Shown here: positions 1-64,000 of the stretch, one piece after another
Layout of the letters: every line of letters starts with the position of its first letter
How positions within the stretch are numbered: the stretch's first letter is position 1
Assembly (NCBI GenBank): GCA_902778925.1
Contig: CACYZN010000021.1
Location: 3,847-67,846, forward strand
Source: an uncultured Bacteroidota bacterium
GTDB lineage: Bacteria; Bacteroidota; Bacteroidia; Bacteroidales; P3
Direction of reading: 5' to 3'
Length of the DNA stretch: 64,000 nt
Notes under the pieces: model-generated
Databases searched by the model: none
What the model was told of the DNA's origin: nothing
Seen by the model: only the letters and a program-made list of their open reading frames with translations
Position numbers and translations under genes: made by a program

Positions 1-513
1 CACGGTGGCCTTCGAGGCGGTGGTCTTCAGCGCCACGCCGAGTATGATGCTCCAGAAGAGGATGGCTATGTAGTTGGCGTTGGCCACGGCGGCTATGGGG
101 TTGCCTACCATCGAGGTGAGCAGGTTGGCAAACACCTCGCCCAGCGAGCCTGCTCCCGCCGCCGGCTCTACGTTGGCGGTGTCGGTCAGCTGTAGGGTGA
201 CAGGGAATGCGAAGCTGCCTACCACGGCACAGACGGCCGCGATGAAGGTGGAGAGCAGGTAGATGGCCACCAGCATGCTGAAGCGGCGCCCCATGCCGCG
301 TCCGGCCTTGGCGATAGACGAGATGACCAGCACGGCCACCAGCACCGGTGCGATGCCCTTGAGGGCGCTGACGAACATGCGTCCCAGGATGGCGATGCCG
401 GACCATTGCGGCAATGTGAGACCCAGCACGGCACCGATGGCCAGGCCTATAAGGATGCGCAGCACCAGGCTTACGGAGGTGTACTTCTTCAGCGCGAGTT
501 TCGGATAGTTCAT
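1..513 (-). CDS. sstT: Serine/threonine:Na+ symporter SstT, N-terminal 171 codons (rest lies beyond the window start)
   Basis: It is not in the ORF track because it runs off the edge. Reverse translation from ATG 513-511 gives MNYPKLALKKYTSVSLVLRILIGLAIGAVLG...MFVSALKGIAPVLVAVLVISSIAKAG...NYIAILFWSIILGVALK. This is colinear with the E. coli SstT N-terminus (DAACS family). Confidence 0.75.
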   Translation of the reverse strand, partial: MNYPKLALKKYTSVSLVLRILIGLAIGAVLGLTLPQWSGIAILGRMFVSALKGIAPVLVAVLVISSIAKAGRGMGRRFSMLVAIYLLSTFIAAVCAVVGSFAFPVTLQLTDTANVEPAAGAGSLGEVFANLLTSMVGNPIAAVANANYIAILFWSIILGVALKTTASKATV

Positions 514-545
514 GGCAGAGAGGTTTCAGTTGAAGGTGAGGGGAA

Positions 546-1253
546 TTAAATAATAGAGAAGGCCACGTCCATCATCTTGGTAAAGGTGGTCTGGCGCTCC
601 TCGGCGGTAGTGGCTTCGCCGGTGAGTATGTGGTCGGATATGGTGCAGATGCCCAGGGCGCGGCGCTTGGCATAGGCGGCGTTCATGTAGAGCATGGCTA
701 TCTCCATCTCGATGGCCAGCACTCCCATGCTCTGCCAGCGGTCGTTGTGGGGGTTGGCGGAGTAGAAGGTGTCGCTCGACATCACGTTGCCCACCTGGTG
801 GCGGTAGCCCATGCGCTCGCAGGCTTCGACGGCTCGGCGTGCCAGCGCGAAGTCGGCGATGGGGGCGAAGGTGCCGGGCAGCTCGTATTGGGCAGCGTAG
901 TTGGAGTTGGTGCAGGCACCGGTGGCCACCACAAGGTCGCCCACGTGCAGACTCTCCTGTATGGCGCCGGCCGAACCGACGCGGATGATGGTCTGCACGT
1001 CGTAGAAGTTGTACAGCTCGTAGGTATAGATGCCTATCGAAGGGCCTCCCATGCCGTGGCCCATCACACTGATACGCTGGCCGTGGTAGGTGCCGGTGTA
1101 GCCCAGCATGTTGCGCACCTGGTTGAAGAGCACCGGATTGTCGAGGTAGTTCTCGGCCATGAATTTCACGCGCAGCGGGTCGCCGGCCATGATGACGGTA
1201 TCCGCTATTTCGCCTTTCTTTGCCCCGATATGGGGGGTGGGGGTGGTTGCCAT
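546..1253 (-). CDS. deoD: Purine nucleoside phosphorylase (hexameric DeoD type)
   Basis: Translation from ATG 1253-1251 gives MATTPTPHIGAKKGEIADTVIMAGDPLR...RISVMGHGMGGPS...LAIEMEIAMLY, typical of DeoD. The track ORF 546..1367 is an over-extended N-terminus. Confidence 0.9.
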   Translation of the reverse strand: MATTPTPHIGAKKGEIADTVIMAGDPLRVKFMAENYLDNPVLFNQVRNMLGYTGTYHGQRISVMGHGMGGPSIGIYTYELYNFYDVQTIIRVGSAGAIQESLHVGDLVVATGACTNSNYAAQYELPGTFAPIADFALARRAVEACERMGYRHQVGNVMSSDTFYSANPHNDRWQSMGVLAIEMEIAMLYMNAAYAKRRALGICTISDHILTGEATTAEERQTTFTKMMDVAFSII

Positions 1254-1257
1254 ATAG

Positions 1258-3624
1258 TTATTTGTTTTTGATTTCACGCAGACTGACGGCGAAGCCGCCG
1301 CAGGGTGCCATGTGGAGTTTAAGCTTGCTTTTGCTGGTGACGGTCTTCTTGGTGATAGTGTAGCCATAAGGGTTGTAGCCCTCGCTGGCGGCGAGGCCAG
1401 AGGCGTCCTTGGAGTCGCAGTAGAGGGTGGCCTCGTATTTGGTGCCGGGTTTCAGGAAGTCGAGCTTCACCTCCACATCGCGGGCGTTCTCGTCGGTGAC
1501 GCCGCCAATGTACCACACGTCGTGTGGCTTCGCTTGTTGAACGTCGAAGGTGGAAAGAGTGTCGGGTATGTTGTATACGAAGCGGGTGGCGCTGTTGAGC
1601 CCTCCCTGCTTGCCGTCGGGCAGCTGACTTACACCCTCGGCGGCCTTGTTGAGGGTCGCTGTCTTTGGGTGTCGGGCGGTCACGATATAGGCGCCGGGCT
1701 CGGCCATCAGGTAGAGGCTGGTGTCCCAGTCGACGGCCACGTCCTTGATGAACTGGAAGGCGTCCATGTAGGGCTCGTAGTGCTCGGGGAAGTCGGCAGC
1801 CATCTGCAAGGGTGAGTAGAAGGTGACGTATAGTGCCAGTTGGTTGCAGATGGTGATGTTCATCCTATTGCCTTTGGCCCAGGAGACGAACTTGCCCATG
1901 TCGGGCTCGAAGATGCCGGGGGTATAGTCCATAGGGCCGCCCTGCAGGCGGGTGAAGGGCAGGATAGTGGTGTGGCCGGGACGTATGCCGCCGCGGAACT
2001 CGGTGCCCATGGCGCTCTCGTTGCCAATCATGTTGGGCCAGGTGCGGCAGAGGCCGGTGGGGCGCACTGCCTCGTGGGCGTTGACCATGATGTGGTGCTT
2101 TGCGGCCTCGAGCACGGCGTAATGGTAGTGGTTGATGAGGGGCTGGCTGTAGTGGTGCTCGCCGTGGGGCACTATCTTACCCACGTAGCCGCTCTTTACT
2201 GCGTCGTAGCCATACTGGTTCATCAGGTTGTAGGCTTGCTCCATGTGGCGCTCGTAGTTGGTCGTGGCGGAGGAAGACTCGTGGTGCATGATGAGGCGCA
2301 GACCTTTCTGGTGGGCGTAGCGGTTCAGCGCGGGCAGGTCGAAGTCGGGGTAGGGGGTGACGAAGTCAAAGACGAAGTTCTTCTCCTTGCCGTACCAGTC
2401 CTCCCAGCCTATGTTCCAGCCTTCGATGAGGAGAGCGTCGAAACCGTTGGCGGCGGCGAAGTCTATGTATCGGCGCACGTTGTCGTTGTTGGCGGCATGG
2501 CGGCCGTGGGGCTTGCAGTTGGTGTAGTCGGTGGCAGACGGGGCCAGCGAGGGCGGGATGGCTGGGTCGCCCGGCAGGCGTACAGATGGGAAGTCGTTGG
2601 TGTAGGACCAGCAGTTCTTGTCGCTAATCATCTCCCACCACACGCCCATGTACTTCACCGGATGTATCCAGCTGACATCATGCAGCGCGCAGGGCTCGTT
2701 TAGGTTGAGGATAAGGCGCGAGCGGAGCACGTCGGTGGCAGAGGTGCAAACCTGTACCGTCCTCCACGGCGAGTAGCAGGGTGCTTGCAGCCGCCCCACA
2801 TAGCCTGTGGCGTCGGGTGTGAGGTGTACCCTGAGGGAGTATTGTTTTCCCGAACCGGTACCGACGCTGTCGATGTTGAGGTTCATGGTTGGGAAGTCGA
2901 GCACCGCGGCCTCGTGGATGTTGATATATAGGCCTTCGTTGGACTTCATCTGCAGGGCTGTCTGCACGCCGCTCTCGGAGAAGCTCTTCCAAGGCCATCC
3001 GCCGCCTTGCTGCGATTGCCAGTGCAGTCCCTTCACCTGGCTCAGTCGGCTCTCGGTGTAGTTAAACTCCTGGGTGTCGTAGTCGCCGGGGATCCACCAG
3101 GCTGTGTGGTCGCCCGCCATGCGGAATTCCGTGAGTTCGTCGGTGAGCCAGAAGTACACCAGCGAGTTCTCGACGGGCCATTCGTAGCGGAATCCCAATC
3201 CGTCGTCGTACAGGCGGAAGCGTATGAGCATCACCGTCGTCTTGTCGACGCGCTTGCCCTCGTGGTCGAGGTAGTGATCCTGTTCCAGGGTGACGCATAG
3301 CTCGTTGTAGTGGTTGCGGATATTGGCCTCTTCTCCCCATACGGGCTGCCACACTTCGTCGAAGGAGGTGTACCGTTGGTTGGCGATGCGGAAGCCGCTG
3401 GCGAGGTCGTTCTTGCGCCACTCGAGGGTGAAGCCCATCTGCGACGGGAGCACCACGGCGCTGCCGTCGTGCCGCAGCTCGTAGGTCGGCCGTCCGTCGT
3501 CGGCCAGCCAGAAGCGAGCCTGCAGGCGGCCGTCGGGGCTACGCAGCGATAGGGTGTCGGCCTCGGCGGCCGAGACCGAGAGGGCTATTGCCAGGAGGCA
3601 GAAGGCGGTAGTCAGTCTTTTCAT
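1258..3624 (-). CDS. Glycoside hydrolase family 97 alpha-glucosidase (SusB-like), secreted
   Basis: 788-aa ORF with signal peptide MKRLTTAFCLLAIALSVSAAEA. Its size and motifs such as IDFAAANGFDALLIEGWNIGWEDW resemble Bacteroides GH97 enzymes. It lies 4 nt upstream of deoD. Confidence 0.7.
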   Translation of the reverse strand: MKRLTTAFCLLAIALSVSAAEADTLSLRSPDGRLQARFWLADDGRPTYELRHDGSAVVLPSQMGFTLEWRKNDLASGFRIANQRYTSFDEVWQPVWGEEANIRNHYNELCVTLEQDHYLDHEGKRVDKTTVMLIRFRLYDDGLGFRYEWPVENSLVYFWLTDELTEFRMAGDHTAWWIPGDYDTQEFNYTESRLSQVKGLHWQSQQGGGWPWKSFSESGVQTALQMKSNEGLYINIHEAAVLDFPTMNLNIDSVGTGSGKQYSLRVHLTPDATGYVGRLQAPCYSPWRTVQVCTSATDVLRSRLILNLNEPCALHDVSWIHPVKYMGVWWEMISDKNCWSYTNDFPSVRLPGDPAIPPSLAPSATDYTNCKPHGRHAANNDNVRRYIDFAAANGFDALLIEGWNIGWEDWYGKEKNFVFDFVTPYPDFDLPALNRYAHQKGLRLIMHHESSSATTNYERHMEQAYNLMNQYGYDAVKSGYVGKIVPHGEHHYSQPLINHYHYAVLEAAKHHIMVNAHEAVRPTGLCRTWPNMIGNESAMGTEFRGGIRPGHTTILPFTRLQGGPMDYTPGIFEPDMGKFVSWAKGNRMNITICNQLALYVTFYSPLQMAADFPEHYEPYMDAFQFIKDVAVDWDTSLYLMAEPGAYIVTARHPKTATLNKAAEGVSQLPDGKQGGLNSATRFVYNIPDTLSTFDVQQAKPHDVWYIGGVTDENARDVEVKLDFLKPGTKYEATLYCDSKDASGLAASEGYNPYGYTITKKTVTSKSKLKLHMAPCGGFAVSLREIKNK

Positions 3625-3685
3625 ATATGTATGGCGTTTATCTGTTTAACAAAAAAAGAGGAAACGTTGCTTGTTTCCTCTTTCG

Positions 3686-3762
3686 TGGTGACTCCTGCAG
3701 GATTCAAACCTGCAACCTTCTGATCCGTAGTCAGATGCTCTATTCAGTTGAGCTAAGGAGCC
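3686..3762 (-). tRNA. tRNA-Arg (anticodon ACG), CCA encoded
   Basis: The reverse complement reads GGCTCCTTAGCTCAACTGAATAGAGCATCTGACTACGGATCAGAAGGTTGCAGGTTTGAATCCTGCAGGAGTCACCA. It folds as a cloverleaf: acceptor GGCTCCT/AGGAGTC, anticodon stem TCTGA/TCAGA with loop CTACGGA, and a GGTTTGAATCC T-arm. Confidence 0.9.
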
Positions 3763-3801
3763 AATCCTTGTTTCGGGCTTTCCTCTCCCCGAAAGCGAGT
3801 G

Positions 3802-3809
3802 CAAAAGTA
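3802..3809 (-). promoter_or_regulatory. Bacteroidota sigma-A -7 box (TACTTTTG) upstream of tRNA-Arg
   Basis: Plus strand CAAAAGTA is TAnnTTTG on the minus strand, about 40 nt upstream of the tRNA 5' end. Confidence 0.45.
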
Positions 3810-3914
3810 CGAACTTTTTTGATACCGACCAAATTATTTTTCAAATATTTTTCTGCACCCGTTATAGAGGTTTGATATGTAGTGCGTTGTGTGATGCCGA
3901 ATTTTTTGTCTTTC

Positions 3915-4433
3915 CTACTTTATTCCGTACACTTCGCGGTATAAAAGGTCTTTTATTTCGTTAAATTCGTCGTCGTCGAGTTCATATTTCGACATTATTA
4001 TCATCGGCACTGTGCGGTTGTCGTTGTGGTACGAGGGTTGCACGTAGGGCTGAGGGTTCTGGAAGAAGCCCATCGAGGCGTAGAACTCCACGCGGTGGTC
4101 GGCCTCTTCGGTGTCTGGGGGCTCCACTTCGAGCACCACTTGCTCTTGCTGTTGCGAGAGGAAGGTGAGGAATGCTGCTTTGCCAAGGCCTTGGTTGCGC
4201 AGTTCTTCTGCTACGGCGAAGTGCTCGACGTAGACTAGTTCGTCGAAGGTCCAGTAGGTGAGTATGCCTACGGGTTCGTCGCCGTTTTCGGCCACGAGGA
4301 AATGGAATTTGCCGGCATCGCGCTGCCGGAGACTACTGAAAGGGGGGCGTTCCTGTTCCGGGAATGCCTCTTCGAACAGCTCTTGCGCAAAGTGTGCGTG
4401 GTCGCTGTCGGCCAGTTTTGTAAATGTTATCAT
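3915..4433 (-). CDS. GNAT family N-acetyltransferase
   Basis: 172 aa. The acetyl-CoA binding motif region is VAEELRNQGLGKAAF. Its ATG overlaps the upstream stop (ATGA at 4430-4433). Confidence 0.8.
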   Translation of the reverse strand: MITFTKLADSDHAHFAQELFEEAFPEQERPPFSSLRQRDAGKFHFLVAENGDEPVGILTYWTFDELVYVEHFAVAEELRNQGLGKAAFLTFLSQQQEQVVLEVEPPDTEEADHRVEFYASMGFFQNPQPYVQPSYHNDNRTVPMIIMSKYELDDDEFNEIKDLLYREVYGIK

Positions 4434-5320
4434 ATCTTGAAGTTGTTCATTTCTATTCTAATGCCAAGCATGTGGTGCCATCCCCAGGCGGTGTAGCCTT
4501 TGAGGACGGTTTTGGTCTGGTAGCAGGTGTAGCCCACTTTGAAGGCTCCGATGCCGTTGACGCGGTAGCCGAGCAGCAGGCTGGAGAAGACGCCGTAGCC
4601 GATGCCGCCCTGCGGCGGGTTGTTTTCGTAGGCTGCCACCCCGGCGTCGGGGGTGCGGCCGTCCCAGCGGTCGAGTATGGAGTAGGTCTGGCCGCCGATC
4701 TGCATGATGTTGTCTTGCACCTGGGTGTTGACGAGTGTGGCGCCGAGGTCGAGCTCGAGTTCGAGGGTGGGGGAGAGTGGCACGGTGCGGGTGAGTGCGA
4801 GGTCGATGTTGATGCGTTTCTCGCGGCCCATGATTTCGCAGGGTATGTACTGGTTGGTGCCGGGCAGGCTGGCGCCGTTGGCGGCGCTGAGGTTGAAGCC
4901 GCCGATGGCTTGCAGGCGTGCCAGGTCGAAGCGCAGCAGCCATCCGAAGCCCGAGGCGTAGTCGTAGCGCAGGCCGACCCCTATCTGGTACGATGTGCGG
5001 TAGTACATGCGCTGCGAGTATTCGACTACCTGCAGCTGGTTGTAGCTGCCTATGGCCGAGGGCGAGATGAGGCCTTGCCCCACCAGGTTGTTCCAGATGG
5101 CGGTGCCGTAGGTGTTGCTGTGCAGCACGCGGTTTATGGTGTTGACGTTTTCCGGGCTGCCGTTGTAGAAGTTGGCTGTGATGTTGCTGGCCCAGTAGGC
5201 GCCAGCGTTGGCAAACACCGAGAGGCCTGTGTAGTGCGTACTACTCGGAGGCTTGCCGTCGTCGGCGATGGCCGATGTGGCAAGCAGCAGTGCGGTGAGT
5301 GTGAGTACGGTGTGTTTCAA
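4430..5320 (-). CDS. Putative outer-membrane beta-barrel protein (hypothetical), TTG start
   Basis: The only start giving a signal peptide is TTG 5320-5318 (LKHTVLTLTALLLATSAIADD). It overlaps the sigma-factor stop by 2 nt. The protein is rich in alternating aromatic/Gly beta-strand-like segments. The upstream part of track ORF 4430..5686 is Arg/Pro-rich junk. Confidence 0.55.
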   Translation of the reverse strand: MKHTVLTLTALLLATSAIADDGKPPSSTHYTGLSVFANAGAYWASNITANFYNGSPENVNTINRVLHSNTYGTAIWNNLVGQGLISPSAIGSYNQLQVVEYSQRMYYRTSYQIGVGLRYDYASGFGWLLRFDLARLQAIGGFNLSAANGASLPGTNQYIPCEIMGREKRINIDLALTRTVPLSPTLELELDLGATLVNTQVQDNIMQIGGQTYSILDRWDGRTPDAGVAAYENNPPQGGIGYGVFSSLLLGYRVNGIGAFKVGYTCYQTKTVLKGYTAWGWHHMLGIRIEMNNFKI

Positions 5321-5925
5321 ATCAGGCTTTCTTTGTCGTGTTTCATGGTTGCCGCGAGGAGGTCTTTGGCGCGTGCCAGGCGCACCTTGACGGTGCCGAG
5401 GGGTATGCGCAGGCGCGAGGCTATCTCTTCGTAGCTGAGGTCGTCGTAGTAGCGCAGGCGGATGATCTGGCGGTAGGGCTCTTTCAGCTGGTCTACAATC
5501 TGCGTCAGGTTCTGGTCGCGCTCCATGCGTATCATCCGTTCTTCGGGGTTGGGTTGGCCCGAGGGTATCTGGTATTCCACGAAGTCGCCGTCGGGGTTGC
5601 GTTCGGCCGTGCTGAGGGGCACGGTGTCGACGCGCTGGCGGCGGCGGTGGTCGATGTAGGTGTTCACCCCGATGGTGTAGAGCCACGAGGCGAAGCTGCC
5701 CGTGGGGGCGTAGCGGTGCAGCTGGAGGAAGGCTTTGCCGAAGGTCTCTATGGTGAGGTCGGCGGCGGCGGTGGTGTTGCGCGTCATGCGCAGCAGCAGC
5801 AGGTAGAGCGGCTCGCGGTAGGTGGCCATGAGGTCGGCATAGGCCTTGTGGCTGCCTTGTTCGCGGGCGGCACAGACGAGCTGGTAGTCGTGCTGTATGC
5901 GTTCGGTTGTCGCTGCGGTTTCCAC
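5317..5925 (-). CDS. RNA polymerase sigma-70 family factor (ECF-type)
   Basis: 202 aa. Region 2 is ADLTIETFGKAFLQLHRYAPTGSFASWLYTIGVNTYIDHRRR. Region 4 HTH is LSYEEIASRLRIPLGTVKVRLARAKDLL. Confidence 0.85.
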   Translation of the reverse strand: METAATTERIQHDYQLVCAAREQGSHKAYADLMATYREPLYLLLLRMTRNTTAAADLTIETFGKAFLQLHRYAPTGSFASWLYTIGVNTYIDHRRRQRVDTVPLSTAERNPDGDFVEYQIPSGQPNPEERMIRMERDQNLTQIVDQLKEPYRQIIRLRYYDDLSYEEIASRLRIPLGTVKVRLARAKDLLAATMKHDKESLI

Positions 5926-5928
5926 TGC

Positions 5929-7110
5929 TTATTTTTTGAACTTCCTGTTGCTCTGTAACGGCAAAAGTATCAAAATAGTATTTGCCACCATAAAATAAAG
6001 TTCAAAAATGGGAGCGGCGAAGTGTATGTAGCCTCCGTCGAAGCGGTGGGTGAGGCGCGAGAAGCTCACTATCTGCCATGCCCATTTCACTATGGCACAG
6101 GTGGCTACGACTATCCATGGCAGGCTGCCCTGCACCAGCAGCAGTGCCCCGGCGCAGTAGAAGAGCAGGTTGGCCAGCGGGGTGAGCTGTTCGTTGAACC
6201 GGCTGCCCAGCGAGTGGCGGCGGCGGGTGGCTACGCGGTGCACGCGGTCTTCGTGCCACAGGGCGAAGGTCTTCTTGGCCTCGACCGAGAGGCAGGCGTC
6301 GCTGTCGATGCAGATGGTCGTGTTGTCGCGGTCGGCGTTCTGGTACACGAACAAGTCGTCCGAGCCGTCGGCCACGTCGTAGTGGCGTATGAAGGCTCCT
6401 TGTTTGAAGAAGAAGGAGCGGCGGTAGCTGAGGTTGCGGCCCGAGCCGGTGTAGGGGTGCCCCAGCAGGGCGTTGCCCAGGTACTGCGAGCCGTAGGCCA
6501 GCGCGTCGTATTGCTGCAGGGCGCCCAGGAGGGTCTTGGTACGCTTCACGCCGCAGTAGCCCAGCACTATCTGCACGGGCTTCTGTGCCTGACCTTTGTG
6601 GCTTTTGGCGTCGGCGCGGAAGTAGCCGCGCACCATGCCGCGCAGCCACATCAGGTTCTTGGGCGTGCAGTCGGGGTCGGCCAGCAGCAGCACGTCGTTC
6701 TTGGCGCTCTTGATGCCTATGGACAGCGGGTATTTCTTGCCCTGGAACAGGTTGACGTCCTCCTTGAAGGGCACCACCTTCAGGTGGGGGTAGTAGTCCC
6801 GCAGGGTCTTCAGCACGTATGGCGTGTCGTCGTGGCTCAGGTAGTCGACCACCACTACTTCGAAGTCGGGATAGTCCTGCTCGAGCAGGTATACCAGGTT
6901 CTCTTTCAGCCACTCCGAGTCGTTGTGGGCCGTCAGCACGATGCTCACCGGCGGCAGGGGGTGCTCCTCGCTCAGGTTGTGGTGCTTCCACCGCCCCACG
7001 CGGAAGTGGTACAGACCATAGTAGATGGACAAATACGCCAGCCCCGCTAGCATGGCCACGGTAAGCACAATGGCGTATGTATCAGTTACAAAGTTGCTAA
7101 AGTCGAACAT
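5929..7110 (-). CDS. Family 2 glycosyltransferase, membrane-anchored
   Basis: 393 aa. An N-terminal TM segment is followed by VSIVLTAHNDSEWLKENLVYLLEQDYPDFEVVVVDYLSHDDT and LLLADPDC (GT-A fold, DxD-like). C-terminal TM helices are present. Confidence 0.8.
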   Translation of the reverse strand: MFDFSNFVTDTYAIVLTVAMLAGLAYLSIYYGLYHFRVGRWKHHNLSEEHPLPPVSIVLTAHNDSEWLKENLVYLLEQDYPDFEVVVVDYLSHDDTPYVLKTLRDYYPHLKVVPFKEDVNLFQGKKYPLSIGIKSAKNDVLLLADPDCTPKNLMWLRGMVRGYFRADAKSHKGQAQKPVQIVLGYCGVKRTKTLLGALQQYDALAYGSQYLGNALLGHPYTGSGRNLSYRRSFFFKQGAFIRHYDVADGSDDLFVYQNADRDNTTICIDSDACLSVEAKKTFALWHEDRVHRVATRRRHSLGSRFNEQLTPLANLLFYCAGALLLVQGSLPWIVVATCAIVKWAWQIVSFSRLTHRFDGGYIHFAAPIFELYFMVANTILILLPLQSNRKFKK

Positions 7111-7133
7111 TGTTGCACATCAGTTTCAGCGTA

Positions 7134-7141
7134 CAAAAATA
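7134..7141 (-). promoter_or_regulatory. -7 box TATTTTTG for the GT2-sigma-OMP-GNAT operon
   Basis: Plus strand CAAAAATA lies 24 nt upstream of ATG 7110. Confidence 0.45.
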
Positions 7142-7382
7142 CACATTATTCCGCATCCCCGCCGGCCGCCGATGTTTAAAATATCAACATTTATTCAACA
7201 CCTCCGCACTCCGCTGCCCCCGCCGCCCCCCGTCGCCGTCGGCCCGGCACCCCCTGCGGTGCCAGAAATGTGCCTTTCTTAATACTATTTAACTTAAACC
7301 TTAAAGGATTTAGGATTTCGGTCGGATTTTGACCCCTTCGTAACCGGTTGATACCCAGCTCTGCCAGCCTTCTTCTCCGGAT

Positions 7383-7483
7383 CCCCTCCGGTATTTCTTA
7401 TGTACTTCTTATGTATTTCTTATGTATTTCTTATGTTTTAAACATAAATACAACATAAGATATACATAAGAACGACATAAGAG
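7383..7483. repeat. AT-rich palindromic element built from 11-bp units, copy A (TTCTTATGTA family)
   Basis: CCCCTCCGG then TATTTCTTATGTACTTCTTATGTATTTCTTATGTATTTCTTATGTTTTAAACATAAATACAACATAAGATATACATAAGAACGACATAAGAGA. It is near-identical to the copies at 39291-39383, 63583-63680 and (inverted) 50175-50278. Confidence 0.9.
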
Positions 7484-7514
7484 AAGTTTTTTTTGCCGTG
7501 TCGGCGAAAAGGTG

Positions 7515-7522
7515 TATCTTTG
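7515..7522 (+). promoter_or_regulatory. -7 box TATCTTTG for nfo
   Basis: TAnnTTTG match 46 nt upstream of ATG 7568. Confidence 0.45.
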
Positions 7523-7567
7523 CACACGAAAACGATACCGTATTACGAACATATCAACACCAGAATC

Positions 7568-8407
7568 ATGACGAAATACATCGGCGCCCATGTGAGCGCA
7601 TCGGGGGGCGTGGGCAACGCCATACTGAACGCCGAGGCCATCGGGGCCAACGCCTTTGCCTTGTTTACCAGAAACCAGCGTTCGTGGGTGAGCAAACCGC
7701 TGCCGCAGCTGGAGATCGACGGCTTCCGGGCCCTGCTCGTCGACCGCGGCTTCAGTCCCAAATACGTGCTGCCGCACGACAGCTACCTCATCAACCTCGG
7801 CTCGCCCGACGAGGAGACGCTGCAAAAGAGCCGCGCCGCCTTCCTCGACGAGATGACGCGCGCCCAGCAGCTGGGCCTCACCATGCTCAACTTCCACCCA
7901 GGCAGCCACCTCAACAAGATAAGCGAGGAGGAATGCCTCGACCAGATAGCCCGCGAGGTGAACCTGGCCCTCAGCAAGACCGAGGGAGTGACGGCGGTCA
8001 TCGAGAACACTGCCGGACAAGGCACCAACCTCGGCTGGAAGTTCGAGCACATCGCCCGCATCATAGCCGGCATAGACGACAAAGCCAGGGTGGGCGTCTG
8101 CATCGACACCTGCCACACCCTCGCTGCCGGCTACGACCTGAGCACCGAGATGGGCTACATGTTCTGCTTCGAGGAGTTCGACCGCCTGATAGGGCAGCAG
8201 TACCTCCGCGCCATCCACCTCAACGACAGCAAGAAAAACGCCGGCAGCCATGTGGACCGTCACGAGGTGCTGGGCGAGGGCTTCCTCGGCAAAGCCTTCT
8301 TCAGCCGTTTCATGCACGACCCCCGCTTCGACGACATGCCCATCATCCTCGAGACCCCCGACCCCATGCGCTGGGCCGAGGAAATCAAATGGCTGCGTTC
8401 ACTATGA
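7568..8407 (+). CDS. nfo: Endonuclease IV (AP endonuclease)
   Basis: [14 protein letters not shown]...NFHPGSH...VIENTAGQG...[13 protein letters not shown]...IHLNDSK...[11 protein letters not shown] are canonical Nfo metal-binding motifs. The upstream part of the track ORF is not coding. Confidence 0.9.
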
Positions 8408-9003
8408 AACTACACCACGATACCTTGCCGCACATGTTGGCAATAATAACGCTGCTGTTATGTTGCCACAGTGCCTCAGCACAGGGTATCTACACGCCCG
8501 GTCGTGAATTCGTCTATGGGGTGGTATATGTCAACGGTAACGATACTACCCGTAGTTTTATCAGCCTGCAAGCCATTGACAGCGTATGGGAATTCGACAA
8601 CAGTCAACGTGTGCTCCGCTACAACCGATGGCCTTTGGACGGCGTTATGGAAACCACGGGATATATAGAGAACGAAAAGACTGTCTGGCTTCATCCTCCA
8701 CGTAGCGGTTACTTCGCCATACTGGAGTACTTTCCCTTCCCCGAGGTGGCATTGCCAATCAAATGCAAACGTAGTTACAGCCGCTGGTTTATTGGGCATA
8801 TCGATTTTCTCGACCGTTTTGCAATCCTGCGGTACAGGATGCACATTGAATGTCACGGCGACACCACCATAATCACCGCACGAAGCCAGTCGGGACGCTG
8901 GAAGGCCACCTACTGCTTCACTCCTACAGAAGGCTTCACCAATATGGAGTTTTCATTCGACAATACTACACTCATTATGACATTAATTGAAATATGTGAA
9001 TAA
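8404..9003 (+). CDS. Hypothetical secreted protein (no recognisable family)
   Basis: ATG 8404 overlaps the nfo stop (ATGA). The signal-like N-terminus is [28 protein letters not shown]. It is the distal in-frame part of track ORF 7498..9003. GC is visibly lower than in neighbouring genes. Confidence 0.55.
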
Positions 9004-9708
9004 ATGATACCAACATTGCACCCCGACACCCTGCCCTTCTTGCAGGAACTGACAGTGAACAACAACCGCCCGTGGTTCAACGACCACAAGGACCGATGGC
9101 TGGCCATCAAGGCCGACTTCGAGGCTTTCACGCAGGCCCTCATCGACGAGATGGTGAAATACGACGACACCCTCGTGGGCCTCACGGCCAAGAACTCGGT
9201 CTACCGCATCTACCGCGACACACGCTTCTCGGCCGACAAGACGCCCTACAAGACCCACATCGCCTGCTTCCTCAGCAGCTGGGGGCCGAAGAACAGCGGT
9301 GTGCCCGGCTACTACTTCCAGATAGGCACCGAAGAGGCCTACGGCCTGAAGGGCACCTGCAACCTCGGCGGCGGCATCTTCATGCCCACACCCGAAGTCC
9401 TGGGCGCCATACGCCAGGAGATATTCTACTGCACCGACGAGTTCCTCGCCATCATGAACGGGAAGGACTACAAGCGCTACTTCGGCAGCGAGTTCTTCAC
9501 CCTGAAGAAGCTGCAGCGTGTACCCAAGGACTACCCCGCCGACTGGGAGCACGCCGACCTGCTGAAATACAAAGACTACACCACCAGCTACACCATGCCC
9601 GACCGCTTCATCGGCACAGACAAGCTCTTCGACGAGGTGGTGAAAGTGTGGAAGGCCAGCGTGCCGCTGAACCGCTTTGTGCAGCGGGCTATGGAAGACT
9701 TACACTAA
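9004..9708 (+). CDS. DUF2461 (TIGR02453) family protein
   Basis: 234 aa. FLQELTVNNNRPWFNDHKDRW...YRIYRDTRFSADKTPYKTHI matches my memory of the family signature. Confidence 0.7.
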   Translation: MIPTLHPDTLPFLQELTVNNNRPWFNDHKDRWLAIKADFEAFTQALIDEMVKYDDTLVGLTAKNSVYRIYRDTRFSADKTPYKTHIACFLSSWGPKNSGVPGYYFQIGTEEAYGLKGTCNLGGGIFMPTPEVLGAIRQEIFYCTDEFLAIMNGKDYKRYFGSEFFTLKKLQRVPKDYPADWEHADLLKYKDYTTSYTMPDRFIGTDKLFDEVVKVWKASVPLNRFVQRAMEDLH

Positions 9709-9715
9709 CATTGAA

Positions 9716-10129
9716 ATGATGAGTAAAATGATCAATACCAGCATTGTCGACGGCCGTCGTGTGGCGTCGGACCGTATAGCCGAGCTAGGCGAGAACGAGA
9801 TATTCGTCTTCGGCAGCAACAAACAAGGTATGCACGGCGGTGGAGCTGCGTGGGTGGCCAGCCAGCGCTTCGGTGCGGAATGGGGAGTGGGCGAGGGCCT
9901 GACGGGCCGTTGCTACGCCCTGCCCACCATGGAAGGCAAGGCCTCGCTAGTGCATGCGGTGGAGCATTTCACAGCCTGTGCCCACGACAATCCGTCGCTT
10001 GTATTCCTCGTCACTGCTGTGGGCTGTGGAATAGCGGGATACACAGCCGCCGAGGTGGCTCCGCTGTTCAGGGAAGCCTCCTTGCTCGACAATGTCTATC
10101 TGCCGCAGACCTTCTGGGAGTACTTGTAG
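9716..10129 (+). CDS. Conserved small protein with FVFGSN..G.HGGGAA motif (A1S_2505-type)
   Basis: 137 aa from ATG 9716. The motifs are EIFVFGSNKQGMHGGGAAWVA, GEGLTGRCYALPT and VTAVGCGIAGYTAAEVAPLF. The family name is from memory only. Confidence 0.5.
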   Translation: MMSKMINTSIVDGRRVASDRIAELGENEIFVFGSNKQGMHGGGAAWVASQRFGAEWGVGEGLTGRCYALPTMEGKASLVHAVEHFTACAHDNPSLVFLVTAVGCGIAGYTAAEVAPLFREASLLDNVYLPQTFWEYL

Positions 10130-10225
10130 TCGTTTGACAAGGTGCAGGGCCGCGGTTAAATGCCTGAGAGATAAAAGAATGGTGGATATACACCAGGCGG
10201 TTGTTAAAAATTCATAAAGAAAAAG

Positions 10226-10256
10226 TTTGGTGGATTGAAAAAATGTAGTACTTTTG
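10226..10256 (+). promoter_or_regulatory. Promoter for the acyl-CoA ligase gene: -33 TTTG and -7 TACTTTTG
   Basis: TTTG at 10226-10229 and TACTTTTG at 10249-10256 are separated by 19 nt. The ATG is at 10283. Confidence 0.5.
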
Positions 10257-10282
10257 CAAAATAATTTTAAACAGCAAACACT

Positions 10283-12067
10283 ATGCAAGAGCCAACCCGA
10301 TTGTTCGACTTGCTCGAGTGGAGAAAACAGTTACATCCCGAGCGTCCCGTCTTCAAGTACAAGGAAAACGGCGAATGGAAAGAACATTATATCGACGAAT
10401 ATATCGAGAAGTGCAACCTCATAAGCTACGCTTTGATGCATCTCGGTGTGAAGAAGGGCGAAAACATCGGCCTCATCTCTGCCGGACGTCCCGAGTGGAA
10501 CTATGTGGACTTCGGTGTGCAGCAAACGGGTGCCGTACTTTTGCCCATCTACCCAACCATCAGCGAGGAGGATTACGAGTTTATACTGAACGACGCGCAG
10601 GTGCGCCTGCTTGTCGTCGAGACACCGGCGTTGTATAAGAAGATTTGCAGCATCCGCGAGCGCTTGCCGCATTTGGAGAACCTATGCACCATTGTGCCCA
10701 TGGAGGGTGTGAAGTCGTTGGACGATATTTATGAGCTGGGCCGTCGCTATGTGGCAGAGCACCCCGACGCCCCACAGCAGCTACAGGCCACCAAGGACTC
10801 GCTGACTACCGACGACGTGTGCACCATGATCTACACCAGCGGTACCACAGGCACCCCAAAGGGTGTGATGCTGGCCCATCGCGGTTTGATTATGAATGTG
10901 CAGGAGATCAAGGAGAGTCCGGGAAAGACTTGGACCAAGGCCCTCAGCTGGCTGCCCATGTGCCATATCTACGAACGTATGATGGGCTACCTCTATCAGT
11001 GGCTCTGCTTCACCGTAGCCTATGCCGAAAGCATTGCCAAGGTGGCCGACAACTGCAAGGAGATTAGTCCCAACATGATGGCCTGTGTGCCGAGATTTAT
11101 CGAGAAGGTCTACGACAAGATATTCCGCAAGGGTGAGAAGATGACCGGCATAAGCAAGAAGATTTTCGACTGGGCCATCGACTTGGCTTTCAAGTACGAC
11201 CTTGATGAGTCGAAACTCTCGTGCTGGTACAAGATGCAGAAGAAGATGGCCGATAGGTTGGTCTATAAGTCGATTCGCGAGAGCATGGGCGGCGAGCTGT
11301 ACATGCTCGTCAGCGGCGGCGCCACCATCCAGCCGCGTCTGACGCGCTTCTTCTCGTGCGTTGGTCTCGACCTCTACGAGGGCTATGGCCTCACCGAGAC
11401 GTCGCCACTGATTGCTGTTACCAACAGCAACAAGAAAGGCCGCAAGATTGGTTCGGTGGGCTTCGCCATGCGTGCGATAGAAGTGCGTATCGACAACGAG
11501 ACGGGTGAGATACAGTGTCGTGGCGGCAATGTGATGAAGGGCTACTACAACGCACCCGAGCTCACTGCCCAGGCCATAGACCCCGACGGCTGGTTCCACA
11601 CCGGCGACACGGGCTACTTCGATCCCGACGGATACCTCTTCATCACCGGTCGAACCAAGAGTATGTTCAAGACATCAATGGGTAAGTATATCAACCCAGA
11701 GGTGATTGAAGAGAAGATGAAGCAGTCGCCATTCATCATGGATATGATGGTGGTGGGTGCCGAGCAGAAGTTTGCCGCAGCCTTGATAGCACCCGACTTC
11801 GACATGCTGAAGGACTGGTGTGGGCGTCATGGCGTTGCTGCCCAGACCAAGGAAGAAATGATAGCCGACCGTACTGTCATAGCCCGTTACCAAAAGGTGG
11901 TAGACAAGTATAATGCCGAACTGGGTGTTACCGAACAAGTGAAACGCTTCGCATTGGTGGCCGAGGCCTGGACCGAGGCTAACAAGATGCTCACTCCAAC
12001 CCAGAAACTCATCCGCCGCAACGTCGAAGCCGCCTACAGGCAGCAGATAGATGCACTCTTTGTGTGA
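10283..12067 (+). CDS. Long-chain fatty acid--CoA ligase (AMP-forming, FadD-like)
   Basis: 594 aa. The AMP-binding signature is MIYTSGTTGTPKGVML, followed by YGLTETS and WFHTGDTGYFDPDGYLFITGRTK. Confidence 0.85.
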   Translation: MQEPTRLFDLLEWRKQLHPERPVFKYKENGEWKEHYIDEYIEKCNLISYALMHLGVKKGENIGLISAGRPEWNYVDFGVQQTGAVLLPIYPTISEEDYEFILNDAQVRLLVVETPALYKKICSIRERLPHLENLCTIVPMEGVKSLDDIYELGRRYVAEHPDAPQQLQATKDSLTTDDVCTMIYTSGTTGTPKGVMLAHRGLIMNVQEIKESPGKTWTKALSWLPMCHIYERMMGYLYQWLCFTVAYAESIAKVADNCKEISPNMMACVPRFIEKVYDKIFRKGEKMTGISKKIFDWAIDLAFKYDLDESKLSCWYKMQKKMADRLVYKSIRESMGGELYMLVSGGATIQPRLTRFFSCVGLDLYEGYGLTETSPLIAVTNSNKKGRKIGSVGFAMRAIEVRIDNETGEIQCRGGNVMKGYYNAPELTAQAIDPDGWFHTGDTGYFDPDGYLFITGRTKSMFKTSMGKYINPEVIEEKMKQSPFIMDMMVVGAEQKFAAALIAPDFDMLKDWCGRHGVAAQTKEEMIADRTVIARYQKVVDKYNAELGVTEQVKRFALVAEAWTEANKMLTPTQKLIRRNVEAAYRQQIDALFV

Positions 12068-12090
12068 TTTGACGAAAAAGTCTTAAATGA

Positions 12091-12130
12091 AGAATGCAGC
12101 TGGTTCATCGAACCAGCTGCATTCTTTTAT
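12091..12130 (+). terminator. Rho-independent terminator after the ligase gene
   Basis: Perfect hairpin AGAATGCAGCTGGTTC-ATCG-AACCAGCTGCATTCT followed by TTTTAT. A-rich sequence upstream could allow bidirectional use. Confidence 0.8.
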
Positions 12131-12142
12131 ATGGCCCCTGTC

Positions 12143-12610
12143 TTATTCGGACAACTTGAACCGCATGCGCCAAACATGTCTGTCGGAGTCGTAATCATGG
12201 GAAATGATTTGGAAGCGGCCAATTTCCGACGTGTTTGCTACATGTGTGCCCACACATGCACACAGGTCATAGTCGCCGATGCGCACCAGCCGTAGTGTCT
12301 CGCTGGCATCGTCGGGGAGCTTCCATAGGTCTACCTCGGGCGGCACCTCTCCTCTCTTCACAAACTCATACGTCACAGGCAGGTGCTGTGCAATTACTTC
12401 GTTCACGCGGTGCTCTATTTCCAGCACCTGGGCCTCGGTGGGGCAAGCATCGAGCAGGTAGTCGCACTTGCTCTTCTTACGCTCGATGTGTGCATTGCGC
12501 GACCGAGGGCAGCCGAACATCCGCACCATCGTCTGATTCAGTATATGCTCCGCCGTATGCATCGGCGGATATTCCTCTTTGTTGTGGGCATTTAGAATGG
12601 GTTGTTCCAT
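12143..12610 (-). CDS. Alanyl-tRNA editing protein (AlaX-type, tRNA_SAD domain)
   Basis: 155 aa from ATG 12610. The Zn/editing motifs are HTAEH and CACVGTH. The upstream part of the track ORF is Arg-rich non-coding sequence. Confidence 0.7.
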   Translation of the reverse strand: MEQPILNAHNKEEYPPMHTAEHILNQTMVRMFGCPRSRNAHIERKKSKCDYLLDACPTEAQVLEIEHRVNEVIAQHLPVTYEFVKRGEVPPEVDLWKLPDDASETLRLVRIGDYDLCACVGTHVANTSEIGRFQIISHDYDSDRHVWRMRFKLSE

Positions 12611-12627
12611 AAAAGAGAAAGGGAATA

Positions 12628-12921
12628 TTATACCATCTGTTCGATGTTCCAGACAAAGGCTCGGATGCCTACTTCCTCGTTGCGTCGGTCGAGTTTGCGG
12701 ACGGCGAGAAGCAGTTCTTCTACCTTGGAGTCGTCGATTACTGTCATGACGGCATTGTTCATCTCGGGCCATGTGTGGGTACCACGATGGGGGTCGCCGT
12801 TTTCGTGGCCTCGACCTTGCACGTTCTCCCAGAAAGTGAAACCCCGGATGGAAAGCATGTCGAGCATGTATTCCACGCGCTCGTTATTGGCTTGGTTGTA
12901 TACTATAAGGACTGATTTCAT
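12628..12921 (-). CDS. Small transporter-associated protein, PII-like fold (PG0541-type)
   Basis: 97 aa, immediately downstream of the RND pump. The family assignment is from memory of similar small genes trailing Bacteroidota RND operons. Confidence 0.5.
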   Translation of the reverse strand: MKSVLIVYNQANNERVEYMLDMLSIRGFTFWENVQGRGHENGDPHRGTHTWPEMNNAVMTVIDDSKVEELLLAVRKLDRRNEEVGIRAFVWNIEQMV

Positions 12922-12932
12922 ATTTGGTCTGT

Positions 12933-15900
12933 TTACTGTTCATTAAGGTTGATATTCAGGAAAACAAACTTGCGGCGTTCGCGTTCCTTCTTCTCTATGT
13001 CGCCACGGCGGTTGAAGACACCGTAGAGCACGGGAACCACGATGAGGGTTACGAATGTAGAAACGGTAAGACCACCGATAACAACGAGTCCCATGGTGGT
13101 CCACATTTCGGAACCTTCGGACGTGGAGGTTGCCATTGGAATCATACCGAGAATGGTGGTGAAGGCAGTCATCATAACGGGGCGCAAACGGCTTTGGCCG
13201 CTCAAGGCAATAGCTTCGTTCAGCGCTATGCCACGTTCACGCATGAGATTGATGTAGTCGACCAAGACGATACCGTTTTTGACCACGATACCGATAAGAA
13301 GTATGAGGCCTAACATACCAATCATATCAATATTCTGACCGGTGATGAACATCATGAGAGCCACTCCGCTCAATGCGAATGGAATGGAGAACATGATGAT
13401 GAAAGGCTTGGAGAAAGATTCGAACTGTGAGGCCATAACGATGTAGACAAGCATGAGGATAAGTGCGCCAAGCATCATCATGTCGCGGGTGGAATCCTGT
13501 TGGTCCTTGTAGTTACCGGCCAGTGCAACGTGTATCTCAGAAGGTATGTTCATCTGGTCTAGTTCCTTCTGGACGCCCATGGCCAACTCTTGCAATGAAG
13601 TACGATATGGCATCACAGTAAGTGTAAGGTAACGTTGGCGGTTCTTGCGCTCTATAGTTGGCGGGCACCAATATTCTTCAACTTTGGCCAACTCTTCGAG
13701 CTTAATGATTCGTCCGGTAGCTGTGGGGATGGAAAGCTGTTCGATGTCGGATATTGACGAACGATATTCCTCTTTTAAGCGGACTACAATGTTATACTCC
13801 TCGCCGTCCTCTTTAAGGAAACCTGCAGCCATGCCGTTGACCCGGTTGCGGACATATAGAGCCACGGTAGAGCCGTTCAGACCGTGCAGGGCAAGTTTTT
13901 GTTTGTCAAAAGTAATCTTCAATTCGGCTCGGTCCTCATCACGGCTTACTTTCGTGTCGCGGGCTCCAGCGACATTCTGCTCGACTCGGCGACGCAACTC
14001 GTTTGTAAAGGCTGTTGTTTGGTCAAAGTCATAGCCGTATATCTCGACCGAAAGCGAATTGTTGCTTCCTCCACCCATACCGCCACCTTGATTCACTTGG
14101 AATGTGATAAGTTCAGGGTATTGTGCGAAACATTGACGGAGGTCTTCCTGCATTTCAAAGATGGTACGGTCGCGTTCGTACTTCTTTGTGCAGCGTATGG
14201 TCATGGAAATCTTGTTGTTGGTAGTCGAGTTGAAGAGTGCTGCCATGCCGGCATCATCATTCGAACCAGCCGATGTGGAGATTACCTCTACATCGTCGCC
14301 GAGCAAACGGTAGATATCTTGCTCCATCTGGCGAGCGGTTTTGAGAGTCTCTTCAATGCGGGTGCCACGCTGTAGTTCAGCGTTTATAGAAATGCGGCCA
14401 TTATCTTGCTCCTTCATGAAGTCCATACCAATCTTGCCCATCATAAAAGGCAGGAGGGTTAGAATGAAGAAAGCGAATGCGATAAGCAGGGTGATACGTT
14501 TGTGCCTTAAGCACCATCGAAGGATATTCGCATAGCCAGCCTCTATAGAATCGAATACACGACCAATTGTCTTGTCGAACGTAATCTTCTTCGAGGCTTG
14601 TTTCCTCTCGGCTTCCTCTCGTGCTGATTGGCTCAAGAAGAAAGGCTTCTCCTTGAGTATTTTCGAAGAAAGCATAGGAATAAGGGTGATGGCGGCAGTT
14701 GTAGATACGCAAACAACAATGGTTACAATCCAGCCCAACTCCTTCATGAAAATACCCATCATGCCAGGCAGCATGGTGAGAGGCACAAACACAGCAACGA
14801 GCACCAGAGTTGTGGCAATGACCGATGTCCATACCTCGTTTGTGGCGCATATTGCGGCTTCACGAGGATTCTCGCCTCGTTCGATATGTTTGGTAATGTT
14901 CTCTAGCACGACTATAGCATCGTCCACTACCATACCGATAGCCACGGTGAGCGAAGCCAGTGAGATGATATTGAGAGAACTGTCGGCCAGTAACAAGTAA
15001 ATGAAAGATGTTACGAGTGAGATAGGAATGGTAAGTGCAATAATGATGGTAGAACGCCAGTTTCCAAGGAAAACAAGCACAACCAGAACAACAAATAGCA
15101 GCGCGTAGAAGATACTTTCAGTAAGGCCGTTGATGGCATTTACGATTTCCTCAGAACCATCACGAATATTGGTGATCTTGATATCTGGCGGCAGTGTCTT
15201 TTTTATTTGTTCCATCTCGGCTCGTACCTCGTTTGCAATGGCTACTGTGTTGGCGCCAGTCTGTTTTGTGATGATTAAACGAGCACCATCGTGTCCGTTG
15301 ATCTTCTCGTCAAGGGAGAGGTCTTTGATAGTATCGCGTACTGTGGCAAGGTCGCGTACAAATATCTGTTTGCCTGTGGGCGTAGTGGTGACTACGATGT
15401 CGGAAATCTCTGAACTCTCAATATATTCACCCTTTACCCTCATCTGGTATTGCTCTTTGCCCATTTTTACGGTACCGGATGCTAAATCCAGATTGTTGGC
15501 ACTAATGGCATTGCCCACAAGTTCAAGTGGTATACCATAAGCATCGAGCTGTTTGGGGTCTAGGTCAATGTAAACATATCGTTCTGGCGCGCCGCTGACG
15601 GTTATATTGCCGATTCCGTCTACACGGTTAAGGACGTTGACTACATTATCCTCCAGTATACGATCCAATCCAGGATAACTTTCTTCAGCAGTGAAACCGT
15701 ATACCATGATTGGCATAGCACTCGAGTTGAGCTTAAGTATCATGGGGCGGGAAACGCCATCTGGGAGATTGTCATACAGTAAGTCGACATAGGAGCGAAT
15801 GTCGTTGAGCGCTTCATCAATATCTGACCCCCACTCGAATTCAAGTGAGACAACCGAGATGTTGTCCTTAGAAGTGGATGTGATGTTTTTCAGCCCATCT

Positions 15901-16121
15901 ACACTATTGAGAGAATTCTCTATCAATTTAGTGATGTTAGTCTCGATTTCGCTGGCATTGGCACCAGCGTAGGTGGTCATCACGGTTACATAAGGAGGGT
16001 CCATCTCTGGCATCTGGTCGATAGGCAGACGCGATAGCGAGAAAAGGCCCAACACAATCACAGCCACAAAAATGAGGCCTGTCGTGATAGGCTTGTTGAT
16101 TGCTGTTTTGTATATTGCCAT
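12933..16121 (-). CDS. RND efflux permease (AcrB/HAE1 family)
   Basis: 1062 aa. The N-terminus MAIYKTAINKPITTGLIFVAVIVLGLFSLSRLPIDQMPEMDPPYVTV is typical. It has a 12-TM architecture with two large periplasmic loops. Confidence 0.9.
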   Translation of the reverse strand: MAIYKTAINKPITTGLIFVAVIVLGLFSLSRLPIDQMPEMDPPYVTVMTTYAGANASEIETNITKLIENSLNSVDGLKNITSTSKDNISVVSLEFEWGSDIDEALNDIRSYVDLLYDNLPDGVSRPMILKLNSSAMPIMVYGFTAEESYPGLDRILEDNVVNVLNRVDGIGNITVSGAPERYVYIDLDPKQLDAYGIPLELVGNAISANNLDLASGTVKMGKEQYQMRVKGEYIESSEISDIVVTTTPTGKQIFVRDLATVRDTIKDLSLDEKINGHDGARLIITKQTGANTVAIANEVRAEMEQIKKTLPPDIKITNIRDGSEEIVNAINGLTESIFYALLFVVLVVLVFLGNWRSTIIIALTIPISLVTSFIYLLLADSSLNIISLASLTVAIGMVVDDAIVVLENITKHIERGENPREAAICATNEVWTSVIATTLVLVAVFVPLTMLPGMMGIFMKELGWIVTIVVCVSTTAAITLIPMLSSKILKEKPFFLSQSAREEAERKQASKKITFDKTIGRVFDSIEAGYANILRWCLRHKRITLLIAFAFFILTLLPFMMGKIGMDFMKEQDNGRISINAELQRGTRIEETLKTARQMEQDIYRLLGDDVEVISTSAGSNDDAGMAALFNSTTNNKISMTIRCTKKYERDRTIFEMQEDLRQCFAQYPELITFQVNQGGGMGGGSNNSLSVEIYGYDFDQTTAFTNELRRRVEQNVAGARDTKVSRDEDRAELKITFDKQKLALHGLNGSTVALYVRNRVNGMAAGFLKEDGEEYNIVVRLKEEYRSSISDIEQLSIPTATGRIIKLEELAKVEEYWCPPTIERKNRQRYLTLTVMPYRTSLQELAMGVQKELDQMNIPSEIHVALAGNYKDQQDSTRDMMMLGALILMLVYIVMASQFESFSKPFIIMFSIPFALSGVALMMFITGQNIDMIGMLGLILLIGIVVKNGIVLVDYINLMRERGIALNEAIALSGQSRLRPVMMTAFTTILGMIPMATSTSEGSEMWTTMGLVVIGGLTVSTFVTLIVVPVLYGVFNRRGDIEKKERERRKFVFLNINLNEQ

Positions 16122-16127
16122 AACTTA

Positions 16128-17171
16128 TTAATCTACTATTTCAAGTGTTGTTCCGTCGACAAGGCGAGCCTGGCCTGTAACTACGAGGCGGTCACCAGCC
16201 TTGATGGCATTGTTCTCTACGGGAATAATCTCTATGCGGTCGTCAAACCGTTGACCAAGTGTTACGGCTACACGGCGAGCGACGATACCATCGCCATTGG
16301 TATTGGCAACAAATACATATCGGTCGTTCGAACCTGTGAGTTTAAGTACGCTCTGATAAGGGACCACTATGGCATTTACCTCGCCCACGGCCAATTTGGT
16401 GCGCACGTACATACCTGGACGTATCTTCTCGGCAGAGTTGGGAATGTTGAGTTTTGCTTGGAAAGTGTGGCTCGAAGGGTCAATGGTTGGATATACAATC
16501 TCAATGGTTGCGGGGAATACTTGGTCTGGGTATATGTCGCTTTCGATGCTCACATGCATACCTTGTTTTACTAAAGGGAAGTATGTTTCAGGAATGTTGA
16601 TTATGGCTTTTAACCGGTTAATCTGAGTGAGTGTAAGGATTGGAGCTCCTGTATACATCTCACCGTCTTCATAGTTTTTTGCGCTTATTACGCCAGCAAA
16701 TTGGGCTTTGACAAAAGTGTTCTGGTCTTGGAAACGCTCGGTCTCTACCAATTGGTCGTATCCGGCTTTTGTTTGGTCATAGACTTGCTCACTTATAGAG
16801 CCACTTGCTTTCAATGCACTTACGCGGTCGAACTCGGTTTTTGTCGATGCTAGGTTGATGCGGGTAGTATTCAGTTGCGTTTGGTCCATACGTACCAGCA
16901 TAGCCCCCTTTTGTACGCGGCTTCCAACCTCGACGTATATATGCTCGATATGACCGGTTATACTGGGCGAGATATTCATGGTTTCATAGCCTTCAAGTGT
17001 AGCACTGAGCTCTAATGTCTTGGATATTCGCTCGCTTTCGAGGATTTGCACTTTTACCTTTTCGGCTTCTTTTTGGGTAGTGGTTGCACCTTTGTTGCCG
17101 CCATTGCCTCCACAGGCAGTAAGGATTGCTGTGGCAAGTACGATTGTTGCTAATCGGGTTGTTCTATTCAT
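16128..17171 (-). CDS. RND periplasmic adaptor (membrane fusion protein), lipoprotein
   Basis: ATG 17171 gives MNRTTRLATIVLATAILTACGG (lipobox). The rest is HlyD/AcrA-like barrel-sandwich and coiled-coil sequence. The track start 17201 is a TTG. Confidence 0.85.
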   Translation of the reverse strand: MNRTTRLATIVLATAILTACGGNGGNKGATTTQKEAEKVKVQILESERISKTLELSATLEGYETMNISPSITGHIEHIYVEVGSRVQKGAMLVRMDQTQLNTTRINLASTKTEFDRVSALKASGSISEQVYDQTKAGYDQLVETERFQDQNTFVKAQFAGVISAKNYEDGEMYTGAPILTLTQINRLKAIINIPETYFPLVKQGMHVSIESDIYPDQVFPATIEIVYPTIDPSSHTFQAKLNIPNSAEKIRPGMYVRTKLAVGEVNAIVVPYQSVLKLTGSNDRYVFVANTNGDGIVARRVAVTLGQRFDDRIEIIPVENNAIKAGDRLVVTGQARLVDGTTLEIVD

Positions 17172-17197
17172 ATTGTTGTTTTTTTTATTATCTATTA

Positions 17198-18595
17198 TCA
17201 ATTCTCAATGTTGAGGAGGTTCTCGAGAGCCAACTGTGCACTTATTACGCTCATTACAGCTTGTATGTAGTTGCTTTGGGCCGATATAATATCCGTCGAG
17301 GCATTGGTTACTTCGAGGCTGCTGGCGCGTCCGTATTTGTATTTTTCGGTCAGGTTGTCGAATACTCGTTTGGTTACGTCGAGATTGCGGTTCTGTATAT
17401 CGTAGTTTTCGAGAGCCGAGGCAAGGTCGTAGCTTAGTTGGTTGTACTGTACTTTTAGCCCATCTTCAGCTTGACGCTTGGTGTTGAGTGCTTCCTGATA
17501 GTCGATTTTTGCACTCTTTATATTTGCTGTGCGGGTGCCACTGGTGAAAATTGGCAGGCTCACAGATGCCCCAACCATGTTCGGGGGCGTCATGTTGAAG
17601 CCTTCATCCTTTCCAAAGTATGTCTTGGCGCTGTATTGATAATATGCCGAGAAGGTCGGTGTTAGGTCCATGCGGGCCATAGTTACGTTGCGGCGGGCTA
17701 ACTTCTCGTTTTGTTCAAGCAGTTGGTAATTGTAATTCTGTGTAATGTCGAACCCTTTGCCGAGTAGTTGTGTCGCAGCATCGACGCTAAGTATTTCTTC
17801 TATTGGTGTGGTGAGTTCCAGATGTACATTCACATCAGCTCCAAGCTGCAGCAACATCGAGTTGCGCAAAGCCTGTAAAGAACGGCGAGTACTGTTAATA
17901 CTACTTTTCATCGAGGCTACCTGTACCAGCAGTTTGTCTGCATCGACCTGTTCGGCAGCTCCAACATCAACGGCACTCTGACTTGTGGCGGCCAGTTGCT
18001 CGAGGTTTGCAAGGCTTGAGTCTAGTAGGCCCACCGTCTGTTCCATGACGAGTATGCTTACATATACGTTTTTTACGTTCGAACGGGTCTGCTGTTCTGT
18101 TTGGCGACGTGTTATGTCGGTCATCTGCATGGCAATGTTTTGCAGCATGGTACCAACAATCTGGGCACCCGTTATGGCCACCGAGGCTGTGATGCTGAAG
18201 GTGCCGCTGGGGTTCATCGCAATGCCACCGCTTTCACCGTCTTCCGTGGTGGTGGGTAAACTGAACGAAATAGGCATGGGACCCATGGGAGTGTTGATGA
18301 TCATGCTGTCAGGTAGCATGCTGCCACCGCGGCTGCCAAAGTTCATTGTGTAGCCGCACATGTTTTGGTAGTCGAAGCCAGCCTTCACCTGCGGTAGCAT
18401 GGTGCTGAGGGTCTTCCATCGGTTCAGTTCTGCTTTACGGGTCTCTAGGTTGGCGTTCTGCATTGCTGCATTGTGCTCCAAGGCGTAGTGCTGAGCCTCT
18501 TCCAGACTAAGTCTAAGGGTTTTACTCTCTTGTGCTTCGGCGCACATGGCAAGAGCCGCTAGAGCTATGACCAGAGTTACGCTTTTTAGTTTCAT
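17198..18595 (-). CDS. TolC-family outer-membrane efflux channel
   Basis: ATG 18595 gives MKLKSVTLVIALAALAMCAEAQ (signal peptide). The protein has two OEP repeats. The track start 18670 lies inside the TetR gene. Confidence 0.85.
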   Translation of the reverse strand: MKLKSVTLVIALAALAMCAEAQESKTLRLSLEEAQHYALEHNAAMQNANLETRKAELNRWKTLSTMLPQVKAGFDYQNMCGYTMNFGSRGGSMLPDSMIINTPMGPMPISFSLPTTTEDGESGGIAMNPSGTFSITASVAITGAQIVGTMLQNIAMQMTDITRRQTEQQTRSNVKNVYVSILVMEQTVGLLDSSLANLEQLAATSQSAVDVGAAEQVDADKLLVQVASMKSSINSTRRSLQALRNSMLLQLGADVNVHLELTTPIEEILSVDAATQLLGKGFDITQNYNYQLLEQNEKLARRNVTMARMDLTPTFSAYYQYSAKTYFGKDEGFNMTPPNMVGASVSLPIFTSGTRTANIKSAKIDYQEALNTKRQAEDGLKVQYNQLSYDLASALENYDIQNRNLDVTKRVFDNLTEKYKYGRASSLEVTNASTDIISAQSNYIQAVMSVISAQLALENLLNIEN

Positions 18596-18645
18596 ATCTT
18601 TTATTTCCTTTTTTTTCTCTCTTTTGTTTGTGTTTCTTTTTGCCC

Positions 18646-19296
18646 TTAGACAGTCTTTTCTGAGTTCCATCCAAGTTCTTCCAGCACTTGACGGAAGTGG
18701 GTCTCTGACTGCTCATAGCGTCCTATCGTTGCGGTGTTCATAAGCCCACGCAAGTAGGTGAAGCATATCTCGTTCAGACGGTATATATAGGCTTTGGGGT
18801 CGCTTACGTCAGACAGTCGGTGCTGTTGCATGAGGTCGCACAGAAAATCAACTGCAACATCAACATCGGCATCTGGGCGCAAGTAATTGTGGCTTTTTAC
18901 ATATTCCATGCCGTGTTTCATCATCGAATGCAGTGCTTCGGTATGGAGGTGAAAGAACCGGTCGTGTATTTCCGGGTAGTAGCGCTCTGCCTCTTCAATG
19001 AGACGGTGGTAGCGGTGGTTGGTGTCGGCGCCTACGCGCAACATGTACATAGCCACCAGCAATGGCTCGTCCACCTTCTGGTGTGCCTGTCGGTGCATGT
19101 CGTTTATTTGGTCGTGTACACGCATCAGGCATTCTGCCAGCAGTTCTTCTTTGTTGGCGAAAGTCTCGTACAATGTACGCTTCGACATGTGGAGCGCCTG
19201 TGCTATGTCGTCCATCGTTACGCCGCGGCACCCACGCGAATTAAACATCTGTAGTGCCGTCTCTACGATTTTTTCTTTTGTCTCTTCTGTCGCCAT
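18646..19296 (-). CDS. TetR/AcrR family transcriptional regulator
   Basis: The N-terminal HTH is IVETALQMFNSRGCRGVTMDDIAQALHMSKRTLYETFANKEELL. It heads the efflux operon. Confidence 0.9.
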   Translation of the reverse strand: MATEETKEKIVETALQMFNSRGCRGVTMDDIAQALHMSKRTLYETFANKEELLAECLMRVHDQINDMHRQAHQKVDEPLLVAMYMLRVGADTNHRYHRLIEEAERYYPEIHDRFFHLHTEALHSMMKHGMEYVKSHNYLRPDADVDVAVDFLCDLMQQHRLSDVSDPKAYIYRLNEICFTYLRGLMNTATIGRYEQSETHFRQVLEELGWNSEKTV

Positions 19297-19368
19297 CTTT
19301 GGTCAATACATTGTCTTTGTGTGCCAAGCATGCCTATCTGGCCTATGTCTCGGTGTGCAAAAGCGCTG

Positions 19369-19376
19369 CAAAAATA
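19369..19376 (-). promoter_or_regulatory. -7 box TATTTTTG for the TetR/efflux operon
   Basis: Plus strand CAAAAATA sits directly after the yajC terminator, about 70 nt upstream of ATG 19296. Confidence 0.45.
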
Positions 19377-19413
19377 CAAAAAAAACTCCGGAAACCAACA
19401 TAGTTTCCGGAGT
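19377..19413 (-). terminator. Rho-independent terminator of yajC
   Basis: Stem ACTCCGGAAAC (19385-19395) pairs with GTTTCCGGAGT (19403-19413). On the minus strand it is followed by a run of eight T. Confidence 0.8.
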
Positions 19414-19450
19414 TTTGTCTGTTAAATAATCTTAAAGCCTGCCTAGGCCA

Positions 19451-19732
19451 TTATTTGCGCTCTGGTATTGGACTTAATGTGGCTATTTGGACTTTGATTT
19501 TAACACCCGGAGCTACTTCTACGGTGGCATAGGCGCCGTCGCGACTTACAAATCTTACATGTATCCCGCCGGCCGTCATCAACTCGTCTCCGGCCTTTAG
19601 CGAGTCGCGGTATGCGGCTTCTTTTTTGGTCTTGTCGCTCTGTGGTTTAATCAGGAAGAGGTAAAACACGGCTATCATTGCCACCACCATTATGGCGGTC
19701 TTCCATCCATTTGCAATATCGAGTAGTATCAT
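19451..19732 (-). CDS. yajC: Preprotein translocase subunit YajC
   Basis: 93 aa with a single TM (AIMVVAMIAVFYLFLIKPQ), then LKAGDELMTAGGIHVRFVS. Confidence 0.85.
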   Translation of the reverse strand: MILLDIANGWKTAIMVVAMIAVFYLFLIKPQSDKTKKEAAYRDSLKAGDELMTAGGIHVRFVSRDGAYATVEVAPGVKIKVQIATLSPIPERK

Positions 19733-19789
19733 GTTGTTTGTTGTTTTGTATTGTTGTTCGACGGTGCTTATAACGGCTTACCTATAACT

Positions 19790-20488
19790 TTATTGTGCGA
19801 TGCCATCTTTTAATTGTTCGATTGTCCATGAGAAAGCTCTTGCCATGCGGCCAGCCGGGTTGTTGAAGTGGCCTCCTTGCTCCCATACTAGGGTGGTGCG
19901 GTTGGCCCCGAGTTGTGCCTGCAGACGGGCATGTTCCGCGCGTAGACGGTCGCCGCTGCGTGCCATAGTCTTGTTGCGTGTATACTCTTCACGGTCGCCG
20001 AGGCTGAGGTATACTTGCTTTGCCAGCATAGGGTGGCTGTCAGAGTATTGTGGCCAGTCGCCAGCCCACAACGATGGCGATGCGGCTGCGACAGCCTTGA
20101 AGACGGCAGTCTGGCAGGCTGCCCACATGGCAAACAGGCCCCCCAACGAATAGCCTCCAAGGACAGTAGGAATATCGTGAAGCGGAAGGGCAGGTAGCAC
20201 ATGGTCGGTGATGTAGCGAAGTGTCACTACGGCGCCACTGCCTACCTCTGGCCGGCGACTAACCACCTGCTCGGCCCAAGGCATCAACTCCAGTTCCCAG
20301 TCTACAATAGGCACTGCCACCAGTGCAAACGGTATGTTGGTGGCAGCGGCTATCTGCTCAACCTCTTTGTCCATATCCTCGCCTTGCCGTTCGCTCACAA
20401 CCTGTACTAGCAGCAAGCGAGGTATACCAGACGAGTATACTGTGCACTCGCGGTCGCCAATGGTGTAGTTCTGTTTATCTATTGTCAT
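19790..20488 (-). CDS. Alpha/beta hydrolase (esterase family)
   Basis: 232 aa. The nucleophile elbow is LGGYSLGGLFAMWAA, and a GGH motif lies near the C-terminus. Confidence 0.7.
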   Translation of the reverse strand: MTIDKQNYTIGDRECTVYSSGIPRLLLVQVVSERQGEDMDKEVEQIAAATNIPFALVAVPIVDWELELMPWAEQVVSRRPEVGSGAVVTLRYITDHVLPALPLHDIPTVLGGYSLGGLFAMWAACQTAVFKAVAAASPSLWAGDWPQYSDSHPMLAKQVYLSLGDREEYTRNKTMARSGDRLRAEHARLQAQLGANRTTLVWEQGGHFNNPAGRMARAFSWTIEQLKDGIAQ

Positions 20489-20503
20489 GCGCCTTGTAAA
20501 GAG

Positions 20504-20551
20504 AACAGTTAAGGAGACAGCGGTTAAGCCATACTGTCTCCTTTAACTGTT
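20504..20551 (-). terminator. Stem-loop between hbd and the hydrolase gene (probable terminator/attenuator)
   Basis: AACAGTTAAGGAGACAG pairs with CTGTCTCCTTTAACTGTT (one bulge) around a 13-nt loop. There is no strong U-tract. Confidence 0.5.
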
Positions 20552-20574
20552 ATCTACTTAACTCCCCAGGGGAA

Positions 20575-21411
20575 TCAATATTTGTAGAAGCCTTCGCCGG
20601 TCTTGCGGCCGAGGAGGCCGGCACGGACCATCTTGCGGAGCAGGGGGTGAGGACGATACTTGGGATCGCCAAACTCCTTGTAGAGCACTTCCATGATGGC
20701 GAGGTTCACGTCATTGCCGATGAGGTCGGCCAAAGCCAAGGGACCCATGGGGTGGTTGGCACCGAGCATCATGCACTTGTCGATGTCCTCGGCGGTGGCT
20801 ATACCGTCGGCCAATATACCAACGGCCTCGTTGATCATGGGGATAAGGATGCGGTTCACCACAAAGCCGGGGGCTTCCTTCACCTCGACGGGCTGTTTGC
20901 CGATGCTGGTGGCCAGGTCGACGACGCACTTGCACACCTCGTCGCTGGTCAGCTGGCCGCGGATTACCTCGACCAGGGCCATGCGGTCGGCGGGGTTGAA
21001 GAAGTGCATGCCGATGAACTGGGCGGGACGTTTGGTGCAGGCAGCAATCTCGGTGATGCTCAGCGAGCTGCTGTTGGTGGCGAAGATGGTCTCGGGTTTG
21101 CAGATGCCATCCAGCTCGGTGAATACGTCTTTCTTGAGCTGCATCTCTTCGACGGCGGCTTCGATGACGAGGTCGGCATCGGCGAAGGTGGCGTAGTCGG
21201 TGGTGGTGGTGATGTTGGCGAGCAGGGCGTCGACGGCCTCCTGGGTCATCTTGCCTTTCTCGACGAGCTTGCCGTAGCCCTTGCTGATGCTGGCCATGGC
21301 TTTGTCGAGGCTGGCCTGGGTGCGGCTCTTCATGACGACGGGCATCTTGGTGGCGAAGGCTTTCACAATGCCTTTGGCCATAGTGCCGGTTCCAATAACA
21401 CAGATTTTCAT
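20575..21411 (-). CDS. hbd: 3-hydroxybutyryl-CoA dehydrogenase
   Basis: [15 protein letters not shown] is a Rossmann motif. [32 protein letters not shown] and [16 protein letters not shown] are typical of HBD/HADH. Confidence 0.9.
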
Positions 21412-21437
21412 GTTTCTATCTTTTTAGTGTTAAACGA

Positions 21438-22214
21438 TTATTTCCCTTGAAATTCGTACTTGCCTTTCTCGAGGAAAGCCTTCATGCCTTGCTTCTGGTC
21501 CTCGGTGAGGAAGCAGCGGCCAAAGATGACGCTCTCGTTCTGGATAGCGGCATCGGCATCCATGTCGTACTCGTCGTTGATGCACAGCTTGGCTGCCTTG
21601 ACGGCGAGCGGGGCGTTGGCGGCAATCTGGTTGGCCAGTTCCATGGCCTTGTCCATCAGCTCGGCCTGAGGCACCACGGCGTTGACGAGCCCAATGCGCA
21701 TGGCCTCGTCGGCTTTGATAGCCTTGCCGGTGTATATGAGTTGCTTGGCTATGCCCATGCCCACCAGTCGGGCCAGACGCACGGTGCCGCTGAAGCCGGG
21801 TATGATGCCGAGTCCCACCTCGGGCTGGCCGAAGCGGGCGTTGTCCGAGCAGATGCGAATGTCGCAGGCCATGGCCAGCTCGCAGCCACCGCCGAGGGCG
21901 AAGCCGTTGACGGCGGCGATGACGGGCACGTGCATGGTCTCTATCTTGCGGAAAACGGCGGCGCCGCGGGAGCCGAAGGCTTGTCCTTCAAGCATGCTGA
22001 GGTTGGCCATCTCGCTGATGTCGGCACCGGCCACGAAGCTCTTCTCGCCGTCACCGGTGATGATGAGGCAACGGAACTTGTTGCAGTCGAAGTGGCTGAT
22101 GTAGTCGTCCATCTCTTTGAGGATGGCGCTGTTGAGGGCGTTGAGGCTCTTGGGGGCGCTGATGGTCAGGATGGCCACCGTGCCACGTTCTTCGGTTTTG
22201 AGGTATTGGTACAT
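21438..22214 (-). CDS. crt: Enoyl-CoA hydratase (crotonase)
   Basis: 258 aa. NALNS, FVAGADISEM, VIAAVNGFALGGGCELAMACDIR and FGQPEVGLGIIPG are crotonase-fold signatures. Confidence 0.9.
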   Translation of the reverse strand: MYQYLKTEERGTVAILTISAPKSLNALNSAILKEMDDYISHFDCNKFRCLIITGDGEKSFVAGADISEMANLSMLEGQAFGSRGAAVFRKIETMHVPVIAAVNGFALGGGCELAMACDIRICSDNARFGQPEVGLGIIPGFSGTVRLARLVGMGIAKQLIYTGKAIKADEAMRIGLVNAVVPQAELMDKAMELANQIAANAPLAVKAAKLCINDEYDMDADAAIQNESVIFGRCFLTEDQKQGMKAFLEKGKYEFQGK

Positions 22215-22217
22215 GGT

Positions 22218-24395
22218 TTACTTTGCTACTATGAGTTTGCGAGCCACCTGGCTGTCGGCGCTGCGGAACACCACGGTGTAGTGGCCGGCGGCGAGGCGGG
22301 CGGTGTTGATGTTGTAGACGATGGTGCCCTGGGCGTCGAGCGACGAGGTGTGCACGGTGCGGCCCATGGCGTCGACGATGCTGACGGAGTAGGTCTGGCC
22401 GTCCTTAAGGTCGATCTGCATGCTGGCGCGGTCGGTGGCAGGGTTGGGGTAGAACTGGCCGAAGCCCTGTTCTATGGCGGCCTCGTCGATGCCGGCCAAC
22501 GGACGCTGGGTGCTGCTGTCAGCGGTAGCCCAGTCGCTGCCGAAGGTGAAGGTGATGTCTTCCATGGCCATCGGCATGGTGTCGTAGTCGAAGAACGAGC
22601 TGTCGAACACTATGTTGGTATCGGCAATGGTGCTGTATTGGAAGTTGTAGTAGCCACCCTGGCCTGCAGTCATGGGCTTGGTGATGGTCTTGCCGTTGTT
22701 GCTGGTGGCGCTGATGTAGTAGTCCACATTGACCACTGTGTCGGCCAAAAGCGGGATGGCGCCGTAGAAGCGGTTGTTGTTGGCGGCGAGGCTGACGGTA
22801 TGCCATGTGGTGTCGGGGCCGAAGGGCATGCGCCACATCACTTCGGCGTGGGCGATGCCGCTTTGGTTGGTGATGATGGCGCTGACGGGCAGCGATGCCA
22901 CGTTGCCGCCGGTATTGTAGTGGCCATATATGTTCTTATGCAGTATGCGGATGGGGTTCTCGGCGGGAATCTGCTTGGTGACGCAGTGGATGGCGCCGCC
23001 CGAGCCGTCGAAGGTGCGCACGTCGACCGGATAGATTGTGTAGCCGGGGTAGGCCTGATGGATGGCATCCATGTTGGCGCGGTCCCAGGCGGCCGAAGGC
23101 TCGCCGTTGACGACTTTGGAGAAGCAGGGCTGCAGTATGACGTTGTTCACGAACGTGTGGTTGGAGTAGGTGCGTGTGAACTGGCTATCGTACTCATCCT
23201 GGCTCTCGAAGTTGCCGCCGTTGTTGGTCGAGGGGAAGGGCAGGGTGGCCATGGTGTAGTAGTTGCGGCCGAAGACGCTCTGGTAGGAGCAGAGGGAGTC
23301 GATGTTGCGGGCGCCGGTCTGGTAGTCGTCCCACGACGAGTAGTCGTCGGGCATGACCGAGAAGACGAAGCCGTTCTCGTCGTAGGCGTCGGCATAGAGG
23401 TCTATGTGGCCGGTACCGCCGTCGTACTGGTAGGCGGGCAGTATGTAGGTGGCGCGCTGGCCTATGAGCGATTGCAGGGCCGCCTTCACCTGGCTCTGGT
23501 TGAGTGGTGTGACATGTTTGTAGTTGAGCGAGCTGATGTTGCGTCCGTTCCAGGTGAGCTGGCCGTACTGGTCGGCGTTGTTCGAGTAGAGGGCGTCGCT
23601 GGAGATGACCATGCCAGCGCCGTCGACCAGGCAGTTGCCGCCTTCCCACTCGATGTTGGTCTGCCAGTTGGGGATGCCTTTCTGCCACTGTATGATGGAG
23701 GGCAGCGAGTCGTCGAGGGCGCGACCGGGGTAGTAGGTGAAGTCGAGCATGCCGACCGAGTCTTGGTCGCCATAGTAGAAGCAGATGGGACCGCAGTCGC
23801 GGTACCAGAACGAGTTGCCGGGGCCGTAGAGGAATTTCACGTTGTCGTGGCGCAGGCCCATGCGCTCGAGGGTGCGGAGCACGATGGCCGAGTCGGAGGG
23901 ACGCTCTACGCGCACCCATGCCTCGGCACCGCCCAGCTGTATGCCGTCCATGAGGTAGAAGAAGACACGGCCGAAGGACGAGGTGGTGTCCATCTTGGCT
24001 ATGTAGTTGCCCATGCCGCGGTTTTGCCATCTGCCGTGCACGTACTCGTAGTATTCGGCATAGCCGTTGACCATGGGGTCGGCCGACCATGTGTAGCTGT
24101 TTTCGTGGCCGGGGACGGAATAGCTGTAGGAGGGTGTCACGACGATGGCCTGCACCTCTTCCCACTCGCCGGGGAACCACACGCGGTCTTCGGGCAGGCT
24201 TTTGGCGCCGCCCGCTTTGGCCATTTGCGGCTGGCCGAGGGGTATGTCGGTCTCGAGGTGGTGTTTGGACACGTCGCGTTTCTGCACTTGCTGGCGGAAG
24301 CTGCGTTGCAGCTCTTCGCGCGAAAGCTGTTCGCTTTGTGCCATGGTGCCGAGGCTCAGGGCCAGGGCTGCCAGTATGACGAGGGTCTTTTTCAT
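22218..24395 (-). CDS. Agmatine deiminase / Porphyromonas-type peptidylarginine deiminase family protein with T9SS type-A C-terminal sorting domain
   Basis: 725 aa with a signal peptide. The guanidino-modifying motifs are FWYRDCGPICF, EGGNCLVDGAGMV, GTGHIDLYADA and GGAIHCVTKQIP. The C-terminus is FYPNPATDRASMQIDL...GHYTVVFRS...KLIVAK. Confidence 0.75.
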   Translation of the reverse strand: MKKTLVILAALALSLGTMAQSEQLSREELQRSFRQQVQKRDVSKHHLETDIPLGQPQMAKAGGAKSLPEDRVWFPGEWEEVQAIVVTPSYSYSVPGHENSYTWSADPMVNGYAEYYEYVHGRWQNRGMGNYIAKMDTTSSFGRVFFYLMDGIQLGGAEAWVRVERPSDSAIVLRTLERMGLRHDNVKFLYGPGNSFWYRDCGPICFYYGDQDSVGMLDFTYYPGRALDDSLPSIIQWQKGIPNWQTNIEWEGGNCLVDGAGMVISSDALYSNNADQYGQLTWNGRNISSLNYKHVTPLNQSQVKAALQSLIGQRATYILPAYQYDGGTGHIDLYADAYDENGFVFSVMPDDYSSWDDYQTGARNIDSLCSYQSVFGRNYYTMATLPFPSTNNGGNFESQDEYDSQFTRTYSNHTFVNNVILQPCFSKVVNGEPSAAWDRANMDAIHQAYPGYTIYPVDVRTFDGSGGAIHCVTKQIPAENPIRILHKNIYGHYNTGGNVASLPVSAIITNQSGIAHAEVMWRMPFGPDTTWHTVSLAANNNRFYGAIPLLADTVVNVDYYISATSNNGKTITKPMTAGQGGYYNFQYSTIADTNIVFDSSFFDYDTMPMAMEDITFTFGSDWATADSSTQRPLAGIDEAAIEQGFGQFYPNPATDRASMQIDLKDGQTYSVSIVDAMGRTVHTSSLDAQGTIVYNINTARLAAGHYTVVFRSADSQVARKLIVAK

Positions 24396-24422
24396 TGTGT
24401 TTCTGTATTCGAAGGTGTTGTA

Positions 24423-25295
24423 TTAGCGTTTCTTGAGGCTCAGTATCTCGCGGGCTTCGTCGCTGGTGGCGATGGGGCGGCCGAGGAGTTTGGCCATGCG
24501 CACCACCTTGTCGACCAGCTCGCCGTTGCTCTTGGCCAGCACGCCGCGTTCGAGGTAGAGGTTGTCTTCGAAGCCCACGCGCACGTTGCCGCCCATGACG
24601 ATGGCGGGAGCGGCCAGTGTGAAGGCGTTGCGGCCGATGCCGGTGGCGGTCCAGGTGCTGCCGGCGGGTATGTTCTTCACCATCCACACCAGATTGTCGA
24701 CCGAGGCCGAGGCGCAGCCGAGCACGCCGAGCACGAAGTTGAACTGCATGGGCACCAGGGGCAGGGGCTGGCCGTCGGGGCCGGCTACGCCGAAGGCGCT
24801 GGGCACCTGGCCTTTGCGGGCCATGTGGACTATGGTCTCAAGGTGTCCCATCTCGAAGCACTCGTACTCGGGCTTGATGCCTTTCTCGATCATACGCTTG
24901 CCGAAGGCGCGCATGGTGGGCATGGTGTTGTCGAAGATGTCGTCGCCAAAGTTGCAGGTGCCGCAGTCGAGGGTGGCCATCTCGGGCACGGGGGTGGTGT
25001 TGGTCGAGTCCAGTCGCTCGTCGGGCGTCATGCCCACGGCACCGCCGGTCGAGGGGATAAGTATCACGTTGGGGCACTCTTTCAGTATGGCCTCGGTGCA
25101 CTCCTGGAAGCGCACGTGGCTCTGGGTGGGCGTGCCGTCGTCTTCGCGCACGTGCAGGTGCACGATGGCGGCGCCGGCGTCGACGGCGCTCTTGGCTTCG
25201 CGCACTATCTCTTCCACGGTGTAGGGCACGTTGGGGTTCTGCTCTTTGGTTACTTCGGCGCCGCAGATGGCGGCGGTGATTATCAGTTTCTCCAT
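24423..25295 (-). CDS. Beta-keto acid cleavage enzyme (BKACE/DUF849; 3-keto-5-aminohexanoate cleavage enzyme-like)
   Basis: ATG 25295 gives MEKLIITAAICGAEVTKEQNPNVPYTVEEIVREAKSAVDAGAAIVHLHVREDDGTPT, a typical BKACE N-terminus. Confidence 0.8.
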   Translation of the reverse strand: MEKLIITAAICGAEVTKEQNPNVPYTVEEIVREAKSAVDAGAAIVHLHVREDDGTPTQSHVRFQECTEAILKECPNVILIPSTGGAVGMTPDERLDSTNTTPVPEMATLDCGTCNFGDDIFDNTMPTMRAFGKRMIEKGIKPEYECFEMGHLETIVHMARKGQVPSAFGVAGPDGQPLPLVPMQFNFVLGVLGCASASVDNLVWMVKNIPAGSTWTATGIGRNAFTLAAPAIVMGGNVRVGFEDNLYLERGVLAKSNGELVDKVVRMAKLLGRPIATSDEAREILSLKKR

Positions 25296-25345
25296 GTTGT
25301 TGTATGTTTTATTATTACTAATCCGAACAATTTTCAATCAAGCGG

Positions 25346-25353
25346 CAAAAATA
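25346..25353 (-). promoter_or_regulatory. -7 box TATTTTTG for the BKACE operon
   Basis: Plus strand CAAAAATA lies about 50 nt upstream of ATG 25295. Confidence 0.45.
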
Positions 25354-25430
25354 CAAAAAAAAATACAATCGCAATAAAAAAAGTACTCCCCGGCCATCAA
25401 AAAGCCCTCGCGCCCCCCTCGGCACCCCGT

Positions 25431-25575
25431 CCCCTCCGCTTCCGGTGGCCTCGTTGTACTATTGTTGTACTATTGTTGTACTATCGTTGTACTATTGAAA
25501 ACATAAGAACGATAGTACAACGATAGTACAACAATAGTACAACGATAGTACAACGACCGGAGGAGGGGAAGGGGC
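25431..25575. repeat. AT-rich palindromic element built from 11-bp units, variant copy B (TYGTTGTACTA family)
   Basis: Left arm 25451-25495 is (T[C/T]GTTGTACTA)x4. Right arm 25512-25556 is its reverse complement with 44 of 45 positions matching. The 16-nt loop is TGAAAACATAAGAACG. CCGG and CCCCTCC/GGAGGGG brackets flank the arms. Confidence 0.9.
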
Positions 25576-25605
25576 TTTTTTTCTTACCGGATTAAGAATA
25601 ATTTG

Positions 25606-25613
25606 TATTTTTG
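25606..25613 (+). promoter_or_regulatory. -7 box TATTTTTG for the OmpA/caspase-like gene
   Basis: TAnnTTTG match 30 nt upstream of ATG 25643. Confidence 0.45.
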
Positions 25614-25642
25614 CACTTCGGATTTTGAACAACAACGACAGT

Positions 25643-27385
25643 ATGAAGAAGGTAGTAATTACAGTGTTAGCCCTTGTGGCGGCGGTGGCGGCATGGTGCC
25701 AGAACGGCGAAGTGCAGCTCAACCGCGAGTATCAGGCCGCTATACGCGAGTGGTTGGAACAGGATGTGGCCGGTCGCGGCCGTGCCATGCAGGAACGTGC
25801 CGAGCGCATGCTGCTGGCGCTGCCCAACGACGAGAAGCTCTACGACGAGGGGCTGGTGGCCATAGGCTCGCGCATCGAGGAGGGCGTCGGCGCCGACGGG
25901 CAGCCGGTGCTCAACTTTGTGTACGACATATCCTACAACTGCCGACACATGGAGGGCTACACCGACGACTACCCGCTGGGCCAATACCGCTGGGACGTGT
26001 CGAACTCGGCACGCGCCATGTGCCAGCTGACCAAGCAGTTTGTCGAGGGAGTGCTCGACGACCTGTTCCGCGCTGGCAAGGATGTCACCATCCGCATCAC
26101 CAGCTCGGCCGACGGCACCGACATCAGCGCCCCGATAGCCTACGGCGGCGAGTACGGCGACTTCCGCTACATGCCCACCGTCTTCAACGGCGAGCCCCTG
26201 CGCCTCTCGGTGAGCCGCCAGAGCGGCATAGCCAACAACGCCCAGCTGGCCTACGTGCGCGCCCAGTCGGTGCGCCACTACCTGGAGACCGAGGTGCGCA
26301 ACCTGGCGCAGACGCGCAACCGCTACGAGTACATCACCCGGTCGTACATAGATACCGGCGCACAGTACCGCCGCTCGAGCATCGAGCTGGTGGTGCACGA
26401 CGCCTTCCGCGAGACCATCGACCTGATGACGGCCGACAAGATACAGGACGACTATGTCGACTTCAACGTGCCGCAGGCCGCGGGCAGCTACGAGGAGGCC
26501 TATGTGCTGATACTCTGCAACGACGAGTACCGCCTGCCCTTCCTGCCCTCGGTGCCCTTCGCCATGAACGACGCCAACATGGTGCGCCGCTACTTCACCC
26601 GCGCCCTCGGCGTGCCCGAACGGCATGTGAAGATGCTGCATGGCGCCACCAAGCAGGCCGTGCTCGACGAGGGTGTGCACTGGCTCACCGACCTCTCGCA
26701 GGCCGTGGCAGGCCACAAGGGCGACGCCCTCGACCCCCAGATGGATGTCTACATTTACTACGTGGGCTTGGGCTACACCGACTACGACGGCAAGGGCTAC
26801 CTGGTGCCCGACGGCTTCGAGGTGAGCAATATCAAGTCGCTGGCTGTGAACAAGAAAGGCAAGGCCCCCTACATGGGCGCCGACGGCCGGGTGAACTACG
26901 ACATACCCCTCTCGGGCAAGGAGAGCGGCCGCCTGACCAAGGGACTGCTGGGCATCGACGAGCTGCTCGGCAAGTTCAAGGGCTTCCCCATACGCCGACT
27001 GACCATGGTGATAGACGCCAGCTTCGACGGCAACCAGCGCAACGGCCAGCCCATGCTACGCGCCGACCGCAAGATAGACACCAAGAAGAAGAAACGCCGC
27101 CGTATGAACCTGCGCAGCGACGCCGTGGTGCTCATGGCCGCCGACCTGGACCGCACGGCCTACGCCTTCGACGCCCAGCACCACGGTTTCCTCACCTACT
27201 TCCTGCTGAAGGAGGTGAAGGGCGCTGCCGGCCGCATGGACGAGTGCACCTATGGCGACCTGTACGACGCCATAGAGCGCAAGGTGAACAAGGAATCGGC
27301 CCTGCAGGGCCGCTGGCAGGAAGTGGGCGGCGCCGCCGGTGGCCGCTACAAGGATAGCTGGCGCGGGTTGAAGATAGAAAAGTAA
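25643..27385 (+). CDS. Secreted OmpA-like domain / caspase-like (peptidase C14 fold) fusion protein, predicted catalytically inactive
   Basis: ATG 25643 gives MKKVVITVLALVAAVAAWCQ. The OmpA-like block is VTIRITSSADGTD...NNAQLAYVRAQSVRHYL. The C14-like block is YVLILCNDEY...MNDANMVRRYF...VYIYYVGLGYTDYDGKGYLVPDG...MVIDASFDG...HHGFLTYFLLKEV. Confidence 0.6.
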   Translation: MKKVVITVLALVAAVAAWCQNGEVQLNREYQAAIREWLEQDVAGRGRAMQERAERMLLALPNDEKLYDEGLVAIGSRIEEGVGADGQPVLNFVYDISYNCRHMEGYTDDYPLGQYRWDVSNSARAMCQLTKQFVEGVLDDLFRAGKDVTIRITSSADGTDISAPIAYGGEYGDFRYMPTVFNGEPLRLSVSRQSGIANNAQLAYVRAQSVRHYLETEVRNLAQTRNRYEYITRSYIDTGAQYRRSSIELVVHDAFRETIDLMTADKIQDDYVDFNVPQAAGSYEEAYVLILCNDEYRLPFLPSVPFAMNDANMVRRYFTRALGVPERHVKMLHGATKQAVLDEGVHWLTDLSQAVAGHKGDALDPQMDVYIYYVGLGYTDYDGKGYLVPDGFEVSNIKSLAVNKKGKAPYMGADGRVNYDIPLSGKESGRLTKGLLGIDELLGKFKGFPIRRLTMVIDASFDGNQRNGQPMLRADRKIDTKKKKRRRMNLRSDAVVLMAADLDRTAYAFDAQHHGFLTYFLLKEVKGAAGRMDECTYGDLYDAIERKVNKESALQGRWQEVGGAAGGRYKDSWRGLKIEK

Positions 27386-27389
27386 CCCT

Positions 27390-28637
27390 TTAGTTTATAG
27401 GCTGCACAAGGTTGCGCAGCTGCTCGATGTCGAGCTGCTGGTAGGTGATCACCTCGGGATTGGCGAAGTTGGTCTGGTTGGCCGTGTAGGTCTCGCGGTC
27501 GTACTCGGTGGCTTTGTCGAACAGGGCTTTGGCCACGACCCGGCGCAGGTGGTCGAAGTCGAGCCGTCCGGCCTGGTACTGCTCCACGTCGCTCTCCGAC
27601 AGATACTTCTTCACCTTCTCGAACTGTGCTTCGGGCAGCTGGCCGTTCTCGTCCAGGCTGCGCTCGAGGGCCGGGAAGTCGACCCACGAGGTGATGGTGG
27701 TCTCGAGCAGGGCCAGTTGCTTGCGGTTGCGGTCGGTGTAGTAGCCCAGGTAGGCGTGGCAGGGCTCGACGAAGATGACGGGTTTGAGGCCTATCTTGCG
27801 CAGTATGGAGGCGAAGAAGACGCAGGCGTCGATGCAGTTGGCCTGACGCGAGGCCCACACCTCGTCAAAGAAGCGTATGTGCTGCACGTTGGCGCGCGGC
27901 GAGGGGTTGGAGGTGCACGAGATGGACGAGTAGGTGATGCCGCGGGCCAGGGCGTAGTACCACACGGCAAAGACCTGGTCGCGCACGTTCTGGGCACCGT
28001 TCTGGTAGCCCGAGAGGCGCGATACGTTGCCCTGTGCCACGATGTCGGTCAGTATCTGCTCGATCTGGGGGTGGTCTTCGTTGACGTAGGCGGCGAAGAG
28101 CCAGCGGAAGTCGTGGGTCTGTCCGTTGTAGGCCAGCGAGAGGGGGCACTCGTTGACGGTGCGGTAGGCGAGGTGCAGGTTCTTGATGTCGACTTCCTCG
28201 TCGTTGATGAAGCAGGTGAAGGTGAGGTCGACGGCACCGGGATGGCGCAGGTTGCGCAGCACCTGGTATTTCCACTTCAGCGAGGGTGCGAAGGTATACT
28301 GCTGGCCGCGGTGGGGCAGTATCTCCTGGAATATGGTAACGTAGTTGAGGGCCGACGAGTCGACGACCACGCGCAGCACGGCGTTGTCGGCTGGGGCGGT
28401 CAGGGTGATGGTGAACTCGGGCGCTGTCTGCTGGGCTGTGTTGGCCGAGCTGTTCTGGTGGGTCGAGTTGTTGAGGCCGAGTATGAGCGAGGGGTACAGC
28501 TGGCCGTCGAAGAGGGGGTTGTATTGCGCCGTGAAGCTCACCTGACGTGGGTCGAAGAGCTTGGCGCGCGGCGACTGGCAGGCGACGGCCAGCAGCGCGA
28601 CGGCGACGCCGAGCAGTAAGGACCGTTTCATGTTCAT
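27390..28637 (-). CDS. Lipoprotein with transglutaminase-like (papain-fold Cys-His) core
   Basis: ATG 28637 overlaps the ruvC stop (ATGA). The lipobox is LLAVAC. The core motif is RQANCIDACVFFASILRKIGLKPVIFVEPCHAYLGYY...LLETT. The upstream 305 codons of track ORF 27390..29552 are Arg/Pro-rich and non-coding. Confidence 0.6.
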   Translation of the reverse strand: MNMKRSLLLGVAVALLAVACQSPRAKLFDPRQVSFTAQYNPLFDGQLYPSLILGLNNSTHQNSSANTAQQTAPEFTITLTAPADNAVLRVVVDSSALNYVTIFQEILPHRGQQYTFAPSLKWKYQVLRNLRHPGAVDLTFTCFINDEEVDIKNLHLAYRTVNECPLSLAYNGQTHDFRWLFAAYVNEDHPQIEQILTDIVAQGNVSRLSGYQNGAQNVRDQVFAVWYYALARGITYSSISCTSNPSPRANVQHIRFFDEVWASRQANCIDACVFFASILRKIGLKPVIFVEPCHAYLGYYTDRNRKQLALLETTITSWVDFPALERSLDENGQLPEAQFEKVKKYLSESDVEQYQAGRLDFDHLRRVVAKALFDKATEYDRETYTANQTNFANPEVITYQQLDIEQLRNLVQPIN

Positions 28638-29212
28638 AGTATTATATCGGGGTTTTGGTTTACGAAATCGGACCACTGCTGCTTGGCCGACTTGTGGGAC
28701 TTCTTCTTGGGCAGCAGCTGGCTGCGCAGGTCGGCCAGGGGGTTGGAGAACTGCATGTGGCAGGTGTAGGCCACGGCAAGGGCGTCGGTGGCGTCGAGGT
28801 AGCGGGGTGAGTCTTCGAAGCCCAGTATGGAACGGAGCATGGCGGCGACCTGTTCTTTCGAGGCGTTGCCGTTGCCGGTCACTGTCTGCTTTATCACCGA
28901 GGGCTCGTATTCGGTGTAGCTCAGGTCGCGGCTCATGGCGGCGGCTATGGCTACACCTTGGGCGCGGCCCAGCTTGAGCATCGACTGCACGTTCTTGCCG
29001 AAGAAGGGCGCTTCGATGGCCAGGTGGTCGGGGTGGTAGGAGTCGATGATGCGGAGGGTGGTGTCGAAGATACGGCGTATGCGCTGGTTGAAGTCGGATA
29101 TCTGCCGCAGATAGAGCACATCCATCACCGGTATGGTGATACGGTCGCCGTCGGTGTCGAGCAAGCTGTAGCCGAGTATGCGGGTGCCGGGGTCTATGCC
29201 TAGGATGAGCAT
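28634..29212 (-). CDS. ruvC: Holliday junction resolvase RuvC
   Basis: MLILGIDPGTRILGYSLL, LAIEAPFFGKNVQSMLKLGRAQG, VTGNGNASKEQV and DATDALAVAYTC. Confidence 0.9.
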   Translation of the reverse strand: MLILGIDPGTRILGYSLLDTDGDRITIPVMDVLYLRQISDFNQRIRRIFDTTLRIIDSYHPDHLAIEAPFFGKNVQSMLKLGRAQGVAIAAAMSRDLSYTEYEPSVIKQTVTGNGNASKEQVAAMLRSILGFEDSPRYLDATDALAVAYTCHMQFSNPLADLRSQLLPKKKSHKSAKQQWSDFVNQNPDIIL

Positions 29213-29224
29213 CGAACGGAGTGG

Positions 29225-29653
29225 TTAGCTGTTGTGGGCTATGGTGAGGGTGAATTTGTTCTCCACGCGGTGACGGGTGTAATAGAGCGCCACGACATAC
29301 AGTCCAAGCGTGGCAAAGGCGGCAAGGACGACGGCCCACTCGGGCAGGCCTGCTATCGAGAGACCCACGATGACGGCCAGCATGAGCAGGGCCGGCATCA
29401 GGTAGGCTATCCACACGGCCAGGAGGCCGCGGCTTTCGTCGATGCGCACGGTCACGGTCTCGCCGGCCTGGTACTGCTGCCAGTCGGCGCTGGGTATTTC
29501 GAGGGTTTTGTTTTTCGACTCGGCAAAGCCGCAGTGGGCGTGGGCCTGGCACGAGGCGCAGGCGCTTACCGACTCGATCTGTACTTCGACCTTGCCGTCG
29601 GCGACCTTGGTCACGATGCCGGCGTGGGTCGCTATTTCTCGATGTCTCTCCAT
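29225..29653 (-). CDS. RseC/MucC-family membrane protein
   Basis: 142 aa. ATHAGIVTKVADGKVEVQIESVSACASCQAHAHCG is followed by two TM helices. Confidence 0.65.
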   Translation of the reverse strand: MERHREIATHAGIVTKVADGKVEVQIESVSACASCQAHAHCGFAESKNKTLEIPSADWQQYQAGETVTVRIDESRGLLAVWIAYLMPALLMLAVIVGLSIAGLPEWAVVLAAFATLGLYVVALYYTRHRVENKFTLTIAHNS

Positions 29654-30906
29654 GCTATTATTCCTTTACAGTTTTTTACACAACGACCTTTGAGGTCGAC
29701 CTTGCTGGTATTGCCGTTGTAGACCACCTCGGCGCGTCCCCAGCGGAAGGGGGAAACGAACTCGAACACAAAGGGGAGGTATACGTCGCCGTTGGTGTCG
29801 ATGTAGCCCCAAAGACCTTGATGGCGGACGGCGGCGAGCCCCTGGGTGAAGTGGTAGGCACGCTCGAAGTAGAAGGGGATGACGAGCTTGCCGTCGAGGT
29901 CGACGAAGCCAAGTTTGCCGTCTTTCTCGACCAAGGCGCGGCTGTCGTAGTAGGTGTATTTGGTGCCGCCGGGAAGGCTGTTGTCGTATTCGATGGGGAG
30001 GACGATGCGGCCTGTGGTGTCGACAATGCCGTAGTGGTCGCCGCGGCGCACCATGACGCGCCCCTCGCGGACGGCACCCACCTGGTCGTAGATGCAGGGG
30101 ATGGCTTCGCGCCCATGTGCATCGAGGAAGCCGTAGCCGCCGTCGCGATAGACGGGTGTGAAGCCTTCGTAGTAGCCTTCAGTCCAGGTATAGACGAAGG
30201 GGGTGAGGGGTTGCATGGAGTAGTCGAACATGGCGAGGCCGGTGTCGTAGCCGGCGAAGAAATGGCCGTTGCTGTTGTCGGTCATGTAAGGGTATTGGGC
30301 TGGCAGCACTTCGCGTCCGGTGCTGTCGATTATTCCCCATAGTCCGTTGCGTCGCACTAGGGCATGGCCTTCAATCATGGGCTTGGCATTCTCGTAGGTG
30401 GTTCCGAAGAGGGGGGCGCCAAGGGTGTCGATGAAGAGGCAGTAGGGGGCGAAAGTGTCGTACACGGCCACCACAGCGATGCCGTTGTGGAAGTCGGCCC
30501 CTTGCCAGTACTGGGGCTCTATTACTTGGCGGCCGTCCATGTCGCAGTAGCCGGTGCGGTAGTCCTTGATTACAAGTATACGGCCCGACGAGGGGTAGTT
30601 GATGTCGCTATAGATGCAGGGTATTATCTCGCGGCCGGTACGGTCGATGAGGCCGCACATACCTTCGTCGAGATAGACTTTGCAGTACTGGCCGTGGAAT
30701 TGGTCGACGTATTTGTATTTGTTTTCCACTATGACGGTGCCGTCGGCCAGTCGGAAGCCATGCAGGTCGCCGTCGCGGGTGGTCTGTATGCCGTCGACAA
30801 AAAAGAGTTCGCAGCCACACTCCTCGTCGTCGATGTATTCGACGGTCTGGGCTTGGACCATGGTCGTCAGGGCGGCGAACAGAAGTATGGTGGCGAGGCG
30901 TTTCAT
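29632..30906 (-). CDS. WG-repeat (KWG-type) secreted protein
   Basis: ATG 30906 overlaps the batE stop (ATGA) and gives signal peptide MKRLATILLFAALTTMVQAQ. It contains repeated G(L)WG.ID..G..V.P motifs. Confidence 0.65.
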   Translation of the reverse strand: MKRLATILLFAALTTMVQAQTVEYIDDEECGCELFFVDGIQTTRDGDLHGFRLADGTVIVENKYKYVDQFHGQYCKVYLDEGMCGLIDRTGREIIPCIYSDINYPSSGRILVIKDYRTGYCDMDGRQVIEPQYWQGADFHNGIAVVAVYDTFAPYCLFIDTLGAPLFGTTYENAKPMIEGHALVRRNGLWGIIDSTGREVLPAQYPYMTDNSNGHFFAGYDTGLAMFDYSMQPLTPFVYTWTEGYYEGFTPVYRDGGYGFLDAHGREAIPCIYDQVGAVREGRVMVRRGDHYGIVDTTGRIVLPIEYDNSLPGGTKYTYYDSRALVEKDGKLGFVDLDGKLVIPFYFERAYHFTQGLAAVRHQGLWGYIDTNGDVYLPFVFEFVSPFRWGRAEVVYNGNTSKVDLKGRCVKNCKGIIAWRDIEK

Positions 30907-31658
30907 ATACGTTCTAGAGCTTCGGCTTCGCACCAGCCGGTGGTGCCGTCGGCAATGCGGATCTTGTACCAGTTGGAGAGTTGGTCCTGTATCTCGACTT
31001 TGGTGCCTTCGTGCAGTATCAGCTTGTCGACGCTTTGCTGTTCGGGCGAGCCTTTCACACTGATGGCGGGCTCCATGATGATGGCGCTGGTGCGGGCGTT
31101 GTAGCGGTTGGTGGAGGTGATGAGGACGACGGTGGTGGCCACCAGCAGCACTGCCACTACAATGGCAGAGATGAAGCCTGTCTTGCGGAGCGAGAGGGTG
31201 CGACCGATGCGCAACAGTATGATGGTGGCGCCGAGCAAGGCAAAAAGCACAAGCCAAAAGAACCGCCAGGTGCCGGGCTTGACCTTGGTGCAGAGGGTGT
31301 CGAACCACCGTACCACAAAAAGCTGGGGCAAGGTGGCTATGCGGTCTACGGTGTGTACTTCGGCCAGGGCAAGGTTTTCTTGTGCATCTTTCATGGTGGG
31401 CTTGAGGCGCAGGGCTCGCTCGTAGTTCAGAATGGCCATGCCCATCTGTCCGGTGCGATAGTAGGCGTTGCCGAGGTTGTAATAGAGTTCGGCCGAGGTG
31501 TAGTTGGCGGCGAGCACCTTCTGGTAGCAGGCGGCTGCCGTGTCGTAATTGCCAAGGTGGTACATCTCGTTGCCTTCGGCAAACCATTGGTCAACATCCT
31601 TTGCATCGACGCAAAGAGGAAGAAGTATTATGCTTAGAAGTATTATGGTCTTTTTCAT
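30903..31658 (-). CDS. batE: BatE (TPR + TM + C-terminal SH3-like domain)
   Basis: The TPR block is AELYYNLGNAYYRTGQMGMAILNYERALRLKP, followed by two TM helices. The SH3-like tail is WYKIRIADGTTGWCEAEALERI. It occupies the position after batD. Confidence 0.75.
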   Translation of the reverse strand: MKKTIILLSIILLPLCVDAKDVDQWFAEGNEMYHLGNYDTAAACYQKVLAANYTSAELYYNLGNAYYRTGQMGMAILNYERALRLKPTMKDAQENLALAEVHTVDRIATLPQLFVVRWFDTLCTKVKPGTWRFFWLVLFALLGATIILLRIGRTLSLRKTGFISAIVVAVLLVATTVVLITSTNRYNARTSAIIMEPAISVKGSPEQQSVDKLILHEGTKVEIQDQLSNWYKIRIADGTTGWCEAEALERI

Positions 31659-31671
31659 TTGGCAGTCGGTG

Positions 31672-33492
31672 TTATTCCAGTCCTACTATCATTTCTATGG
31701 CTTCGTCGTAGATATGCTGCATCTGCGAGTGAGCGTCGCCTGGGGTGAAGCGGGCGAGATCGACGTCCTGCAGCACCTGCATGATGCTGTTCTGTCGCTC
31801 GTCGGGGACCTGTTTCTCAGCCAGGCATGCGGCTACCGTATCGTGATTGAGGGTTGAGAGCGGTATGTTGTACTTGTCGGACAGGCAGCCCCAGATGGCG
31901 CGGTATATTTCTTCGTAGAAGGCTTCGGTGGCGCCTTTGCCAAGGTGGGCCGCCGCTTTCTTCAGTCTTTTCTGGGCCTTGCGGGTGGCATGCTTCCTGC
32001 GCATGCCAGCCACATCCTGCTCGGCCACCTTGCGGCGGTTGCCATAGATGATGGTGGCTACAGTAAGTATAGCAATCAATGCTGCTGCAAGCCAGAAGCC
32101 GAAGCCGCCGTGTTCTTCGCCACGTATGGCTTTAAGCTTGGTAGATGGGTGAATGTAGTTGATATCGTTGTTGAGCAGACGCACGTCGTCTTTGCTGCTT
32201 ACAGATGCGGTCGAGGAGGCGTCGCCCTTGGCTACTTCTATTGTCTGCTCTGGGACACGCTTGGTGATATACTGGCCACTGTTTGGGTCGAAGTATACGA
32301 AACTGTAGGCAGGAATGGTATAAGAGCCTTTGCTGCGAGGAATGAGTATCCATTCATAGGTGCGGCTGCCGCTTACCCCGTTTTCAGATTTCTTTATATT
32401 ATCGTCTATCTGCGGGTCGTAGACCTCGAAGGTGGAGGGGAAGTCGGGACGGGGAGCATCGATGAGCATCAGGTTGCCGCGACCCGATACGGTGATGCGG
32501 TAGCTCACAGCCTCGTTGGCTTTCACTTTGTTTATATTCAAGCCACCCTTCACATCGAACGAGCCCACAGCCCCACTGAATGTTTCTGGCGTGCGTGGTA
32601 AGGGCTTTACGTTGAGTGTAATCTTGTTGGTGCTCAGTGGACGCTCAACGGCCTGCTGTGCATTGAAGAAGGGGTCGTCGAAGAGGTCCCAGATACTACC
32701 GGTCCGGCGACGTTGGCGTTGCACCATGGCCAGTACGTTCAGGTCAAGTGGCTCGATGGTGAGTTTGCCACTCTCTTGTGCAAAGAGAGCACCACGACGT
32801 ATCTCGGCCACCTGGTAGCGCTTGTCGCCTATGGTTTCTTCGTATTGCTTTATCTGTTGTCCTACGCTGAGGTCTTCGGCCCAGAAGCCTTTGTTGCCGG
32901 GCAGCTTGTCTATCGCGAACTGGCTTATCGGCACCTGGGTGTATATCTTGTAGGTGATGATTATTTGTTCACCTTGGTAGGGATTGCTCTTGTTGACCGA
33001 GGCACGGGCAAACAGACTCTTCTCGTCTATGTCGGCAACAGTCTCCGGTTGCTGCGACCATGGGTCGAAGGCCTGCCGTTGCTGTTGTTGCTGCTGGCGT
33101 TTCTTCTGTTGCGAGGCAGAGGCCTTTTCTACCTTGACGGTTACGCTTTTCGAGCTGATCTTCTTGCCTCCAGCCGTGCAGGAGGCTGGACCAATGGTGA
33201 ATGTGCCTTCGAGGTCGGCGGTGAGAGTATATGAGAAGGTGGTGCTTATGGAGCGTGACATCTGTCCATTGACGATGCTCATGCTTGTGGATGACGATGT
33301 GTTTGGGCCGGAGCGAAGGCTGAAGCCTTTGAATGTTGGACCGCGGAAGTCTTTAGCCTGGTCGTTGACTACAAACCTAATCGTGAAGTTGTCGCCTTGA
33401 TATACCGATTGTGGAGCCTGCACAGTTATCTCTTGTGCTATGGCGGCACTCAATATTAGGAGGCATGTCAATATGCTTAGCGTATGTTTCAT
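31672..33492 (-). CDS. batD: BatD (oxygen-tolerance protein)
   Basis: 606 aa with a signal peptide and a C-terminal TM. The start QEITVQAPQSVYQGDNFTIRFVVND resembles BatD. Confidence 0.75.
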   Translation of the reverse strand: MKHTLSILTCLLILSAAIAQEITVQAPQSVYQGDNFTIRFVVNDQAKDFRGPTFKGFSLRSGPNTSSSTSMSIVNGQMSRSISTTFSYTLTADLEGTFTIGPASCTAGGKKISSKSVTVKVEKASASQQKKRQQQQQQRQAFDPWSQQPETVADIDEKSLFARASVNKSNPYQGEQIIITYKIYTQVPISQFAIDKLPGNKGFWAEDLSVGQQIKQYEETIGDKRYQVAEIRRGALFAQESGKLTIEPLDLNVLAMVQRQRRRTGSIWDLFDDPFFNAQQAVERPLSTNKITLNVKPLPRTPETFSGAVGSFDVKGGLNINKVKANEAVSYRITVSGRGNLMLIDAPRPDFPSTFEVYDPQIDDNIKKSENGVSGSRTYEWILIPRSKGSYTIPAYSFVYFDPNSGQYITKRVPEQTIEVAKGDASSTASVSSKDDVRLLNNDINYIHPSTKLKAIRGEEHGGFGFWLAAALIAILTVATIIYGNRRKVAEQDVAGMRRKHATRKAQKRLKKAAAHLGKGATEAFYEEIYRAIWGCLSDKYNIPLSTLNHDTVAACLAEKQVPDERQNSIMQVLQDVDLARFTPGDAHSQMQHIYDEAIEMIVGLE

Positions 33493-33509
33493 TGTCTTTA
33501 GCCTTTGTT

Positions 33510-34283
33510 CTACCAGTCTTTGTCCGAGCGGTTCCTGCTGCCTATTTGTTCTTTCTTGACTTGCTCTTTTAGGGTCTGGCGCTCGTTGTTTTTCACAGCT
33601 TCGAGCATACGTTCGGCGTCTTGGCGGCGCTGGTTCTCAGCTTTGCTCGGTTGTTGCTGTTTTTGGTCTTGTTTTTGCTGTTGTTGCTGCTGGTTCTGTT
33701 GTTGCTGACCTTGTTGCTGCTGGTCTTGCTGTTGGTTCTGCTGCTGTTGCTGGTTTTGTTGCTTGTCTTGACCGCCACCGCCCCCTTGTTGCTGTTGCTG
33801 CTGTTGTTGCTGGGCTTGCTGCAGTAGTTTTTTGGCATAGGCCAGGTTGTAGCGGGTGTCGTTGTCTTTGGGTTCCAGTTTTAGCGACTCTTGGTAGGCT
33901 TCCACGGCTTGCTGGAACATCTGCATGCCTTGGCCACCTTCGTTGTTGGCTAGCCCGTTTTCCACAAGGCTGTTACCCTTATTGTGCAGTGTTCTGGCAC
34001 GTTGATGCTTGTCAAGCTTTGGGTTGGCAAGGCTTTGGTCGAAATGGCGCACCGCCTCGTCGTATTTCTTCTGGCGATACAATGCGTTGCCAAGGTTGTA
34101 CTGTCCGCGGTAGTCGGTACTGTCGCTCTCCAGCGCCTGTCGGTAGTTTGTCTCGGCCTGGTCGAAGTGCTCTTTGTTGTAGTTTCTGTTGCCCTCGCGT
34201 ATCAAGTGTCGGTTGGCTTGGCCATGGGCGATGCCCACGGCGGCCATAGCGAGCATGAGTATAAGTGTTCTCTTGATGTTCAT
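33510..34283 (-). CDS. batC: BatC (TPR protein with long Gln-rich tail)
   Basis: ATG 34283 overlaps the batB stop (ATGA) and gives MNIKRTLILMLAMAAVGIAHGQ. TPR repeats are followed by a roughly 60-residue Q-rich tract. The upstream part of the track ORF is non-coding. Confidence 0.75.
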   Translation of the reverse strand: MNIKRTLILMLAMAAVGIAHGQANRHLIREGNRNYNKEHFDQAETNYRQALESDSTDYRGQYNLGNALYRQKKYDEAVRHFDQSLANPKLDKHQRARTLHNKGNSLVENGLANNEGGQGMQMFQQAVEAYQESLKLEPKDNDTRYNLAYAKKLLQQAQQQQQQQQQGGGGGQDKQQNQQQQQNQQQDQQQQGQQQQNQQQQQQKQDQKQQQPSKAENQRRQDAERMLEAVKNNERQTLKEQVKKEQIGSRNRSDKDW

Positions 34284-35317
34284 AGTATCTCGTCCAGTTT
34301 CCATTTGCGGTTGCGCCGTTCGAATATTAGCAGTTCGGCAATCAAGCACAATAGTGCTGCTGCCAGTGGGTATTGGAAGCGACTCTCGTAGGCGCTGAAT
34401 ACCGCCTCGCCGTAGTTTTCTTTCTCCAGGCTTTCTATGGTCTTGGTGATGTCGCTCAGACCGCTGCCTACATTGCTGGCTCGCACGTATACGCCGTCGC
34501 CGGCCGATGCTATGTCGCGCAGCATCTGCTCGTTGAGGTGCGTCATCACTACGTTGCCCTCGCGGTCGCGCTTGTAGTTGCCTTTTCGTCCTTCGGGAAT
34601 AGGAGCGCCGTCTGGAAGACCCATGCCCACGGTGAGCACCTTCACACCCTCTTTGGCAGCACGGCGGGCGGCTTCTATGGCGTCGTCTTCGTGGTTTTCG
34701 CCATCGCTTATCACCACTATGGCGCGTCCTTTGTTCTTCTCCCATTGCCGGTCTTCGTCGCCGTAGCCGAAGGCCTGCATGGCTTTGTCGATGGCGTCGC
34801 CGATGGCGGTACCTTGAGTGCTGACCATGTCGCAACTCACTCCGTCGAGGAAGAGCTTGGCGGCGCTGTAGTCGTTGGTGAGCGGCATCTGGATGTAGCT
34901 GGTACCGGCAAACACCACAAGGCTGACGCGGTCGCCGGCAAAGGTCGACATCAGGTTGCTCACCGCGCGCTTGCTGCGCTCGAGGCGGTTGGGCTGTATG
35001 TCCTCGGCCATCATGCTATTGGAGACGTCGAGGCATATTGCCACGTCGCTGCCAGCGCGTTTGCCTTTCTCTATCTTGGTGCCAAACTGCGGGTTGGCGA
35101 GTGCCACGACCAGCAGTGCCATGCCTACGAGGGTGAGTATGCATTTGGCGGCGGGGCGCCACGGCGACTGGTCGGGTATGAGGCGGCCAAACATGCCACG
35201 GTCGGCCCATGCTTCGAGGCGTTTGCTATTGCGCCACTGTATGAAGAGCCATAGTCCGCCGACCACAGCCACTACCACCAGCAGCCACAAGTATTCTGTA
35301 TGTTCAAAATGTATCAT
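34280..35317 (-). CDS. batB: BatB (VWA-domain membrane protein)
   Basis: N-terminal TM helices are followed by a VWA MIDAS motif, DVAICLDVSNSM. Confidence 0.8.
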   Translation of the reverse strand: MIHFEHTEYLWLLVVVAVVGGLWLFIQWRNSKRLEAWADRGMFGRLIPDQSPWRPAAKCILTLVGMALLVVALANPQFGTKIEKGKRAGSDVAICLDVSNSMMAEDIQPNRLERSKRAVSNLMSTFAGDRVSLVVFAGTSYIQMPLTNDYSAAKLFLDGVSCDMVSTQGTAIGDAIDKAMQAFGYGDEDRQWEKNKGRAIVVISDGENHEDDAIEAARRAAKEGVKVLTVGMGLPDGAPIPEGRKGNYKRDREGNVVMTHLNEQMLRDIASAGDGVYVRASNVGSGLSDITKTIESLEKENYGEAVFSAYESRFQYPLAAALLCLIAELLIFERRNRKWKLDEIL

Positions 35318-35323
35318 AACCTT

Positions 35324-36316
35324 CTATATCTTCATCACCCCCCAACGCAGCACCACTTCGAGCAACAATGCAATCATGGCGATCCACAGCCACCGACCCT
35401 GTTCGTCGCGGGTCTGGGCGTATTGTGTCACGTCGATGCGGCTTTTCTCCATCTCGTCTATTTGGTTGAATATTTGCTTGAGGGCGTTCTTGTTTGTGGC
35501 GCGGAAGTAGCGTCCGTCGCCGGTGGCGGCAGCCATCTGCTGCATCAGCGGCTCGTCGATTTCCACGTCGATATTCTGGTAGTGCACACGTCCGAACTGG
35601 TCGCGGAAGGGGTAGGGGGCTTTGCCGAGCGACCCCACGCCGATGGTGTAGAGGCGTATGTTGTACATGGCGGCGATCTCGGCCGCCGACTGCGGGTCGA
35701 CGCTGCCTTGGTTGTTCACGCCGTCGGTGAGCAGTATGATGACCTTGCTCTTGGCCTCGCTGTCCTTGATGCGATTGATGGCGGTGGCCAGGCCGTCGCC
35801 GAGGGCGGTGCCGTCGCGCACAATGCCGCTTTTTACCGAGCCTAGCTGCTTGAGCAGTACGTGGTGGTCGATGGTGAGCGGTACCTGGGTGAAGGCTTCG
35901 CCGGCGAAGACCACAAGACCCATGCGGTCGTTCTTGCGCCCGTCGATGAAGTCGGCGGCCACCTTCTTGGCGGCTTCCAGGCGGTTTGGCTTGAAGTCCT
36001 CGGCCAGCATGCTGCCCGATATGTCCATGGCCATCACTATGTCGATGCCTTCCACTTTCATCTCCTGGCGGCTCAACTGGCTCTGCGGTCGTGCCAACGC
36101 CACCACGGCGGCACCGATGGCGATTACCCGCAGGGCGTAGGGCAGCCAGCGCAGGCGCACGCGCCAGGTCTTGACCACACCGTCGAAGACGGCTATGTTC
36201 GAATGCTGCAAGGCGGCTTCCTGCTTGCGGTAGCGCCAAATCCACCATGCCACGAGCAGCGGCACGAGCACAAGGCCCAACAGCATCCACGGATTGGCAA
36301 AGGTGATGTTATTCAT
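35324..36316 (-). CDS. batA: BatA (VWA-domain membrane protein)
   Basis: FANPWMLLGLVLVPLLVAWWIW is followed by a MIDAS motif, DIVMAMDISGSM, and a C-terminal TM. Confidence 0.8.
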   Translation of the reverse strand: MNNITFANPWMLLGLVLVPLLVAWWIWRYRKQEAALQHSNIAVFDGVVKTWRVRLRWLPYALRVIAIGAAVVALARPQSQLSRQEMKVEGIDIVMAMDISGSMLAEDFKPNRLEAAKKVAADFIDGRKNDRMGLVVFAGEAFTQVPLTIDHHVLLKQLGSVKSGIVRDGTALGDGLATAINRIKDSEAKSKVIILLTDGVNNQGSVDPQSAAEIAAMYNIRLYTIGVGSLGKAPYPFRDQFGRVHYQNIDVEIDEPLMQQMAAATGDGRYFRATNKNALKQIFNQIDEMEKSRIDVTQYAQTRDEQGRWLWIAMIALLLEVVLRWGVMKI

Positions 36317-37187
36317 TGCTGGCGGCCTCCTCTTCCTCGGGTTTCACTTTCTCCCACATCTTGCCCACGAAGTCCACGGCCTCGCTCATCGAGCGGTCGT
36401 GCTCGTGGGGCAGGGGCTCGCTCTTGGCGAACTTCACCAGGTCGGCGGTAGTGAAGATGTCGCGCAGTGCGGCGCAGTCGATCTTCCACTCGCTGTCTTC
36501 GAGTGCCGCCACGGTCTCGTCGCTCGTCATCTCGGTGGCGCGAATGGCGGTGCTCTCTTCGATGAAGATGCGCACTATGTCGGTCAGCTCGGTGTGGTAT
36601 TCTTTGGTTTTGCCGGCCTGCCACAACTGGCGCTGGCGCAGCTGCTCCAGGTTGTCGAGGGCGCGCTGCTGCGGGTTGCGGGTGTCGACGGGCTCGGCTG
36701 TGCCGAGCATCTGCTGCACCTGCTGCCGGTGGGTGACAAGCCACCACACGGCGAATGCTATGGCTGCGATGCCTAGTGCCAGCAGTACCCAGCGGAATAT
36801 CTCCCAGAAGGTGTATGGCATTTGCACGATGGGGGCTATGTCGCGCAGTTGGGCGGTGGCGCTGTCGATCTCGACATCGGTGACCACAAGCAGCAGCGAG
36901 TCGTCGGGGCCCAGGTGTATGTAGTGCTCGCCAGGCTCGAAGCAGGTGAGCACGGTGTACTGTGTGTGTGTGGCGGTGTCGAAGGTCTGCTCCAGAGCCA
37001 CTATGCCGCCGGTGCCGAGCATGTCGGTTGAGGGGTAGTTGAGGGCACGGCTTATGGCGAGTGTAGTCTGGTCGCCCAGGGCTATGGTGTCGGCTTCGAG
37101 CTTGGCCACGGTCTGCGCGTTGGCAGCCGGCAGCCCCGCGAGGCCAAGGAGGCACAGCAGGCTTATGTATATGGTTTTCCTTAACAT
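36309..37187 (-). CDS. Bat-operon membrane protein (DUF4381-like, hypothetical)
   Basis: 292 aa with a signal peptide and a central TM (WVLLALGIAAIAFAVWWLV). It sits in the conserved slot between DUF58 and batA and overlaps batA by 8 nt. Confidence 0.5.
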   Translation of the reverse strand: MLRKTIYISLLCLLGLAGLPAANAQTVAKLEADTIALGDQTTLAISRALNYPSTDMLGTGGIVALEQTFDTATHTQYTVLTCFEPGEHYIHLGPDDSLLLVVTDVEIDSATAQLRDIAPIVQMPYTFWEIFRWVLLALGIAAIAFAVWWLVTHRQQVQQMLGTAEPVDTRNPQQRALDNLEQLRQRQLWQAGKTKEYHTELTDIVRIFIEESTAIRATEMTSDETVAALEDSEWKIDCAALRDIFTTADLVKFAKSEPLPHEHDRSMSEAVDFVGKMWEKVKPEEEEAASNE

Positions 37188-37191
37188 TGTA

Positions 37192-38055
37192 TCAGCTTCT
37201 TCTTGCCAGTAGGTTCTTTAGTGGTTTCACGAAGTCTTCGCCAGTGTAGAGCGTTGCTACGTCGATGCCGTAGCGGCGCAGGGTGGCCAGGGTGCTGGCA
37301 TCGTGCTCGGCGGCGCGGGCGTCGACCACGCGGCGCACCTCGGCGCTGCCGGTGTCGACCCACAGGGTCTCGGTGCTCTCGGGGTCGTAGAGTTTCACCA
37401 GTCCGAGGTCGGCCAGATGCTCTTCGCTACGGTCCACCAGGCGCAGTGCCACCAGGTCGTGGCGGCCGGCGGCCAACTTGAGGGCGTCGGTGTAGCCGCT
37501 GTCGTAGAAGTCGCTCAGCAGGAAGGTGGTGCAGCGCCGCTTGATGGCGTTGTAGAAGTAGCTGAGGGCGCCTCCTATGTCGGTGCCGTTGCTGCTGGGG
37601 CGGAAGGTGATGAGCTCGCGTATGATGCGCAGTATGTGCGAGCGGCCTTTCTTGGGTGGTATGAACTTCTCGATGCGGTCGCTGAAGAGTATCATGCCCA
37701 CCTTGTCGTTGTTGGCTATAGCGCTGAAGGCTAGGGTAGCGGCGACCTCGGCGGCCAGTTCTTCCTTGAACTGCGAGTGGGTGCCGAAGCGTCCGCTTCC
37801 GCTCACGTCGACCAGCAGCATCACCGTCAGCTCGCGCTCTTCTTCGAACACCTTGACGTAGGGGTGAGCCAGGCGGGCGGTCACGTTCCAGTCTATGCTG
37901 CGCACGTCGTCGCCATACTGGTATTCGCGCACTTCGCTGAAAACCATGCCGCGACCTTTGAAGGCCGAGTGGTATTCGCCGCTGAACATCTGCTGGCTGA
38001 GGCCGCGGGCTTTGATTTCTATTTTGCGAACTTTCTTTATTATCTCTTCGTCCAT
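37192..38055 (-). CDS. DUF58 domain protein (MoxR-associated)
   Basis: 287 aa. The motif is FKGRGMVFSEVREYQYGDDVRSIDWNVTAR. It lies downstream of MoxR. Confidence 0.8.
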   Translation of the reverse strand: MDEEIIKKVRKIEIKARGLSQQMFSGEYHSAFKGRGMVFSEVREYQYGDDVRSIDWNVTARLAHPYVKVFEEERELTVMLLVDVSGSGRFGTHSQFKEELAAEVAATLAFSAIANNDKVGMILFSDRIEKFIPPKKGRSHILRIIRELITFRPSSNGTDIGGALSYFYNAIKRRCTTFLLSDFYDSGYTDALKLAAGRHDLVALRLVDRSEEHLADLGLVKLYDPESTETLWVDTGSAEVRRVVDARAAEHDASTLATLRRYGIDVATLYTGEDFVKPLKNLLARRS

Positions 38056-38127
38056 AAGTCAGTTTTAGTTTTTAGTTTCAGTCGTTGATATAGCGCTCGA
38101 CAGAAACTTATAACTTAAACTTATTTA
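38056..38127. repeat. Short-period AT-rich intercistronic spacer with weak dyad symmetry
   Basis: The left part AGTTTTAGTTTTTAGTTTCAGTCG and right part CGACAGAAACTTATAACTTAAACTTAT are partly complementary. Confidence 0.4.
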
Positions 38128-39135
<1,008 letters not shown>

Positions 39136-39272
39136 ATCTGTTTTTGCTTTTTTTTTATTTTGAATTTTCCAATAAACTTAAAAAGCCCCCCTTTATTGCC
39201 TTTTTAACAATCTTTTTGATTTCGCCGAAAACCACTGCCCCTGCAAGCGCCTCACTATCAGTCCCGCCACTG

Positions 39273-39423
39273 CTCCCCTCCGCTTCCCCTCCGGTAGTTC
39301 TTATGTACTTCTTATGTATTTCTTATGTATTTCTTATGTTTTAAACATAAATACAACATAAGAAATACATAAGAACGACATAGGGCGGGGAAGGGGTGGA
39401 AAACGGGGGCGTGGAGAGTGGGT
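39273..39423. repeat. AT-rich palindromic element built from 11-bp units, copy C, with C-rich left and G-rich right flanks
   Basis: CTCCCCTCCGCTTCCCCTCCGG, then a TTCTTATGTA-unit palindrome, then GGGCGGGGAAGGGGTGGAAAACGGGGGCGTGGAGAGTGGG. Confidence 0.9.
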
Positions 39424-39492
39424 AACAGGGTGGCTGTTGAAAAAAGTTGTGAAAAAAATACGAGAAAAATCATATATATAAAGAAAAAGTTG

Positions 39493-39500
39493 TATCTTTG
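39493..39500 (+). promoter_or_regulatory. -7 box TATCTTTG for the T9SS propeller protein gene
   Basis: TAnnTTTG match 54 nt upstream of ATG 39554. Confidence 0.45.
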
Positions 39501-39553
39501 TGCGATAAAAGTTTAGTGTGAATTTGAAAGAACTAACTAATTAATAATATCTT

Positions 39554-42500
39554 ATGAAAAGAAGCAAAGTACTTTTCGGCCTATTTGCGGGCGTTTTGGC
39601 TTTGGTAGGGAGCACGGCGAGTGCCCAGAACAAGTTTTGTGAGCTTGGTCCGGCCAACCTCGGCGGTCAGGTTTCGTGCCTGGCGTTGGACCAGCAAGAC
39701 ACTATCCACACCACCGTTTTTGCCGGTGCCACCTCGGGCGGTTTGTTCGTGAAGTCGAACAATCGCGAGTATTTGCGTGGGTTGTACACTGCACGTCAGA
39801 TGGATACCACGCTGTCGGCCGGTACCGACATGTGGCATTTCATCCCCAATCCCATCTCGGGTAGGGAGGATGTGCTTCCGGTGAGCGCCATCAAGCAGCT
39901 GCCCAACGGCTCGCTGCTGATCGGTACGGGCGACGATTTGTACCCCATGGGTACCAATGTGACCCGGATGTCGAACCTGGGCAAGGGTTTGTACGTCATG
40001 GACAAGAATACTTTCGCATGCGATATGGTGGCCGGCACACGTCCGTCGATGCCCGGCGACAAGTTTGCCGCCATCCACGCCATCGACTACGTCTATCGTA
40101 ACGGCGTGCTGAACGTGTTCGTGGCTTCGAACACCGGCCTCTACCGTTGGCAGATACGCGACGGCCATGAGACCGACTGGAACCGCAGCCCCGAGACCGT
40201 CATCAGCGGTTCGGTCGACCAGTTGGTGGCTGCCGCACAGCTGAAGATGGTCTACTTCAGCATTGGTGGCAACCTCTATGCCATCGCCGACGCCACGGCC
40301 CAGACGCTGCAGTACATCGACCTCACGTCGACCAACAGCGCTTTCGGCCAGAGCAACAGCGTGCTGAAACTGGCTGTCTCCCCCTCGAATCCCTCGTATC
40401 TGTATGCGATGGTGATCCATGGAGGCATGATGCAGAACATCTACCTGACCCGCAACCTGCAGACCTGGTCCGAGCTGGCCACCGGCACGGTGATGCCGTT
40501 CAGCTACACCAGCGGCCAGACTTGCGGCAGCGTGGCTGTGGACCCCGCCCAGCCCGAACATATCCTGATTGGCGGCACCACGCTGTACAGCGGTACCGGC
40601 TATGTGGAAGGCAGCCACTATCAGTGGATGAAGATCTCCTCGTCGGAGTTCGAGACCAACTATGGCAACTATATGGCTATGGTGTTCAACAACTCCTCGT
40701 TCGTGCACTCGGGCATTCAGCAGATACTGCCTGTGTACCGCCGTGTCAACCCCGCTTCGGACGAGAAGGTGCTGACCTACTACTTCGCCACCAACGGCGG
40801 TGTCTACACCACCACCAATATGTATGTGTACGAGAATGTGAACCGCGGTCTGAACAATATGCAGATGAACAGCATCGCCGTTTCGCCCGACGCTTCGGTC
40901 ATCAGCGGTTCGAACGACAATGCCTGCCCCTTCATCGAGAGTCGCGCTGCCCACAACGAGGCTGAGACCGAGGTGGCTTGGTACGACAATGGCCTTGTCG
41001 AGGGTCTGAACCACTCGGGTGTGATACTGTGGAACGGTTCGGGCGGACAAGTTGGAGCTTCGCGCTTCCAGCAGGTCAAACCCGAGCAGCGCCGCAACAT
41101 CTATGTGTCGTCGAACCAGAGCCCCGACCGTGGCCGCGCCTACAGAAATTACTTCGACTATACCGACAACCAGGTGTGGACATACAACCAGGCCTTCACC
41201 ACCAGCGAGCTGCGTGGCGGTAGCACCGACATCGGAAATATCTACACTTGGGAGACCGACCACAACACGATCTTCAACGACAGTATCAAGGTTACCTTCG
41301 ACACACTGGGCTACTATATGCGTCTCAAAGCCGACGGCACCTACGACAGTGCCCGTATCTCGGGTGCCAACTTCAGCTTCAAGGCTGGCGACAAGTTGAC
41401 CGTGCTGAGCCGTGCCAACTCGGACTATCCCTTCGAGTACACCTTCACCAAGACCCACCCGCTGAACAAGACCCTGAAGGTGCAGAACCCGCTGCAGGCC
41501 CGCGCAGTCATCATCGCCGTCGACTCGCAGACTCCCACCATCTGGGGTGTCTACATGTCGTGGCGTGCTTCCGACTTCACCAAGGTCTACGACGCCACCA
41601 TGGCCAACGCAGGCTTGAGAGAAGGTCTCAACTATTGGCCGCGCGTGTTCTATTGCAACACCAACCTTGCAAGCGAGCGCTACTATCGTCCGTCGAAGGT
41701 GACGATGAGCGAGGATGGCCGCTTCCTGTATGTTGCCGTTCGCGACATCTCGACCGGCAAGACCATGGTGGTACGTTGCAAGGGTATGGAGACTGTAGAC
41801 TTCTCCAACCCCGACCCCAGTAAGATAAGCGGTATGCTTCAGGACAGCCGAAACAACGATGAATCGCACATCAGCTACGATACCTTGAAGCTCACGAACG
41901 GCGATATATGGCTGCCGCGCAACATCAGCTCGATGACGACAGACGGCAACCGCATTATCCTCACCTTCGACGGCTACAACAACGATCCCGCCTGCCTCTC
42001 GAACATCGGCTGCATTAGCAACATAGACGACACCATGGCTTTCGCCGAGATTGCCAGCCCGAACAAGGGTATCCCAGCCTTCTGCTCGATGGTGGCTCAC
42101 AATGGCAATATCTACATGGGTACCACCGATGGCGTGAGCATTTACAACGGCACCACCTGGAGCGACTATGCAAACCTTTCTGGCATACCTGTGATGCAGA
42201 TTGTCCAACAGAAGGACACCCTGCCTGTGCGCCATCACTTCGGCCACAATGGTATCGAGGAGCTCAACTATGTGTTTGCAAAGACCAAATGGCCGTATGC
42301 CATGTACTTCGCCACCTACGGTCGCGGTATCTTCATGGATATGCAGTTCGTTACCGACACAGTGAACGAGATTTGCGACTCGGCCGACTACACCGAGGTC
42401 GGTATCCCCACCGTGCGTGGTACCGAGACCAATAGCGTCAGCATCTATCCCAACCCCGTGTCGGGTCGCGCCAACCTCCACATCGAGGCTGCCGAAGCCG

Positions 42501-42682
42501 GCAATGCACAGCTGCGCATCTACGACCTCAACGGCCGTTGCGTGGTCGACCGCCGACTGGGCTACGTGGCCGAGGGCGAGCAGACCTTCAGCGTGACTAC
42601 CGAGGGTATGAATCGCGGCATGTATTTGGTGAATGTCATCATTGGCGGCCATACTGCGGCCACGAAGATGATGGTTCGCTAA
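39554..42682 (+). CDS. Large secreted beta-propeller-type protein with T9SS type-A C-terminal sorting domain
   Basis: 1042 aa with signal peptide MKRSKVLFGLFAGVLALVGSTASAQ. Propeller-like repeats include TVFAGATSGGLFVKS and GTTDGVSIYNGTTWSDY. The C-terminus is VSIYPNPVSGRANLHI...GMYLVNVIIGGHTAATKMMVR. Confidence 0.7.
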   Translation: MKRSKVLFGLFAGVLALVGSTASAQNKFCELGPANLGGQVSCLALDQQDTIHTTVFAGATSGGLFVKSNNREYLRGLYTARQMDTTLSAGTDMWHFIPNPISGREDVLPVSAIKQLPNGSLLIGTGDDLYPMGTNVTRMSNLGKGLYVMDKNTFACDMVAGTRPSMPGDKFAAIHAIDYVYRNGVLNVFVASNTGLYRWQIRDGHETDWNRSPETVISGSVDQLVAAAQLKMVYFSIGGNLYAIADATAQTLQYIDLTSTNSAFGQSNSVLKLAVSPSNPSYLYAMVIHGGMMQNIYLTRNLQTWSELATGTVMPFSYTSGQTCGSVAVDPAQPEHILIGGTTLYSGTGYVEGSHYQWMKISSSEFETNYGNYMAMVFNNSSFVHSGIQQILPVYRRVNPASDEKVLTYYFATNGGVYTTTNMYVYENVNRGLNNMQMNSIAVSPDASVISGSNDNACPFIESRAAHNEAETEVAWYDNGLVEGLNHSGVILWNGSGGQVGASRFQQVKPEQRRNIYVSSNQSPDRGRAYRNYFDYTDNQVWTYNQAFTTSELRGGSTDIGNIYTWETDHNTIFNDSIKVTFDTLGYYMRLKADGTYDSARISGANFSFKAGDKLTVLSRANSDYPFEYTFTKTHPLNKTLKVQNPLQARAVIIAVDSQTPTIWGVYMSWRASDFTKVYDATMANAGLREGLNYWPRVFYCNTNLASERYYRPSKVTMSEDGRFLYVAVRDISTGKTMVVRCKGMETVDFSNPDPSKISGMLQDSRNNDESHISYDTLKLTNGDIWLPRNISSMTTDGNRIILTFDGYNNDPACLSNIGCISNIDDTMAFAEIASPNKGIPAFCSMVAHNGNIYMGTTDGVSIYNGTTWSDYANLSGIPVMQIVQQKDTLPVRHHFGHNGIEELNYVFAKTKWPYAMYFATYGRGIFMDMQFVTDTVNEICDSADYTEVGIPTVRGTETNSVSIYPNPVSGRANLHIEAAEAGNAQLRIYDLNGRCVVDRRLGYVAEGEQTFSVTTEGMNRGMYLVNVIIGGHTAATKMMVR

Positions 42683-42702
42683 TACGGGCTACGACGAACG
42701 AT

Positions 42703-42740
42703 AAAGGAGGTGCCGCCCGTGGGCAGTGCCTCCTTTTCTT
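42703..42740 (+). terminator. Rho-independent terminator
   Basis: AAAGGAGG...GCCCGTGGGC...CCTCCTTT stem-loop followed by TCTTG / T-rich sequence. Confidence 0.65.
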
Positions 42741-42769
42741 GTAAAATAAAAGAATACATAAATATATTA

Positions 42770-42800
42770 CTATAGTACCTATTGCTCCTATAGTACCTAT
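42770..42800. repeat. 13-bp direct repeat CTATAGTACCTAT x2 upstream of tyrS
   Basis: Copies lie at 42770-42782 and 42788-42800. Each contains the 10-bp palindrome TACTATAGTA or most of it. Confidence 0.7.
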
Positions 42801-42812
42801 AATACACCTTAA

Positions 42813-44090
42813 ATGAAACAAAACCTTGTAGAGGAACTGAAATGGCGCGGTATGATACACGACATCATGCCTGGCACCGAAGAACAACTCAATAAAGAAA
42901 TGACTACGGCTTATGTGGGTATAGATCCCACGGCCGACTCGCTGCATATAGGCCATCTGGTAAGCATCATGCTCTTGAAACACCTGCAGATGGCAGGCCA
43001 CAAGCCCCTCGCGGTGGTGGGTGGCGCCACGGGTATGATAGGCGACCCGAGTTTCAAGGCTCAGGAGCGCAAACTGCTTACCGTGGATGAGATCCAGCAC
43101 AATGTGCAGTGCATCCGCAAGCAGTTGGAACGCTTCCTCGACTTCGACAATCCCGTCAATGGAGCCGAGATATGCAACAACTACGACTGGATGAAGGACT
43201 ACCTTTTCCTCGACTTCATACGCGACGTGGGCAAGCATATCACCGTAAACTACATGATGACTAAGGACAGCGTGAAGAAGCGCATGGAGACCGGCATCTC
43301 GTTCACCGAGTTCAGCTACCAGTTGCTGCAGGGCTACGACTTCCTGACTCTCTACCGCACCAAGGGCTGCAAACTGCAGATGGGCGGTAGCGACCAGTGG
43401 GGCAACATCACCACTGGCACCGAGCTCATACGTCGCATGGAAGGCGGCGAGGCTTTCGCACTCACCTGTCCGCTCATCACCAAGGCCGACGGCACCAAGT
43501 TCGGCAAGACCGAGGGCGGCAACGTGTGGCTCGACCCCGAGAAGACAAGTCCGTACAAGTTCTACCAGTTCTGGCTCAACTGCTCGGATGTCGATACGGC
43601 GCGCTACATCCGTATTTTCACCCTCTTTGGCCGCGAGGAGATTGAAGCACTCGAGAAACAGCATGCCGAGGCTCCCGAACAGCGCATACTGCAGAAGGCC
43701 TTGGCCAAAGACATTACAATCCGTGTGCACGGCGAGGAGGCCTACAATACCGCCATCGCCGCCAGCGAGCTCCTTTTCGGTAAAGCCACTACCGAGCAGC
43801 TGAACAGCCTGGACCGTGCAACCCTGCTTTCCGTCTTCGACGGAGTGCCACAGTACAATGTGGCTCGTGCCTCCATCGAGGCTGGTGCTTCGCTGGTCGA
43901 CCTCGCTGCAGAAGTGGGTATGTTCGCCTCGAAAGGCGAGATACGCCGCGAGCTGAAGCAGAATAGCATCAGCGTCAACAAGCAGAAGGTAGGCGAAGGC
44001 GCCACCCTCTCGGCGGCAGACATACTTGCCTCGGGCTGTATTCTTGTCCAGAAGGGAAAGAAAAACTACTATATACTTAACGTCGAGTAA
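42813..44090 (+). CDS. tyrS: Tyrosine--tRNA ligase
   Basis: HIGH motif (SLHIGHL), KFGKT (KMSKS equivalent), and a C-terminal S4-like domain. Confidence 0.9.
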
Positions 44091-44112
44091 GCCTCGTCGC
44101 GAAGAAAGCAGT

Positions 44113-44141
44113 ATCGGCCACTGTTAGAAGCAGTGGCCGAT
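44113..44141. terminator. Hairpin at the convergent tyrS/patatin junction (bidirectional terminator candidate)
   Basis: ATCGGCCACTG-TTAGAAG-CAGTGGCCGAT followed by ATTTATAT. The right arm overlaps the last codons of the patatin gene. Confidence 0.6.
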
Positions 44142-46142
44142 ATTTATATACAAGTATAGCTTGTCGGTGCGGTTGCTGTAGCCGAGCCGCAGGTCGATGG
44201 GACCGAAAAGGGTATTGTAGCTGTAGCCAATCTGGGCTCCATAGATATCGGGCAGGTTGAACAGCTGCTCCAGTTGGTTGCTGTGTATGGCAGTGGCCAG
44301 ACGAAGCAGCAGGTAGTGGTTCTTAAGTATGCGGTACTGTGCCTGTAGCTGTAGGGCTATAAAGTGGCGCTCAATGTATTCGACGTTGCCGATACCTGCG
44401 AAGGGCATTTGTTGTTCCAGTTGGTGGCCGAACCACTCGCTCCCTATGGCGTTGAGGTAGGCTGGCGGTATGTCGTCGGTCATTACTATTCGGCCGTAAA
44501 TCATGGGCTGCAGGGTGAGGCGCTGGGCTATTGTAGCGTTGACGCGCCAGTGGGCGCTGACGTCGTTTATACCCACACCGCCGTTGTAGCCGAGCAGATT
44601 GTCGGTACGGTAGGCGTAGGATGCATGCAGGCGGGTGCCGTGTTGTGGAAAATACCAGTGGTCCTCGGTATTCACGTCGGCATCGGCGAAGTAGGCGAAG
44701 TAGTGGTCATCGGTCAGCTCTGGCACCTCGTTGCCAGCAGAGAGCAACCGTCCGTAGTAGTTGTAGTAGTCCCATCGTGCGCCGGCTTTAAGGGTGAAGT
44801 TTTTCACCTTAAAGTTGAATGGGCTGAAGTCTACGGTGTGGCGGCGATACTTTGTGTTGTAGGTGCGCAGGCCTTCGGTGTATATGTCGATGTCGTGCCG
44901 GCTATATGTGTAGCCCAGGGTGGGGGAGGTGAAGCTGCGGGGCAGCAGAGTGACCTCGGCTCCTGCCACAAGCCGACGTCCGAGGCGCAGTGTGCCCGAG
45001 AGTCCCAGAGGCAGGCGCGAGTAGATGGGTAGCTTGATGTTCATCTGCAGGGCTCCAGACTCTTCACTGTCGAAGCGGAATCCCACGCTGGCTATGGGGA
45101 TGGCCGAGATATGGCCTGTAGGGATGGCGCGACGGTAGCGTGTGGCGGTGCCGTCGGCCCCACTGTCGGGTATCGAGGTGCGCCTATTGGCAAACACGTC
45201 GGGGGTGTATTGTATCCGTGCGCTCAGTATCAGCAATTCGTCGCGGTGGCGGGCGGCCTCTTCGGCTCCACGGCGCAGCAGTGTGTCTACAGCCGAGTGG
45301 GTAAAGCTGGCGGCGCTGTAGCCGCTCACGTCGACCTGCATCAGCACATCGCTCAGCTTCAGGTTCTCCTCGAACTTGTTGCGACAGTTGATGTCTATCA
45401 GCTGGTTCATCACATCGACGGCCCCCGTGATGTTGTCGGGCTTCAGCTTTGCGTCCTGTACCGAGACGCCGATGATGATGTCGGCCCCCATTCGCCGCGC
45501 TATGTCGGCGGGGTAGTTGTTGCTCAGGCCACCGTCGACCAGAATACTGTCGCCCATGCGTATGGGTGTGAATACCCCTGGTATCGCCATCGAGGCGCGC
45601 ATGGCCTGGGTGAGGTAGCCGCTACGGAAGTCGACCTCGGTATTGGTAACTATGTCGGTGGCGACACAGGCAAAGCGTATGGGCAGACTGTCGAAGCTGA
45701 TGCTGTCGAGGTATCCGGTGCAGAGCTTGCGGAAGAGGGCCATCAGGTTGCGCCCTCGGATGAGGCCGCCTTGGTCTTTCCGCTCAGGACTGATGCCGCG
45801 TATCAGGGCGTAGGTGTTCTGCTCGCGACGCTGCTGCAGCGATAGGGAAGAGGGATCGGCGCGGTCGCTCAGCAGTGCAGTCCAGTCCTGGGCGCGCACC
45901 AGCGAGTCCAGGAAGTCGGTCGAGTAGCCTATGCTGTACAGTGCACCGATCAGGCTGCCGATGCTGGTACCGCACACTATGTCTATCGGTATGCCAGCAT
46001 CTTCGATGGCCTTCAGCGCCGAGATGTGGGCCACACCCTTGGCGCCGCCGCCGCTGAGCACCACCGCCACCGTGGGACGTTGTTGTGCAGTGGCTCCCAT
46101 ACCTATGGCCACTGCGATTAGTATACAGAGCAGTTTCTTCAT
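44124..46142 (-). CDS. Patatin-like phospholipase with C-terminal Omp85/surface-antigen-like beta-barrel
   Basis: ATG 46142 overlaps the MATE stop (ATGA). The sequence reads MKKLLCILIAVAIGMGATAQ, then VLSGGGAKG and CGTSIGSLIG (GxSxG). A C-terminal aromatic-rich barrel ends in F. Confidence 0.8.
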   Translation of the reverse strand: MKKLLCILIAVAIGMGATAQQRPTVAVVLSGGGAKGVAHISALKAIEDAGIPIDIVCGTSIGSLIGALYSIGYSTDFLDSLVRAQDWTALLSDRADPSSLSLQQRREQNTYALIRGISPERKDQGGLIRGRNLMALFRKLCTGYLDSISFDSLPIRFACVATDIVTNTEVDFRSGYLTQAMRASMAIPGVFTPIRMGDSILVDGGLSNNYPADIARRMGADIIIGVSVQDAKLKPDNITGAVDVMNQLIDINCRNKFEENLKLSDVLMQVDVSGYSAASFTHSAVDTLLRRGAEEAARHRDELLILSARIQYTPDVFANRRTSIPDSGADGTATRYRRAIPTGHISAIPIASVGFRFDSEESGALQMNIKLPIYSRLPLGLSGTLRLGRRLVAGAEVTLLPRSFTSPTLGYTYSRHDIDIYTEGLRTYNTKYRRHTVDFSPFNFKVKNFTLKAGARWDYYNYYGRLLSAGNEVPELTDDHYFAYFADADVNTEDHWYFPQHGTRLHASYAYRTDNLLGYNGGVGINDVSAHWRVNATIAQRLTLQPMIYGRIVMTDDIPPAYLNAIGSEWFGHQLEQQMPFAGIGNVEYIERHFIALQLQAQYRILKNHYLLLRLATAIHSNQLEQLFNLPDIYGAQIGYSYNTLFGPIDLRLGYSNRTDKLYLYINIGHCF

Positions 46143-47479
46143 ATAGCTTGTGAGTAAATATCCTTTCGGACCCGTAGTCCCTGCAGCAGTCCACGCAGGG
46201 TGAGGTAGACCATGAATGCCATCCACAGTATGTTGTTCCACACGTGCTCGTCGTCGGTGCCATAGTAGTATTTCAAGCCGTAGTATACCGCAAAGAAAGC
46301 GGCAGTGGCCACAAACATGGCGTTGCGCATGGTGCGGGTGGCTGTGGCGCCGATGAAGATGCCGTCGAAGAGAAATGCCGCAAAGCCGCAGACGGGTATG
46401 ACGAGCACCCAGGTCATGTAGTTTCCGGCGGCGGCAATGACGTCCTGCTGGTCGGTGAAGATATGCAGGAACTGGTTGCCGAAGGCTGCGTACAGGCCTG
46501 TGAAGACCACCGTCAGCGCCATACCCCACATGATAAGTAGGCGCACGGCGAGCTTCAGGTGCCGTTGTTGTTTGGCACCTATGTGGCGGCCCACGAGGCT
46601 CTCGCCTGCATAGGCGAAGCCGTCCATGATATAGCTGAAGAGGGTGAAGAACTGCAGCAGTAGGGCGTCGACGGCCAGTATCTGGTCGCTGATGTGGCTC
46701 GAGGCCGCAGTGATGAAGGTGAACACCCCCGAGAGGCACAGTGTGCGCAGGAAGATGTCGCCGTTCACCTTGAAGAAGCGTCGCATCTCGTCCCAGTGCA
46801 GTGCCTCCTTGAAAAGTGAAAGGTGAAAGGTGAAAGGAGAGAAGTTCTTGTCACGGCGGAGACGTCGGCGCAGGAAGAGAATGCCCAGGACAAGGCCTGT
46901 GTAGTTGGCCAGCACAGTTCCGAGGGCCACTCCGAAGATGTCCCATTTCAGCACAATTACGAAAAGCAGCGACAGAGCAATATTGACGCAGTTCAGGGCT
47001 ATGGCTATCCACATGGGTGTCTTCGAGTCCTGCATGCCTATGAACCACCCCTTGATGGCGTAGAGCCCCAGGGTGGCTGGTGCCGCCCAGATGCGCACGA
47101 AGAAGTAGGTCAGTGCGAGGCCCAGCACATTGCTGCTGCCCTCAAAGATATAGGGTACAGCCAGCGATATGGGCCATTGCAGCGCTATGAGCAGCACGGC
47201 TATGGAGAGGGCGATGGCACAGGCGCGAATCAGTATCTTCACGGCCTCGTCCCATCGTTCGGCGCCGAAAGCCTGGGCGGTGAAGCCGCTGGTGCCCATG
47301 CGCAGGAATCCGAAGTTCCAGTAGATGAGGTTGAATATCTGTGTGCCGATGGCTATGGCGCCTATGTGGTCGCTCGACAGATGTCCCACAATGGCCATGT
47401 CCACCATGCCGAGCAGCGGCACGGTGATGTTGGTCACTATGTTGGGCAACGCCAGCCCCAGTATGCGCCTATTCATCAA
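46139..47479 (-). CDS. MATE family efflux transporter
   Basis: 446 aa. The N-terminus is MMNRRILGLALPNIVTNITVPLLGMVDMAIVGHL. The topology is 12 TM helices. Confidence 0.85.
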   Translation of the reverse strand: MMNRRILGLALPNIVTNITVPLLGMVDMAIVGHLSSDHIGAIAIGTQIFNLIYWNFGFLRMGTSGFTAQAFGAERWDEAVKILIRACAIALSIAVLLIALQWPISLAVPYIFEGSSNVLGLALTYFFVRIWAAPATLGLYAIKGWFIGMQDSKTPMWIAIALNCVNIALSLLFVIVLKWDIFGVALGTVLANYTGLVLGILFLRRRLRRDKNFSPFTFHLSLFKEALHWDEMRRFFKVNGDIFLRTLCLSGVFTFITAASSHISDQILAVDALLLQFFTLFSYIMDGFAYAGESLVGRHIGAKQQRHLKLAVRLLIMWGMALTVVFTGLYAAFGNQFLHIFTDQQDVIAAAGNYMTWVLVIPVCGFAAFLFDGIFIGATATRTMRNAMFVATAAFFAVYYGLKYYYGTDDEHVWNNILWMAFMVYLTLRGLLQGLRVRKDIYSQAI

Positions 47480-48308
47480 TAGTGCACTCTTTGCTGTTCA
47501 GTACGTGTAACGACGCTTTGTCCGACACCATCGCCACCACGTGGCATTTCTCCACCTTCACCCCTTCGGGCAGCGTGTATTTGAACTGTGCCTTGCGGCA
47601 TTCACCCTTGGTTCCGGTAGCGTCGATGTCTATTCCCCACACGTCGGTGATGACGTCCCTCAGCATGTGGTTGTGCGCATAGTCCTTCTTCAGGCCTGTA
47701 GTCGAGATCTGCCAGTACACCAGCGAGTCCTCGGTCAGTGCCAGCGTCAGCGTCAGCGGCTGGTCGACATCCTGCAGAAACTCGATACCGACCTCGATGG
47801 TCACCTTGTCGCCCCTGGTGGCCTTCACGTCCAGTGCCACTGCGGCCTCGTCGGCCGTGGCGGCCTCGATGTCGGCCTCCAGGCTGTTGAACGCCGGTGC
47901 GCCCTCGTAGCTCTTGGTCCGGTCAAGCATGCCGTAGGGCAGGTTGCTCGCTCCGAAGCGCTCCACCCACTGCTCGCCGTCGTCGGTGCTCATGTCGGGG
48001 TTGCCATCGTACGGCACCCCCTGTCCACTACGCGGGTTGATGGCCATCACCACCATGCGGTCGCCCACGCGGCTGTGCATGTCGTTCAGTATGTCGTCGG
48101 CCGTGGGGCAGTTGTTGCACTGCGGACCCGTGTACTTCTCCACTATCGAGCGGTGGGTGTGGTCGGCCACCGCGGTGCCGTCGGTCCACGTGGCCACGCT
48201 GCCGCCGTAGACGGTGTACTCGCCGTTCTCGCCGGGTTCTATCTTGTCGCATGCCACCATGCTCACCAATCCCATCAGGCCCATCAAGCCTATCAGTATC
48301 TTTTTCAT
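47469..48308 (-). CDS. Omp28-related lipoprotein (thioredoxin-like fold)
   Basis: The lipobox is LVSMVAC. EKYTGPQCNNCP is a CxxC-type motif. The family name is from memory. Confidence 0.55.
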   Translation of the reverse strand: MKKILIGLMGLMGLVSMVACDKIEPGENGEYTVYGGSVATWTDGTAVADHTHRSIVEKYTGPQCNNCPTADDILNDMHSRVGDRMVVMAINPRSGQGVPYDGNPDMSTDDGEQWVERFGASNLPYGMLDRTKSYEGAPAFNSLEADIEAATADEAAVALDVKATRGDKVTIEVGIEFLQDVDQPLTLTLALTEDSLVYWQISTTGLKKDYAHNHMLRDVITDVWGIDIDATGTKGECRKAQFKYTLPEGVKVEKCHVVAMVSDKASLHVLNSKECTIDE

Positions 48309-48314
48309 AATCGT

Positions 48315-49979
48315 TTAGAAGCTAGTTGTTAAACTTACCGTCAATCCGTTGCTGGCGGGCACCATGCGGCACACACCGCCAATGCAGAGCAGGCCTTCGC
48401 GCTGCTTGCCGTAGCCCACCTGCAGGCGCGTGGCGCCCTGGGTGTAGCCCACCGAGAGGTTGTAGTAGTTGCCAATGCCGTAGTTGTAGGCGTATTGGTC
48501 GCTGGCCGAGACGAACCAGTGCGAGCCTATGTTCCACTCCACGAGGCCCATCACCCAGTCGCCGGCGCGGCGGTCGGTGTGACCCTCGGCGGGGGCGTAG
48601 CGGCTGTCGCTGCCCATCCACTCGGCCTCGAAGCGCAACGAGTGCTTCTTGTTGACCTTCCACGCCACATCGGCAATGGCCACGTGGTTGTGATACAAAT
48701 CGCGCTCATGCCCCTCGACCACCGGGTTGAACAACTGGTAGGCGTAGGTGGCGGTCAGCTTCACACTCTTGCTCAGCTTCTTGGCCACCTCGAGCGAGAG
48801 GTCGGCGTAGTAGGTCTCGCCCAGCCCCGAGGCCACGGTGTAGCCCTCGGTGCCGGCGCCGCCTATGACGGTGGTGTCCAGCCCGGCCACGAACGAGCCG
48901 TTCAGGTGCACGTCGGTGCCGTATTTTCCGCCCAGGGCGGTGCCCTTCTTTATCTTGTACATCACATCGCCCTGCAATCCCTGCTCACCCATCACCTGTG
49001 TGGCATAGGGGTACATGGTCAGGAAGGCGTACGAGTGGTTCTTCGTGATGGCGGGCAGGTAGTTGATGTAGAGCATCTCGCCGCCTTGTGTGCGCACGCT
49101 CTTGAAGCCCATGTTGTCGACCCGCTTGGCCTGCACCCCGGCGCTGAAACCGCGCTGCGAGTAGTTGAGGTTCAGCACCAAAGCATTGCCCATGCGGTAG
49201 GTGTAGTCGTTCAGTGCCGACGGGTCCTGCCCCTTCACCGCGTACTCGGCCTGCAGGCTCCAGCCCTTGTAGCCCAGGTCGGCCCGCACGGCGCCCGCAC
49301 CCACGTTCAGCGGCAGCTGCAGCCGGTACTCGGGGTCGCTGGCCGACGCTATGGTCTGGTCGCCCTCGTACTTGCTCACAAAGCCTGCCCCCAGTGTGGC
49401 ACGCACCCCGCTCTCCTGCAGCGACGGGATGAGGGTGGCCAGGTTGGCCTCGGCGTCGATGCCGCGCACTATGCCCTCGCCGTAGCTCCAGTAGAAGCGC
49501 TGCTTTCCGGCCAGCGCCTTCACCGTGATGCCGTCGACCGGCCGCAGGGTGAGGTTGAGGCCCAGCAGCGCGTTGTCCAGACCCAGGTAGCGGTCCTCGT
49601 AGGCACGCAGTATCAGACCCGAGCCGAACTGCTCGTAGAAGTTACCGGCCGTCACGCTCAGCCGACGGCCGTTGTAGGCCACGAAGTAGTTGGCCAGCCC
49701 CTGGCCCTTCCACTGTGGGTCGAAGCCCAGCATGGGGTTCTGGTACATCTCGAACCGCAGGCCCGCCGTGAAGTCGCCGTTGGTATACATTATGTCGGCA
49801 CGCGCATTCATCAGCAGCCATTCCGGCACATTGCTTGCACCTATCACCGTGTCCTCGCGGCTCATCTGGGCGTCCATCTGCACGTTGCCCGTCACATGGC
49901 CGCCGCCGATACCCTGTGCCCCTGCACCCGTCGCGACAACCACCGCAACGGCCAAAAGCATGATTTTCTTTATCTTCAT
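48315..49979 (-). CDS. Outer-membrane beta-barrel protein (DUF6029-like)
   Basis: ATG 49979 gives MKIKKIMLLAVAVVVATGAGAQ. Alternating beta-strand sequence ends in TSF. The track start 50009 lies inside the predicted promoter. Confidence 0.55.
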   Translation of the reverse strand: MKIKKIMLLAVAVVVATGAGAQGIGGGHVTGNVQMDAQMSREDTVIGASNVPEWLLMNARADIMYTNGDFTAGLRFEMYQNPMLGFDPQWKGQGLANYFVAYNGRRLSVTAGNFYEQFGSGLILRAYEDRYLGLDNALLGLNLTLRPVDGITVKALAGKQRFYWSYGEGIVRGIDAEANLATLIPSLQESGVRATLGAGFVSKYEGDQTIASASDPEYRLQLPLNVGAGAVRADLGYKGWSLQAEYAVKGQDPSALNDYTYRMGNALVLNLNYSQRGFSAGVQAKRVDNMGFKSVRTQGGEMLYINYLPAITKNHSYAFLTMYPYATQVMGEQGLQGDVMYKIKKGTALGGKYGTDVHLNGSFVAGLDTTVIGGAGTEGYTVASGLGETYYADLSLEVAKKLSKSVKLTATYAYQLFNPVVEGHERDLYHNHVAIADVAWKVNKKHSLRFEAEWMGSDSRYAPAEGHTDRRAGDWVMGLVEWNIGSHWFVSASDQYAYNYGIGNYYNLSVGYTQGATRLQVGYGKQREGLLCIGGVCRMVPASNGLTVSLTTSF

Positions 49980-50006
49980 CGTTGTAACGTTTGGTCTATT
50001 CCACTG

Positions 50007-50014
50007 CAAAAATA
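50007..50014 (-). promoter_or_regulatory. -7 box TATTTTTG for the OMP-lipoprotein-MATE-patatin operon
   Basis: Plus strand CAAAAATA lies 28 nt upstream of ATG 49979. Confidence 0.45.
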
Positions 50015-50078
50015 CACAAAAAACTCAATACATGTAATAATTCTAAGTTCTAAGTGCTAAATTCTAAGTGCTGAGTCT

Positions 50079-50162
50079 CACCTTTCACCTTTCACCTTTC
50101 ACCTTTCACCTCACACCTCTCCACTCTCCACTCTCCACTCTCCACTCTCACCTCTCCACTCC
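50079..50162. repeat. 84-nt tract of twelve 7-nt units: (CACCTTT)x4, CACCTCA, CACCTCT, (CCACTCT)x4, CACCTCT, CCACTCC
   Basis: Counted directly from the sequence. The tract is pyrimidine-only except for A and abuts palindromic copy D. Confidence 0.9.
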
Positions 50163-50174
50163 GAGCCATCCTCT

Positions 50175-50278
50175 CCGGCCGTTCTTATGTCGTTCTTATG
50201 TATATCTTATGTCGTATTTATGTTTAAAACATAAGAAATACATAAGAAATACATAAGAAGTACATAAGAACTACCGGG
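50175..50278. repeat. AT-rich palindromic element built from 11-bp units, copy D (inverted relative to copies A, C and E)
   Basis: The reverse complement reads CCGGTAGTTCTTATGTACTTCTTATGTATTTCTTATGTATTTCTTATGTTTTAAACATAAATACGACATAAGATATACATAAGAACGACATAAGAACGGCCGG. Confidence 0.9.
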
Positions 50279-50505
50279 ATAGAAAGTGGTGAAAAACCGG
50301 GGTTTTTGGGTGGAATGTTAAAATAGTGTTAAAAAAAGGTGGCTTTTAGTTAAAATTATGTTATGCTGGCCAGCTTGGCGCCCTTCAATCTTTTTACTTT
50401 TAACTTCCATTTTTTAACTTTCCCGCCCTCTTGGTGCGCAATAATTGCGGGGATGTGTCGTTACTAAAAAGTCAAAAAACAGAACGAGGAAATTATAGTT
50501 TAGCG

Positions 50506-52062
50506 ATGAAGATACACATAGTACAACACGATGTCCGCACGTTGCGGATGGAAGAGAATCTGGCTTGGATACGTGAGGAGCTGGAGTCCGAGGCCTCGCG
50601 CGAGGCGATGCTCACCGTCTTCCCGGCCTGCACGGTGTGCGGCTCGCCGCTGTTCGCCGCCGCCGGACAGCTCGACGTGCAGAAGCGTTCGCAGGAGGTG
50701 CTGCAGCAGCTGGTCGAGATGTCGGAACACCGCGCCTTTGTGGTGGGTCTGCCGCTGGCGGTGCAGGACAAGGGTCTGTGCAACGCGCTGGTGTTTGTGC
50801 AGAACGGCGCCATCAGGGCTGTGGTCACCAAGAAGTACCTGGGCGTAGACGAGCAGAAGTATTTTGTTCGTGGCGAGGGCGTGCAGGTGGTCGACTTTCT
50901 CGACGAGCGCGTCGCCATAGGCTTCTACGAGGACATGAAAGAGCTCTCGAAAGGCTTCCTGGGCCGCCCCGACGTGGTGCTGTGCTGCGGATGCCAGGTG
51001 TTCGACTACCGCAGGCCCTATCGCGTGCGCTACCGCATGACCAAGACCGTCGAGACCCTCGGCGCCAGCATGGTGTATGTGAACCGCATCGGCGGCGAGG
51101 GCAGCTACCTCTACGCAGGTGGCTCGGTGGCTATGAACGCCGCCGGCGGACTGCTGTGCCAGCTGCCTTACTTCGAGGCTGGATGTGCCACAATCGACAC
51201 GCAGCTGATCGACACCGTTGAGGACGAGCGCCCCGAGGTCGTCGAGCTGGTGTACAAGGCGTTGGTGTGCGGTTTGCGCGACTACTTCGGCAAGAACGGC
51301 ATGCGGCGCGCCGTGCTGGGCCTCAGCGGCGGCATCGACTCGGCGCTGGTGGCCACCCTGGCCGTCGACGCGCTGGGTGCCGAGAACGTGCACGGTCTGC
51401 TTATGCCGAGCGAGTATTCGACCGACCACTCGGTGAAGGACGCCGTCGACTTGGCCAACAACCTGGGCATGAGCTACGACATAGTGCCCATCAAGCCTGC
51501 TTTCGACACTCTGCGCTCCATGCTCAAGCCCGTCTTCGGCGAGCGCGCCGAGGATGTGACCGAGGAGAACATGCAGGCCCGCATACGCGGCACCCTGGTG
51601 ATGAGCTACGCCAACAAGTTCGGCGCACTGGCCCTGAACACTACCAACCGCAGCGAGGCCGCTATGGGCTACGGCACGCTGTATGGCGACTCGTGCGGGT
51701 CGCTCGGCGTGATTGCCGACCTCTATAAAACCGAGGTCTACGAACTGAGCGAATGGCTGAACCGCGACGGCGAGCGCATACCGCGCAACAGCATCGAGAA
51801 GGCACCGAGCGCCGAACTGCGCCCCGGCCAGAAGGACAGCGACTCGCTGCCCGACTACGAGGTGCTCGACGCCATACTGACCCTCTACCTCGACGAGGCT
51901 ATGTGCGAGGACGAGATAGTGGACGAGGGCTACGAGCGCGAGCTGGTGCACCAGATTCTGGCGAAGACCAACCGCAATGAGTGGAAGCGCCTGCAGTTTG
52001 CCCCGCAGCTGAAGGTAAGCCCCATGAGCTTCGGCCTGGACCGCCGCTGGCCGATATCTTGA
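50506..52062 (+). CDS. nadE: Glutamine-dependent NAD+ synthetase
   Basis: ATG 50506 gives MKIHIVQHD. An N-terminal CN-hydrolase-like domain is followed by the PP-loop LGLSGGIDSALV. Confidence 0.85.
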   Translation: MKIHIVQHDVRTLRMEENLAWIREELESEASREAMLTVFPACTVCGSPLFAAAGQLDVQKRSQEVLQQLVEMSEHRAFVVGLPLAVQDKGLCNALVFVQNGAIRAVVTKKYLGVDEQKYFVRGEGVQVVDFLDERVAIGFYEDMKELSKGFLGRPDVVLCCGCQVFDYRRPYRVRYRMTKTVETLGASMVYVNRIGGEGSYLYAGGSVAMNAAGGLLCQLPYFEAGCATIDTQLIDTVEDERPEVVELVYKALVCGLRDYFGKNGMRRAVLGLSGGIDSALVATLAVDALGAENVHGLLMPSEYSTDHSVKDAVDLANNLGMSYDIVPIKPAFDTLRSMLKPVFGERAEDVTEENMQARIRGTLVMSYANKFGALALNTTNRSEAAMGYGTLYGDSCGSLGVIADLYKTEVYELSEWLNRDGERIPRNSIEKAPSAELRPGQKDSDSLPDYEVLDAILTLYLDEAMCEDEIVDEGYERELVHQILAKTNRNEWKRLQFAPQLKVSPMSFGLDRRWPIS

Positions 52063-52100
52063 TAGTTGGTAGCCGATAGTTGGTAGTTTCAGTTTTCAGT
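52061..52100. repeat. Tandem repeats in the nadE-helicase spacer: GATAGTTGGTAG x2 (period 14) and TTTCAGT x2
   Basis: Read directly: GATAGTTGGTAGCCGATAGTTGGTAGTTTCAGTTTTCAGTTT. Confidence 0.8.
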
Positions 52101-52101
52101 T

Positions 52102-54162
52102 TTGAAGACACAGCTTGAATTAGCCTGGCGGTATGTGGAAAATACCGGAACCAGCCTCTTCCTGACGGGCAAGGCCGGTACCGGCAAGACCACCTTCCTG
52201 CACGAGGTCGACGAGCGTAGCGTGAAGCGGCATGTGGTGGTGGCGCCGACCGGCGTGGCCGCCGTCAATGCCGGTGGGGTTACCATCCACTCCTTCTTCC
52301 AGCTCCCCTTCGAGCCCTACCTGCCCGAGGTGAAGGAACTGGTCACCGAGTACCAGGCCGGCCAGCGCAGCATGACCAAGAGCAAGCTGGCCACGATACG
52401 CTCGCTCGAACTGCTGATTATAGACGAGATCTCGATGGTGCGGGCCGACCTGCTCGACGCCATCGACATGGTGCTGCGCCAATGTCGGCACAGCAGCCGC
52501 CCCTTCGGCGGCGTGCAGCTGCTCATGATAGGCGACGTGCACCAGTTGCCACCCGTGGTCACCGAACACGAGCGGCCCTACCTCGAGCGGGTATACCGGT
52601 CGCCGTTCTTCTTCGAAAGCAAAGCCTTGCATCAGCTGCCCTATGTCACCATCGAGTTGCAGCATGTCTTCCGCCAGCAGGACGCCTGTTTTGTCGACCT
52701 GCTGAACGCAGTGCGGCAGGGACGTATGGACCCGCCGGTGCTGGCGGCGCTCAACAGCAGGCTGGGGCGTGCCCCCGAGGGCGCCATCGTGCTCACCACC
52801 CACAACCGGCAGGCCGACGCCATCAACGCGGCCCACATGCAGGCGCTGCAGGGCGAAAGCAGGACGATGGAGGCGCTTGTGAGCGGCACCTTCCCACAGG
52901 GTTCGATGCCGGTCGACGAACACCTGGTGCTCAAGGTGGGCGAGCGGGTGATGTTTGCCAAGAACGACTCGTCGGGCGAACACAACTACTACAACGGCAA
53001 GCTGGGCAATATCGTCGGCTTCGAGAGTGGCGATGACGGGGAAGAGGCGCGTGTGCTGGTGGTCGACGACGAAGGCGACACCGTCGAGGTGGGGCGCGAG
53101 GTGTGGGAGAATGTGCGCTATGTGACCGATACCAAGGACGGCACCATCAGTCAGGAAGTGGAAGGCCGCTTCGTGCAGTATCCGCTACGTCCGGCATGGG
53201 CCGTCACCATACACAAGGCGCAAGGCTTGACCTTCGACAGGGTGGCAGTGGATGCCGCCGAGGCCTTCGCCTTCGGACAGGTGTATGTGGCGCTGAGCCG
53301 TTGCCGCACGCTCGAGGGGCTGACGCTGACCTCGCCGTTGTCGGCGGGGGTGGCGGTGGGCGATGCCGGCGTGGAGGCTTTCTGCCAAAGCTGGCCGACG
53401 CTGCAGCAAGTGGAGGCCGCCGTGGACGACTGCGAGCGGCAGTACTACTATGAGCGGCTGGCCGAGACCTTCAGCATGGCCGGCGTGCAGCACGATGTGG
53501 AGCACGTGTACGAGGCCTACGGCAAGGTGCGCGGCATTTTCGAGAAGAAGTATGCGGCCATGCAGGCGCTGTACAACCATGTGTTGGAATTGGCTACCGT
53601 AGGCGAGAAGTTCGTAAGGCAGCTGATGTCCACCACACCCGAGCAGCACAAAGAACGGGTGCCGAAGGGAAGCGCCTATTTTCTGGAACAGCTGAAAGGG
53701 GTGCAGATGGCGCTGACGGCCCTGCTGGATGTGGACATCGACAACAAGGCCCACGCCAAGTTGCTGCGCGAAAGCGGTGCCGCCGCCCGCGAGACTATAA
53801 GACAGAAGATACTTCGTATAGAAGGTCCCGGCACCGACAACAAGGTCGAGAAGCCCAAGGCCGCCAAAGTCCGCAAGGAGGCAGCACCCAAGGCGCCCAA
53901 ACAGCCTAGGGCTCCCAAGGAAACCGTACCGGTCGAGACAGACGCCCGGAGCGAGGAGTTGGTGCGGCTGCTCTCGCTGTGGCGCCGCAGCAAGGCCGAG
54001 GAACTGGATGTGAAGCCCTTCATGGTGCTGCACCAGAAGACGTTGGTGGCCATAGTGGAAGCCCGCCCCAAGACCGAGGCCGAATTGCTGAAGATAGACG
54101 GCATAGGGCCTACCAAAGCACGCCTTTACGGCACAGAGATACTCGATATAGTAAATAGTTAA
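52102..54162 (+). CDS. PIF1/RecD-like SF1 helicase with C-terminal HRDC domain
   Basis: 686 aa with an apparent TTG start. Walker A is LTGKAGTGKTT and Walker B is LLIIDEISMV. QGLTFDRV is also present. The C-terminal segment FMVLHQKTLVAIVEARPKTEAELLKIDGIGPTKARLYG is HRDC-like. Confidence 0.75.
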   Translation: MKTQLELAWRYVENTGTSLFLTGKAGTGKTTFLHEVDERSVKRHVVVAPTGVAAVNAGGVTIHSFFQLPFEPYLPEVKELVTEYQAGQRSMTKSKLATIRSLELLIIDEISMVRADLLDAIDMVLRQCRHSSRPFGGVQLLMIGDVHQLPPVVTEHERPYLERVYRSPFFFESKALHQLPYVTIELQHVFRQQDACFVDLLNAVRQGRMDPPVLAALNSRLGRAPEGAIVLTTHNRQADAINAAHMQALQGESRTMEALVSGTFPQGSMPVDEHLVLKVGERVMFAKNDSSGEHNYYNGKLGNIVGFESGDDGEEARVLVVDDEGDTVEVGREVWENVRYVTDTKDGTISQEVEGRFVQYPLRPAWAVTIHKAQGLTFDRVAVDAAEAFAFGQVYVALSRCRTLEGLTLTSPLSAGVAVGDAGVEAFCQSWPTLQQVEAAVDDCERQYYYERLAETFSMAGVQHDVEHVYEAYGKVRGIFEKKYAAMQALYNHVLELATVGEKFVRQLMSTTPEQHKERVPKGSAYFLEQLKGVQMALTALLDVDIDNKAHAKLLRESGAAARETIRQKILRIEGPGTDNKVEKPKAAKVRKEAAPKAPKQPRAPKETVPVETDARSEELVRLLSLWRRSKAEELDVKPFMVLHQKTLVAIVEARPKTEAELLKIDGIGPTKARLYGTEILDIVNS

Positions 54163-55985
54163 ACCAGCTCGTCGAGTTCGAGCCAGCGCAGCTCCTTCTC
54201 GTCGAGGAGGGCTATGATTTCGCCTATGCGGTTGCTCATGGCGAGCAGCCGGTCGGCGTCGGCGACGGTGCCCGACGAGAGCAGTGCTTCCAGTTCGCTG
54301 CGCTCGGCCCCGAGGGCGGCAATCTCCTGCTCCAAGGCTTCGTACTCCTTCTTCTCCTTGTAGGTGGCTTTGCGCTTCTCGGGCTGTTTGGCCTTTTTCT
54401 CGGCGTACTCTACCTTGCGTTCGCCACTCTCCACACGCCGCTCTTCGTTTTCCACACGTCTCCGCTCCAGTCGGTACTGTGTGTAGGAACTGTGGTAGTC
54501 TTTTATCCTGCCGCTGCCTTCGAAGACGAAGATGTGGTCGACGATATGGTCGAGAAACGAGCGGTCGTGCGATACCACAAGCAGGCAGCCACGGTAGGTC
54601 TGCAGGAACTGCTCGAGGATTTGGAGGGTGTAGATGTCGAGGTCGTTGGTGGGTTCGTCGAGGATGAGGAAGTTGGGGTTGGCCATGAGCACCAGCAGTA
54701 GGTAGAGTCGGCGGCGCTCGCCACCGCTCAGGTTTTCGAAGTAATTGTACTGCGTGGTGCTATCGAAGCCGAAGTAGGAGAGGAACTGGTGGGCCGACAA
54801 CGAGCGGCCGTCGTCGAGTTCTATCTGTTCGGCCACGTCTTTCACAATGTCTATCACACGGTGGTCGCCAGCTGCCTTCATGCCACCTTGGGTGTAGAAG
54901 CCGAACTTGATGGTCTGGCCTACGACCACACGTCCCGAAGTGGGGCGCAGTTGCTCGGTGATGATGTTCAGCAGGGTGCTTTTGCCCACACCGTTGGGTC
55001 CGACAATGCCGACCTTCTCGCCGCGTTTGAATACGTAGCTGAAATCGGATATAAGGGGGGCGGTGGCTGACGTGCCGTTGTAGCAGATGTTGTACAGCTC
55101 GAGTATCTTGCCGCCGATGCGCTCAGTCTTGACGGTCAGCTGGGGACGCTTCTCGTCGAAGCGGGTGTGGGCTTTGGCCTCAAGTTCGTAGAAGGCGTCG
55201 ATGCGGGCTTGAGCCTTGGTGCCGCGAGCCTGTGGCATGCGGCGCATCCACTCCAGTTCGGTGCGGTATAGGCTGCGGGCCTTCTCGACTTCGGCACGCT
55301 GGTTTGCCTCGCGCTCGGCTTTCTTCTCGAGGTAGTATTCGAAGCCGCCACGGTAGTGGTAGAGGTGGGTGTCGGCCAGCTCGTAGATGTTGTCGCACAC
55401 ATGGTCGAGGAAGTAGCGGTCGTGGGTTACCATAAGGATGGCCAGCCGCTGTCGGGCAAGATAGTCCTCGAGCCATTCAATCATGTCGATGTCCAAATGG
55501 TTGGTAGGCTCGTCGAGGATAAGCAGGTTGTCGGCCGAGCCGGCATCGTAGCAGCTGTCGAGTAGCATGCGGCACAGGGCAACCTTTTTCTGCTCGCCGC
55601 CACTCAAGGTCTGCATCTGGCGGTCGAGCATGGAGTCCACCTTCATGCGGCTCACCACTTCGTCGCGGCGCTGTTCGAAGACCCAGGGCTCTTCGGCCTC
55701 GGGGCGTTTGAGGTTGTAGATATATGCTCTTACTGTGGAATCGAAGTTGCGCACTGCATCCTGTGGCAGATAGGCGATGTGCAGTTTCTCGCGTTTGGTG
55801 ATGCGGCCGCTGTCTTGCAGGGTCCGGCCCATGATGATGTCGAGCAAGGTTGATTTGCCAGCTCCGTTGCGGGCTATGAGGGCCGACTTCTGGCCGGCGT
55901 TGATGCCAAACGAGATGTCTTCGAAGAGGAGCTTCTCGCCGAAGCTCTTGGTAAGGTTTTCTATGGTGAGTAGGGCGTCTGCCAT
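54159..55985 (-). CDS. ABC-F family ATPase (Uup-like, no TM domain)
   Basis: Two ABC cassettes (ARNGAGKST and GPNGVGKST, with LSGGEQKK and LSGGERRR) and a C-terminal coiled-coil. Confidence 0.85.
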   Translation of the reverse strand: MADALLTIENLTKSFGEKLLFEDISFGINAGQKSALIARNGAGKSTLLDIIMGRTLQDSGRITKREKLHIAYLPQDAVRNFDSTVRAYIYNLKRPEAEEPWVFEQRRDEVVSRMKVDSMLDRQMQTLSGGEQKKVALCRMLLDSCYDAGSADNLLILDEPTNHLDIDMIEWLEDYLARQRLAILMVTHDRYFLDHVCDNIYELADTHLYHYRGGFEYYLEKKAEREANQRAEVEKARSLYRTELEWMRRMPQARGTKAQARIDAFYELEAKAHTRFDEKRPQLTVKTERIGGKILELYNICYNGTSATAPLISDFSYVFKRGEKVGIVGPNGVGKSTLLNIITEQLRPTSGRVVVGQTIKFGFYTQGGMKAAGDHRVIDIVKDVAEQIELDDGRSLSAHQFLSYFGFDSTTQYNYFENLSGGERRRLYLLLVLMANPNFLILDEPTNDLDIYTLQILEQFLQTYRGCLLVVSHDRSFLDHIVDHIFVFEGSGRIKDYHSSYTQYRLERRRVENEERRVESGERKVEYAEKKAKQPEKRKATYKEKKEYEALEQEIAALGAERSELEALLSSGTVADADRLLAMSNRIGEIIALLDEKELRWLELDELV

Positions 55986-55996
55986 GATGGGGAGGG

Positions 55997-56791
55997 TTAG
56001 TCGCAGAGTACGTAGAGGTCGTCGCGCTGGTTGAGTAGCAGCAACGGGGTGTGTGAAGGGTGGGAGAGAAGCCGCTTCTCGGGAACTCCGAGCAGCCAGT
56101 CGCCCACGTCGCGGTCGCGGCGGTCGGTGGTCATAGCTATAAGAAGTTCGGGCTTCAGCTGGTCAAGGGTTGCCACGTCGGGGCTGCCAAAGGCGGAAGT
56201 GGCCACGGTGGCGGCCGTATACTGTACGCCCAGTGAGCGATACATCTTGTCGAGGAAACTCATGTTGTTTCGCCAGCGGCGGCGCAGGTCCTGGTCTTTG
56301 TAGTCGGGACTGGCTACGGTGAGGTCGGTCTTTAGGAAACGGGCCATATAGGAGCCCCAGATTAGTTTCTCTTTGCTCTCGCGCCGGTGGTCGAGGGTGA
56401 GGGCCGTTGTGGCGGGCCAGTGGTCGGGGTCGGGTGTGCTGCCAGTGGGTACGACGAGGTAGGCCGACTTGCAGTTCGAGAATTGGCGCAACATGGTGCC
56501 GGGATGGGCCAGGCTGGTGCGAGGTGCCGAAGGCGAAATTGCCGTAACGGCCAGTATGCCACCAAAAGCGGAGGGCAGGCCTTCGATAGCGGTAGACCAG
56601 TTGCCTCGCAGTGCCACATAGGGTACGCCATATTCTTTTACCCATTCGGCTTTTGTGTCTTTGCTTACATTGAGCAGTATCACACCTTTGCCGTTCAGAA
56701 GGCGGGCACAATGAGTGGCGTAGGCAAGCACTGTGGCGGCGTCCTCTTGCCTGTCGACGCAGGCTATCACATGTTGGTCGGTCTTGGTCAT
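55997..56791 (-). CDS. Tandem universal-stress-protein-like (USP fold) protein
   Basis: 264 aa. The USP-like start is HVIACVDRQEDAATVLAYATHCARLL and the USP-like end is LLIAMTTDRRDRDVGDWLLGVPEKRLLSHPSHTPLLLL. Its ATG overlaps the upstream stop (ATGA). Confidence 0.5.
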   Translation of the reverse strand: MTKTDQHVIACVDRQEDAATVLAYATHCARLLNGKGVILLNVSKDTKAEWVKEYGVPYVALRGNWSTAIEGLPSAFGGILAVTAISPSAPRTSLAHPGTMLRQFSNCKSAYLVVPTGSTPDPDHWPATTALTLDHRRESKEKLIWGSYMARFLKTDLTVASPDYKDQDLRRRWRNNMSFLDKMYRSLGVQYTAATVATSAFGSPDVATLDQLKPELLIAMTTDRRDRDVGDWLLGVPEKRLLSHPSHTPLLLLNQRDDLYVLCD

Positions 56792-59700
56792 CGTATGAGA
56801 GTTATATCACCTTTGAAGTCGTTCTCTTTGTCAGCATGACAGCGTATGTGGCAGGTGTAGGTATAGACTCCTTGTAGGCATGGATGGTTGCGATAAGTGC
56901 CGTCCCAGCATTCGGCAGGATTGGTGCTCTGGTACACGCATTCGCCCCAACGGTTGAAGATGGCTATGCTGAACTCTGTCAGTTCTTCACCGTTGAAGCA
57001 CAGCCGGTCGTTGATGCCGTCGCCGTTGGGAGTGAATATATTGGGAACGGTGAACATTGGTGCACCACATATTACTTCGGAGCAGTGTACACAGACTTCG
57101 GCTGTCGAAGAGCATCCTGCGTCAACAGCCAGAACGGTGTAGCAGGTCAGAGTGTCGACGGGCGATGCTATTGGGTTCTGTGAGTAGGGATTGTTGAGGT
57201 CAGTGTAGGGCGACCATGAGTAGACTACATTGGAATTGTTGCTGTCGATGGCGGCATGCAGTTGAACGCTCTCGCCGATGTATACCTCGTCGGCGTCGGC
57301 CCAGGCATGCAGTCCGTCGAGGGAGTGGTTGCGTACAACAACAGTGGTATCGTTCAGCGGACATCCATCCGAGGTGGTTAGATTGGTGATGTAGACACCC
57401 TCGCAGAGGCCGTTGCGCAGCGTGTCGCGACAAGGTTGTTCCGGCACGGCACTGTAGTCGTAGCGCAGGCGTACCCATCCGGTGCAACTATCGGAGCAAA
57501 GCATGGTGGACGCTTCCTTGGTGTATATGGGGAGCGGTTTATTGTTTACACGGAAGTCTTGCTCGTAGAGACAGCCATAGCCGGTCACTGTGAGGTGGTA
57601 GGTCTGGTCGGGCACCAGACTGTCGACCCTGAAGTACCAGCGTCCAGACTGCAGAGTAGGAACTCCTATTGGCGCAGTTGGGTAGATGGTAATGCTTAGC
57701 GAGTCGGGCTCAATAGATGCTCCCATGCGGAATACAGCCGCCGCATCGATGCTATCGTGGCAGCTGTTGGCTATCGGGTTCCAGTCGTCGACCAAGGTGA
57801 AGTTCTGTACGTGGAAGGTGTCGGTCTGGGCGCAGCCAGTGGCGGAAGTGTGCAGCACGTAAGTGCCTGTATTATATACCCACGGGTTGGCTACCGTGGG
57901 GTCGCTCACCGGGTCGCCAGTCCATATGTAGGTGGCTCCAATGACGGGTGCCAGCCCTATCTGTGTGCCACCGTCGCCACAAGCTACTTGGGGTGTGTGG
58001 GTATGGCTGCTGTTGCTTAGCACAAGTACTGAGTGACGCTGAGTGTCGGCATCGGTACATCCGCCAGGCATACCTGCCACGAGGGTAACGGTGTAGACAC
58101 CGGCATTGATATAGGTGTGCTGCGGTGCGCGTTGGGTCGAGTAATTGCCGTCGCCGAAGTCCCATAGGAAAGCGTCGCCGCGGCCGGTATTGTTGAATTG
58201 TATGGTGTATGGAGCACATCCTGCGGCCGGTGCATTGAACTCGGCCACAGGGAAGTCGTCGGTTACATTGAAGCGGAAGAGGGCGTTGTTGCAGTTGTTC
58301 GATAGGTTGCTGTCGCTCCAGGCACCGGCAGTGGTGGGGAAGTTCTGTGTGCGGCCGCACGAGGCGCACACAGATTGGTATAGAGTGGCCAAGCGGTCGA
58401 AACGTGAAGTGCCGCCGTCGACATGGTCGCCTCCACCGTGGCTGTATGTCGACGTGCCTTGGTGTAGCTCGCCGAAGAAGGTTGCGTACTCCATGTTGTT
58501 GGCGTCGGCGTCGAGGCTGATGATGTAGAAATCCTGGCCGTCGGTAGAGTCTTGTTGGGCTGTTGCTGTGGTCTCCATGCCATGGGTGCCCAAGGTATAC
58601 CAATGTACGCCATTGTAGCCGACGAAGTCGCGCCCCCAGCCGGCGGCATAGATGCGGTTGCAGATGTCGGCCGCGAAGGCAGTGGGCGAGAGGTTGATAC
58701 GGCCTGTGGTGCCGAATACGGTGCTCCACTGTCTCTGTCTCAGGTCGGGTGAGAGGCGTGCCAGAAGCATGCCCGAACCGTAGACGCTGTAGCCTGCGTT
58801 GTGGATCATGGTGCTGCCGGTGGCTGCGGTTTGGCCGAAGAGGAAGACGTCGTTGTGGCGACCGGTGCGCACAAAGTATATCTGGTCGTATTGCTGTGAG
58901 CCGAAGTAAGTGCTGGCCATGAGACGTCGCCCGTTGTACGAAAGCAGGCTTACGAAGCCATCGGCAGAACCGCCTCCATACGTGGTCTGAAATGTGCTGT
59001 CGCTCACAGGGAAGTTCAAGCTGCTGGTACCGCCGCACACCACCACGTTGTAGGCACTGTCTATATCGACAGAATAGACGGCGTCGTCTTCCGTACCGCC
59101 AAGGTAGGTGCTCCAGATGAGGTTGCGCAGGTTATAGTCGAGCTTGAACACCACACCGTCCTGACGTGCGCTCCAGTTGGGCTGTATGCAGCCGGTGGTG
59201 GTGGGGAAGTCGCTGCTCATGGTGGTAGAGCCAACATACACGTTGCCTTGGTTGTCGGTGATGAGCTCGCCGCGTGCCCCGTCGCCATAGTTGTGGTAAA
59301 GCGAGTCGTTGCCTTGCATCACTATCTGCTCGGCATTGTAGTGCTGGCGGAAGTTGAGCCCGTCGTTGCCACTGCCGCCGATGTAGGTGGAGGCCTGCAG
59401 GCTCGTGCCGTCAGCGTTGAAGCGGCACACGAAGATGTCGCTTCCAGCGTCGAAATGTATTATGTTGGCCTCGTAGTCTATCGGGCTGCCACCGGCATGT
59501 GTGCTCTGGTAGGCTCCGGCAGTGATGGGGAAGTCGGTGCTGCCAGTGGTGCCAAATAGAAGTAACTCGTCGAGCGAGTTGACGAACATGCTGTGCGGCA
59601 TGTCGCTCGAGGCACCTCCCAGGTAGGTGGCCCAAAGTCGAACTCCGCCGCTGGTGTCGAACTTGAAGATGCCTATATCGACGCCGCCGTTGAAGTCTGT

Positions 59701-60561
59701 GTCGTAGGCGCCGAGCGATACAGGATAGCCGATAGCGAATACCAGACCTGCCGTGTAGGTGTTCTTGTACGAGTCGTAGGTGGCTGTTGTGCCCCAGTTG
59801 TCGGCCGTCGAGCCGGTGTAGGTGCTGAAAATAAGTGTCGGGTCTATTATCAGGTCCCGACTGTGGTCGTAGTCTCCGACCTCTACCCATACCACATAGT
59901 CGTCGCCGTCGCGCTTCACACGCCACCGGCTTGTCACCTCGCGGTCGCCTTGATACACATAAGGCTTCATCTCCACCACCTCGCGTACGCTCGTCTTCAC
60001 ATGTAGCATACCTTTGTGGTCCACGCTCACTCCCTCTGTACCGCTGTATCGCAGCGCCACCCGGCTGGCGTCGGCACCGGCATGTACCACGAAGTTGTAT
60101 TTCGCTGCCCGCTGTGCAGCATACAGCTCAAGGTCCACTCCGTCGTACACGTCGGTGCATCGTACCACAGCATAGGAGTTCACCCGTGAGCGCCAGGTCC
60201 CGGGATTGTTGCCTCGGAAGTAGTTGCTGTAGCCTTGCATGATACCTTCGCCCACAGGGGTTAATCCATCGCATCCTTCCACAACCACTCGGTAGGCATG
60301 ATAGCGTGGCGACTCGGTGCTGTATGGGGCAGGGTGGGGTACAGGTGTTCGTAGTGCGACCGTCCACCCGCGTTCTTCTATAAAGAGGGCGGCGTCGTTA
60401 AGCTGTGCTGCAAAGCGCACATGGGCGTCCCACTGGCCGATATTCTCGGTCAGCGCTGCCGCACGCCCCACGCCAGGCCCACCGTCAGTGGTGGCAAAAA
60501 CACAGCCTGGCGCAAGTAACAATAGCGTCAGTGTCAGTACTATATGCCGTACCTTGTACAT
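56788..60561 (-). CDS. Giant surface protein: SBBP beta-propeller repeats + PKD domain + T9SS type-B (gliding-motility) C-terminal domain
   Basis: 1257 aa. The SBBP-like repeats are ATYLGGASSD...GTTGSTDFPIT and STYLGGTEDDAVYSVDIDSAYNVVVCGGTSSLNFPVS. The PKD-like block is WDFGDGNYSTQRAPQHTYINAGVYTVTLV. The C-terminus is FTPNGDGINDRLCF...IFNRWGECVY...WDGTY...GVYTYTC...GDITLIR. Confidence 0.75.
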   Translation of the reverse strand: MYKVRHIVLTLTLLLLAPGCVFATTDGGPGVGRAAALTENIGQWDAHVRFAAQLNDAALFIEERGWTVALRTPVPHPAPYSTESPRYHAYRVVVEGCDGLTPVGEGIMQGYSNYFRGNNPGTWRSRVNSYAVVRCTDVYDGVDLELYAAQRAAKYNFVVHAGADASRVALRYSGTEGVSVDHKGMLHVKTSVREVVEMKPYVYQGDREVTSRWRVKRDGDDYVVWVEVGDYDHSRDLIIDPTLIFSTYTGSTADNWGTTATYDSYKNTYTAGLVFAIGYPVSLGAYDTDFNGGVDIGIFKFDTSGGVRLWATYLGGASSDMPHSMFVNSLDELLLFGTTGSTDFPITAGAYQSTHAGGSPIDYEANIIHFDAGSDIFVCRFNADGTSLQASTYIGGSGNDGLNFRQHYNAEQIVMQGNDSLYHNYGDGARGELITDNQGNVYVGSTTMSSDFPTTTGCIQPNWSARQDGVVFKLDYNLRNLIWSTYLGGTEDDAVYSVDIDSAYNVVVCGGTSSLNFPVSDSTFQTTYGGGSADGFVSLLSYNGRRLMASTYFGSQQYDQIYFVRTGRHNDVFLFGQTAATGSTMIHNAGYSVYGSGMLLARLSPDLRQRQWSTVFGTTGRINLSPTAFAADICNRIYAAGWGRDFVGYNGVHWYTLGTHGMETTATAQQDSTDGQDFYIISLDADANNMEYATFFGELHQGTSTYSHGGGDHVDGGTSRFDRLATLYQSVCASCGRTQNFPTTAGAWSDSNLSNNCNNALFRFNVTDDFPVAEFNAPAAGCAPYTIQFNNTGRGDAFLWDFGDGNYSTQRAPQHTYINAGVYTVTLVAGMPGGCTDADTQRHSVLVLSNSSHTHTPQVACGDGGTQIGLAPVIGATYIWTGDPVSDPTVANPWVYNTGTYVLHTSATGCAQTDTFHVQNFTLVDDWNPIANSCHDSIDAAAVFRMGASIEPDSLSITIYPTAPIGVPTLQSGRWYFRVDSLVPDQTYHLTVTGYGCLYEQDFRVNNKPLPIYTKEASTMLCSDSCTGWVRLRYDYSAVPEQPCRDTLRNGLCEGVYITNLTTSDGCPLNDTTVVVRNHSLDGLHAWADADEVYIGESVQLHAAIDSNNSNVVYSWSPYTDLNNPYSQNPIASPVDTLTCYTVLAVDAGCSSTAEVCVHCSEVICGAPMFTVPNIFTPNGDGINDRLCFNGEELTEFSIAIFNRWGECVYQSTNPAECWDGTYRNHPCLQGVYTYTCHIRCHADKENDFKGDITLIR

Positions 60562-60705
60562 TTATTCCGACTACAAATTTACTATTTTTTCCCGATATGC
60601 AAATACAAATCTTCCAAAAACAGCCCCCATAGTCGATGTCCATATACAAACAATAGCCGCAGGCCAGTGCCTGCAGCTATTGCTTGTTGTACTATTTGTG
60701 TGCCG

Positions 60706-61455
60706 CTATGCTTTCAGCAGGAAGTCGATGTTGCTGCGGAGGCCGTACTCTTTGGTGTTGGCCATGTTGGTCTTGAAGACCTTCATCTTGTTGGCCTTGC
60801 CTATGAGCTTCAGCTTGCCGTCCTCAAGCAGCAGGGCGGTGGCTTCGCGTATGGCGGCGACGGTGGCCTTGGGGTTCACCATGATGTATTCCTTCAGTCG
60901 GTCGTCGCGGGTCTCGCCGCCGTGCTTCGGGTCGAAGAAATCGGTGTAGTGCGGGTTGATCTGGAACGGCACCAGACCCATGCAGTCGAACGAGGCGGGC
61001 ATGACGATGGGCATGTCGTTGGTGGTGCACAGGGTGGGACCGGCCACATTCGAGCCAGCGCTCCAGCCCATGTAGGGCATGCCGTCGAAGGCGCGTTGGC
61101 GGATAGCCTGCATCAGGCCCGTGCGCTGCAGCTCACGCACCAGGTGGAAGGTGTTGCCACCGCCCACGGCCACGCAGTCGGTGTCGTATACGGCGTTGAT
61201 GGGCAGCGCCTTGTGGTGCACCGAGGTGAGCTTCACGCCGAACTCTTTGTACACGGCAGCCACCTTGGCCTCGTAGGCGTCGTAGCTCTTGGTCAGTCCG
61301 CCTTCGGCCAGCGACACGCCGGCGTAGGGTACGAAGAGCACTTTCTTCACGTTGTGCCGACGGCAGAAGTCGGCGATCATGTCCTTGCACCAGCCGAGGT
61401 ATGCCTCGCCGCGCATGGTGCTGTTGCTTATCAATAAAAGATTCCGTTTATCCAT
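60706..61455 (-). CDS. pepE: Dipeptidase E (peptidase S51)
   Basis: ATG 61455 gives MDKRNLLLISNS. GGGNTFHLV, GWSAGSNV and INPHY are S51 motifs. Confidence 0.8.
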   Translation of the reverse strand: MDKRNLLLISNSTMRGEAYLGWCKDMIADFCRRHNVKKVLFVPYAGVSLAEGGLTKSYDAYEAKVAAVYKEFGVKLTSVHHKALPINAVYDTDCVAVGGGNTFHLVRELQRTGLMQAIRQRAFDGMPYMGWSAGSNVAGPTLCTTNDMPIVMPASFDCMGLVPFQINPHYTDFFDPKHGGETRDDRLKEYIMVNPKATVAAIREATALLLEDGKLKLIGKANKMKVFKTNMANTKEYGLRSNIDFLLKA

Positions 61456-61463
61456 AATTATTT

Positions 61464-61498
61464 CAATTCTCAATTATCAATTATCAATTTTCAATTAC
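61464..61498. repeat. (CAATTNT)x5 heptamer tract filling the gyrB-pepE spacer
   Basis: CAATTCT CAATTAT CAATTAT CAATTTT CAATTAC, read directly. Confidence 0.85.
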
Positions 61499-61499
61499 C

Positions 61500-63455
<1,956 letters not shown>

Positions 63456-63474
63456 TTATTTCAAGATTAGATTG

Positions 63475-63482
63475 CAAAGATA
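63475..63482 (-). promoter_or_regulatory. -7 box TATCTTTG for gyrB
   Basis: Plus strand CAAAGATA lies 32 nt upstream of ATG 63443. Confidence 0.45.
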
Positions 63483-63577
63483 CAACCTTTTTTTCAATTG
63501 GCAGTGCTTTTTTTTGAGCCATGTTTCAACATTTTTTCAACCACCTTCACCCCGTCCTCACCTCTATCGCTCCCCAT

Positions 63578-63728
63578 CCCCTCCGGTAGTTCTTATGTAC
63601 TTCTTATGTATTTCTTATGTATTTCTTATGTTTTAAACATAAATACAACATAAGAAATACATAAGAAATACATAAGAACGGCAGGACCGGAACCGGTGGG
63701 GAACGGTAGGGGTGGCAGGGTGGCGGGC
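63578..63728. repeat. AT-rich palindromic element built from 11-bp units, copy E, with a G-quadruplex-type right flank
   Basis: CCCCTCCGG, then the TTCTTATGTA-unit palindrome (the right arm has one extra ATACATAAGAA unit), then GGCAGGACCGGAACCGGTGGGGAACGGTAGGGGTGGCAGGGTGGCGGGC. Confidence 0.9.
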
Positions 63729-63781
63729 AATAAATCGGGCTGTGTCGCGTTATGGTGGATGAATATGAAATACTGCACGAT

Positions 63782-64000
63782 ATGAAGATATTGGGACTGA
63801 TGTCGGGCACCTCGCTCGACGGGGTCGACCTGGCTTTGTGCGACATCGACGAAAAAAGCTACTCGATCGAGGCGGCGCAGACCGTGCCCTATCCACCCGA
63901 ATGGCGCCAGCGGCTCTCCACCCTCGAGCATGTCTCGGCTGTCGACTATGTTCAAGCGCATGTTGAATTGGGTCATTTCTTTGGGCGGATAATCAACGAT
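63782..64000 (+). CDS. anmK: Anhydro-N-acetylmuramic acid kinase, N-terminal fragment (continues past the window end)
   Basis: MKILGLMSGTSLDGVDLALCDI is the AnmK N-terminal signature. An in-frame ATG at 63752 is an alternative start. It is not in the ORF track because there is no stop in the window. Confidence 0.75.
   Translation, partial: MKILGLMSGTSLDGVDLALCDIDEKSYSIEAAQTVPYPPEWRQRLSTLEHVSAVDYVQAHVELGHFFGRIIND

Follow-up and report, generated by a model that had tools for sequence, protein, structure and literature searches.

The Correia/NEMIS MITEs of Neisseria are 100-250 bp in length, carry terminal inverted motifs, and are dispersed as near-identical subfamily copies that often lie close to promoters. 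The Foldback (FB) transposons of Drosophila and other eukaryotes possess long inverted repeats built of short tandem subrepeats, the number of which varies. Direct repeats phased by approximately one helical turn, which lie on the same helix face, make up OmpR/PhoB-type sites and plasmid iterons, and the invertible promoters of Bacteroidales consist of inverted repeats that flank a segment of ~150-300 bp carrying a promoter. The -7 consensus of Bacteroides promoters is TAnnTTTG. REPINs, as the literature describes them in outline, are short, non-coding, multi-copy, extragenic elements that form a long hairpin of two inverted halves, and their populations are lineage-specific and persist for long periods at orthologous positions (PMC3116915, PMC3337134, bioRxiv 10.1101/2021.07.10.451892). 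The REP unit is an imperfect palindrome of 20-40 nt headed by a conserved GTAG or CGTC, and REPs are found mostly between convergent and co-directional ORFs, where they are thought to be transcribed (PMC3733652). In the mitochondrial genome of Lobosphaera incisa, the LIMP palindrome repeats a unit in tandem along one arm and the unit's complement along the other; it is dispersed and intergenic, with a variable unit number, often asymmetric arms, and an invariant loop, and it has been suggested to act as a cruciform or as an RNA hairpin (PMC4524435).

The palindrome described here is located at 25.4 kb in the window, the whole stretch of 64,000 nucleotides that was analyzed, and comes from an uncultured gut Bacteroidales lineage. 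We hold with moderate confidence that it is a copy of a dispersed MITE/REPIN-like hairpin repeat, non-coding, lineage-specific, and about 180-250 bp long, and that it belongs to the subfamily termed F2 (the GTTGTACTA unit type), as distinct from F1 (the TTCTTATGTA unit family). The first-pass annotation had described 45-nt arms, a loop, CCGG motifs, and CCCCTCC/GGAGGGG brackets, and every one of these, coordinates included, is verified in the sequence (Table 1). The arms are complementary at 44 of 45 positions with 16 nt between them (98% in an inverted-repeat search), and TRF assigns a period of 11 with 4.1 and 4.5 copies. The left-arm units follow the order TCGTTGTACTA, TTGTTGTACTA, TTGTTGTACTA, TCGTTGTACTA, then T. 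The sole mismatch, T25463 against G25544, reflects a change to T from the C that is consensus in the other F2 copies. The frame motif CCCCTCC (25431-25437) sits inside the left outer bracket, GGAGGGG (25562-25568) sits in the right bracket, and an A-run lies ahead of the C-tract; the 80 nt to the left of the palindrome contain 35 C and 11 G. The segment 25395-25585 folds as a single hairpin with a DNA energy of -68 kcal/mol, compared with -19.6 ± 3.1 kcal/mol for shuffled sequence (z = -15.8; 0 of 200 shuffles as good), and this one hairpin covers 25399-25580 as two inverted halves with a short spacer.

Table 1. Features of the 25.4-kb element, its flanks, and the F1 copies of the window
Feature	Position	Strand	Description
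Left arm	25451-25495	+	four 11-bp units T[C/T]GTTGTACTA and a last T
Unpaired centre (loop)	25496-25511		TGAAAACATAAGAACG
Right arm	25512-25556	-	left arm inverted; four units ATAGTACAAC[G/A]
Left outer bracket	25399-25441		C-rich, G-poor tract AAAAAGCCCTCGCGCCCCCCTCGGCACCCCGTCCCCTCCGCTT; imperfect pairing with right G-rich bracket
Inner frame end A	25442-25450		CCGG (25442-25445), then spacer TGGCC; F1 allele: CCGG, then TCCTG
Inner frame end B and right bracket	25557-25582		CCGG (25557-25560), G-rich GGAGGGGAAGGGG, T-run 25576-25582
-7 box, Bacteroidetes-type TAnnTTTG	25346-25353	-	candidate for BKACE gene; outside element
BKACE gene	24423-25295	-	left flank of 25.4-kb element
-7 box TATTTTTG, Bacteroidetes-type	25606-25613	+	candidate for Peptidase_C14-like lipoprotein gene; outside element
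Peptidase_C14-like lipoprotein gene	25643-27385	+	right flank of 25.4-kb element
F1 copy E1	7383-7490	+	between divergent genes 5929-7110 (-) and 7568-8407 (+)
F1 copy E3	39275-39400	+	between MoxR (38128-39135, -) and Por_Secre_tail protein gene (39554-42682, +)
F1 copy E4	50175-50285	- (opposite orientation)	between DUF6029 (48315-49979, -) and NAD synthase (50506-52062, +)
F1 copy E5	63577-63700	+	between gyrB (61500-63443, -) and anmK (63752 onwards, +)

The loop had been said to carry the unit of the other family exactly, and it does: ACATAAGAAC at 25501-25510 is identical to the 10-mer at 39367-39376. The loop is composed of the family centre (TTGAAAA, which is TTTAAAA in F1) and one retained F1-type unit, CATAAGAACGA at 25502-25512, the reverse complement of TCGTTCTTATG. 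By simulation, the chance that any F1-copy 10-mer occurs in a 16-mer of the loop's composition is 0.006-0.008. The match is also positional, in that the F1 allele found at this locus in other strains aligns TTTAAAACATAAGAA to TTGAAAACATAAGAA of the window.

The variant unit had been proposed to share its architecture, 11-bp period, and brackets with the TTCTTATGTA family, an interpretation that a lack of further copies would have weakened. The sharing is borne out, and further copies exist. In the same strain, a second F2 copy (L093:1-75) lies upstream of groES ~10 kb past the window, on a contig that has 0 differences from window positions 51500-64000 over the 12.5 kb compared. At least six further F2 loci are present in metagenome Ga0326511 (L038, L051, L058, L078, L079, and L085), in both orientations and with differing flanks but a common centre and frame. 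The four F1 copies of the window have a common pattern of imperfections, and ~74 kb of this one strain contains four F1 and two F2 copies. F1 and F2 have in common an asymmetric centre and the frame CCCCTCCGG / CCGG...AGGGG and differ in the arm unit: a C-rich tract and CCCCTCCGG are followed by four AT-rich 11-bp units, the short centre, four inverted units, and, at the distal end, CCGG(AACCGG)AGGGG and a G-rich tract. The centre, F1-type unit included, is identical in every F2 copy that reaches it. Arrays of 7-bp tandem repeats (50041-50161) precede E4.

Beyond this strain, related species have the same architecture built from different 11-bp units, among them relatives whose GyrB is 96-98% identical, and elements of some of them (L119 type) have related CCTCCG / CGGAGG boundaries. 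F2 itself is absent from species-representative genomes (one genome per species, 596 Gb) scanned with two tandem variant units. The 10 matches of that scan are direct repeats of 2-3 units in unrelated phyla, devoid of palindrome or frame, and ~10 such tandem duplications are estimated to occur by chance in 596 Gb. Among 78 metagenome matches, the six Ga0326511 contigs are the only true F2 copies, and most of the others are unrelated direct arrays or 11-bp satellites (L020, L037, L060, L063, L084, L092). The F1 unit pair has no match in viral contigs, and whole elements have none in plasmids and phages.

In terms of genomic placement, all 12 periodic palindromes detected in ~150 kb from this strain and four related species reside in spacers between divergent genes. 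Each of the five divergent spacers of the window is occupied, as are 12 of ~17 over the five genomes, compared with 0 of ~100 other gaps, and the elements are positioned upstream of both flanking -7 boxes. Placement is looser among the F2 copies of Ga0326511: tandem genes flank the one in L051, and those in L058, L078, and L085 each face the 3' end of a gene. Non-periodic hairpins elsewhere are found at or between gene ends where checked, one of them (12086-12130) within the convergent gap 12067-12143. Orthologous spacers keep their elements across species, as seen for the MFS/4HBT spacer (L122 versus L123) and for the gyrB upstream region (three species). One presence/absence pair was found, the gyrB spacer of L122 versus L123, in which the sequences are too diverged for the boundaries to be placed. 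A promoter for the flanking genes was also sought inside the element; the F2 unit TACTATTG fits TAnnTTTG at 7/8 positions but was rejected as such because it faces the centre rather than outwards.

All five window loci are occupied by an element in every conspecific assembly. At the 25.4-kb locus, strains L001, L002, and L003 carry F1, and the window, L004, L129, L130, and L131 carry F2 in the same orientation. The flanks of F1- and F2-bearing strains differ by ~1 SNP per 100 bp, and the allelic difference is limited to a block at ~25435-25561. The presence of F1 and F2 at one locus and in one orientation in strains that are ~1% diverged indicates that one subfamily has replaced the other; with three lineages, the direction of this replacement cannot be polarised. 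Variant states (TAG/TAT in the first unit, GAAATAC/GATATAC, and AAT/ACG in a right-arm unit) recur across loci and strains, which fits conversion or the overwriting of units. Homologues of the BKACE gene (88-89% identity) sit in non-syntenic contexts and so gave no empty site for this locus.

Comparison of arm copy number between strains, which the first-pass annotation had put forward as a way to see whether units expand and contract symmetrically, reveals 11-bp units that are gained, lost, and overwritten. Units are gained in L097 (+11 bp) and L105, one arm only is expanded in L122 (TTGGTACGGTG x3), the left frame plus one unit is missing from L100, and E3 differs in length among strains by +11 bp, +17 bp, -19 bp, and -61 bp. 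Turnover of units thus stands, and symmetric independent expansion is unlikely given the mirrored variants of F2: in the F2 consensus, TCG and TTG units occupy mirror positions (C,C,T,C in both arms), which points to an inverted duplication or to hairpin-templated correction, with one arm serving as template for the other.

A related proposal was that unit expansion around a shared core, rather than simple copying, had generated the palindrome. Symmetric expansion of a new 11-bp unit in place would account for the F1-type unit and family centre in the loop and for the F1 allele at the same locus in other strains, and gain, loss, and overwriting of units do occur in the arrays. However, at least seven other loci have the same F2 sequence, centre, TCG/TTG order, and frame, so that in-place generation would need the same outcome repeatedly. 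The block that differs between the alleles also includes frame bases beyond the units (TCCGC versus AAGCC, TGGCC versus TCCTG), the window's TCCGC/TGGCC bases are those seen in the frames of further F1 and F2 copies, and intermediate alleles are not seen. As an origin of the 25.4-kb copy, in-place generation is highly unlikely and close to refuted, and the case against simple copying fails here: F2 copies at separate loci are near-identical, asymmetries included, as are F1 copies, and near-identity of this kind across loci arises by whole-element copying. Judged from its sequence, the 25.4-kb copy is one that was copied whole from an F2 master and not expanded in situ. It is a reasonable account that this master, in turn, came from an F1-like ancestor via unit turnover round a retained centre. 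Suspicion that the palindrome is instead an assembly or sequencing error, e.g. a chimeric fold-back, could be raised by the frequent contig breaks within these repeats and by G-tracts that are shorter in the window than in other assemblies of the strain (64 bp of G-tract short after 7480 in E1 and 43 bp short after 50276 in E4, with another apparent G-tract deletion at 39382 in E3). Such an error is extremely improbable, as the F2 allele recurs in three more independent same-strain assemblies (L129; L130 with L004; L131), and all four assemblies, obtained from different samples and pipelines, have identical arms, loop, and left frame. The right bracket of the window (25561-25575) is shortened, the other three assemblies having 19 additional G-tract bases after CCGGA and reading CCGGAGGGGAACAGGAGGGGAAGGGGAGGGGAAGGGGC; this G-rich flank is either deletion-prone or mis-assembled. 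Numerous metagenome contigs terminate within elements, as expected for a multi-copy repeat, and the groES-side contig with the second F2 copy likewise begins within the repeat.

The placement of the elements raises the tentative possibility that they serve as functional DNA modules of divergent promoter pairs, buffering, insulating, or coupling both promoters. Under the negative supercoiling generated by diverging RNA polymerases, cruciform extrusion would be expected of the AT-rich palindrome, and a G-quadruplex or triplex of the flanking homopurine G-runs; in another version, a nucleoid protein would be recruited to, or wrapped by, the 11-bp-phased units. Sequence would then be free to change given symmetry and 11-bp phasing, and concerted evolution would keep the copies alike. 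This proposal is consistent with the occupancy of divergent spacers and of no other gaps in the five genomes, the position upstream of both -7 boxes, the conservation of architecture and period as unit sequence varies by species, and the elements in orthologous spacers of diverged relatives. It is also consistent with a weak autocorrelation peak at lag 11 in the outer tracts (0.465 versus 0.31-0.42 at other lags) and with a strand-asymmetric composition in which the non-template strand of both diverging genes carries the G-runs (in E3, C 37/G 12 in the left 80 nt and G 37/C 6 in the right 80 nt). A cruciform is reported, in summary form, for an intergenic regulatory region of Vibrio parahaemolyticus (PMC10325908). 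Structure formation and expression are, however, predictions in the present case, and strains tolerate loss of G-tracts, loss of frame and unit (L100), changes in unit number, and exchange of subfamily, none of it visibly compensated, which argues against tight constraint. Furthermore, 5 of ~17 divergent spacers, in the relatives, are empty, Ga0326511 F2 copies adjoin gene 3' ends, and a selfish hairpin tolerated only in untranscribed DNA predicts an identical distribution. In its most far-reaching form, the proposal would hold that a dedicated non-B-DNA module stands between the promoters of nearly every back-to-back pair in the lineage. This module would be an AT-rich cruciform former with 11-bp phasing and non-template G-runs on each side; it would respond to transcription-generated negative supercoiling or wrap a nucleoid protein and in this way insulate or couple the promoters. 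Its architecture would be selected, and its unit sequence would turn over by slippage, hairpin-templated symmetrisation, and inter-locus conversion. We view this form as speculative and rather unlikely, although it would explain species- and strain-specific unit types at one locus. A role in RNA, as a bidirectional intrinsic terminator, RNase III target, or small-RNA/antisense hairpin, is very improbable. The predicted RNA hairpin is highly stable (-113 kcal/mol, z = -16.2), a T-run (25576-25582) follows the G-tract and an A-run precedes the C-tract, and RNA is considered the main form in which classical REPs act (PMC3733652). Yet the element is upstream of both flanking promoters, with the genes transcribed away from it, and the T-run is missing from other copies. 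An intrinsic terminator in particular was rejected: at the 25.4-kb copy there are a stem and a T-run, but between the 5' ends of two outward-transcribed genes there is nothing to terminate. A simple scan finds neither a promoter-like nor a terminator-like site in the element, and in Rfam 15 the segment 25300-25650 has no match at gathering score, yielding only generic microRNA-precursor hairpin models far below their thresholds; over the whole window, a tRNA-Arg is the only match.

The interpretation that we favor, a dispersed MITE/REPIN-like repeat, is suggested by a small, non-coding element in numerous dispersed, near-identical copies, with no coding capacity of its own and with terminal inverted motifs (CCCCTCCGG / CCGGAGGGG; in both F1 and F2, one end has CCCCTCCGG and the opposite end CCGG(AACCGG)AGGGG). 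Such an element would be selfish or neutral, and neither a gene nor an RNA; its persistence in orthologous spacers and its kept 11-bp architecture fit a selected structural role at least equally well. The exchange of F1 and F2 at one locus can be rationalized with gene conversion or recombination between dispersed copies via the shared C/G-rich frame, or alternatively with same-site re-insertion by a putative enzyme recognising the conserved CCTCCG...CGGAGG ends; the shortness and low complexity of the frame homology count against gene conversion. We infer that in the origin of the F2 master a new unit spread by replication slippage through an F1-like element, that the arms were subsequently symmetrised through hairpin-templated repair, and that one unpartnered F1-type unit would have survived because of its location in the loop. 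Restriction to divergent spacers would be due mainly to a strong hairpin being tolerated only in non-transcribed DNA, and insertion may also have been favored where two diverging polymerases leave negatively supercoiled DNA behind them. Pfam annotation of ~74 kb of the strain contains no transposase, RAYT, or related autonomous element, and 1.08 Mb of loci contain no pair of termini at the gene-sized spacing of a parent element. Neither a target-site duplication nor an empty site could be defined in conspecific assemblies or in the gyrB spacer of L122 versus L123, and mobility is therefore inferred from dispersal.

The best reading is thus a new MITE/REPIN-like repeat superfamily. If this holds, it would be an undescribed bacterial hairpin-repeat superfamily with three unusual properties: arms of 11-bp units whose sequence differs by subfamily and species, a near-exclusive placement between divergent promoters, opposite to that of classical REPs, and the exchange of entire subfamilies at a fixed locus between strains. 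It would also offer a natural system for the maintenance of palindrome symmetry by slippage and hairpin-templated repair, and for the survival of long hairpins in a bacterial chromosome. If the structural proposal were true, the elements would constitute a rare genome-wide, sequence-independent DNA-topology element at bacterial promoters. In practical terms, the repeats break metagenome assemblies of the lineage at nearly every divergent promoter, and unit number and subfamily serve as strain markers.

Several known systems were set aside in comparison with the element. An invertible promoter was rejected, since the arms are only 1-16 nt apart and leave nothing to invert; a retron, CRISPR, or integron attC was rejected given that Pfam places no reverse transcriptase, cas, or integrase genes nearby and that there is no cassette array; and the copies per 64 kb are too many for a replication origin. 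A search of the literature for the unit strings and for palindromic repeats of Alistipes/Bacteroidetes returned nothing relevant. The 11-bp phasing would place all units on one helix face, as in iteron and response-regulator arrays, from which the element differs in having eight units in perfect mirror, many copies per genome, and two unrelated units per genome. The inverted repeats built of short tandem subrepeats are reminiscent of Foldback (FB) transposons, which are eukaryotic and kilobase-scale and have a transposase-bearing partner; homology to them is neither expected nor seen. Correia/NEMIS elements are comparable in size, terminal inverted motifs, dispersed subfamilies, and promoter proximity. 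In contrast to these, the interior of the present element is a near-perfect palindrome of tandem units rather than unique sequence, the element occupies divergent spacers only, and a target-site duplication, empty site, and parent IS were not found. With the RAYT-mobilised REP/REPIN elements of Pseudomonas and enterobacteria, the element shares a short, non-coding, multi-copy, extragenic nature and a two-halved hairpin. Unlike REPs, its arms are tandem 11-bp units and not a single palindrome of 20-40 nt, its CCCCTCCGG / CCGGAGGGG termini lack a GTAG or CGTC tag, and all 12 copies in the five genomes lie between divergent ORFs. Pfam annotation of ~74 kb of the strain includes no Y1_Tnp or flanked RAYT; the REP that flanks a RAYT-like Y1_Tnp gene (3996-4532) in the relative L123 is GC-rich and unrelated to the present element. 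LIMP differs in belonging to the organelle genome of a green alga, in its unrelated sequence and units, in its location within long polycistronic transcription units, and in that C-rich/G-rich brackets are not described for it, but it resembles the present element in having palindrome arms of tandem units, a variable unit number, and a dispersed intergenic distribution.

The palindrome at 25431-25575 is built from two 45-nt arms (25451-25495 and 25512-25556) that are complementary at 44 of 45 positions and lie 16 nt apart, each arm being a tandem array of about four 11-bp units. The loop, TGAAAACATAAGAACG, contains ACATAAGAAC, which is found again at 39367-39376; a chance 10-mer match to the other family from a loop of the same composition arose in 0.6-0.8% of trials. 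The arms, the loop and the CCGG and CCCCTCC/GGAGGGG brackets are as the first-pass annotation described them. When the C-rich left and G-rich right brackets are included (25395-25585), a single hairpin is predicted, with a DNA fold energy of -68 kcal/mol versus -19.6 ± 3.1 for shuffled sequences (z = -15.8) and an RNA fold energy of -113 kcal/mol. The element is flanked by a BKACE-family gene on the left and a Peptidase_C14-like lipoprotein gene on the right, and from their strands it therefore sits between genes transcribed away from it. TAnnTTTG is the Bacteroidetes -7 box consensus, and its matches are included in the table. The host lineage, an uncultured member of the Bacteroidales, is known from gut metagenomes, chicken caecum among them, and the GC content of the window is 57%.

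Features of the window that bear on the palindromes; L numbers are same-strain assemblies
Feature	Position	Strand or orientation	Basis or remark
F1 copy	7383-7490
F1 copy	39275-39400
F1 copy	50175-50285	inverted
F1 copy	63577-63700
BKACE-family gene	24423-25295	minus	GC3 analysis and gene calls of related contigs
Peptidase_C14-like lipoprotein gene	25643-27385	plus	GC3 analysis and gene calls of related contigs
-7 box match	25346	minus	outside element, BKACE side
-7 box match	25606	plus	outside element, Peptidase_C14-like side
G-tract missing, 64 bp	7480		versus L125
G-tract missing, 19 bp	25561		versus L129/L130/L131
G-tract missing, 19 bp	39382		versus L098
G-tract missing, 43 bp	50276		versus L126

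The palindrome belongs to one of two subfamilies, F2, the other being F1 (the TTCTTATGTA family). In the common orientation, the left half of F1 comprises a C-rich tract, CCCCTCCGG, and TAG, TAC, TAT and TAT, each followed by TTCTTATG; the centre TTTTAAA leads into the right half, CATAAATACAA CATAAGAAATA CATAAGAACGA CATAAGAACGG, CAGGA-CCGG-AACCGG and a G-rich tract. F2 comprises a C-rich tract, CCCCTCCGG, four copies of TCGTTGTACTA and one of TCGTTCTTATG, the centre TTTTCAA, four copies of TAGTACAACGA and GGCCA-CCGG-AACCGG-AGGGG. The proposal of a shared architecture is upheld, as both subfamilies have the frame, the centre and a single innermost unit in common, whereas none of the eight paired units is the same; in F2 the F1-type unit is unpartnered and makes up the loop.

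A scan of species-representative genomes returned only chance-level two- and three-unit direct repeats in unrelated phyla. In metagenomes, the full F2 palindrome was found in six contigs of one sample (Ga0326511), in both orientations and with differing flanks, and the centre is identical wherever a contig reaches it. Contig k141_520420 shows zero differences from the window over 12.5 kb compared and a single G-tract indel over a further 6.8 kb; its start falls within a further F2 copy, which sits immediately upstream of groES and about 10 kb past the right end of the window. The variant is thus not unique, and every F2 copy that reaches the centre carries the same loop, indicating that F2 is a multi-copy subfamily in the host genome and that its loop is characteristic of the family. 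Among themselves, F2 copies are near-identical, and the same holds for F1 copies over the part enclosed by the CCGG sites; most differences among F1 copies lie in the frames. The elements are copied from masters rather than invented locally; for this copy, the earlier preference for a common generating mechanism over simple copying does not survive the near-identical F2 copies at other loci.

The 25.4-kb locus is itself polymorphic. Three contigs from other samples with an identical BKACE protein (L001, L002 and L003) carry an F1 element in exactly the same position and orientation, whereas the window, L004, L129, L130 and L131 carry F2. Between the two alleles the flanks show roughly one SNP every 100 bp, and the dense differences form a block from 25435 to about 25561 that takes in non-unit frame bases (TCCGC versus AAGCC, TGGCC versus TCCTG); the frame bases of the window here match those of other F1 and F2 copies. 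Two alleles at one position with the difference confined to a block indicate that one subfamily was replaced by the other at a fixed locus, a replacement that is not polarised with three lineages only. Conversion or recombination between dispersed copies via the shared frame would provide the route; the alternative would be excision followed by re-insertion at the same site.

Units also turn over. Among strains that share the same MoxR protein sequence, the length of the 39.3-kb locus varies: +11 bp, equal to one unit, in L097, +17 bp in L105, -19 bp in the window and -61 bp in L100. A right-arm unit of the copy at the gyrB locus is AAT in the window versus ACG in L095. At several loci the first unit varies between TAG and TAT, and GAAATAC and GATATAC variants recur across loci and strains. 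These differences indicate that units are gained, lost and overwritten. In the related species L122, TTGGTACGGTG is expanded to three copies in one arm, with the other arm unchanged. In the F2 consensus, TCG/TTG variants occupy mirror positions in the two arms, which implies either that one arm was copied in inverted form from the other or that it has been corrected to match. In quasi-palindromes, hairpin-templated correction is an established process. An unpartnered loop unit would escape such homogenisation, which would account for the F1 unit retained in the F2 loop.

The same design, with different units, recurs in palindromes on contigs whose GyrB shares 96-98% identity with that of the window: CTGTTCTACCA / TTGTTTAACGG in two copies in L119, close to the F2 unit; three copies of GTTCTTCAGTA per arm in L120 and L121, with 61-nt arms and close to the F1 unit; and CCTACCAACTC / GGTAGGAGTTG in L122, L123 and L124. 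C-rich left and G-rich right tracts are present in all, and CCTCCG / CGGAGG boundaries in some.

More distant Bacteroidales with a BKACE protein 88% identical (L113, 1560-2110; L118, 1750-1850) have long divergent spacers holding direct 11-bp arrays (GACTATACTAC in five copies; GAATTACCCTA-like) and short tandem repeats that are strand-asymmetric (left, CATTAACA; right, GGTTAAGG), which resemble the elements in style without a palindrome. Six unrelated metagenome contigs (L020, L037, L060, L063, L084 and L092) consist largely of 11-bp satellites whose units are similar (TATGGTTGCAC, TATTGTTGTAC/TGC, TATGGGTGTAC), all direct and numbering as many as about 30 copies.

In a whole-locus palindrome scan of the window and the relatives L119, L120, L122 and L123, all 12 periodic palindromes (five in the window, seven in the four relatives) lie in spacers between divergent genes, and none was found in about 100 tandem or convergent gaps. 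Each divergent spacer of the window holds one (7110-7568, 25295-25643, 39135-39554, 49979-50506 and 63443-63752); the five genomes together have about 17 such spacers, of which 12 are occupied. Divergent spacers make up, by rough count, about a third of intergenic DNA with the elements removed, and on this rough share, with shared ancestry ignored, the probability of the placement is about 0.005 for 5/5 and about 2e-6 for 12/12. The non-periodic hairpins found elsewhere lie at or between gene ends where checked (12086-12130 in the convergent gap 12067-12143). There are exceptions to the rule in Ga0326511, where one F2 copy sits between tandem genes and three others have the 3' end of a gene facing them.

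G-tract DNA is missing from the window to the right of four of its five palindromes relative to other same-strain assemblies, which over the stretches compared are otherwise identical save for a 13-SNP cluster (L098). These losses are either very recent deletions at G-rich, G-quadruplex-like DNA or errors of the source assembly; neither would affect the arms, the loop or the left frame at 25.4 kb. The 13 SNPs fall within 150 bp (43323-43469), are the sole base-level difference from L098 over 21 kb and look like a short recombination tract inside gene 42813-44090. Just upstream of that gene, at 42763-42805, are four 9-bp repeats (CTATAGTAC / CTATTGCTC / CTATAGTAC / CTATAATAC), preceded by a terminator-like hairpin at about 42708-42735.

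Further repeats include 7-bp tandem arrays at 50041-50161, each C/T-rich when read on the plus strand (TTCTAAG x4, TCACCTT x5, CTCTCCA x6), which lead into the left side of the inverted F1 copy and differ in copy number in L127. On the plus strand at 33650-33812, degenerate TGTTGC/TGCTGC-rich tandem repeats with periods of 6-30 lie within a minus-strand coding region, by position in L001 a BatD-family gene, and imply a low-complexity protein segment. In L096 (GCA_024712465.1, 2945-4676), EcoRV-like endonuclease and D12-class methyltransferase genes are inserted between gyrB and a Peptidase_S51 gene, an insertion absent from the window and L093.

The palindrome matched no Rfam family, no terminator or sigma-70 promoter pattern, and no plasmid, phage or viral contig; transposase, reverse transcriptase, integrase and cas genes were absent from the approximately 74 kb read. 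In the region 3680-4620 of L123, a gene for a 178-aa Y1_Tnp (RAYT-like) protein lies between inverted GC-rich REPs (GGGCGTACACGGGGGTACGCCCCTAC), preceded by about seven tandem copies of an approximately 37-bp unit holding half of that REP. These REPs are unrelated in sequence to F1 and F2.

Best supported is the reading as a hairpin repeat, selfish or neutral, akin to MITEs and REPINs. The sequences show that near-identical copies are dispersed, that subfamilies are swapped between alleles, that units turn over and that the elements are placed as described; the copying enzyme, the conversion route and the reason for the placement are inferred. Its main rival holds that the architecture is selected, as a supercoil-responsive cruciform with G-run flanks or a protein-wrapping array between divergent promoters. 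On E. coli plasmids, cruciform extrusion driven by transcription has been demonstrated (PMC3834812, citing Dayn et al. 1992). Selection would fit a design that is kept while its sequence is free, the persistence of elements at orthologous positions, the strand asymmetry of the G-runs and a weak 11-bp signal in the outer tracts; however, large deletions and subfamily swaps are tolerated among strains.

A literature search found no published description of the F1/F2 family. Classical REPs show the opposite placement bias (PMC3733652). REPINs and MITEs are the closest bacterial kinds, and the fit to their defining features is incomplete. In structure, eukaryotic foldback elements are one of the two closest analogues. 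The other is the LIMP palindrome found in the mitochondrion of an alga (PMC4524435).

What the first reader, a model, noticed from the sequence alone, without database searches (positions are those of the whole stretch)
25643..27385. Secreted OmpA-like / caspase-fold fusion in which both catalytic dyad positions appear substituted (a pseudo-caspase)
The C-terminal half matches the peptidase C14 pattern block by block: YVLILCNDEY, MNDANMVRRYF, VYIYYVGLGYTDYDGKGYLVPDG, LTMVIDASFDG and HHGFLTYFLLKEV. Where caspase-family proteins have G-H-G, this protein has G-L-G (Leu codon 26768-26770). Where they have D-x-C, it has D-A-S (Ser codon 27020-27022). The N-terminal half has an OmpA_C-like peptidoglycan-binding pattern: VTIRITSSADGTD...NNAQLAYVRAQSVRHYL. 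A periplasmic, wall-anchored and probably inactive caspase-fold module suggests a binding, scaffold or sensor role rather than proteolysis. The gene is transcribed from its own promoter next to palindrome copy B. It ends 4 nt from the convergent transglutaminase-like lipoprotein gene.
Basis: partly seen in the sequence, partly recalled or inferred. Interest (0 to 1): 0.65.

Follow-up and report, generated by a model that had tools for sequence, protein, structure and literature searches.

The report
Secreted protease-dead bacterial caspase homologue
This gene from an uncultured cattle-gut Bacteroidales bacterium encodes an exported caspase-like protein that has lost both catalytic residues yet is very strongly conserved, so it most likely binds something instead of cutting it.

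Summary
ORF 25643-27385 (+) encodes a 580-aa protein whose C-terminal half is a Peptidase_C14 domain (Pfam above its gathering score; Foldseek finds MALT1, caspases and metacaspases). Alignment with 143 outgroup relatives (His 141/143, Cys 142/143) and with MALT1 puts window Leu376 on the catalytic His and Ser460 on the catalytic Cys.

In the 205 family members aligned (all loci from uncultured rumen or hindgut Bacteroidales MAGs), the Cys column is never Cys (S/G/N/T). His was lost about 10 separate times, including in the window's lineage. The gene is not decaying: dN/dS is about 0.05 overall and 0.02 in the dead caspase domain. The S1-pocket aspartates (D310, D458), R466 and H514-G-F never change.

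The N-terminal "OmpA-like" claim is only weakly supported. Pfam OmpA stays below threshold (14.6 bits, 24.7 after cutting out an inserted hairpin), and fold matches to MotB, OmpA and SiiA are marginal. The peptidoglycan-binding motif and its Asp/Arg pair are, however, invariant.

Best reading: a Sec-exported, probably wall-associated pseudo-orthocaspase that binds basic ligands without cleaving them. This is a new variant of a known kind (pseudo-orthocaspases are described but rare in Bacteroidetes). The neighbour's "transglutaminase-like" label is unsupported.

The parts
25643..27385 (+). Complete gene: 580-aa exported pseudo-orthocaspase (ATG start, TAA stop)
   Evidence: about 260 full-length homologues
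25606..25613 (+). Bacteroidetes-type -7 promoter box TATTTTTG, about 30 nt before the ATG (consensus match only)
   Evidence: TTTGTAT[CT]TTTGCA conserved before the ATG in 10 relatives
25643..25699 (+). Predicted Sec/SPI signal peptide (MKK, hydrophobic core, cleavage before Gln20)
   Evidence: read from the sequence; Q20 at least 90% conserved, consensus AQxGE; Bacteroidetes Q-rule (PMC5837995)
25703..25816 (+). Long N-terminal helix of the mature protein (residues 21-58)
   Evidence: AF2 secondary structure
25820..26443 (+). N-module alpha/beta domain (residues about 60-267), putatively OmpA/MotB-like
26111..26113 (+). Asp157 at the end of strand VTIRITSSAD; corresponds to the 'TD' Asp of OmpA_C; zero-change
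26123..26224 (+). Beta-hairpin insertion (residues 161-194) that splits the OmpA-like core
   Evidence: AF2 strands 174-181 and 184-190; excising it raises the Pfam OmpA score
26237..26284 (+). Motif N199-xx-L-A-xx-R206-A-xx-V-xxx-L214, matching the OmpA-like NxxLSxxRAxxVxxxL motif with Ser to Ala
26495..27367 (+). Peptidase_C14 (caspase/hemoglobinase-fold) domain, catalytically dead
26570..26572 (+). Asp310, S1-pocket aspartate (equivalent of TbMC2 D95); zero-change in the family and 143/143 in outgroups
   Evidence: PMC6426788
26768..26770 (+). Leu376 (TTG) at the catalytic His column
26816..26953 (+). Family-specific insertion (residues about 392-437) after the His strand, absent from active outgroups
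27014..27016 (+). Asp458, S1-pocket aspartate two residues before the former Cys (equivalent of TbMC2 D211); zero-change
   Evidence: PMC6426788
27020..27022 (+). Ser460 (AGC) at the catalytic Cys column
27050..27118 (+). Polybasic linker after the Cys strand (K481-KKKRRR-487), low pLDDT; position of the caspase intersubunit (L2) linker
27182..27190 (+). His514-Gly-Phe, invariant in the family and in active outgroups (HG[LMF]FTY)
25399..25580 (.). Nested palindrome in the divergent promoter region (context only; its function is not established)

Best explanation
The gene encodes a Sec-exported, catalytically dead member of the bacterial caspase-homologue (orthocaspase, Peptidase C14) superfamily, that is, a pseudo-protease.

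Shown: the caspase fold; replacement of the catalytic His by Leu and of the catalytic Cys by Ser; absence of Cys at that column in all 205 family members aligned; very strong purifying selection; and retention of the two acidic S1-pocket aspartates and other cleft residues that the active relatives also have.

Inferred: after signal-peptide removal the protein stays in the periplasm. Its N-terminal module, a divergent OmpA/MotB-like alpha/beta domain that keeps the Asp/Arg pair used by OmpA-like domains to hold the diaminopimelate of peptidoglycan, attaches it non-covalently to the cell wall. The dead caspase domain uses its preserved acidic pocket and substrate groove to bind an Arg/Lys-containing segment without cleaving it. 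That segment could belong to another envelope protein or to its own family-specific polybasic linker. The protein would therefore act as a binding, scaffold or sensor module and not as a protease.
For: - C14 membership and fold.
- Dyad columns: outgroups have H141/143 and C142/143, against window L376/S460. MALT1 YYAGHGY and LLDMCRK align to the same columns.
- Family-wide counts: Cys column S162/G37/N5/T1 and never Cys; His column H188 with 17 replacements. There were about 10 independent His changes and 12 changes at the Cys column. Both rank at the 31st-36th percentile of variability, while D310, D458, R466, H514-G-F, T518, Y519, E551, Q555 and Q559 never change.
- Only small residues are ever found at the former Cys column, and AGY/TCN serine codons switch repeatedly. 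This fits a pocket that must stay open.
- Selection: median omega 0.048 for the whole gene, 0.066 for the N-module and 0.022 for the C14 domain.
- S1-pocket identity of the two Asp residues: PMC6426788, citing McLuskey 2012.
- Export: conserved MKK, hydrophobic core and A-Q, which fits the Q-rule (PMC5837995). Relative P0131 carries an outer-membrane beta-barrel in front of the same N-module and caspase domain.
- N-module: the best folds are MotB, OmpA and SiiA peptidoglycan-binding domains. OmpA is the top Pfam hit in 8 of 8 hairpin-excised constructs, reaching E=3e-5. The motif N..L[SA]..RA..V...L is present in 171/205 members, 0 other ORFs and 0 shuffles. D157, N199, L202, R206 and R243 are invariant and shared with active paralogues.
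- Transcription: low-depth metatranscriptome contigs with 0-2 mismatches.
Against: - No experiment exists. Binding, the ligand, localisation and lack of activity are all inferred.
- The OmpA-like assignment is below every formal threshold: Pfam 14.6 and 24.7 bits against 27.2; Foldseek E>=0.025 with TM<0.5; hhalign probability 1.5%. Generic alpha/beta sandwiches (DUF1185, PurM) score similarly.
- The model coordinates and PAE were not available to me, so I could not check whether the pocket is open or whether the polybasic linker reaches it.
- His is still kept in 92% of the family and Ser in 79%, so some residual chemistry in H/S members is not excluded.
- The gene neighbourhood gives no functional hint, because the neighbours are unrelated housekeeping genes.
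- RNA evidence is thin and could include DNA carry-over.
Confidence: 0.6

Rival explanations
1. It is still a hydrolase. Ser460 has taken over as nucleophile, a Cys-to-Ser swap on the caspase fold. In most family members His376 would be the base; in the window protein another base, such as the invariant His514, would be needed.
For: - 147 of 196 distinct family sequences are His/Ser.
- Serine is re-encoded repeatedly by AGY and TCN codons, a pattern seen at functionally important serines.
- The pocket residues and H514 are invariant.
- The domain is under very strong constraint.
Against: - The window protein has Leu at the His column.
- 43 of 205 members have Gly, Asn or Thr at the nucleophile column, and 32 keep His next to Gly, so the family's conserved function needs no nucleophile.
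- H514 is equally invariant in the Cys-bearing outgroups, so it is an ancestral cleft residue and not a newly recruited base.
- The two former dyad columns are far more variable than the pocket residues.
Confidence: 0.07
2. It is a dead caspase homologue, but not wall-anchored. The N-module is an unrelated alpha/beta domain with its own ligand, and the protein is a soluble periplasmic or vesicle-borne binder.
For: - OmpA homology is not significant by Pfam, Foldseek or hhalign.
- The N-module has many invariant polar residues outside the OmpA motif (LPNxxKLYDE, TDDY, SNS, YGEYGD), which suggests a specific site of its own.
Against: - The three best annotated fold hits are all OmpA-type peptidoglycan-binding domains.
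- Excising the hairpin gives OmpA as the top Pfam family in all 8 constructs.
- The canonical motif and the Asp/Arg pair are invariant and are shared with paralogues, one of which follows an outer-membrane beta-barrel exactly as OmpA_C does.
Confidence: 0.25
3. It is a FLIP-like regulator. The dead protein pairs with an active paralogue that has the same N-module plus an intact His/Cys dyad, and modulates its activity.
For: - Intact-dyad paralogues with the same N-module exist in gut Bacteroidales: P0132 (whose cluster includes a 'Ca. Limimorpha caballi' protein), P0134, P0131 and P0257.
- Caspase-fold proteins commonly act as dimers, and the pseudo-caspase cFLIP(L) regulates caspase-8 in this way (PMC7586951).
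Against: - There is no second C14 gene in the window or within 8 kb of any of the family loci.
- The active paralogues lie in unrelated gene clusters.
- Co-occurrence in one genome was not shown.
Confidence: 0.08
4. It is a decaying, functionless relic of a protease gene.
For: Both catalytic residues are gone.
Against: - The reading frame is intact and full length across the family loci from species-level genomes.
- Omega is 0.02-0.07.
- 22 zero-change columns lie in the C-domain.
- Metatranscriptome contigs match the gene.
Confidence: 0.01

Closest known systems
Bacterial pseudo-orthocaspases (Klemencic et al. 2019, PMC6426788; SyOC of Synechocystis, PMC7889975)
   Same: A prokaryotic C14 p20-type domain with the His/Cys dyad substituted while the two acidic S1-pocket aspartates are kept, and presumed to act by binding. 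One sub-clade of this family (L075, L078, L081, L084) even shows the Tyr/Asn pair described in cyanobacteria.
   Different: - Described pseudo-variants are about 90% alphaproteobacterial or cyanobacterial and mostly Tyr/Ser. Only 10 of 1078 Bacteroidetes sequences were pseudo-variants.
- This family is His/Ser ancestrally and Leu/Ser in the window.
- It is Sec-exported and carries a roughly 260-aa N-module unknown to Pfam.
- It has a family-specific insertion and a polybasic linker.
Active Bacteroidota orthocaspases with the motifs YYAGHGIPD / DACFSG / HGLFTY (outgroup)
   Same: 26-35% identity over the domain and the same cleft residues (D310, D458, R466, H514, Y519). Some share the N-module.
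   Different: They keep His and Cys (141 and 142 of 143), lack the insertion of about 35-45 residues and the polybasic linker, and sit in other gene clusters.
MALT1 paracaspase, metacaspases (Yca1, AtMC4/9) and caspases
   Same: Best structural matches, E=1e-9 to 1e-5. The profile aligns the dyad segments.
   Different: They are eukaryotic, cytosolic, active cysteine proteases, with sequence identity of only 8-15%.
cFLIP(L), the human pseudo-caspase (PMC7586951), and TbMCA4 (Tyr/Ser pseudo-metacaspase, cited in PMC6426788)
   Same: A caspase fold retained without the nucleophile, with function through protein-protein interaction.
   Different: No evidence here of pairing with an active partner. 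This protein is in a different cellular compartment and kingdom.
OmpA_C / MotB_C / Pal peptidoglycan-binding domains (PF00691)
   Same: The beta-alpha-beta-alpha-beta-beta order of elements; the strand ending in Asp; the helix motif NxxL(S/A)xxRAxxVxxxL; RRxxIE on the last strand; marginal fold hits to MotB, OmpA and SiiA.
   Different: Below the Pfam gathering score. There is a roughly 34-residue hairpin between the Asp and the helix, an extra N-terminal hairpin and a long helix, and Ser is replaced by Ala in the motif. Homology is not demonstrated.

Membership tests
Peptidase C14 (caspase/metacaspase/orthocaspase) superfamily, PF00656 | Significant match to the family profile above the curated cut-off | tested here: met
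   32.1 bits against GA 21.4; 18/18 family members hit it; 7,473 relatives at E<=1e-3
Peptidase C14 superfamily | Caspase/hemoglobinase fold | tested here: met
   Foldseek finds MALT1 at E=1.7e-9, plus caspase-8, CED-3, metacaspases and legumain
Peptidase C14 as an active cysteine protease | Catalytic His after the third core strand (G-H-G) | tested here: not met
   Leu376 (TTG) at the column where outgroups have His 141/143 and MALT1 has YYAGHGY
Peptidase C14 as an active cysteine protease | Catalytic Cys (D-x-C) | tested here: not met
   Ser460 (AGC); never Cys in 205 family members; outgroups have Cys 142/143
Metacaspase/orthocaspase-type specificity pocket | Two acidic S1 residues (TbMC2 D95 and D211 equivalents) | tested here: met
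   D310 and D458 are zero-change in the family and 143/143 in outgroups. The mapping is by motif position (CxxD and DxC), following PMC6426788
Pseudo-orthocaspase (sensu Klemencic 2019) | Prokaryotic p20-type domain with the His/Cys dyad substituted | tested here: met
Pseudo-orthocaspase (sensu Klemencic 2019) | Absence of a metacaspase-type p10 domain | not tested
   No p10-specific profile was available. The Pfam match runs to profile position 215 of 233
Pseudo-orthocaspase | Lack of proteolytic activity | not testable with these tools
   Needs an enzyme assay
OmpA_C-like peptidoglycan-binding domain, PF00691 | Profile match above the curated cut-off | tested here: not met
   14.6 bits native and 24.7 bits after hairpin excision, against GA 27.2; 2/18 members at E<=1; hhalign probability 1.5% against a small OmpA_C profile
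OmpA_C-like domain | OmpA/MotB-type alpha/beta fold | tested here: inconclusive
   MotB_C 2zvz E=0.025 (TM 0.33/0.45), OmpA_C 5ves E=0.089, SiiA 6qvp E=0.11; no hit at E<1e-3
OmpA_C-like domain | Motif NxxLSxxRAxxVxxxL with the DAP-binding Asp and Arg | tested here: met
   N199..L214 with Ser replaced by Ala; present in 171/205 members and 0 of about 3,500 other ORFs or shuffles; D157 and R206 are zero-change. The role of these residues comes from general knowledge of OmpA-like domains
OmpA_C-like domain | Binding to peptidoglycan | not testable with these tools
   Needs a sacculus pull-down
NCBIfam NF047832, caspase of the EACC1-associated type | Score above the curated cut-off | tested here: not met
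   25 bits against a cut-off of 140
Known anti-phage defence proteins (PADLOC) | Any model match | tested here: not met
   No hit at E<=0.01

The most novel reading that the evidence does not exclude
The caspase fold has been repurposed as a periplasmic receptor. The wall-tethered dead domain would use its intact acidic S1 pocket to read out a basic ligand. Candidates are the free amine of un-cross-linked peptidoglycan stem peptides, a Lys/Arg tail of an envelope protein, or its own polybasic linker acting as a displaceable pseudo-substrate. It would thereby sense or scaffold envelope state. A second, less likely novel reading is that the His/Ser majority of the family are nucleophile-swapped serine hydrolases on a caspase fold, with the window's Leu/Ser protein a secondarily dead derivative.
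Probability: 0.15. Interest if true: 0.6.

Novelty: new variant of a known kind. Interest (0 to 1): 0.4.

Why it matters
Pseudo-proteases of the caspase fold are known in animals (cFLIP), trypanosomes and a few bacterial groups, but what bacterial pseudo-orthocaspases do is still largely unknown. This family has several features that make it a clean case to study:
- It is an exported lineage, restricted to rumen and hindgut Bacteroidales.
- The nucleophile was lost once and the general base was then lost about ten separate times.
- The pocket and the whole domain nonetheless stay under extreme constraint (omega about 0.02).
- Intact-dyad paralogues with the same accessory module are available for direct comparison.

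That combination suits a study of how a protease scaffold becomes a binding module. It also defines a conserved N-terminal module of about 260 residues that Pfam does not yet describe. The finding does not open a new category of system.

Tried and rejected
- Sequence searches of the protein, the family profile and an active paralogue against PDB sequences gave nothing useful. Only a mixed family/outgroup profile reached MALT1 and the metacaspases.
- One search's column counts were off by one residue because hmmalign --trim removed the first residue. They were discarded and redone. The N-module hits stand.
- Guilt by association failed. The neighbours (PAD_porph with a T9SS tail, BKACE, an unknown lipoprotein, RuvC, RseC, a WG-repeat protein) are functionally unrelated, and synteny reflects lineage rather than an operon.
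- No second C14 gene lies nearby. There was no PADLOC match, and NCBIfam gave only a weak EACC1-type hit.
- Intact-dyad N-module proteins turned out to be paralogues in other clusters, not positional orthologues.
- The sigma-70 promoter scan found nothing, as expected for Bacteroidota. The Bacteroidetes -7 consensus is not enriched window-wide (22 found, 17 expected), so the promoter call rests on position and on conservation across relatives.
- The neighbour's 'transglutaminase-like' label was not confirmed.
Full report
**1. What is at the coordinates**

The window has an ORF at 25643-27385 on the + strand (ATG start, TAA stop, 580 aa). The two codons named are exact: Leu376 is TTG at 26768-26770 and Ser460 is AGC at 27020-27022. 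The stop codon of the convergent gene (27390-27392) lies 4 nt beyond this gene's stop.

**2. The C-terminal half is a caspase-fold domain**

Pfam PF00656 (Peptidase_C14) matches residues 287-552 at 32.1 bits, above its gathering score of 21.4. All 18 family C-domains tested hit it, the best at E=1e-15. An AlphaFold2 model built on a 36-sequence alignment (pLDDT 84.6) finds MALT1 paracaspase at E=1.7e-9, followed by caspase-8, CED-3, yeast and plant metacaspases and legumain. A profile of the domain finds 7,473 proteins at E<=1e-3 among 1.84 billion representatives.

**3. Both dyad positions are substituted**

- The 143 nearest outgroup representatives carry the motifs YYAGHGIPD and FLDACFSG. 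In an hmmalign to the family profile, the column of window L376 is His in 141 of 143 and the column of S460 is Cys in 142 of 143. The counts were off by one residue and were discarded.
- An independent MAFFT alignment gives the same columns.
- A profile of that alignment hits MALT1 at E=1.3e-5. It places aGhG on MALT1 YYAGHGY and DAcF on MALT1 LLDMCRK. From general knowledge, these are the segments that hold MALT1's catalytic His415 and Cys464.
- In the model, L376 and S460 each lie two residues past a core beta-strand (367-374 and 450-458), in blocks with pLDDT 94-96.

**4.

About 260 full-length homologues exist. The genome scan found 94 encoding loci, and all 80 that were listed come from uncultured Bacteroidales MAGs of rumen or herbivore hindgut, including 'bacterium P3' and Candidatus Colimorpha. 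The window's own sequence is found in bovine gut metagenomes.

Across 205 aligned members, the Cys column is Ser 162, Gly 37, Asn 5, Thr 1 and never Cys. The His column is His 188, Leu 9, Tyr 4, Asn 2, Gln 1, Phe 1.

On a neighbour-joining tree the root state is His/Ser. The His column changed about 10 times and the Cys column about 12 times. This places them at the 31st and 36th percentile of variability for the domain. In contrast, D310, G375, D458, R466, H514-G515-F516, T518, Y519, E551, Q555 and Q559 never change. Those same cleft residues are conserved in the active outgroups.

D310 and D458 correspond by motif position to the two aspartates that form the basic-residue S1 pocket of metacaspases (PMC6426788, citing McLuskey 2012).

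Only small residues ever occupy the former Cys column, and serine is re-encoded repeatedly by AGY and TCN codons. The simplest reading is that the position must stay small so the pocket stays open, but that no nucleophile is required.

**5. The gene is functional, not decaying**

Nei-Gojobori estimates on 40 close pairs give a median omega of 0.048 for the whole gene, 0.066 for the N-module and 0.022 for the dead caspase domain. Metatranscriptome contigs from bovine gut samples match pieces of the gene with 0-2 mismatches at low depth. This is weak evidence of transcription, because DNA carry-over is possible.

**6. The N-terminal half**

The first 19 residues look like a Sec/SPI signal peptide: MKK, a hydrophobic core, then cleavage before a Gln that is at least 90% conserved. 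This fits the Bacteroidetes Q-rule (PMC5837995). There is no lipobox across the family and no T9SS C-terminal domain.

Residues 21-58 are modelled as one long helix, and residues about 60-267 as an alpha/beta domain.

The evidence for the OmpA-like reading is mixed.

Against it:
- Pfam OmpA scores 14.6 bits against a gathering score of 27.2, over residues 194-216 only.
- Only 2 of 18 members reach E<=1.
- hhalign against a small OmpA_C profile is not significant.
- Foldseek on the isolated module (pLDDT 81.8, pTM 0.81) has no hit below E=0.02. Unrelated alpha/beta sandwiches score similarly.

For it:
- The best annotated fold hits are all OmpA-type wall-binding domains: MotB_C E=0.025, OmpA_C E=0.089, SiiA E=0.11.
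- The helix carries N199-xx-L-A-xx-R-A-xx-V-xxx-L214, the classical OmpA-like motif with Ser replaced by Ala. That motif is present in 171 of 205 members, in none of about 3,500 other ORFs, and in none of 50 shuffles of 895,000 residues.
- Cutting out the modelled hairpin (residues 161-194), which separates the strand-end Asp157 from that helix, makes OmpA the top Pfam family in all 8 constructs from 4 members. The window rises to 24.7 bits (E=3e-5), and the alignment then covers the strand, the Asp and the helix.
- D157, N199, L202, R206 and R243 never change, and they are shared with the intact-dyad paralogues.
- One paralogue, P0131, has an outer-membrane beta-barrel (PF13568) in front of this module and the caspase domain. 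That is the OmpA layout, and it puts both domains in the periplasm.

I therefore treat OmpA/MotB-like wall binding as probable (about 0.6) but unproven.

**7. Relatives with an intact dyad**

The N-module HMM also finds P0132, P0134, P0257 and P0131 (His and Cys intact) and P0133 (Asn/Cys). The P0132 cluster includes a protein from 'Candidatus Limimorpha caballi'. So the two-domain architecture predates the loss of catalysis.

These proteins lie in different, co-directional clusters of unknown genes with FGE-sulfatase and a weak DUF4384 hit. They are paralogues, not positional orthologues.

Compared with them, the pseudo-family has gained:
- an insertion of about 35-45 residues after the His strand (residues about 392-437);
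- a polybasic linker after the Cys strand (K481-R487);
- the LPNxxKLYDE motif;
- a Cys100/Cys127 pair.

**8. Genomic context**

The neighbours are a PAD_porph enzyme with a T9SS sorting tail, a BKACE enzyme, an unknown 415-aa lipoprotein, RuvC, RseC and a WG-repeat protein.

Across the loci the ancestral order is WG, RseC, (RuvC, lipoprotein), C14, BKACE, PAD, all on one strand. The window's clade shares an inversion of the C14 gene alone. No functional operon emerges from this, and there is no second C14 gene nearby.

The gene has a Bacteroidetes-type -7 box (TATTTTTG, 25606-25613) about 30 nt before the ATG. TTTGTAT[CT]TTTGCA is conserved at that position in 10 relatives.

The neighbour called 'transglutaminase-like' has no Pfam hit at E<=10 and no PDB sequence hit.

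**9. Mechanism proposed**

Shown: a caspase fold without its dyad, a preserved acidic pocket and cleft, and extreme purifying selection.

Inferred: export to the periplasm, non-covalent attachment to peptidoglycan through the N-module, and non-cleaving binding of an Arg/Lys-containing segment by the dead domain. Possible partners are another envelope protein or the protein's own polybasic linker.

Rivals:
- A Ser460-based hydrolase (0.07). The Leu at the base position, and Gly/Asn at the nucleophile column in a fifth of the family, argue against it.
- A soluble binder that is not wall-anchored (0.25).
- A FLIP-like partner of an active paralogue (0.08). Co-occurrence in one genome was not shown.
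- A relic (0.01). The dN/dS result refutes it.

**10. Comparison with what is known, and novelty**

Pseudo-orthocaspases are a described class. They make up 8.6% of bacterial orthocaspases, are mostly Tyr/Ser variants, and about 90% are in Alphaproteobacteria and Cyanobacteria. Only 10 of 1078 Bacteroidetes sequences are pseudo-variants, and the S1 aspartates are conserved (PMC6426788). Caspase homologues fused to peptidoglycan-binding domains have also been catalogued (PMC3501461). Public annotation calls members of this family simply 'caspase family protein'.

The present family is therefore a new variant of a known kind. It is exported, restricted to Bacteroidales, ancestrally His/Ser and Leu/Ser in the window. 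It has an undescribed N-module and family-specific loops.

It is a solid finding of moderate interest (0.4), not a new category.

Noticed in passing
window 25338-25642: The intergenic region between BKACE(-) and C14(+) is a nested palindrome. It has an outer perfect 13-nt inverted repeat (25345-25357 / 25602-25614), each arm holding a -7-like box TATTTTTG, which gives mirror-image divergent promoters. There is a G/C-rich middle pair (25399-25422 / 25557-25580). The core has 45-nt arms (25451-25495 / 25512-25556), each made of four tandem 11-mers GTTGTACTATY, around a 16-nt loop.
   Followed up: partly
window 39302-39382 and 63577-63691: Two more palindromes built from tandem 11-mers (TTCTTATGTAT type) lie in intergenic regions that also contain TAnnTTTG boxes. 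This looks like a recurring class of tandem-repeat palindromes near promoters in this genome.
   Followed up: no
L085 1-182; also L086, L006, L040, L019, L005, L036: The 99%-identical relative carries the same palindrome with five 11-mer copies in its arm instead of four, and its contig ends inside the loop. Many contigs of this clade stop 130-500 nt upstream of the gene, and several have other tandem-repeat or palindromic arrays there (for example GTTCTTCAGTY in L019). The arrays appear to vary in copy number and to break short-read assemblies.
   Followed up: partly
window 24423-28637 compared with L001, L021-L039: The C14 gene alone is inverted relative to the ancestral co-directional order lipoprotein, C14, BKACE, PAD. 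The inversion is shared by the window's clade (L005, L006, L009, L011-L013, L016, L019, L036, L040, L041). No flanking inverted repeats that could explain it were seen at the 3' end.
   Followed up: partly
window 24423-25292 (-): The BKACE (beta-keto acid cleavage enzyme) neighbour is 86-98% identical in protein sequence across loci whose C14, PAD and lipoprotein genes are only 40-70% identical. It is either unusually constrained or has been exchanged between lineages.
   Followed up: no
window 27390-28637 (-): This is a conserved 415-aa predicted lipoprotein (LAVAC lipobox) with no Pfam or PDB sequence match. It lies next to the C14 gene in 30 of 84 loci, and in L001 it lies next to a PorP/SprF and PorE-like pair.
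   Followed up: partly
window 22218-24395 (-): A Porphyromonas-type peptidylarginine deiminase homologue with a T9SS C-terminal sorting domain. It is syntenic with BKACE in many loci.
   Followed up: no
family alignment, column of S460 (window 27020-27022): Serine at the former Cys column is encoded by AGY in 44 loci and by TCN in 27, with repeated switches even between close relatives (L020 AGT, L017 TCG). This is a 'two serines' pattern at a position that also tolerates Gly and Asn.
   Followed up: partly
L089-L092 (paralogues P0286, P0270): Intact-dyad proteins with the same N-module sit in co-directional clusters of uncharacterised genes: a 498-aa and a 167-aa protein, a 255-276-aa protein with a weak DUF4384 hit, then one or two FGE-sulfatase genes. 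This may be an undescribed envelope system built around an active orthocaspase.
   Followed up: no
P0131 (821 aa), P0128, P0147, P0185: The same orthocaspase clade is fused to very different N-terminal parts in Bacteroidota: an outer-membrane beta-barrel, thioredoxin-like domains, GH43 plus CBM6, MORN repeats and Sel1/TPR. So it behaves as a promiscuous C-terminal module of exported proteins.
   Followed up: no

Follow-up and report, generated by a model that had tools for sequence, protein, structure and literature searches.

The 64,000-nucleotide stretch of DNA analyzed in this study (hereafter, the window) comes from the uncultured rumen Bacteroidales and contains five divergent gene junctions, namely GT2/nfo, BKACE/OmpA, moxR/T9SS, DUF6029-OMP/nadE, and gyrB/anmK, each of which hosts one palindromic element. 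The gene map was rebuilt from public gene calls and Pfam hits on overlapping contigs, together with a codon log-odds caller that was trained on Pfam-supported genes and recovered the untrained 17-27 kb region. ORF length alone was rejected as a gene-calling criterion, being unfit for DNA of 57% GC and yielding a spurious 1359-aa ORF at 21447-25526. The rebuilt map comprises 49 junctions (5 divergent, 4 convergent, and 40 co-directional), and elements were found at 5 of the 5 divergent junctions and at none of the 44 others (0/4 convergent and 0/40 co-directional); among the unoccupied co-directional gaps are six of at least 130 bp. The initial annotation had named the same five divergent junctions with one element each, and all five sequences lie where it had placed them and read as it described. 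Its counts of divergent and convergent junctions agree with ours, its roughly 50 co-directional gaps are reduced to 40, and the start of nfo moves from ~7498 to 7568. The co-directional and convergent gaps of the window show ordinary terminators instead.

Four of the five elements are near-identical palindromes of family A, and the fifth is a family B twin. The moxR/T9SS copy consists of a left outer tier of two C-rich 11-bp units, CTCCCCTCCG CTTCCCCTCCGG (39273-39294; G-rich outward on the minus strand), an inner core on the plus strand (39295-39382), and a right outer tier (39383-39433) of the degenerate G-rich 11-bp units GAAGGGGTGGA AAACGGGGGCG TGGAGAGTGGG TAACAGGGTGG. Within the core, a left arm of TAG plus four TTCTTATGTAN units and a right arm of ACATAAGAA units flank the asymmetric center TTTTAAACATAAATAC. 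Since the G-rich, 11-bp-phased outer tier extends to ~39433, the range first assigned to this copy was too short. This copy, first presented as the type copy, is a deletion variant that lacks 19 bp at the right end of the core; these are present in the six other strains with contigs across that point. Folded as single-stranded DNA, positions 39273-39400 give -33 kcal/mol (z -9.1), and only two 80-bp duplexes in the window are less stable than the core. The T9SS-protein gene has an exact -7 box of the Bacteroidetes type, TATCTTTG (39493-39500, plus strand), which lies outside the element and faces outward.

The copy at the GT2/nfo junction (7369-7482, plus strand) keeps its left outer tier and core, and its whole right outer tier has been lost by a 64-bp deletion relative to locus L083. 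Because of this deletion, the core directly adjoins the nfo promoter, which consists of TTTG and, after 19 nt, TATCTTTG at 7515-7522, and the arm of the element spans about -38 to -90 of that promoter. At the DUF6029-OMP/nadE junction, the copy is inverted (50075-50315, minus strand; core 50175-50277), its left outer flank consisting of 7-bp arrays (TCACCTT x5 and CTCTCCA x6) and its right flank being G-rich. The gyrB/anmK copy (63540-63727, plus strand; core 63577-63691) has C-rich and G-rich outer tiers and a best stem of 35 bp with 97% complementarity and an 8-nt loop; the gyrB -7 box, an exact TATCTTTG on the minus strand (63475-63482), again lies outside the element and faces outward. The family B element at the BKACE/OmpA junction (25413-25575) has 45-nt arms of GTTGTACTATY units that are 98% complementary, a 16-nt loop that holds one A/J-type unit (AACATAAGAAC), and C-rich and G-rich outer tiers; its folding energy is -51.4 kcal/mol (z -15.6). 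A second family B copy was found upstream of groES at L005 (positions 1-54).

Two-tier architecture of the elements

The whole element is a palindrome of 100-190 bp composed of 11-bp units in two tiers. The inner tier is a hairpin-forming core with 3-5 near-identical units per arm, which are species- or family-specific (in the window genome, TTCTTATGTAT for family A and GTTGTACTATY for family B). The 2-5 units of the outer tier are degenerate, G-rich in the outward direction, and likewise phased at 11 bp. Allowing at most one mismatch, the unit TTCTTATGTA occurs 28 times in the window, compared with 1.6 expected and a maximum of 5 in shuffled sequence; the four A copies account for 24 of these matches and the B loop for one, and the other three are isolated, intragenic, and carry one mismatch. 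TRF reports a period of 11 with ~4 copies per arm, and an inverted-repeat finder returns the five elements as the longest hairpins of the window.

Alignment of the four A copies, with the 50175 copy inverted, revealed asymmetries common to all of them. Their 8-mer TTCTTATG is constant and their 3-nt linker variable, CCCCTCCGG and CCGGAGGGG are conserved at the boundary of the inner tier, and similar degenerate units run on outward. The CCGG on both sides of the element is itself palindromic and belongs to its conserved sequence. In the right outer tier of the moxR/T9SS copy, self-identity at an offset of 11 bases is 0.45, versus 0.29-0.39 at other offsets, a value matched in 0 of 2000 shuffles. 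Of 17 outer flanks read outward, 16 are richer in G than in C (~55% G vs 15% C).

The arms abut, with an intervening loop of 1-16 nt. Across the elements, stems measure 20-56 bp, loops of the folds 3-16 nt, and arm complementarity 80-97% (80-90% for the full arms of family A). The center had been described as a single base; the best fold has instead a stem of 20-35 bp and an 8-nt loop. Single-strand folds range from -23 to -65 kcal/mol (z -6.5 to -17), and when the 80-bp duplexes of the 64 kb are ordered from the least stable upward, the A cores take places 1, 2, 3, and 5. Judged by stem, loop, and folding energy, the elements are predicted to be cruciform-forming inverted repeats.

Placement between promoters and distribution in related genomes

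It had been proposed that the element lies between outward-facing TAnnTTTG boxes, and this was borne out wherever boxes were found: of the 10 sides in the window, 6 show an exact box beyond the element, 31-242 bp from the element coordinates of the initial annotation. Given these external -7 boxes at variable distance, the element can be excluded as a promoter carrier. The flanking genes are functionally unrelated and include gyrB, nfo, nadE, moxR, groES, and dnaA, among others. An origin by inversion between elements was also rejected, because it would put copies at convergent junctions as well, and none is there.

The same architecture with other units occurs in related genomes, again in divergent spacers, so that the positional rule extends to other genomes and unit families. 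Our occupancy figures come from ~250 kb of sequence representing about nine genomes. Across nine non-redundant loci, 18 of 24 divergent junctions are occupied, and no element was found at the ~155 non-divergent junctions of the sampled loci. In seven non-redundant loci, divergent spacers make up 31% of the intergenic bases, yet they contain all strictly detected elements (10 of 10, or 14 by reading; p = 9e-6 and 9e-8). Among independent flanking genes, 43 of 46 start beside the element, as against 58% expected (p = 9e-8); for J, an independent family, the figure is ~28 of 29. The exceptions are three loci in which an element lies beside the 3' end of a gene. Of the 24 divergent junctions, 6 are unoccupied, and orthologous MFS/4HBT spacers have none in loci L093 and L095; divergent promoters therefore do not need the element.

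We distinguished at least nine unit families, all with an 11-bp unit. A census of arrays by period in 203 kb gave 11 arrays of period 11, 7 of period 7, and 0-1 for any other period between 5 and 24. The family at comparable junctions differs with the species, as seen upstream of dnaA, upstream of gyrB, beside the DUF6029 gene, and at moxR/T9SS. The division into core and linker also varies, being 8+3 in family A, about 6+5 in type P, and 7+4 in L095. Single-arm elements occur at three loci (two in L089 and one in L095), and palindromes made of the outer tier only are present in L085 and L102. Some families, including L091 and type P, are not AT-rich, and easy melting is therefore not universal. 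Direct arrays of GATTCTTATGT in ERZ808 contigs were rejected as relatives, since they occupy co-directional gaps, are oriented with the genes, and belong to another organism.

Strain variation and mobility

The element is present in all contigs across the site, both at the moxR locus (7/7) and at the gyrB locus (4/4; the window is included in these counts). At a given locus, strains differ by insertions or deletions of whole units and by small deletions, and arm lengths vary independently of each other. In family J, conservation by unit falls from the center outward through 84, 83, 74, and 49% toward a background near 40%, i.e., as a gradient with no step. The right arm of family A varies with no compensating change in the invariant left arm, which, together with the imperfect A arms, argues against strong selection for a perfect cruciform. 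Identical variant bases segregate both within and between loci. The variants shared between loci may be partly explained by mixing of repeats during assembly.

These patterns bear on a selfish origin, in which the element would be a non-autonomous REPIN- or MITE-like palindrome with no host function, copied by an unseen enzyme or by ordinary recombination. Such palindromes would survive only in divergent-promoter spacers, the sole sizeable untranscribed DNA of compact genomes, where negative supercoiling would promote the hairpin that insertion requires; a layered structure could result if new copies insert at the center of resident palindromes. The multiple copies, near-identical within a genome, and the species-specific families resemble REPIN populations (PMC3116915). 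Old degenerate outer units around young identical inner ones fit nested insertion, and so do the A/J-type unit in the B loop and the outer-tier-only palindromes of L085 and L102. Gain and loss between species at orthologous junctions, the conserved ends CCCCTCCGG and CCGGAGGGG of family A, and the presence of a Y1 transposase gene in a relative point the same way, and the 3'-end exceptions imply that two promoters are not absolutely needed.

The hallmarks of insertion, however, were not recovered. No duplicated insertion site was found at the loci compared, and no empty site at the moxR, gyrB, and GT2 junctions, for each of which 4-7 strains have spanning contigs; empty sites of the CCYCCGGRGG type were absent from all loci retrieved. 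A metagenome search with three consecutive units returned 64 matches, in none of which are the arms separated by a gene: every A or J match not cut by a contig end is a compact palindrome. A conserved center with fuzzy ends is the reverse of what terminal-inverted-repeat elements and REPINs display (PMC3116915). No RAYT-like Y1 transposase gene was identified in the gene calls of the 64-kb window or by a domain search of its sequence outside 17-28 kb. The only Y1_Tnp seen, at L085 3996-4532, was rejected as the mobilizer, since the GC-rich hairpins that flank it are unrelated to the elements and unique to that locus. Moreover, the six roomy co-directional gaps of the window are empty, and divergent junctions are occupied at 75-100% with one element per junction. 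The initial annotation had offered a MITE/REP-like palindrome as one hypothesis. In its classical form this failed several defining tests; the looser version, a selfish palindrome tolerated in untranscribed DNA, is the main rival to the reading that we prefer, and we regard it as somewhat unlikely.

Relation to known repeats and possible function

At gathering score, Rfam 15 yields a single match for the window, a tRNA (3689-3762), and permissive thresholds added only generic miRNA hairpins in the spacer (18-35 bits vs thresholds of 60-200). Searches of plasmids, phages, and IMG/VR returned nothing relevant to the element. The 20-bp A center gave four chance matches (Mycoplasma, Clostridia, and an unrelated Bacteroidales coding region) against 185,579 species genomes; the window species, or at least its element, is absent from that collection. 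Full-text searches of the literature found no published description, and the proposal that the element is undescribed thus stands. Small interspersed palindromes (REPs, REPINs, and MITEs) are a classic, still unsettled theme of bacterial genome biology, and, to our knowledge, every well-studied family lies at gene ends or is randomly spread. Correia, ERIC, and BOX elements are imperfect interspersed palindromes of 100-200 bp, BOX being modular; they occur in transcribed regions or at 3' ends and have defined ends and target sites, and they are not known to show 11-bp phasing or divergent-junction specificity.

Like the REP, BIME, and REPIN sequences of Enterobacteria and Pseudomonas, our elements are short, extragenic, hairpin-forming, and interspersed, with several species-specific families and vertical inheritance; a further likeness may lie in the topoisomerases and nucleoid proteins with which the former have been proposed to interact. 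In E. coli, ~60% of REPs lie between convergent, ~40% between tandem, and ~1% between divergent genes (bioRxiv 10.64898/2026.03.23.713779), so that our elements, with their divergent-spacer placement (p = 9e-6 to 9e-8), come near to inverting that pattern. REP units are imperfect palindromes of 20-40 bp with a 5' GTAG or CGTC tag, whereas the arms here are direct 11-bp arrays, whose outer units contain GTAG-like motifs in the opposite polarity (5'-CTAC...GTAG-3'). In REPINs, the ends are conserved, the spacer varies, and placement in extragenic space is random (PMC3116915); here it is the center that is conserved, and no cognate RAYT was found among the sequences examined. The BrickBuilt MITE of Porphyromonas gingivalis consists of 23-nt direct repeats with a leader, a tail, and short terminal inverted repeats, and its duplicated insertion sites as well as filled and empty sites have been demonstrated (PMC4596501). 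It shares with our elements a Bacteroidales host, a strictly intergenic location near promoters, and tandem sub-repeats of strain-variable number. It differs in not being a palindrome of arrays (the inverted arrays here have 11-bp units), the two have no sequence similarity, and a divergent-junction rule was not reported for it (PMC4596501).

Some known classes could be set aside directly. An intrinsic (bidirectional) terminator is excluded by the location upstream of both genes and by the lack of a T-run after the stem, and an invertible promoter by abutting arms (loop 1-16 nt) with the promoters outside. Nor does the element appear to be a classical MITE or REPIN, given its fuzzy ends and conserved center and because no insertion-site duplication, empty site, or autonomous partner was found in the contigs sampled.

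The 11-bp period recalls rolling-circle and plasmid iterons, which likewise have one-turn repeats beside or forming a hairpin and a conserved core with a variable linker; for instance, RepB of pMV158 binds three 11-bp direct repeats (PMC9943647). Unlike iterons, our elements have no adjacent rep gene and are chromosomal, multi-copy, symmetric in both arms, and located between promoters. They may nonetheless be an iteron-like array of sites for a nucleoid-associated protein or regulator, spaced at 11 bp on one helix face and symmetric to both promoters, which would generalize the earlier hypothesis of direct-repeat sites for an OmpR/PhoB-type regulator. The strict 11-bp period of all families and of the outer tier argues for such an array, as do the conserved core and variable linker of families A, P, and L095, the independent arm lengths and single-arm versions, the mirror-symmetric orientation of units relative to each promoter, and the position of the arm of the GT2/nfo copy at the nfo promoter. 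The narrower OmpR/PhoB regulon fails, since elements sit at divergent junctions whatever the genes, the window genome has two unit types, and distances to the -7 box vary over 31-242 bp; the idea of recognition sites spaced by one turn survives in the constant TTCTTATG and its variable linker. Even in the general form, the units are wholly different between A and B in one genome and between close species, which would require several proteins or fast co-evolving ones. In addition, near-identity over 75-100 bp, non-core positions included, exceeds the needs of binding sites, the distance to the promoters is not constant, the flanking genes have no common function, and no candidate protein was identified. 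We therefore consider the site array improbable.

Less probable by far is a two-way barrier to transcripts entering the spacer, such as antisense RNA, in which a C-rich, Rho-loading-like RNA would be followed by a long hairpin. The core hairpin is strong, and the outward G-richness of 16 of the 17 arms means that inward RNA would be C-rich and G-poor. This purely inferential proposal lacks a U-tract after the hairpin and leaves the 11-bp phasing and the dispersed-repeat behavior unexplained. Finally, an artefact of metagenome assembly or chance low-complexity sequence is essentially refuted: many contigs do end inside the element and some J flanks are joined to different partners between contigs, but long contigs from independent samples and assemblers contain the same element internally, with differences at the strain level, and the unit count is far above that of shuffles.

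In our best reading, uncultured rumen Bacteroidales have a clade-wide class of interspersed DNA palindromes, to which the window element belongs. We tentatively favor, at somewhat under an even chance, the view that the element is a structural module acting at the DNA level, linked to the negative supercoils between divergent promoters and homogenized by copying from one element to another. The class would occupy the untranscribed spacer between back-to-back promoters and would act on the DNA itself, and not via RNA or protein coding. Divergent transcription would load this spacer with negative supercoils, in response to which the core may extrude as a cruciform; alternatively, sites spaced by one turn on a single helix face may recruit an oligomerizing protein, and either route could buffer or insulate the two promoters. 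The copies may be kept alike by whole-unit slippage, which is visible among strains, and by presumed gene conversion, strongest at the center, in which case cut-and-paste transposition would not be required for their similarity.

The initial annotation had suggested a cruciform-prone sink for supercoils. The low-stability A cores and strong hairpins are compatible with this, and the families that are not AT-rich and the 80-97% arm complementarity weigh against it. The elements also resemble E. coli promoter-region cruciform or superhelically destabilized sites in combining a short-looped inverted repeat with a negatively supercoiled setting and in an AT-rich core that is the locally easiest-melting DNA. 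The cruciform-forming inverted repeats of E. coli are short (at least 8 bp), individual, and mostly terminators (PMC6060812), whereas those described here form a dispersed family. A bolder version, which we judge unlikely, is that the element is a host-maintained module of chromosome architecture, present at essentially every back-to-back promoter pair, that absorbs or partitions the supercoils of divergent transcription. It would act through cruciform or other non-B extrusion, or through an oligomeric protein wrapped at the 11-bp repeat of underwound DNA, and would mirror in function the REP/BIME elements found at convergent gene ends; turnover of its sequence by center-initiated gene conversion would leave the two-tier symmetric 11-bp design intact.

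A class that resides in most divergent spacers of a genome offers a natural system for studying the supercoiling caused by divergent transcription, as well as for studying how a repeat architecture (11-bp phasing, symmetry, and two tiers) outlasts the replacement of its sequence between species. The elements also disrupt metagenome assembly, as many contigs terminate within them, and they may mediate rearrangements that preserve operon orientation. In this abundant but uncultured group of rumen bacteria, they are also markers of promoter regions.

Architecture of the palindromic elements and their promoters

The five element sequences reported for the window by the initial annotation were confirmed in both coordinates and content, but their extent had been drawn too small, since the true element is bigger and two-tiered. 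The inner tier consists of 3-5 near-identical 11-bp units per arm, flanking a short asymmetric centre, and the outer tier of 2-5 degenerate units per side, rich in C to the left and in G to the right. The outer units of the type copy (39273) are CTCCCCTCCG and CTTCCCCTCCGG on its left side and GAAGGGGTGGA, AAACGGGGGCG, TGGAGAGTGGG and TAACAGGGTGG on its right side. Across outer flanks (n = 17), self-identity at an 11-base offset was 0.45, compared with 0.29-0.39 for other offsets, a value reached by 0 of 2000 shuffles; read outward, 16 of the 17 flanks were G-rich. The 11-bp phasing is exact in every unit family and in the outer tier, and most copies are symmetric.

With 1 mismatch tolerated, the unit TTCTTATGTA matches the window 28 times (1.6 expected): 24 matches lie in the four family A copies (7383, 39273, 50175, and 63578), 1 in the loop of the family B copy (25431), and 3 are isolated within genes. 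TRF detected period-11 arrays of ~4 copies per arm in the window, whose longest short-loop inverted repeats are the five elements themselves. The four A copies display identical asymmetries, with copy 50175 in inverted orientation, and are therefore copies of one oriented sequence. Within the window, single-strand folds of the cores range from -23 to -51 kcal/mol, and -65 is reached in L091, a related locus (z -6.5 to -17). When the 80-bp duplexes of the 64 kb are ranked from the least stable upward, the A cores take places 1, 2, 3, and 5, and B takes place 11.

As previously proposed, exact TAnnTTTG boxes are located outside the elements and point outward. Their spacing from the element varies: it is 31-242 bp in the window (measured from the coordinates of the initial annotation) and, in family J, a second unit family of other genomes, 71-202 bp counted from the last inner unit. 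Because these boxes are external, the promoters are not carried by the element. In addition, every A-copy centre holds two overlapping opposed boxes, TATGTTTT and TATGTTTA, each 1 mismatch from the TAnnTTTG -7 consensus (7432-7446, 39335-39349, 63627-63641, and 50219-50233), and TATGTTTT also occurs in the loop of B (25498-25505). No -33 TTTG is present upstream of the centre boxes.

Occupancy of divergent junctions in the window and in related genomes

For most of the window, gene calls and Pfam hits were taken from public contigs encoding identical GyrB, MoxR, and GT2 proteins. These Pfam-supported genes served to train a codon log-odds caller, which recovered its training genes and, in the 17-27 kb stretch outside the training set, found the minus-strand genes that had been assumed there. 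The rebuilt map contains 49 junctions (5 divergent, 4 convergent, and 40 co-directional), and the claim of one element per divergent junction holds for all five. No element was found in the six co-directional gaps of at least 130 bp in the window, which are ordinary in appearance, with a terminator hairpin and an AT-rich promoter. A 493-bp co-directional gap contains a terminator-like hairpin (19376-19422) and a small 93-codon ORF on the minus strand with a coding-like score (19451-19732). An unbiased detector, which scores self-identity at an 11-base offset, located arrays solely in divergent gaps of the window and related loci.

A metagenome scan with three consecutive units as the query returned three kinds of matches, namely A copies at new loci, family J, and unrelated arrays. 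Family J, present on 25 contigs, has inner units GTTCTTATGTT and GTTCTAAGGTT and the outer pattern GNNANGGNGTT, with per-unit conservation of 84, 83, 74, and 49% from the centre outward. Its left neighbors are all minus-strand genes (19 of 19), and 15 of its 17 right neighbors are plus-strand genes; with duplicate flanks removed, ~28 of 29 flanking genes have their start beside the element. Relatives identified by their GyrB (95-98% identity) or T9SS protein (41-51% identity) show an identical architecture built from different units, each of 11 bp and each in a divergent spacer: TACCAACTCCT (L084, L085, and L087), GATCAACGCCT (L089, direct only), GTTGTCCGSTT (L091), nnTATAGAGnn (L095, direct only), GTTCTTCAGTA (L102 and L103), and CTGTTCTACGG (L101, at 3 of 3 divergent junctions). 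At comparable junctions, the unit sequence is replaced and the architecture is retained.

By reading of nine non-redundant loci, elements occupy 18 of 24 divergent junctions and 0 of ~155 others, these and all other counts being drawn from metagenome assemblies and partial genomes. Divergent spacers account for 31% of all intergenic bases, and yet they contain 10 of the 10 strictly detected elements (p = 9e-6) and the 14 identified by reading (p = 9e-8). Collectively, 43 of 46 flanking genes start beside the element, versus 58% expected (p = 9e-8). The exceptions are one J locus, whose element comes after the 3' end of an MltG-like gene, and a pair of A contigs in which a gene's 3' end is turned toward the element.

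The CorA/dnaA spacer of L102 also hosts another palindrome composed of outer-type units only. The long CorA/dnaA spacers of L101 (3255-4096) and L102 (1173-2066) carry DnaA-box-like GGTGGATAAC and GTTATCAACA together with a phased element, and because of these DnaA-box-like sequences they probably contain oriC.

Variation among copies and other repeats

Within the species, at the moxR junction, the element is present in 7 of 7 site-spanning contigs (window included), and four further contigs end inside it. L073 carries one additional 11-bp unit and L081 an insertion of 17 bp, while deletions of 61 bp and 19 bp are seen in L076 and in the window, respectively. The element is thus persistent, with slippage of units. 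At GT2/nfo, 64 bp bearing the right outer tier in L083 are missing from the window. Across at least 12 independent family A loci, the left arm and centre are invariant and the 8-mer TTCTTATG is constant, while the linkers of the right arm differ (CGAC, ATAC or GTAC; A or T). Alternative bases that segregate between strains at a single locus also distinguish one locus from another, and the pattern reads as copying between elements, with the qualification that short-read assemblers may mix repeat copies and that two variant contigs end in the element.

The same gene flank is joined via a J element to different partners from contig to contig (L015, L017, and L046; L026, L033, and L054; L031 and L061), which reflects either rearrangement at elements or chimeric assembly across the repeat; rearrangement, if real, would have kept the divergent orientation. 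Another family B element is represented by its right arm at the very start of a 106-kb contig (L005, 1-54), 118 bp upstream of groES (Cpn10); B is thus multi-copy as well, and contigs tend to break at elements.

In 203 kb of non-redundant clade DNA, period 11 accounts for 11 arrays and period 7 for 7, with 0-1 for each other period from 5 to 24, so that 7-bp tandem arrays represent the sole other recurrent period. Three 7-mers (TTCTAAG x4, TCACCTT x5, and CTCTCCA x6) occupy the inverted A copy's left flank (50041-50161), TGAAAGG x4 lies within the MatE reading frame (46809-46840), and TCAATTA x5 (61461-61497) takes up the 44 bp that separate gyrB from the S51 peptidase gene. Between these same two genes, one strain (L008, 2945-4676) carries an inserted EcoRV-like endonuclease and D12-class methyltransferase. 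Upstream of tyrS, in a co-directional gap, repeats of the 9-bp CTATAGTAC (42763-42805) directly follow a terminator-like hairpin.

ERZ808 contigs from another organism (GC 43-51%) contain direct GATTCTTATGT arrays adjoining other tandem arrays (L013, L019, L027, L035, L037, L041, L048, L049, L051, L056, L058, L064, L070, and L071), several of which are also of 11 bp (ATATCTCCAGC, GGATACTTATA, and GTATAAATGCT). Where both flanking genes run in the same direction, the array lies in that co-directional gap, oriented with the genes. These direct arrays are a repeat system separate from the elements. In IMG/VR phage contigs (GC 29%), inverted blocks of 11-bp ACTATAGT-type repeats (L098, ~3460-3660; L100, ~1780-2040) look like a replication origin.

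Possible mechanism and relation to known elements

The observation made in the initial annotation is confirmed and extends to other genomes, and its interpretation was borne out only in part. An 11-bp period is the helical repeat expected of DNA that is ~5% underwound. We lean, tentatively, toward an element that would act as DNA, where divergent transcription concentrates negative supercoils, either by cruciform extrusion or by presenting an array on one helix face to an oligomeric protein. Its copies would be homogenised by centre-initiated gene conversion, for which the conserved outer tiers may supply homology. Against a DNA-level role, family A arms are imperfect and compensating changes are absent, some families are GC-rich, single-arm loci exist, and a quarter of divergent junctions are empty. 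A selfish palindrome that is limited to untranscribed DNA, and that may insert at the centres of palindromes already in place, is a somewhat unlikely explanation, and a protein-binding array in the strict sense is improbable. A barrier against read-in transcription is very improbable, and an artefact is scarcely credible.

Judged by the defining features of each class, the element is not a terminator, an invertible promoter or a regulon operator. Against a classical MITE, the loci examined yielded no duplicated insertion site, empty allele or autonomous partner, and the ends are fuzzy. In E. coli, ~1% of REPs lie between divergent genes (10.64898/2026.03.23.713779), whereas the present elements show the reverse placement, being in divergent spacers. 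In REPINs, the ends are conserved and the middle is variable (PMC3116915); in the elements it is the centre that is conserved. The single Y1 transposase gene seen in a relative (L085; Y1_Tnp, IS200/RAYT-like, 178 aa) has perfect GC-rich hairpin doublets starting GTAG on either side, in a textbook REP-RAYT layout that spans 3697-4605; these hairpins are unrelated to the elements, and their sequence is absent from the window and all other loci. The nearest described element within Bacteroidales is BrickBuilt of P. gingivalis, with 23-nt direct repeats and demonstrated transposition footprints (PMC4596501).

Rfam provided no family match for the element, plasmids, phages, and IMG/VR contigs showed no similarity to it, and a literature search found no published description of the class, which appears to be undescribed. 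It files among the "small interspersed palindromic repeats" as a variant not described before, and it might, although we consider this doubtful, represent a new kind of chromosome-topology element.
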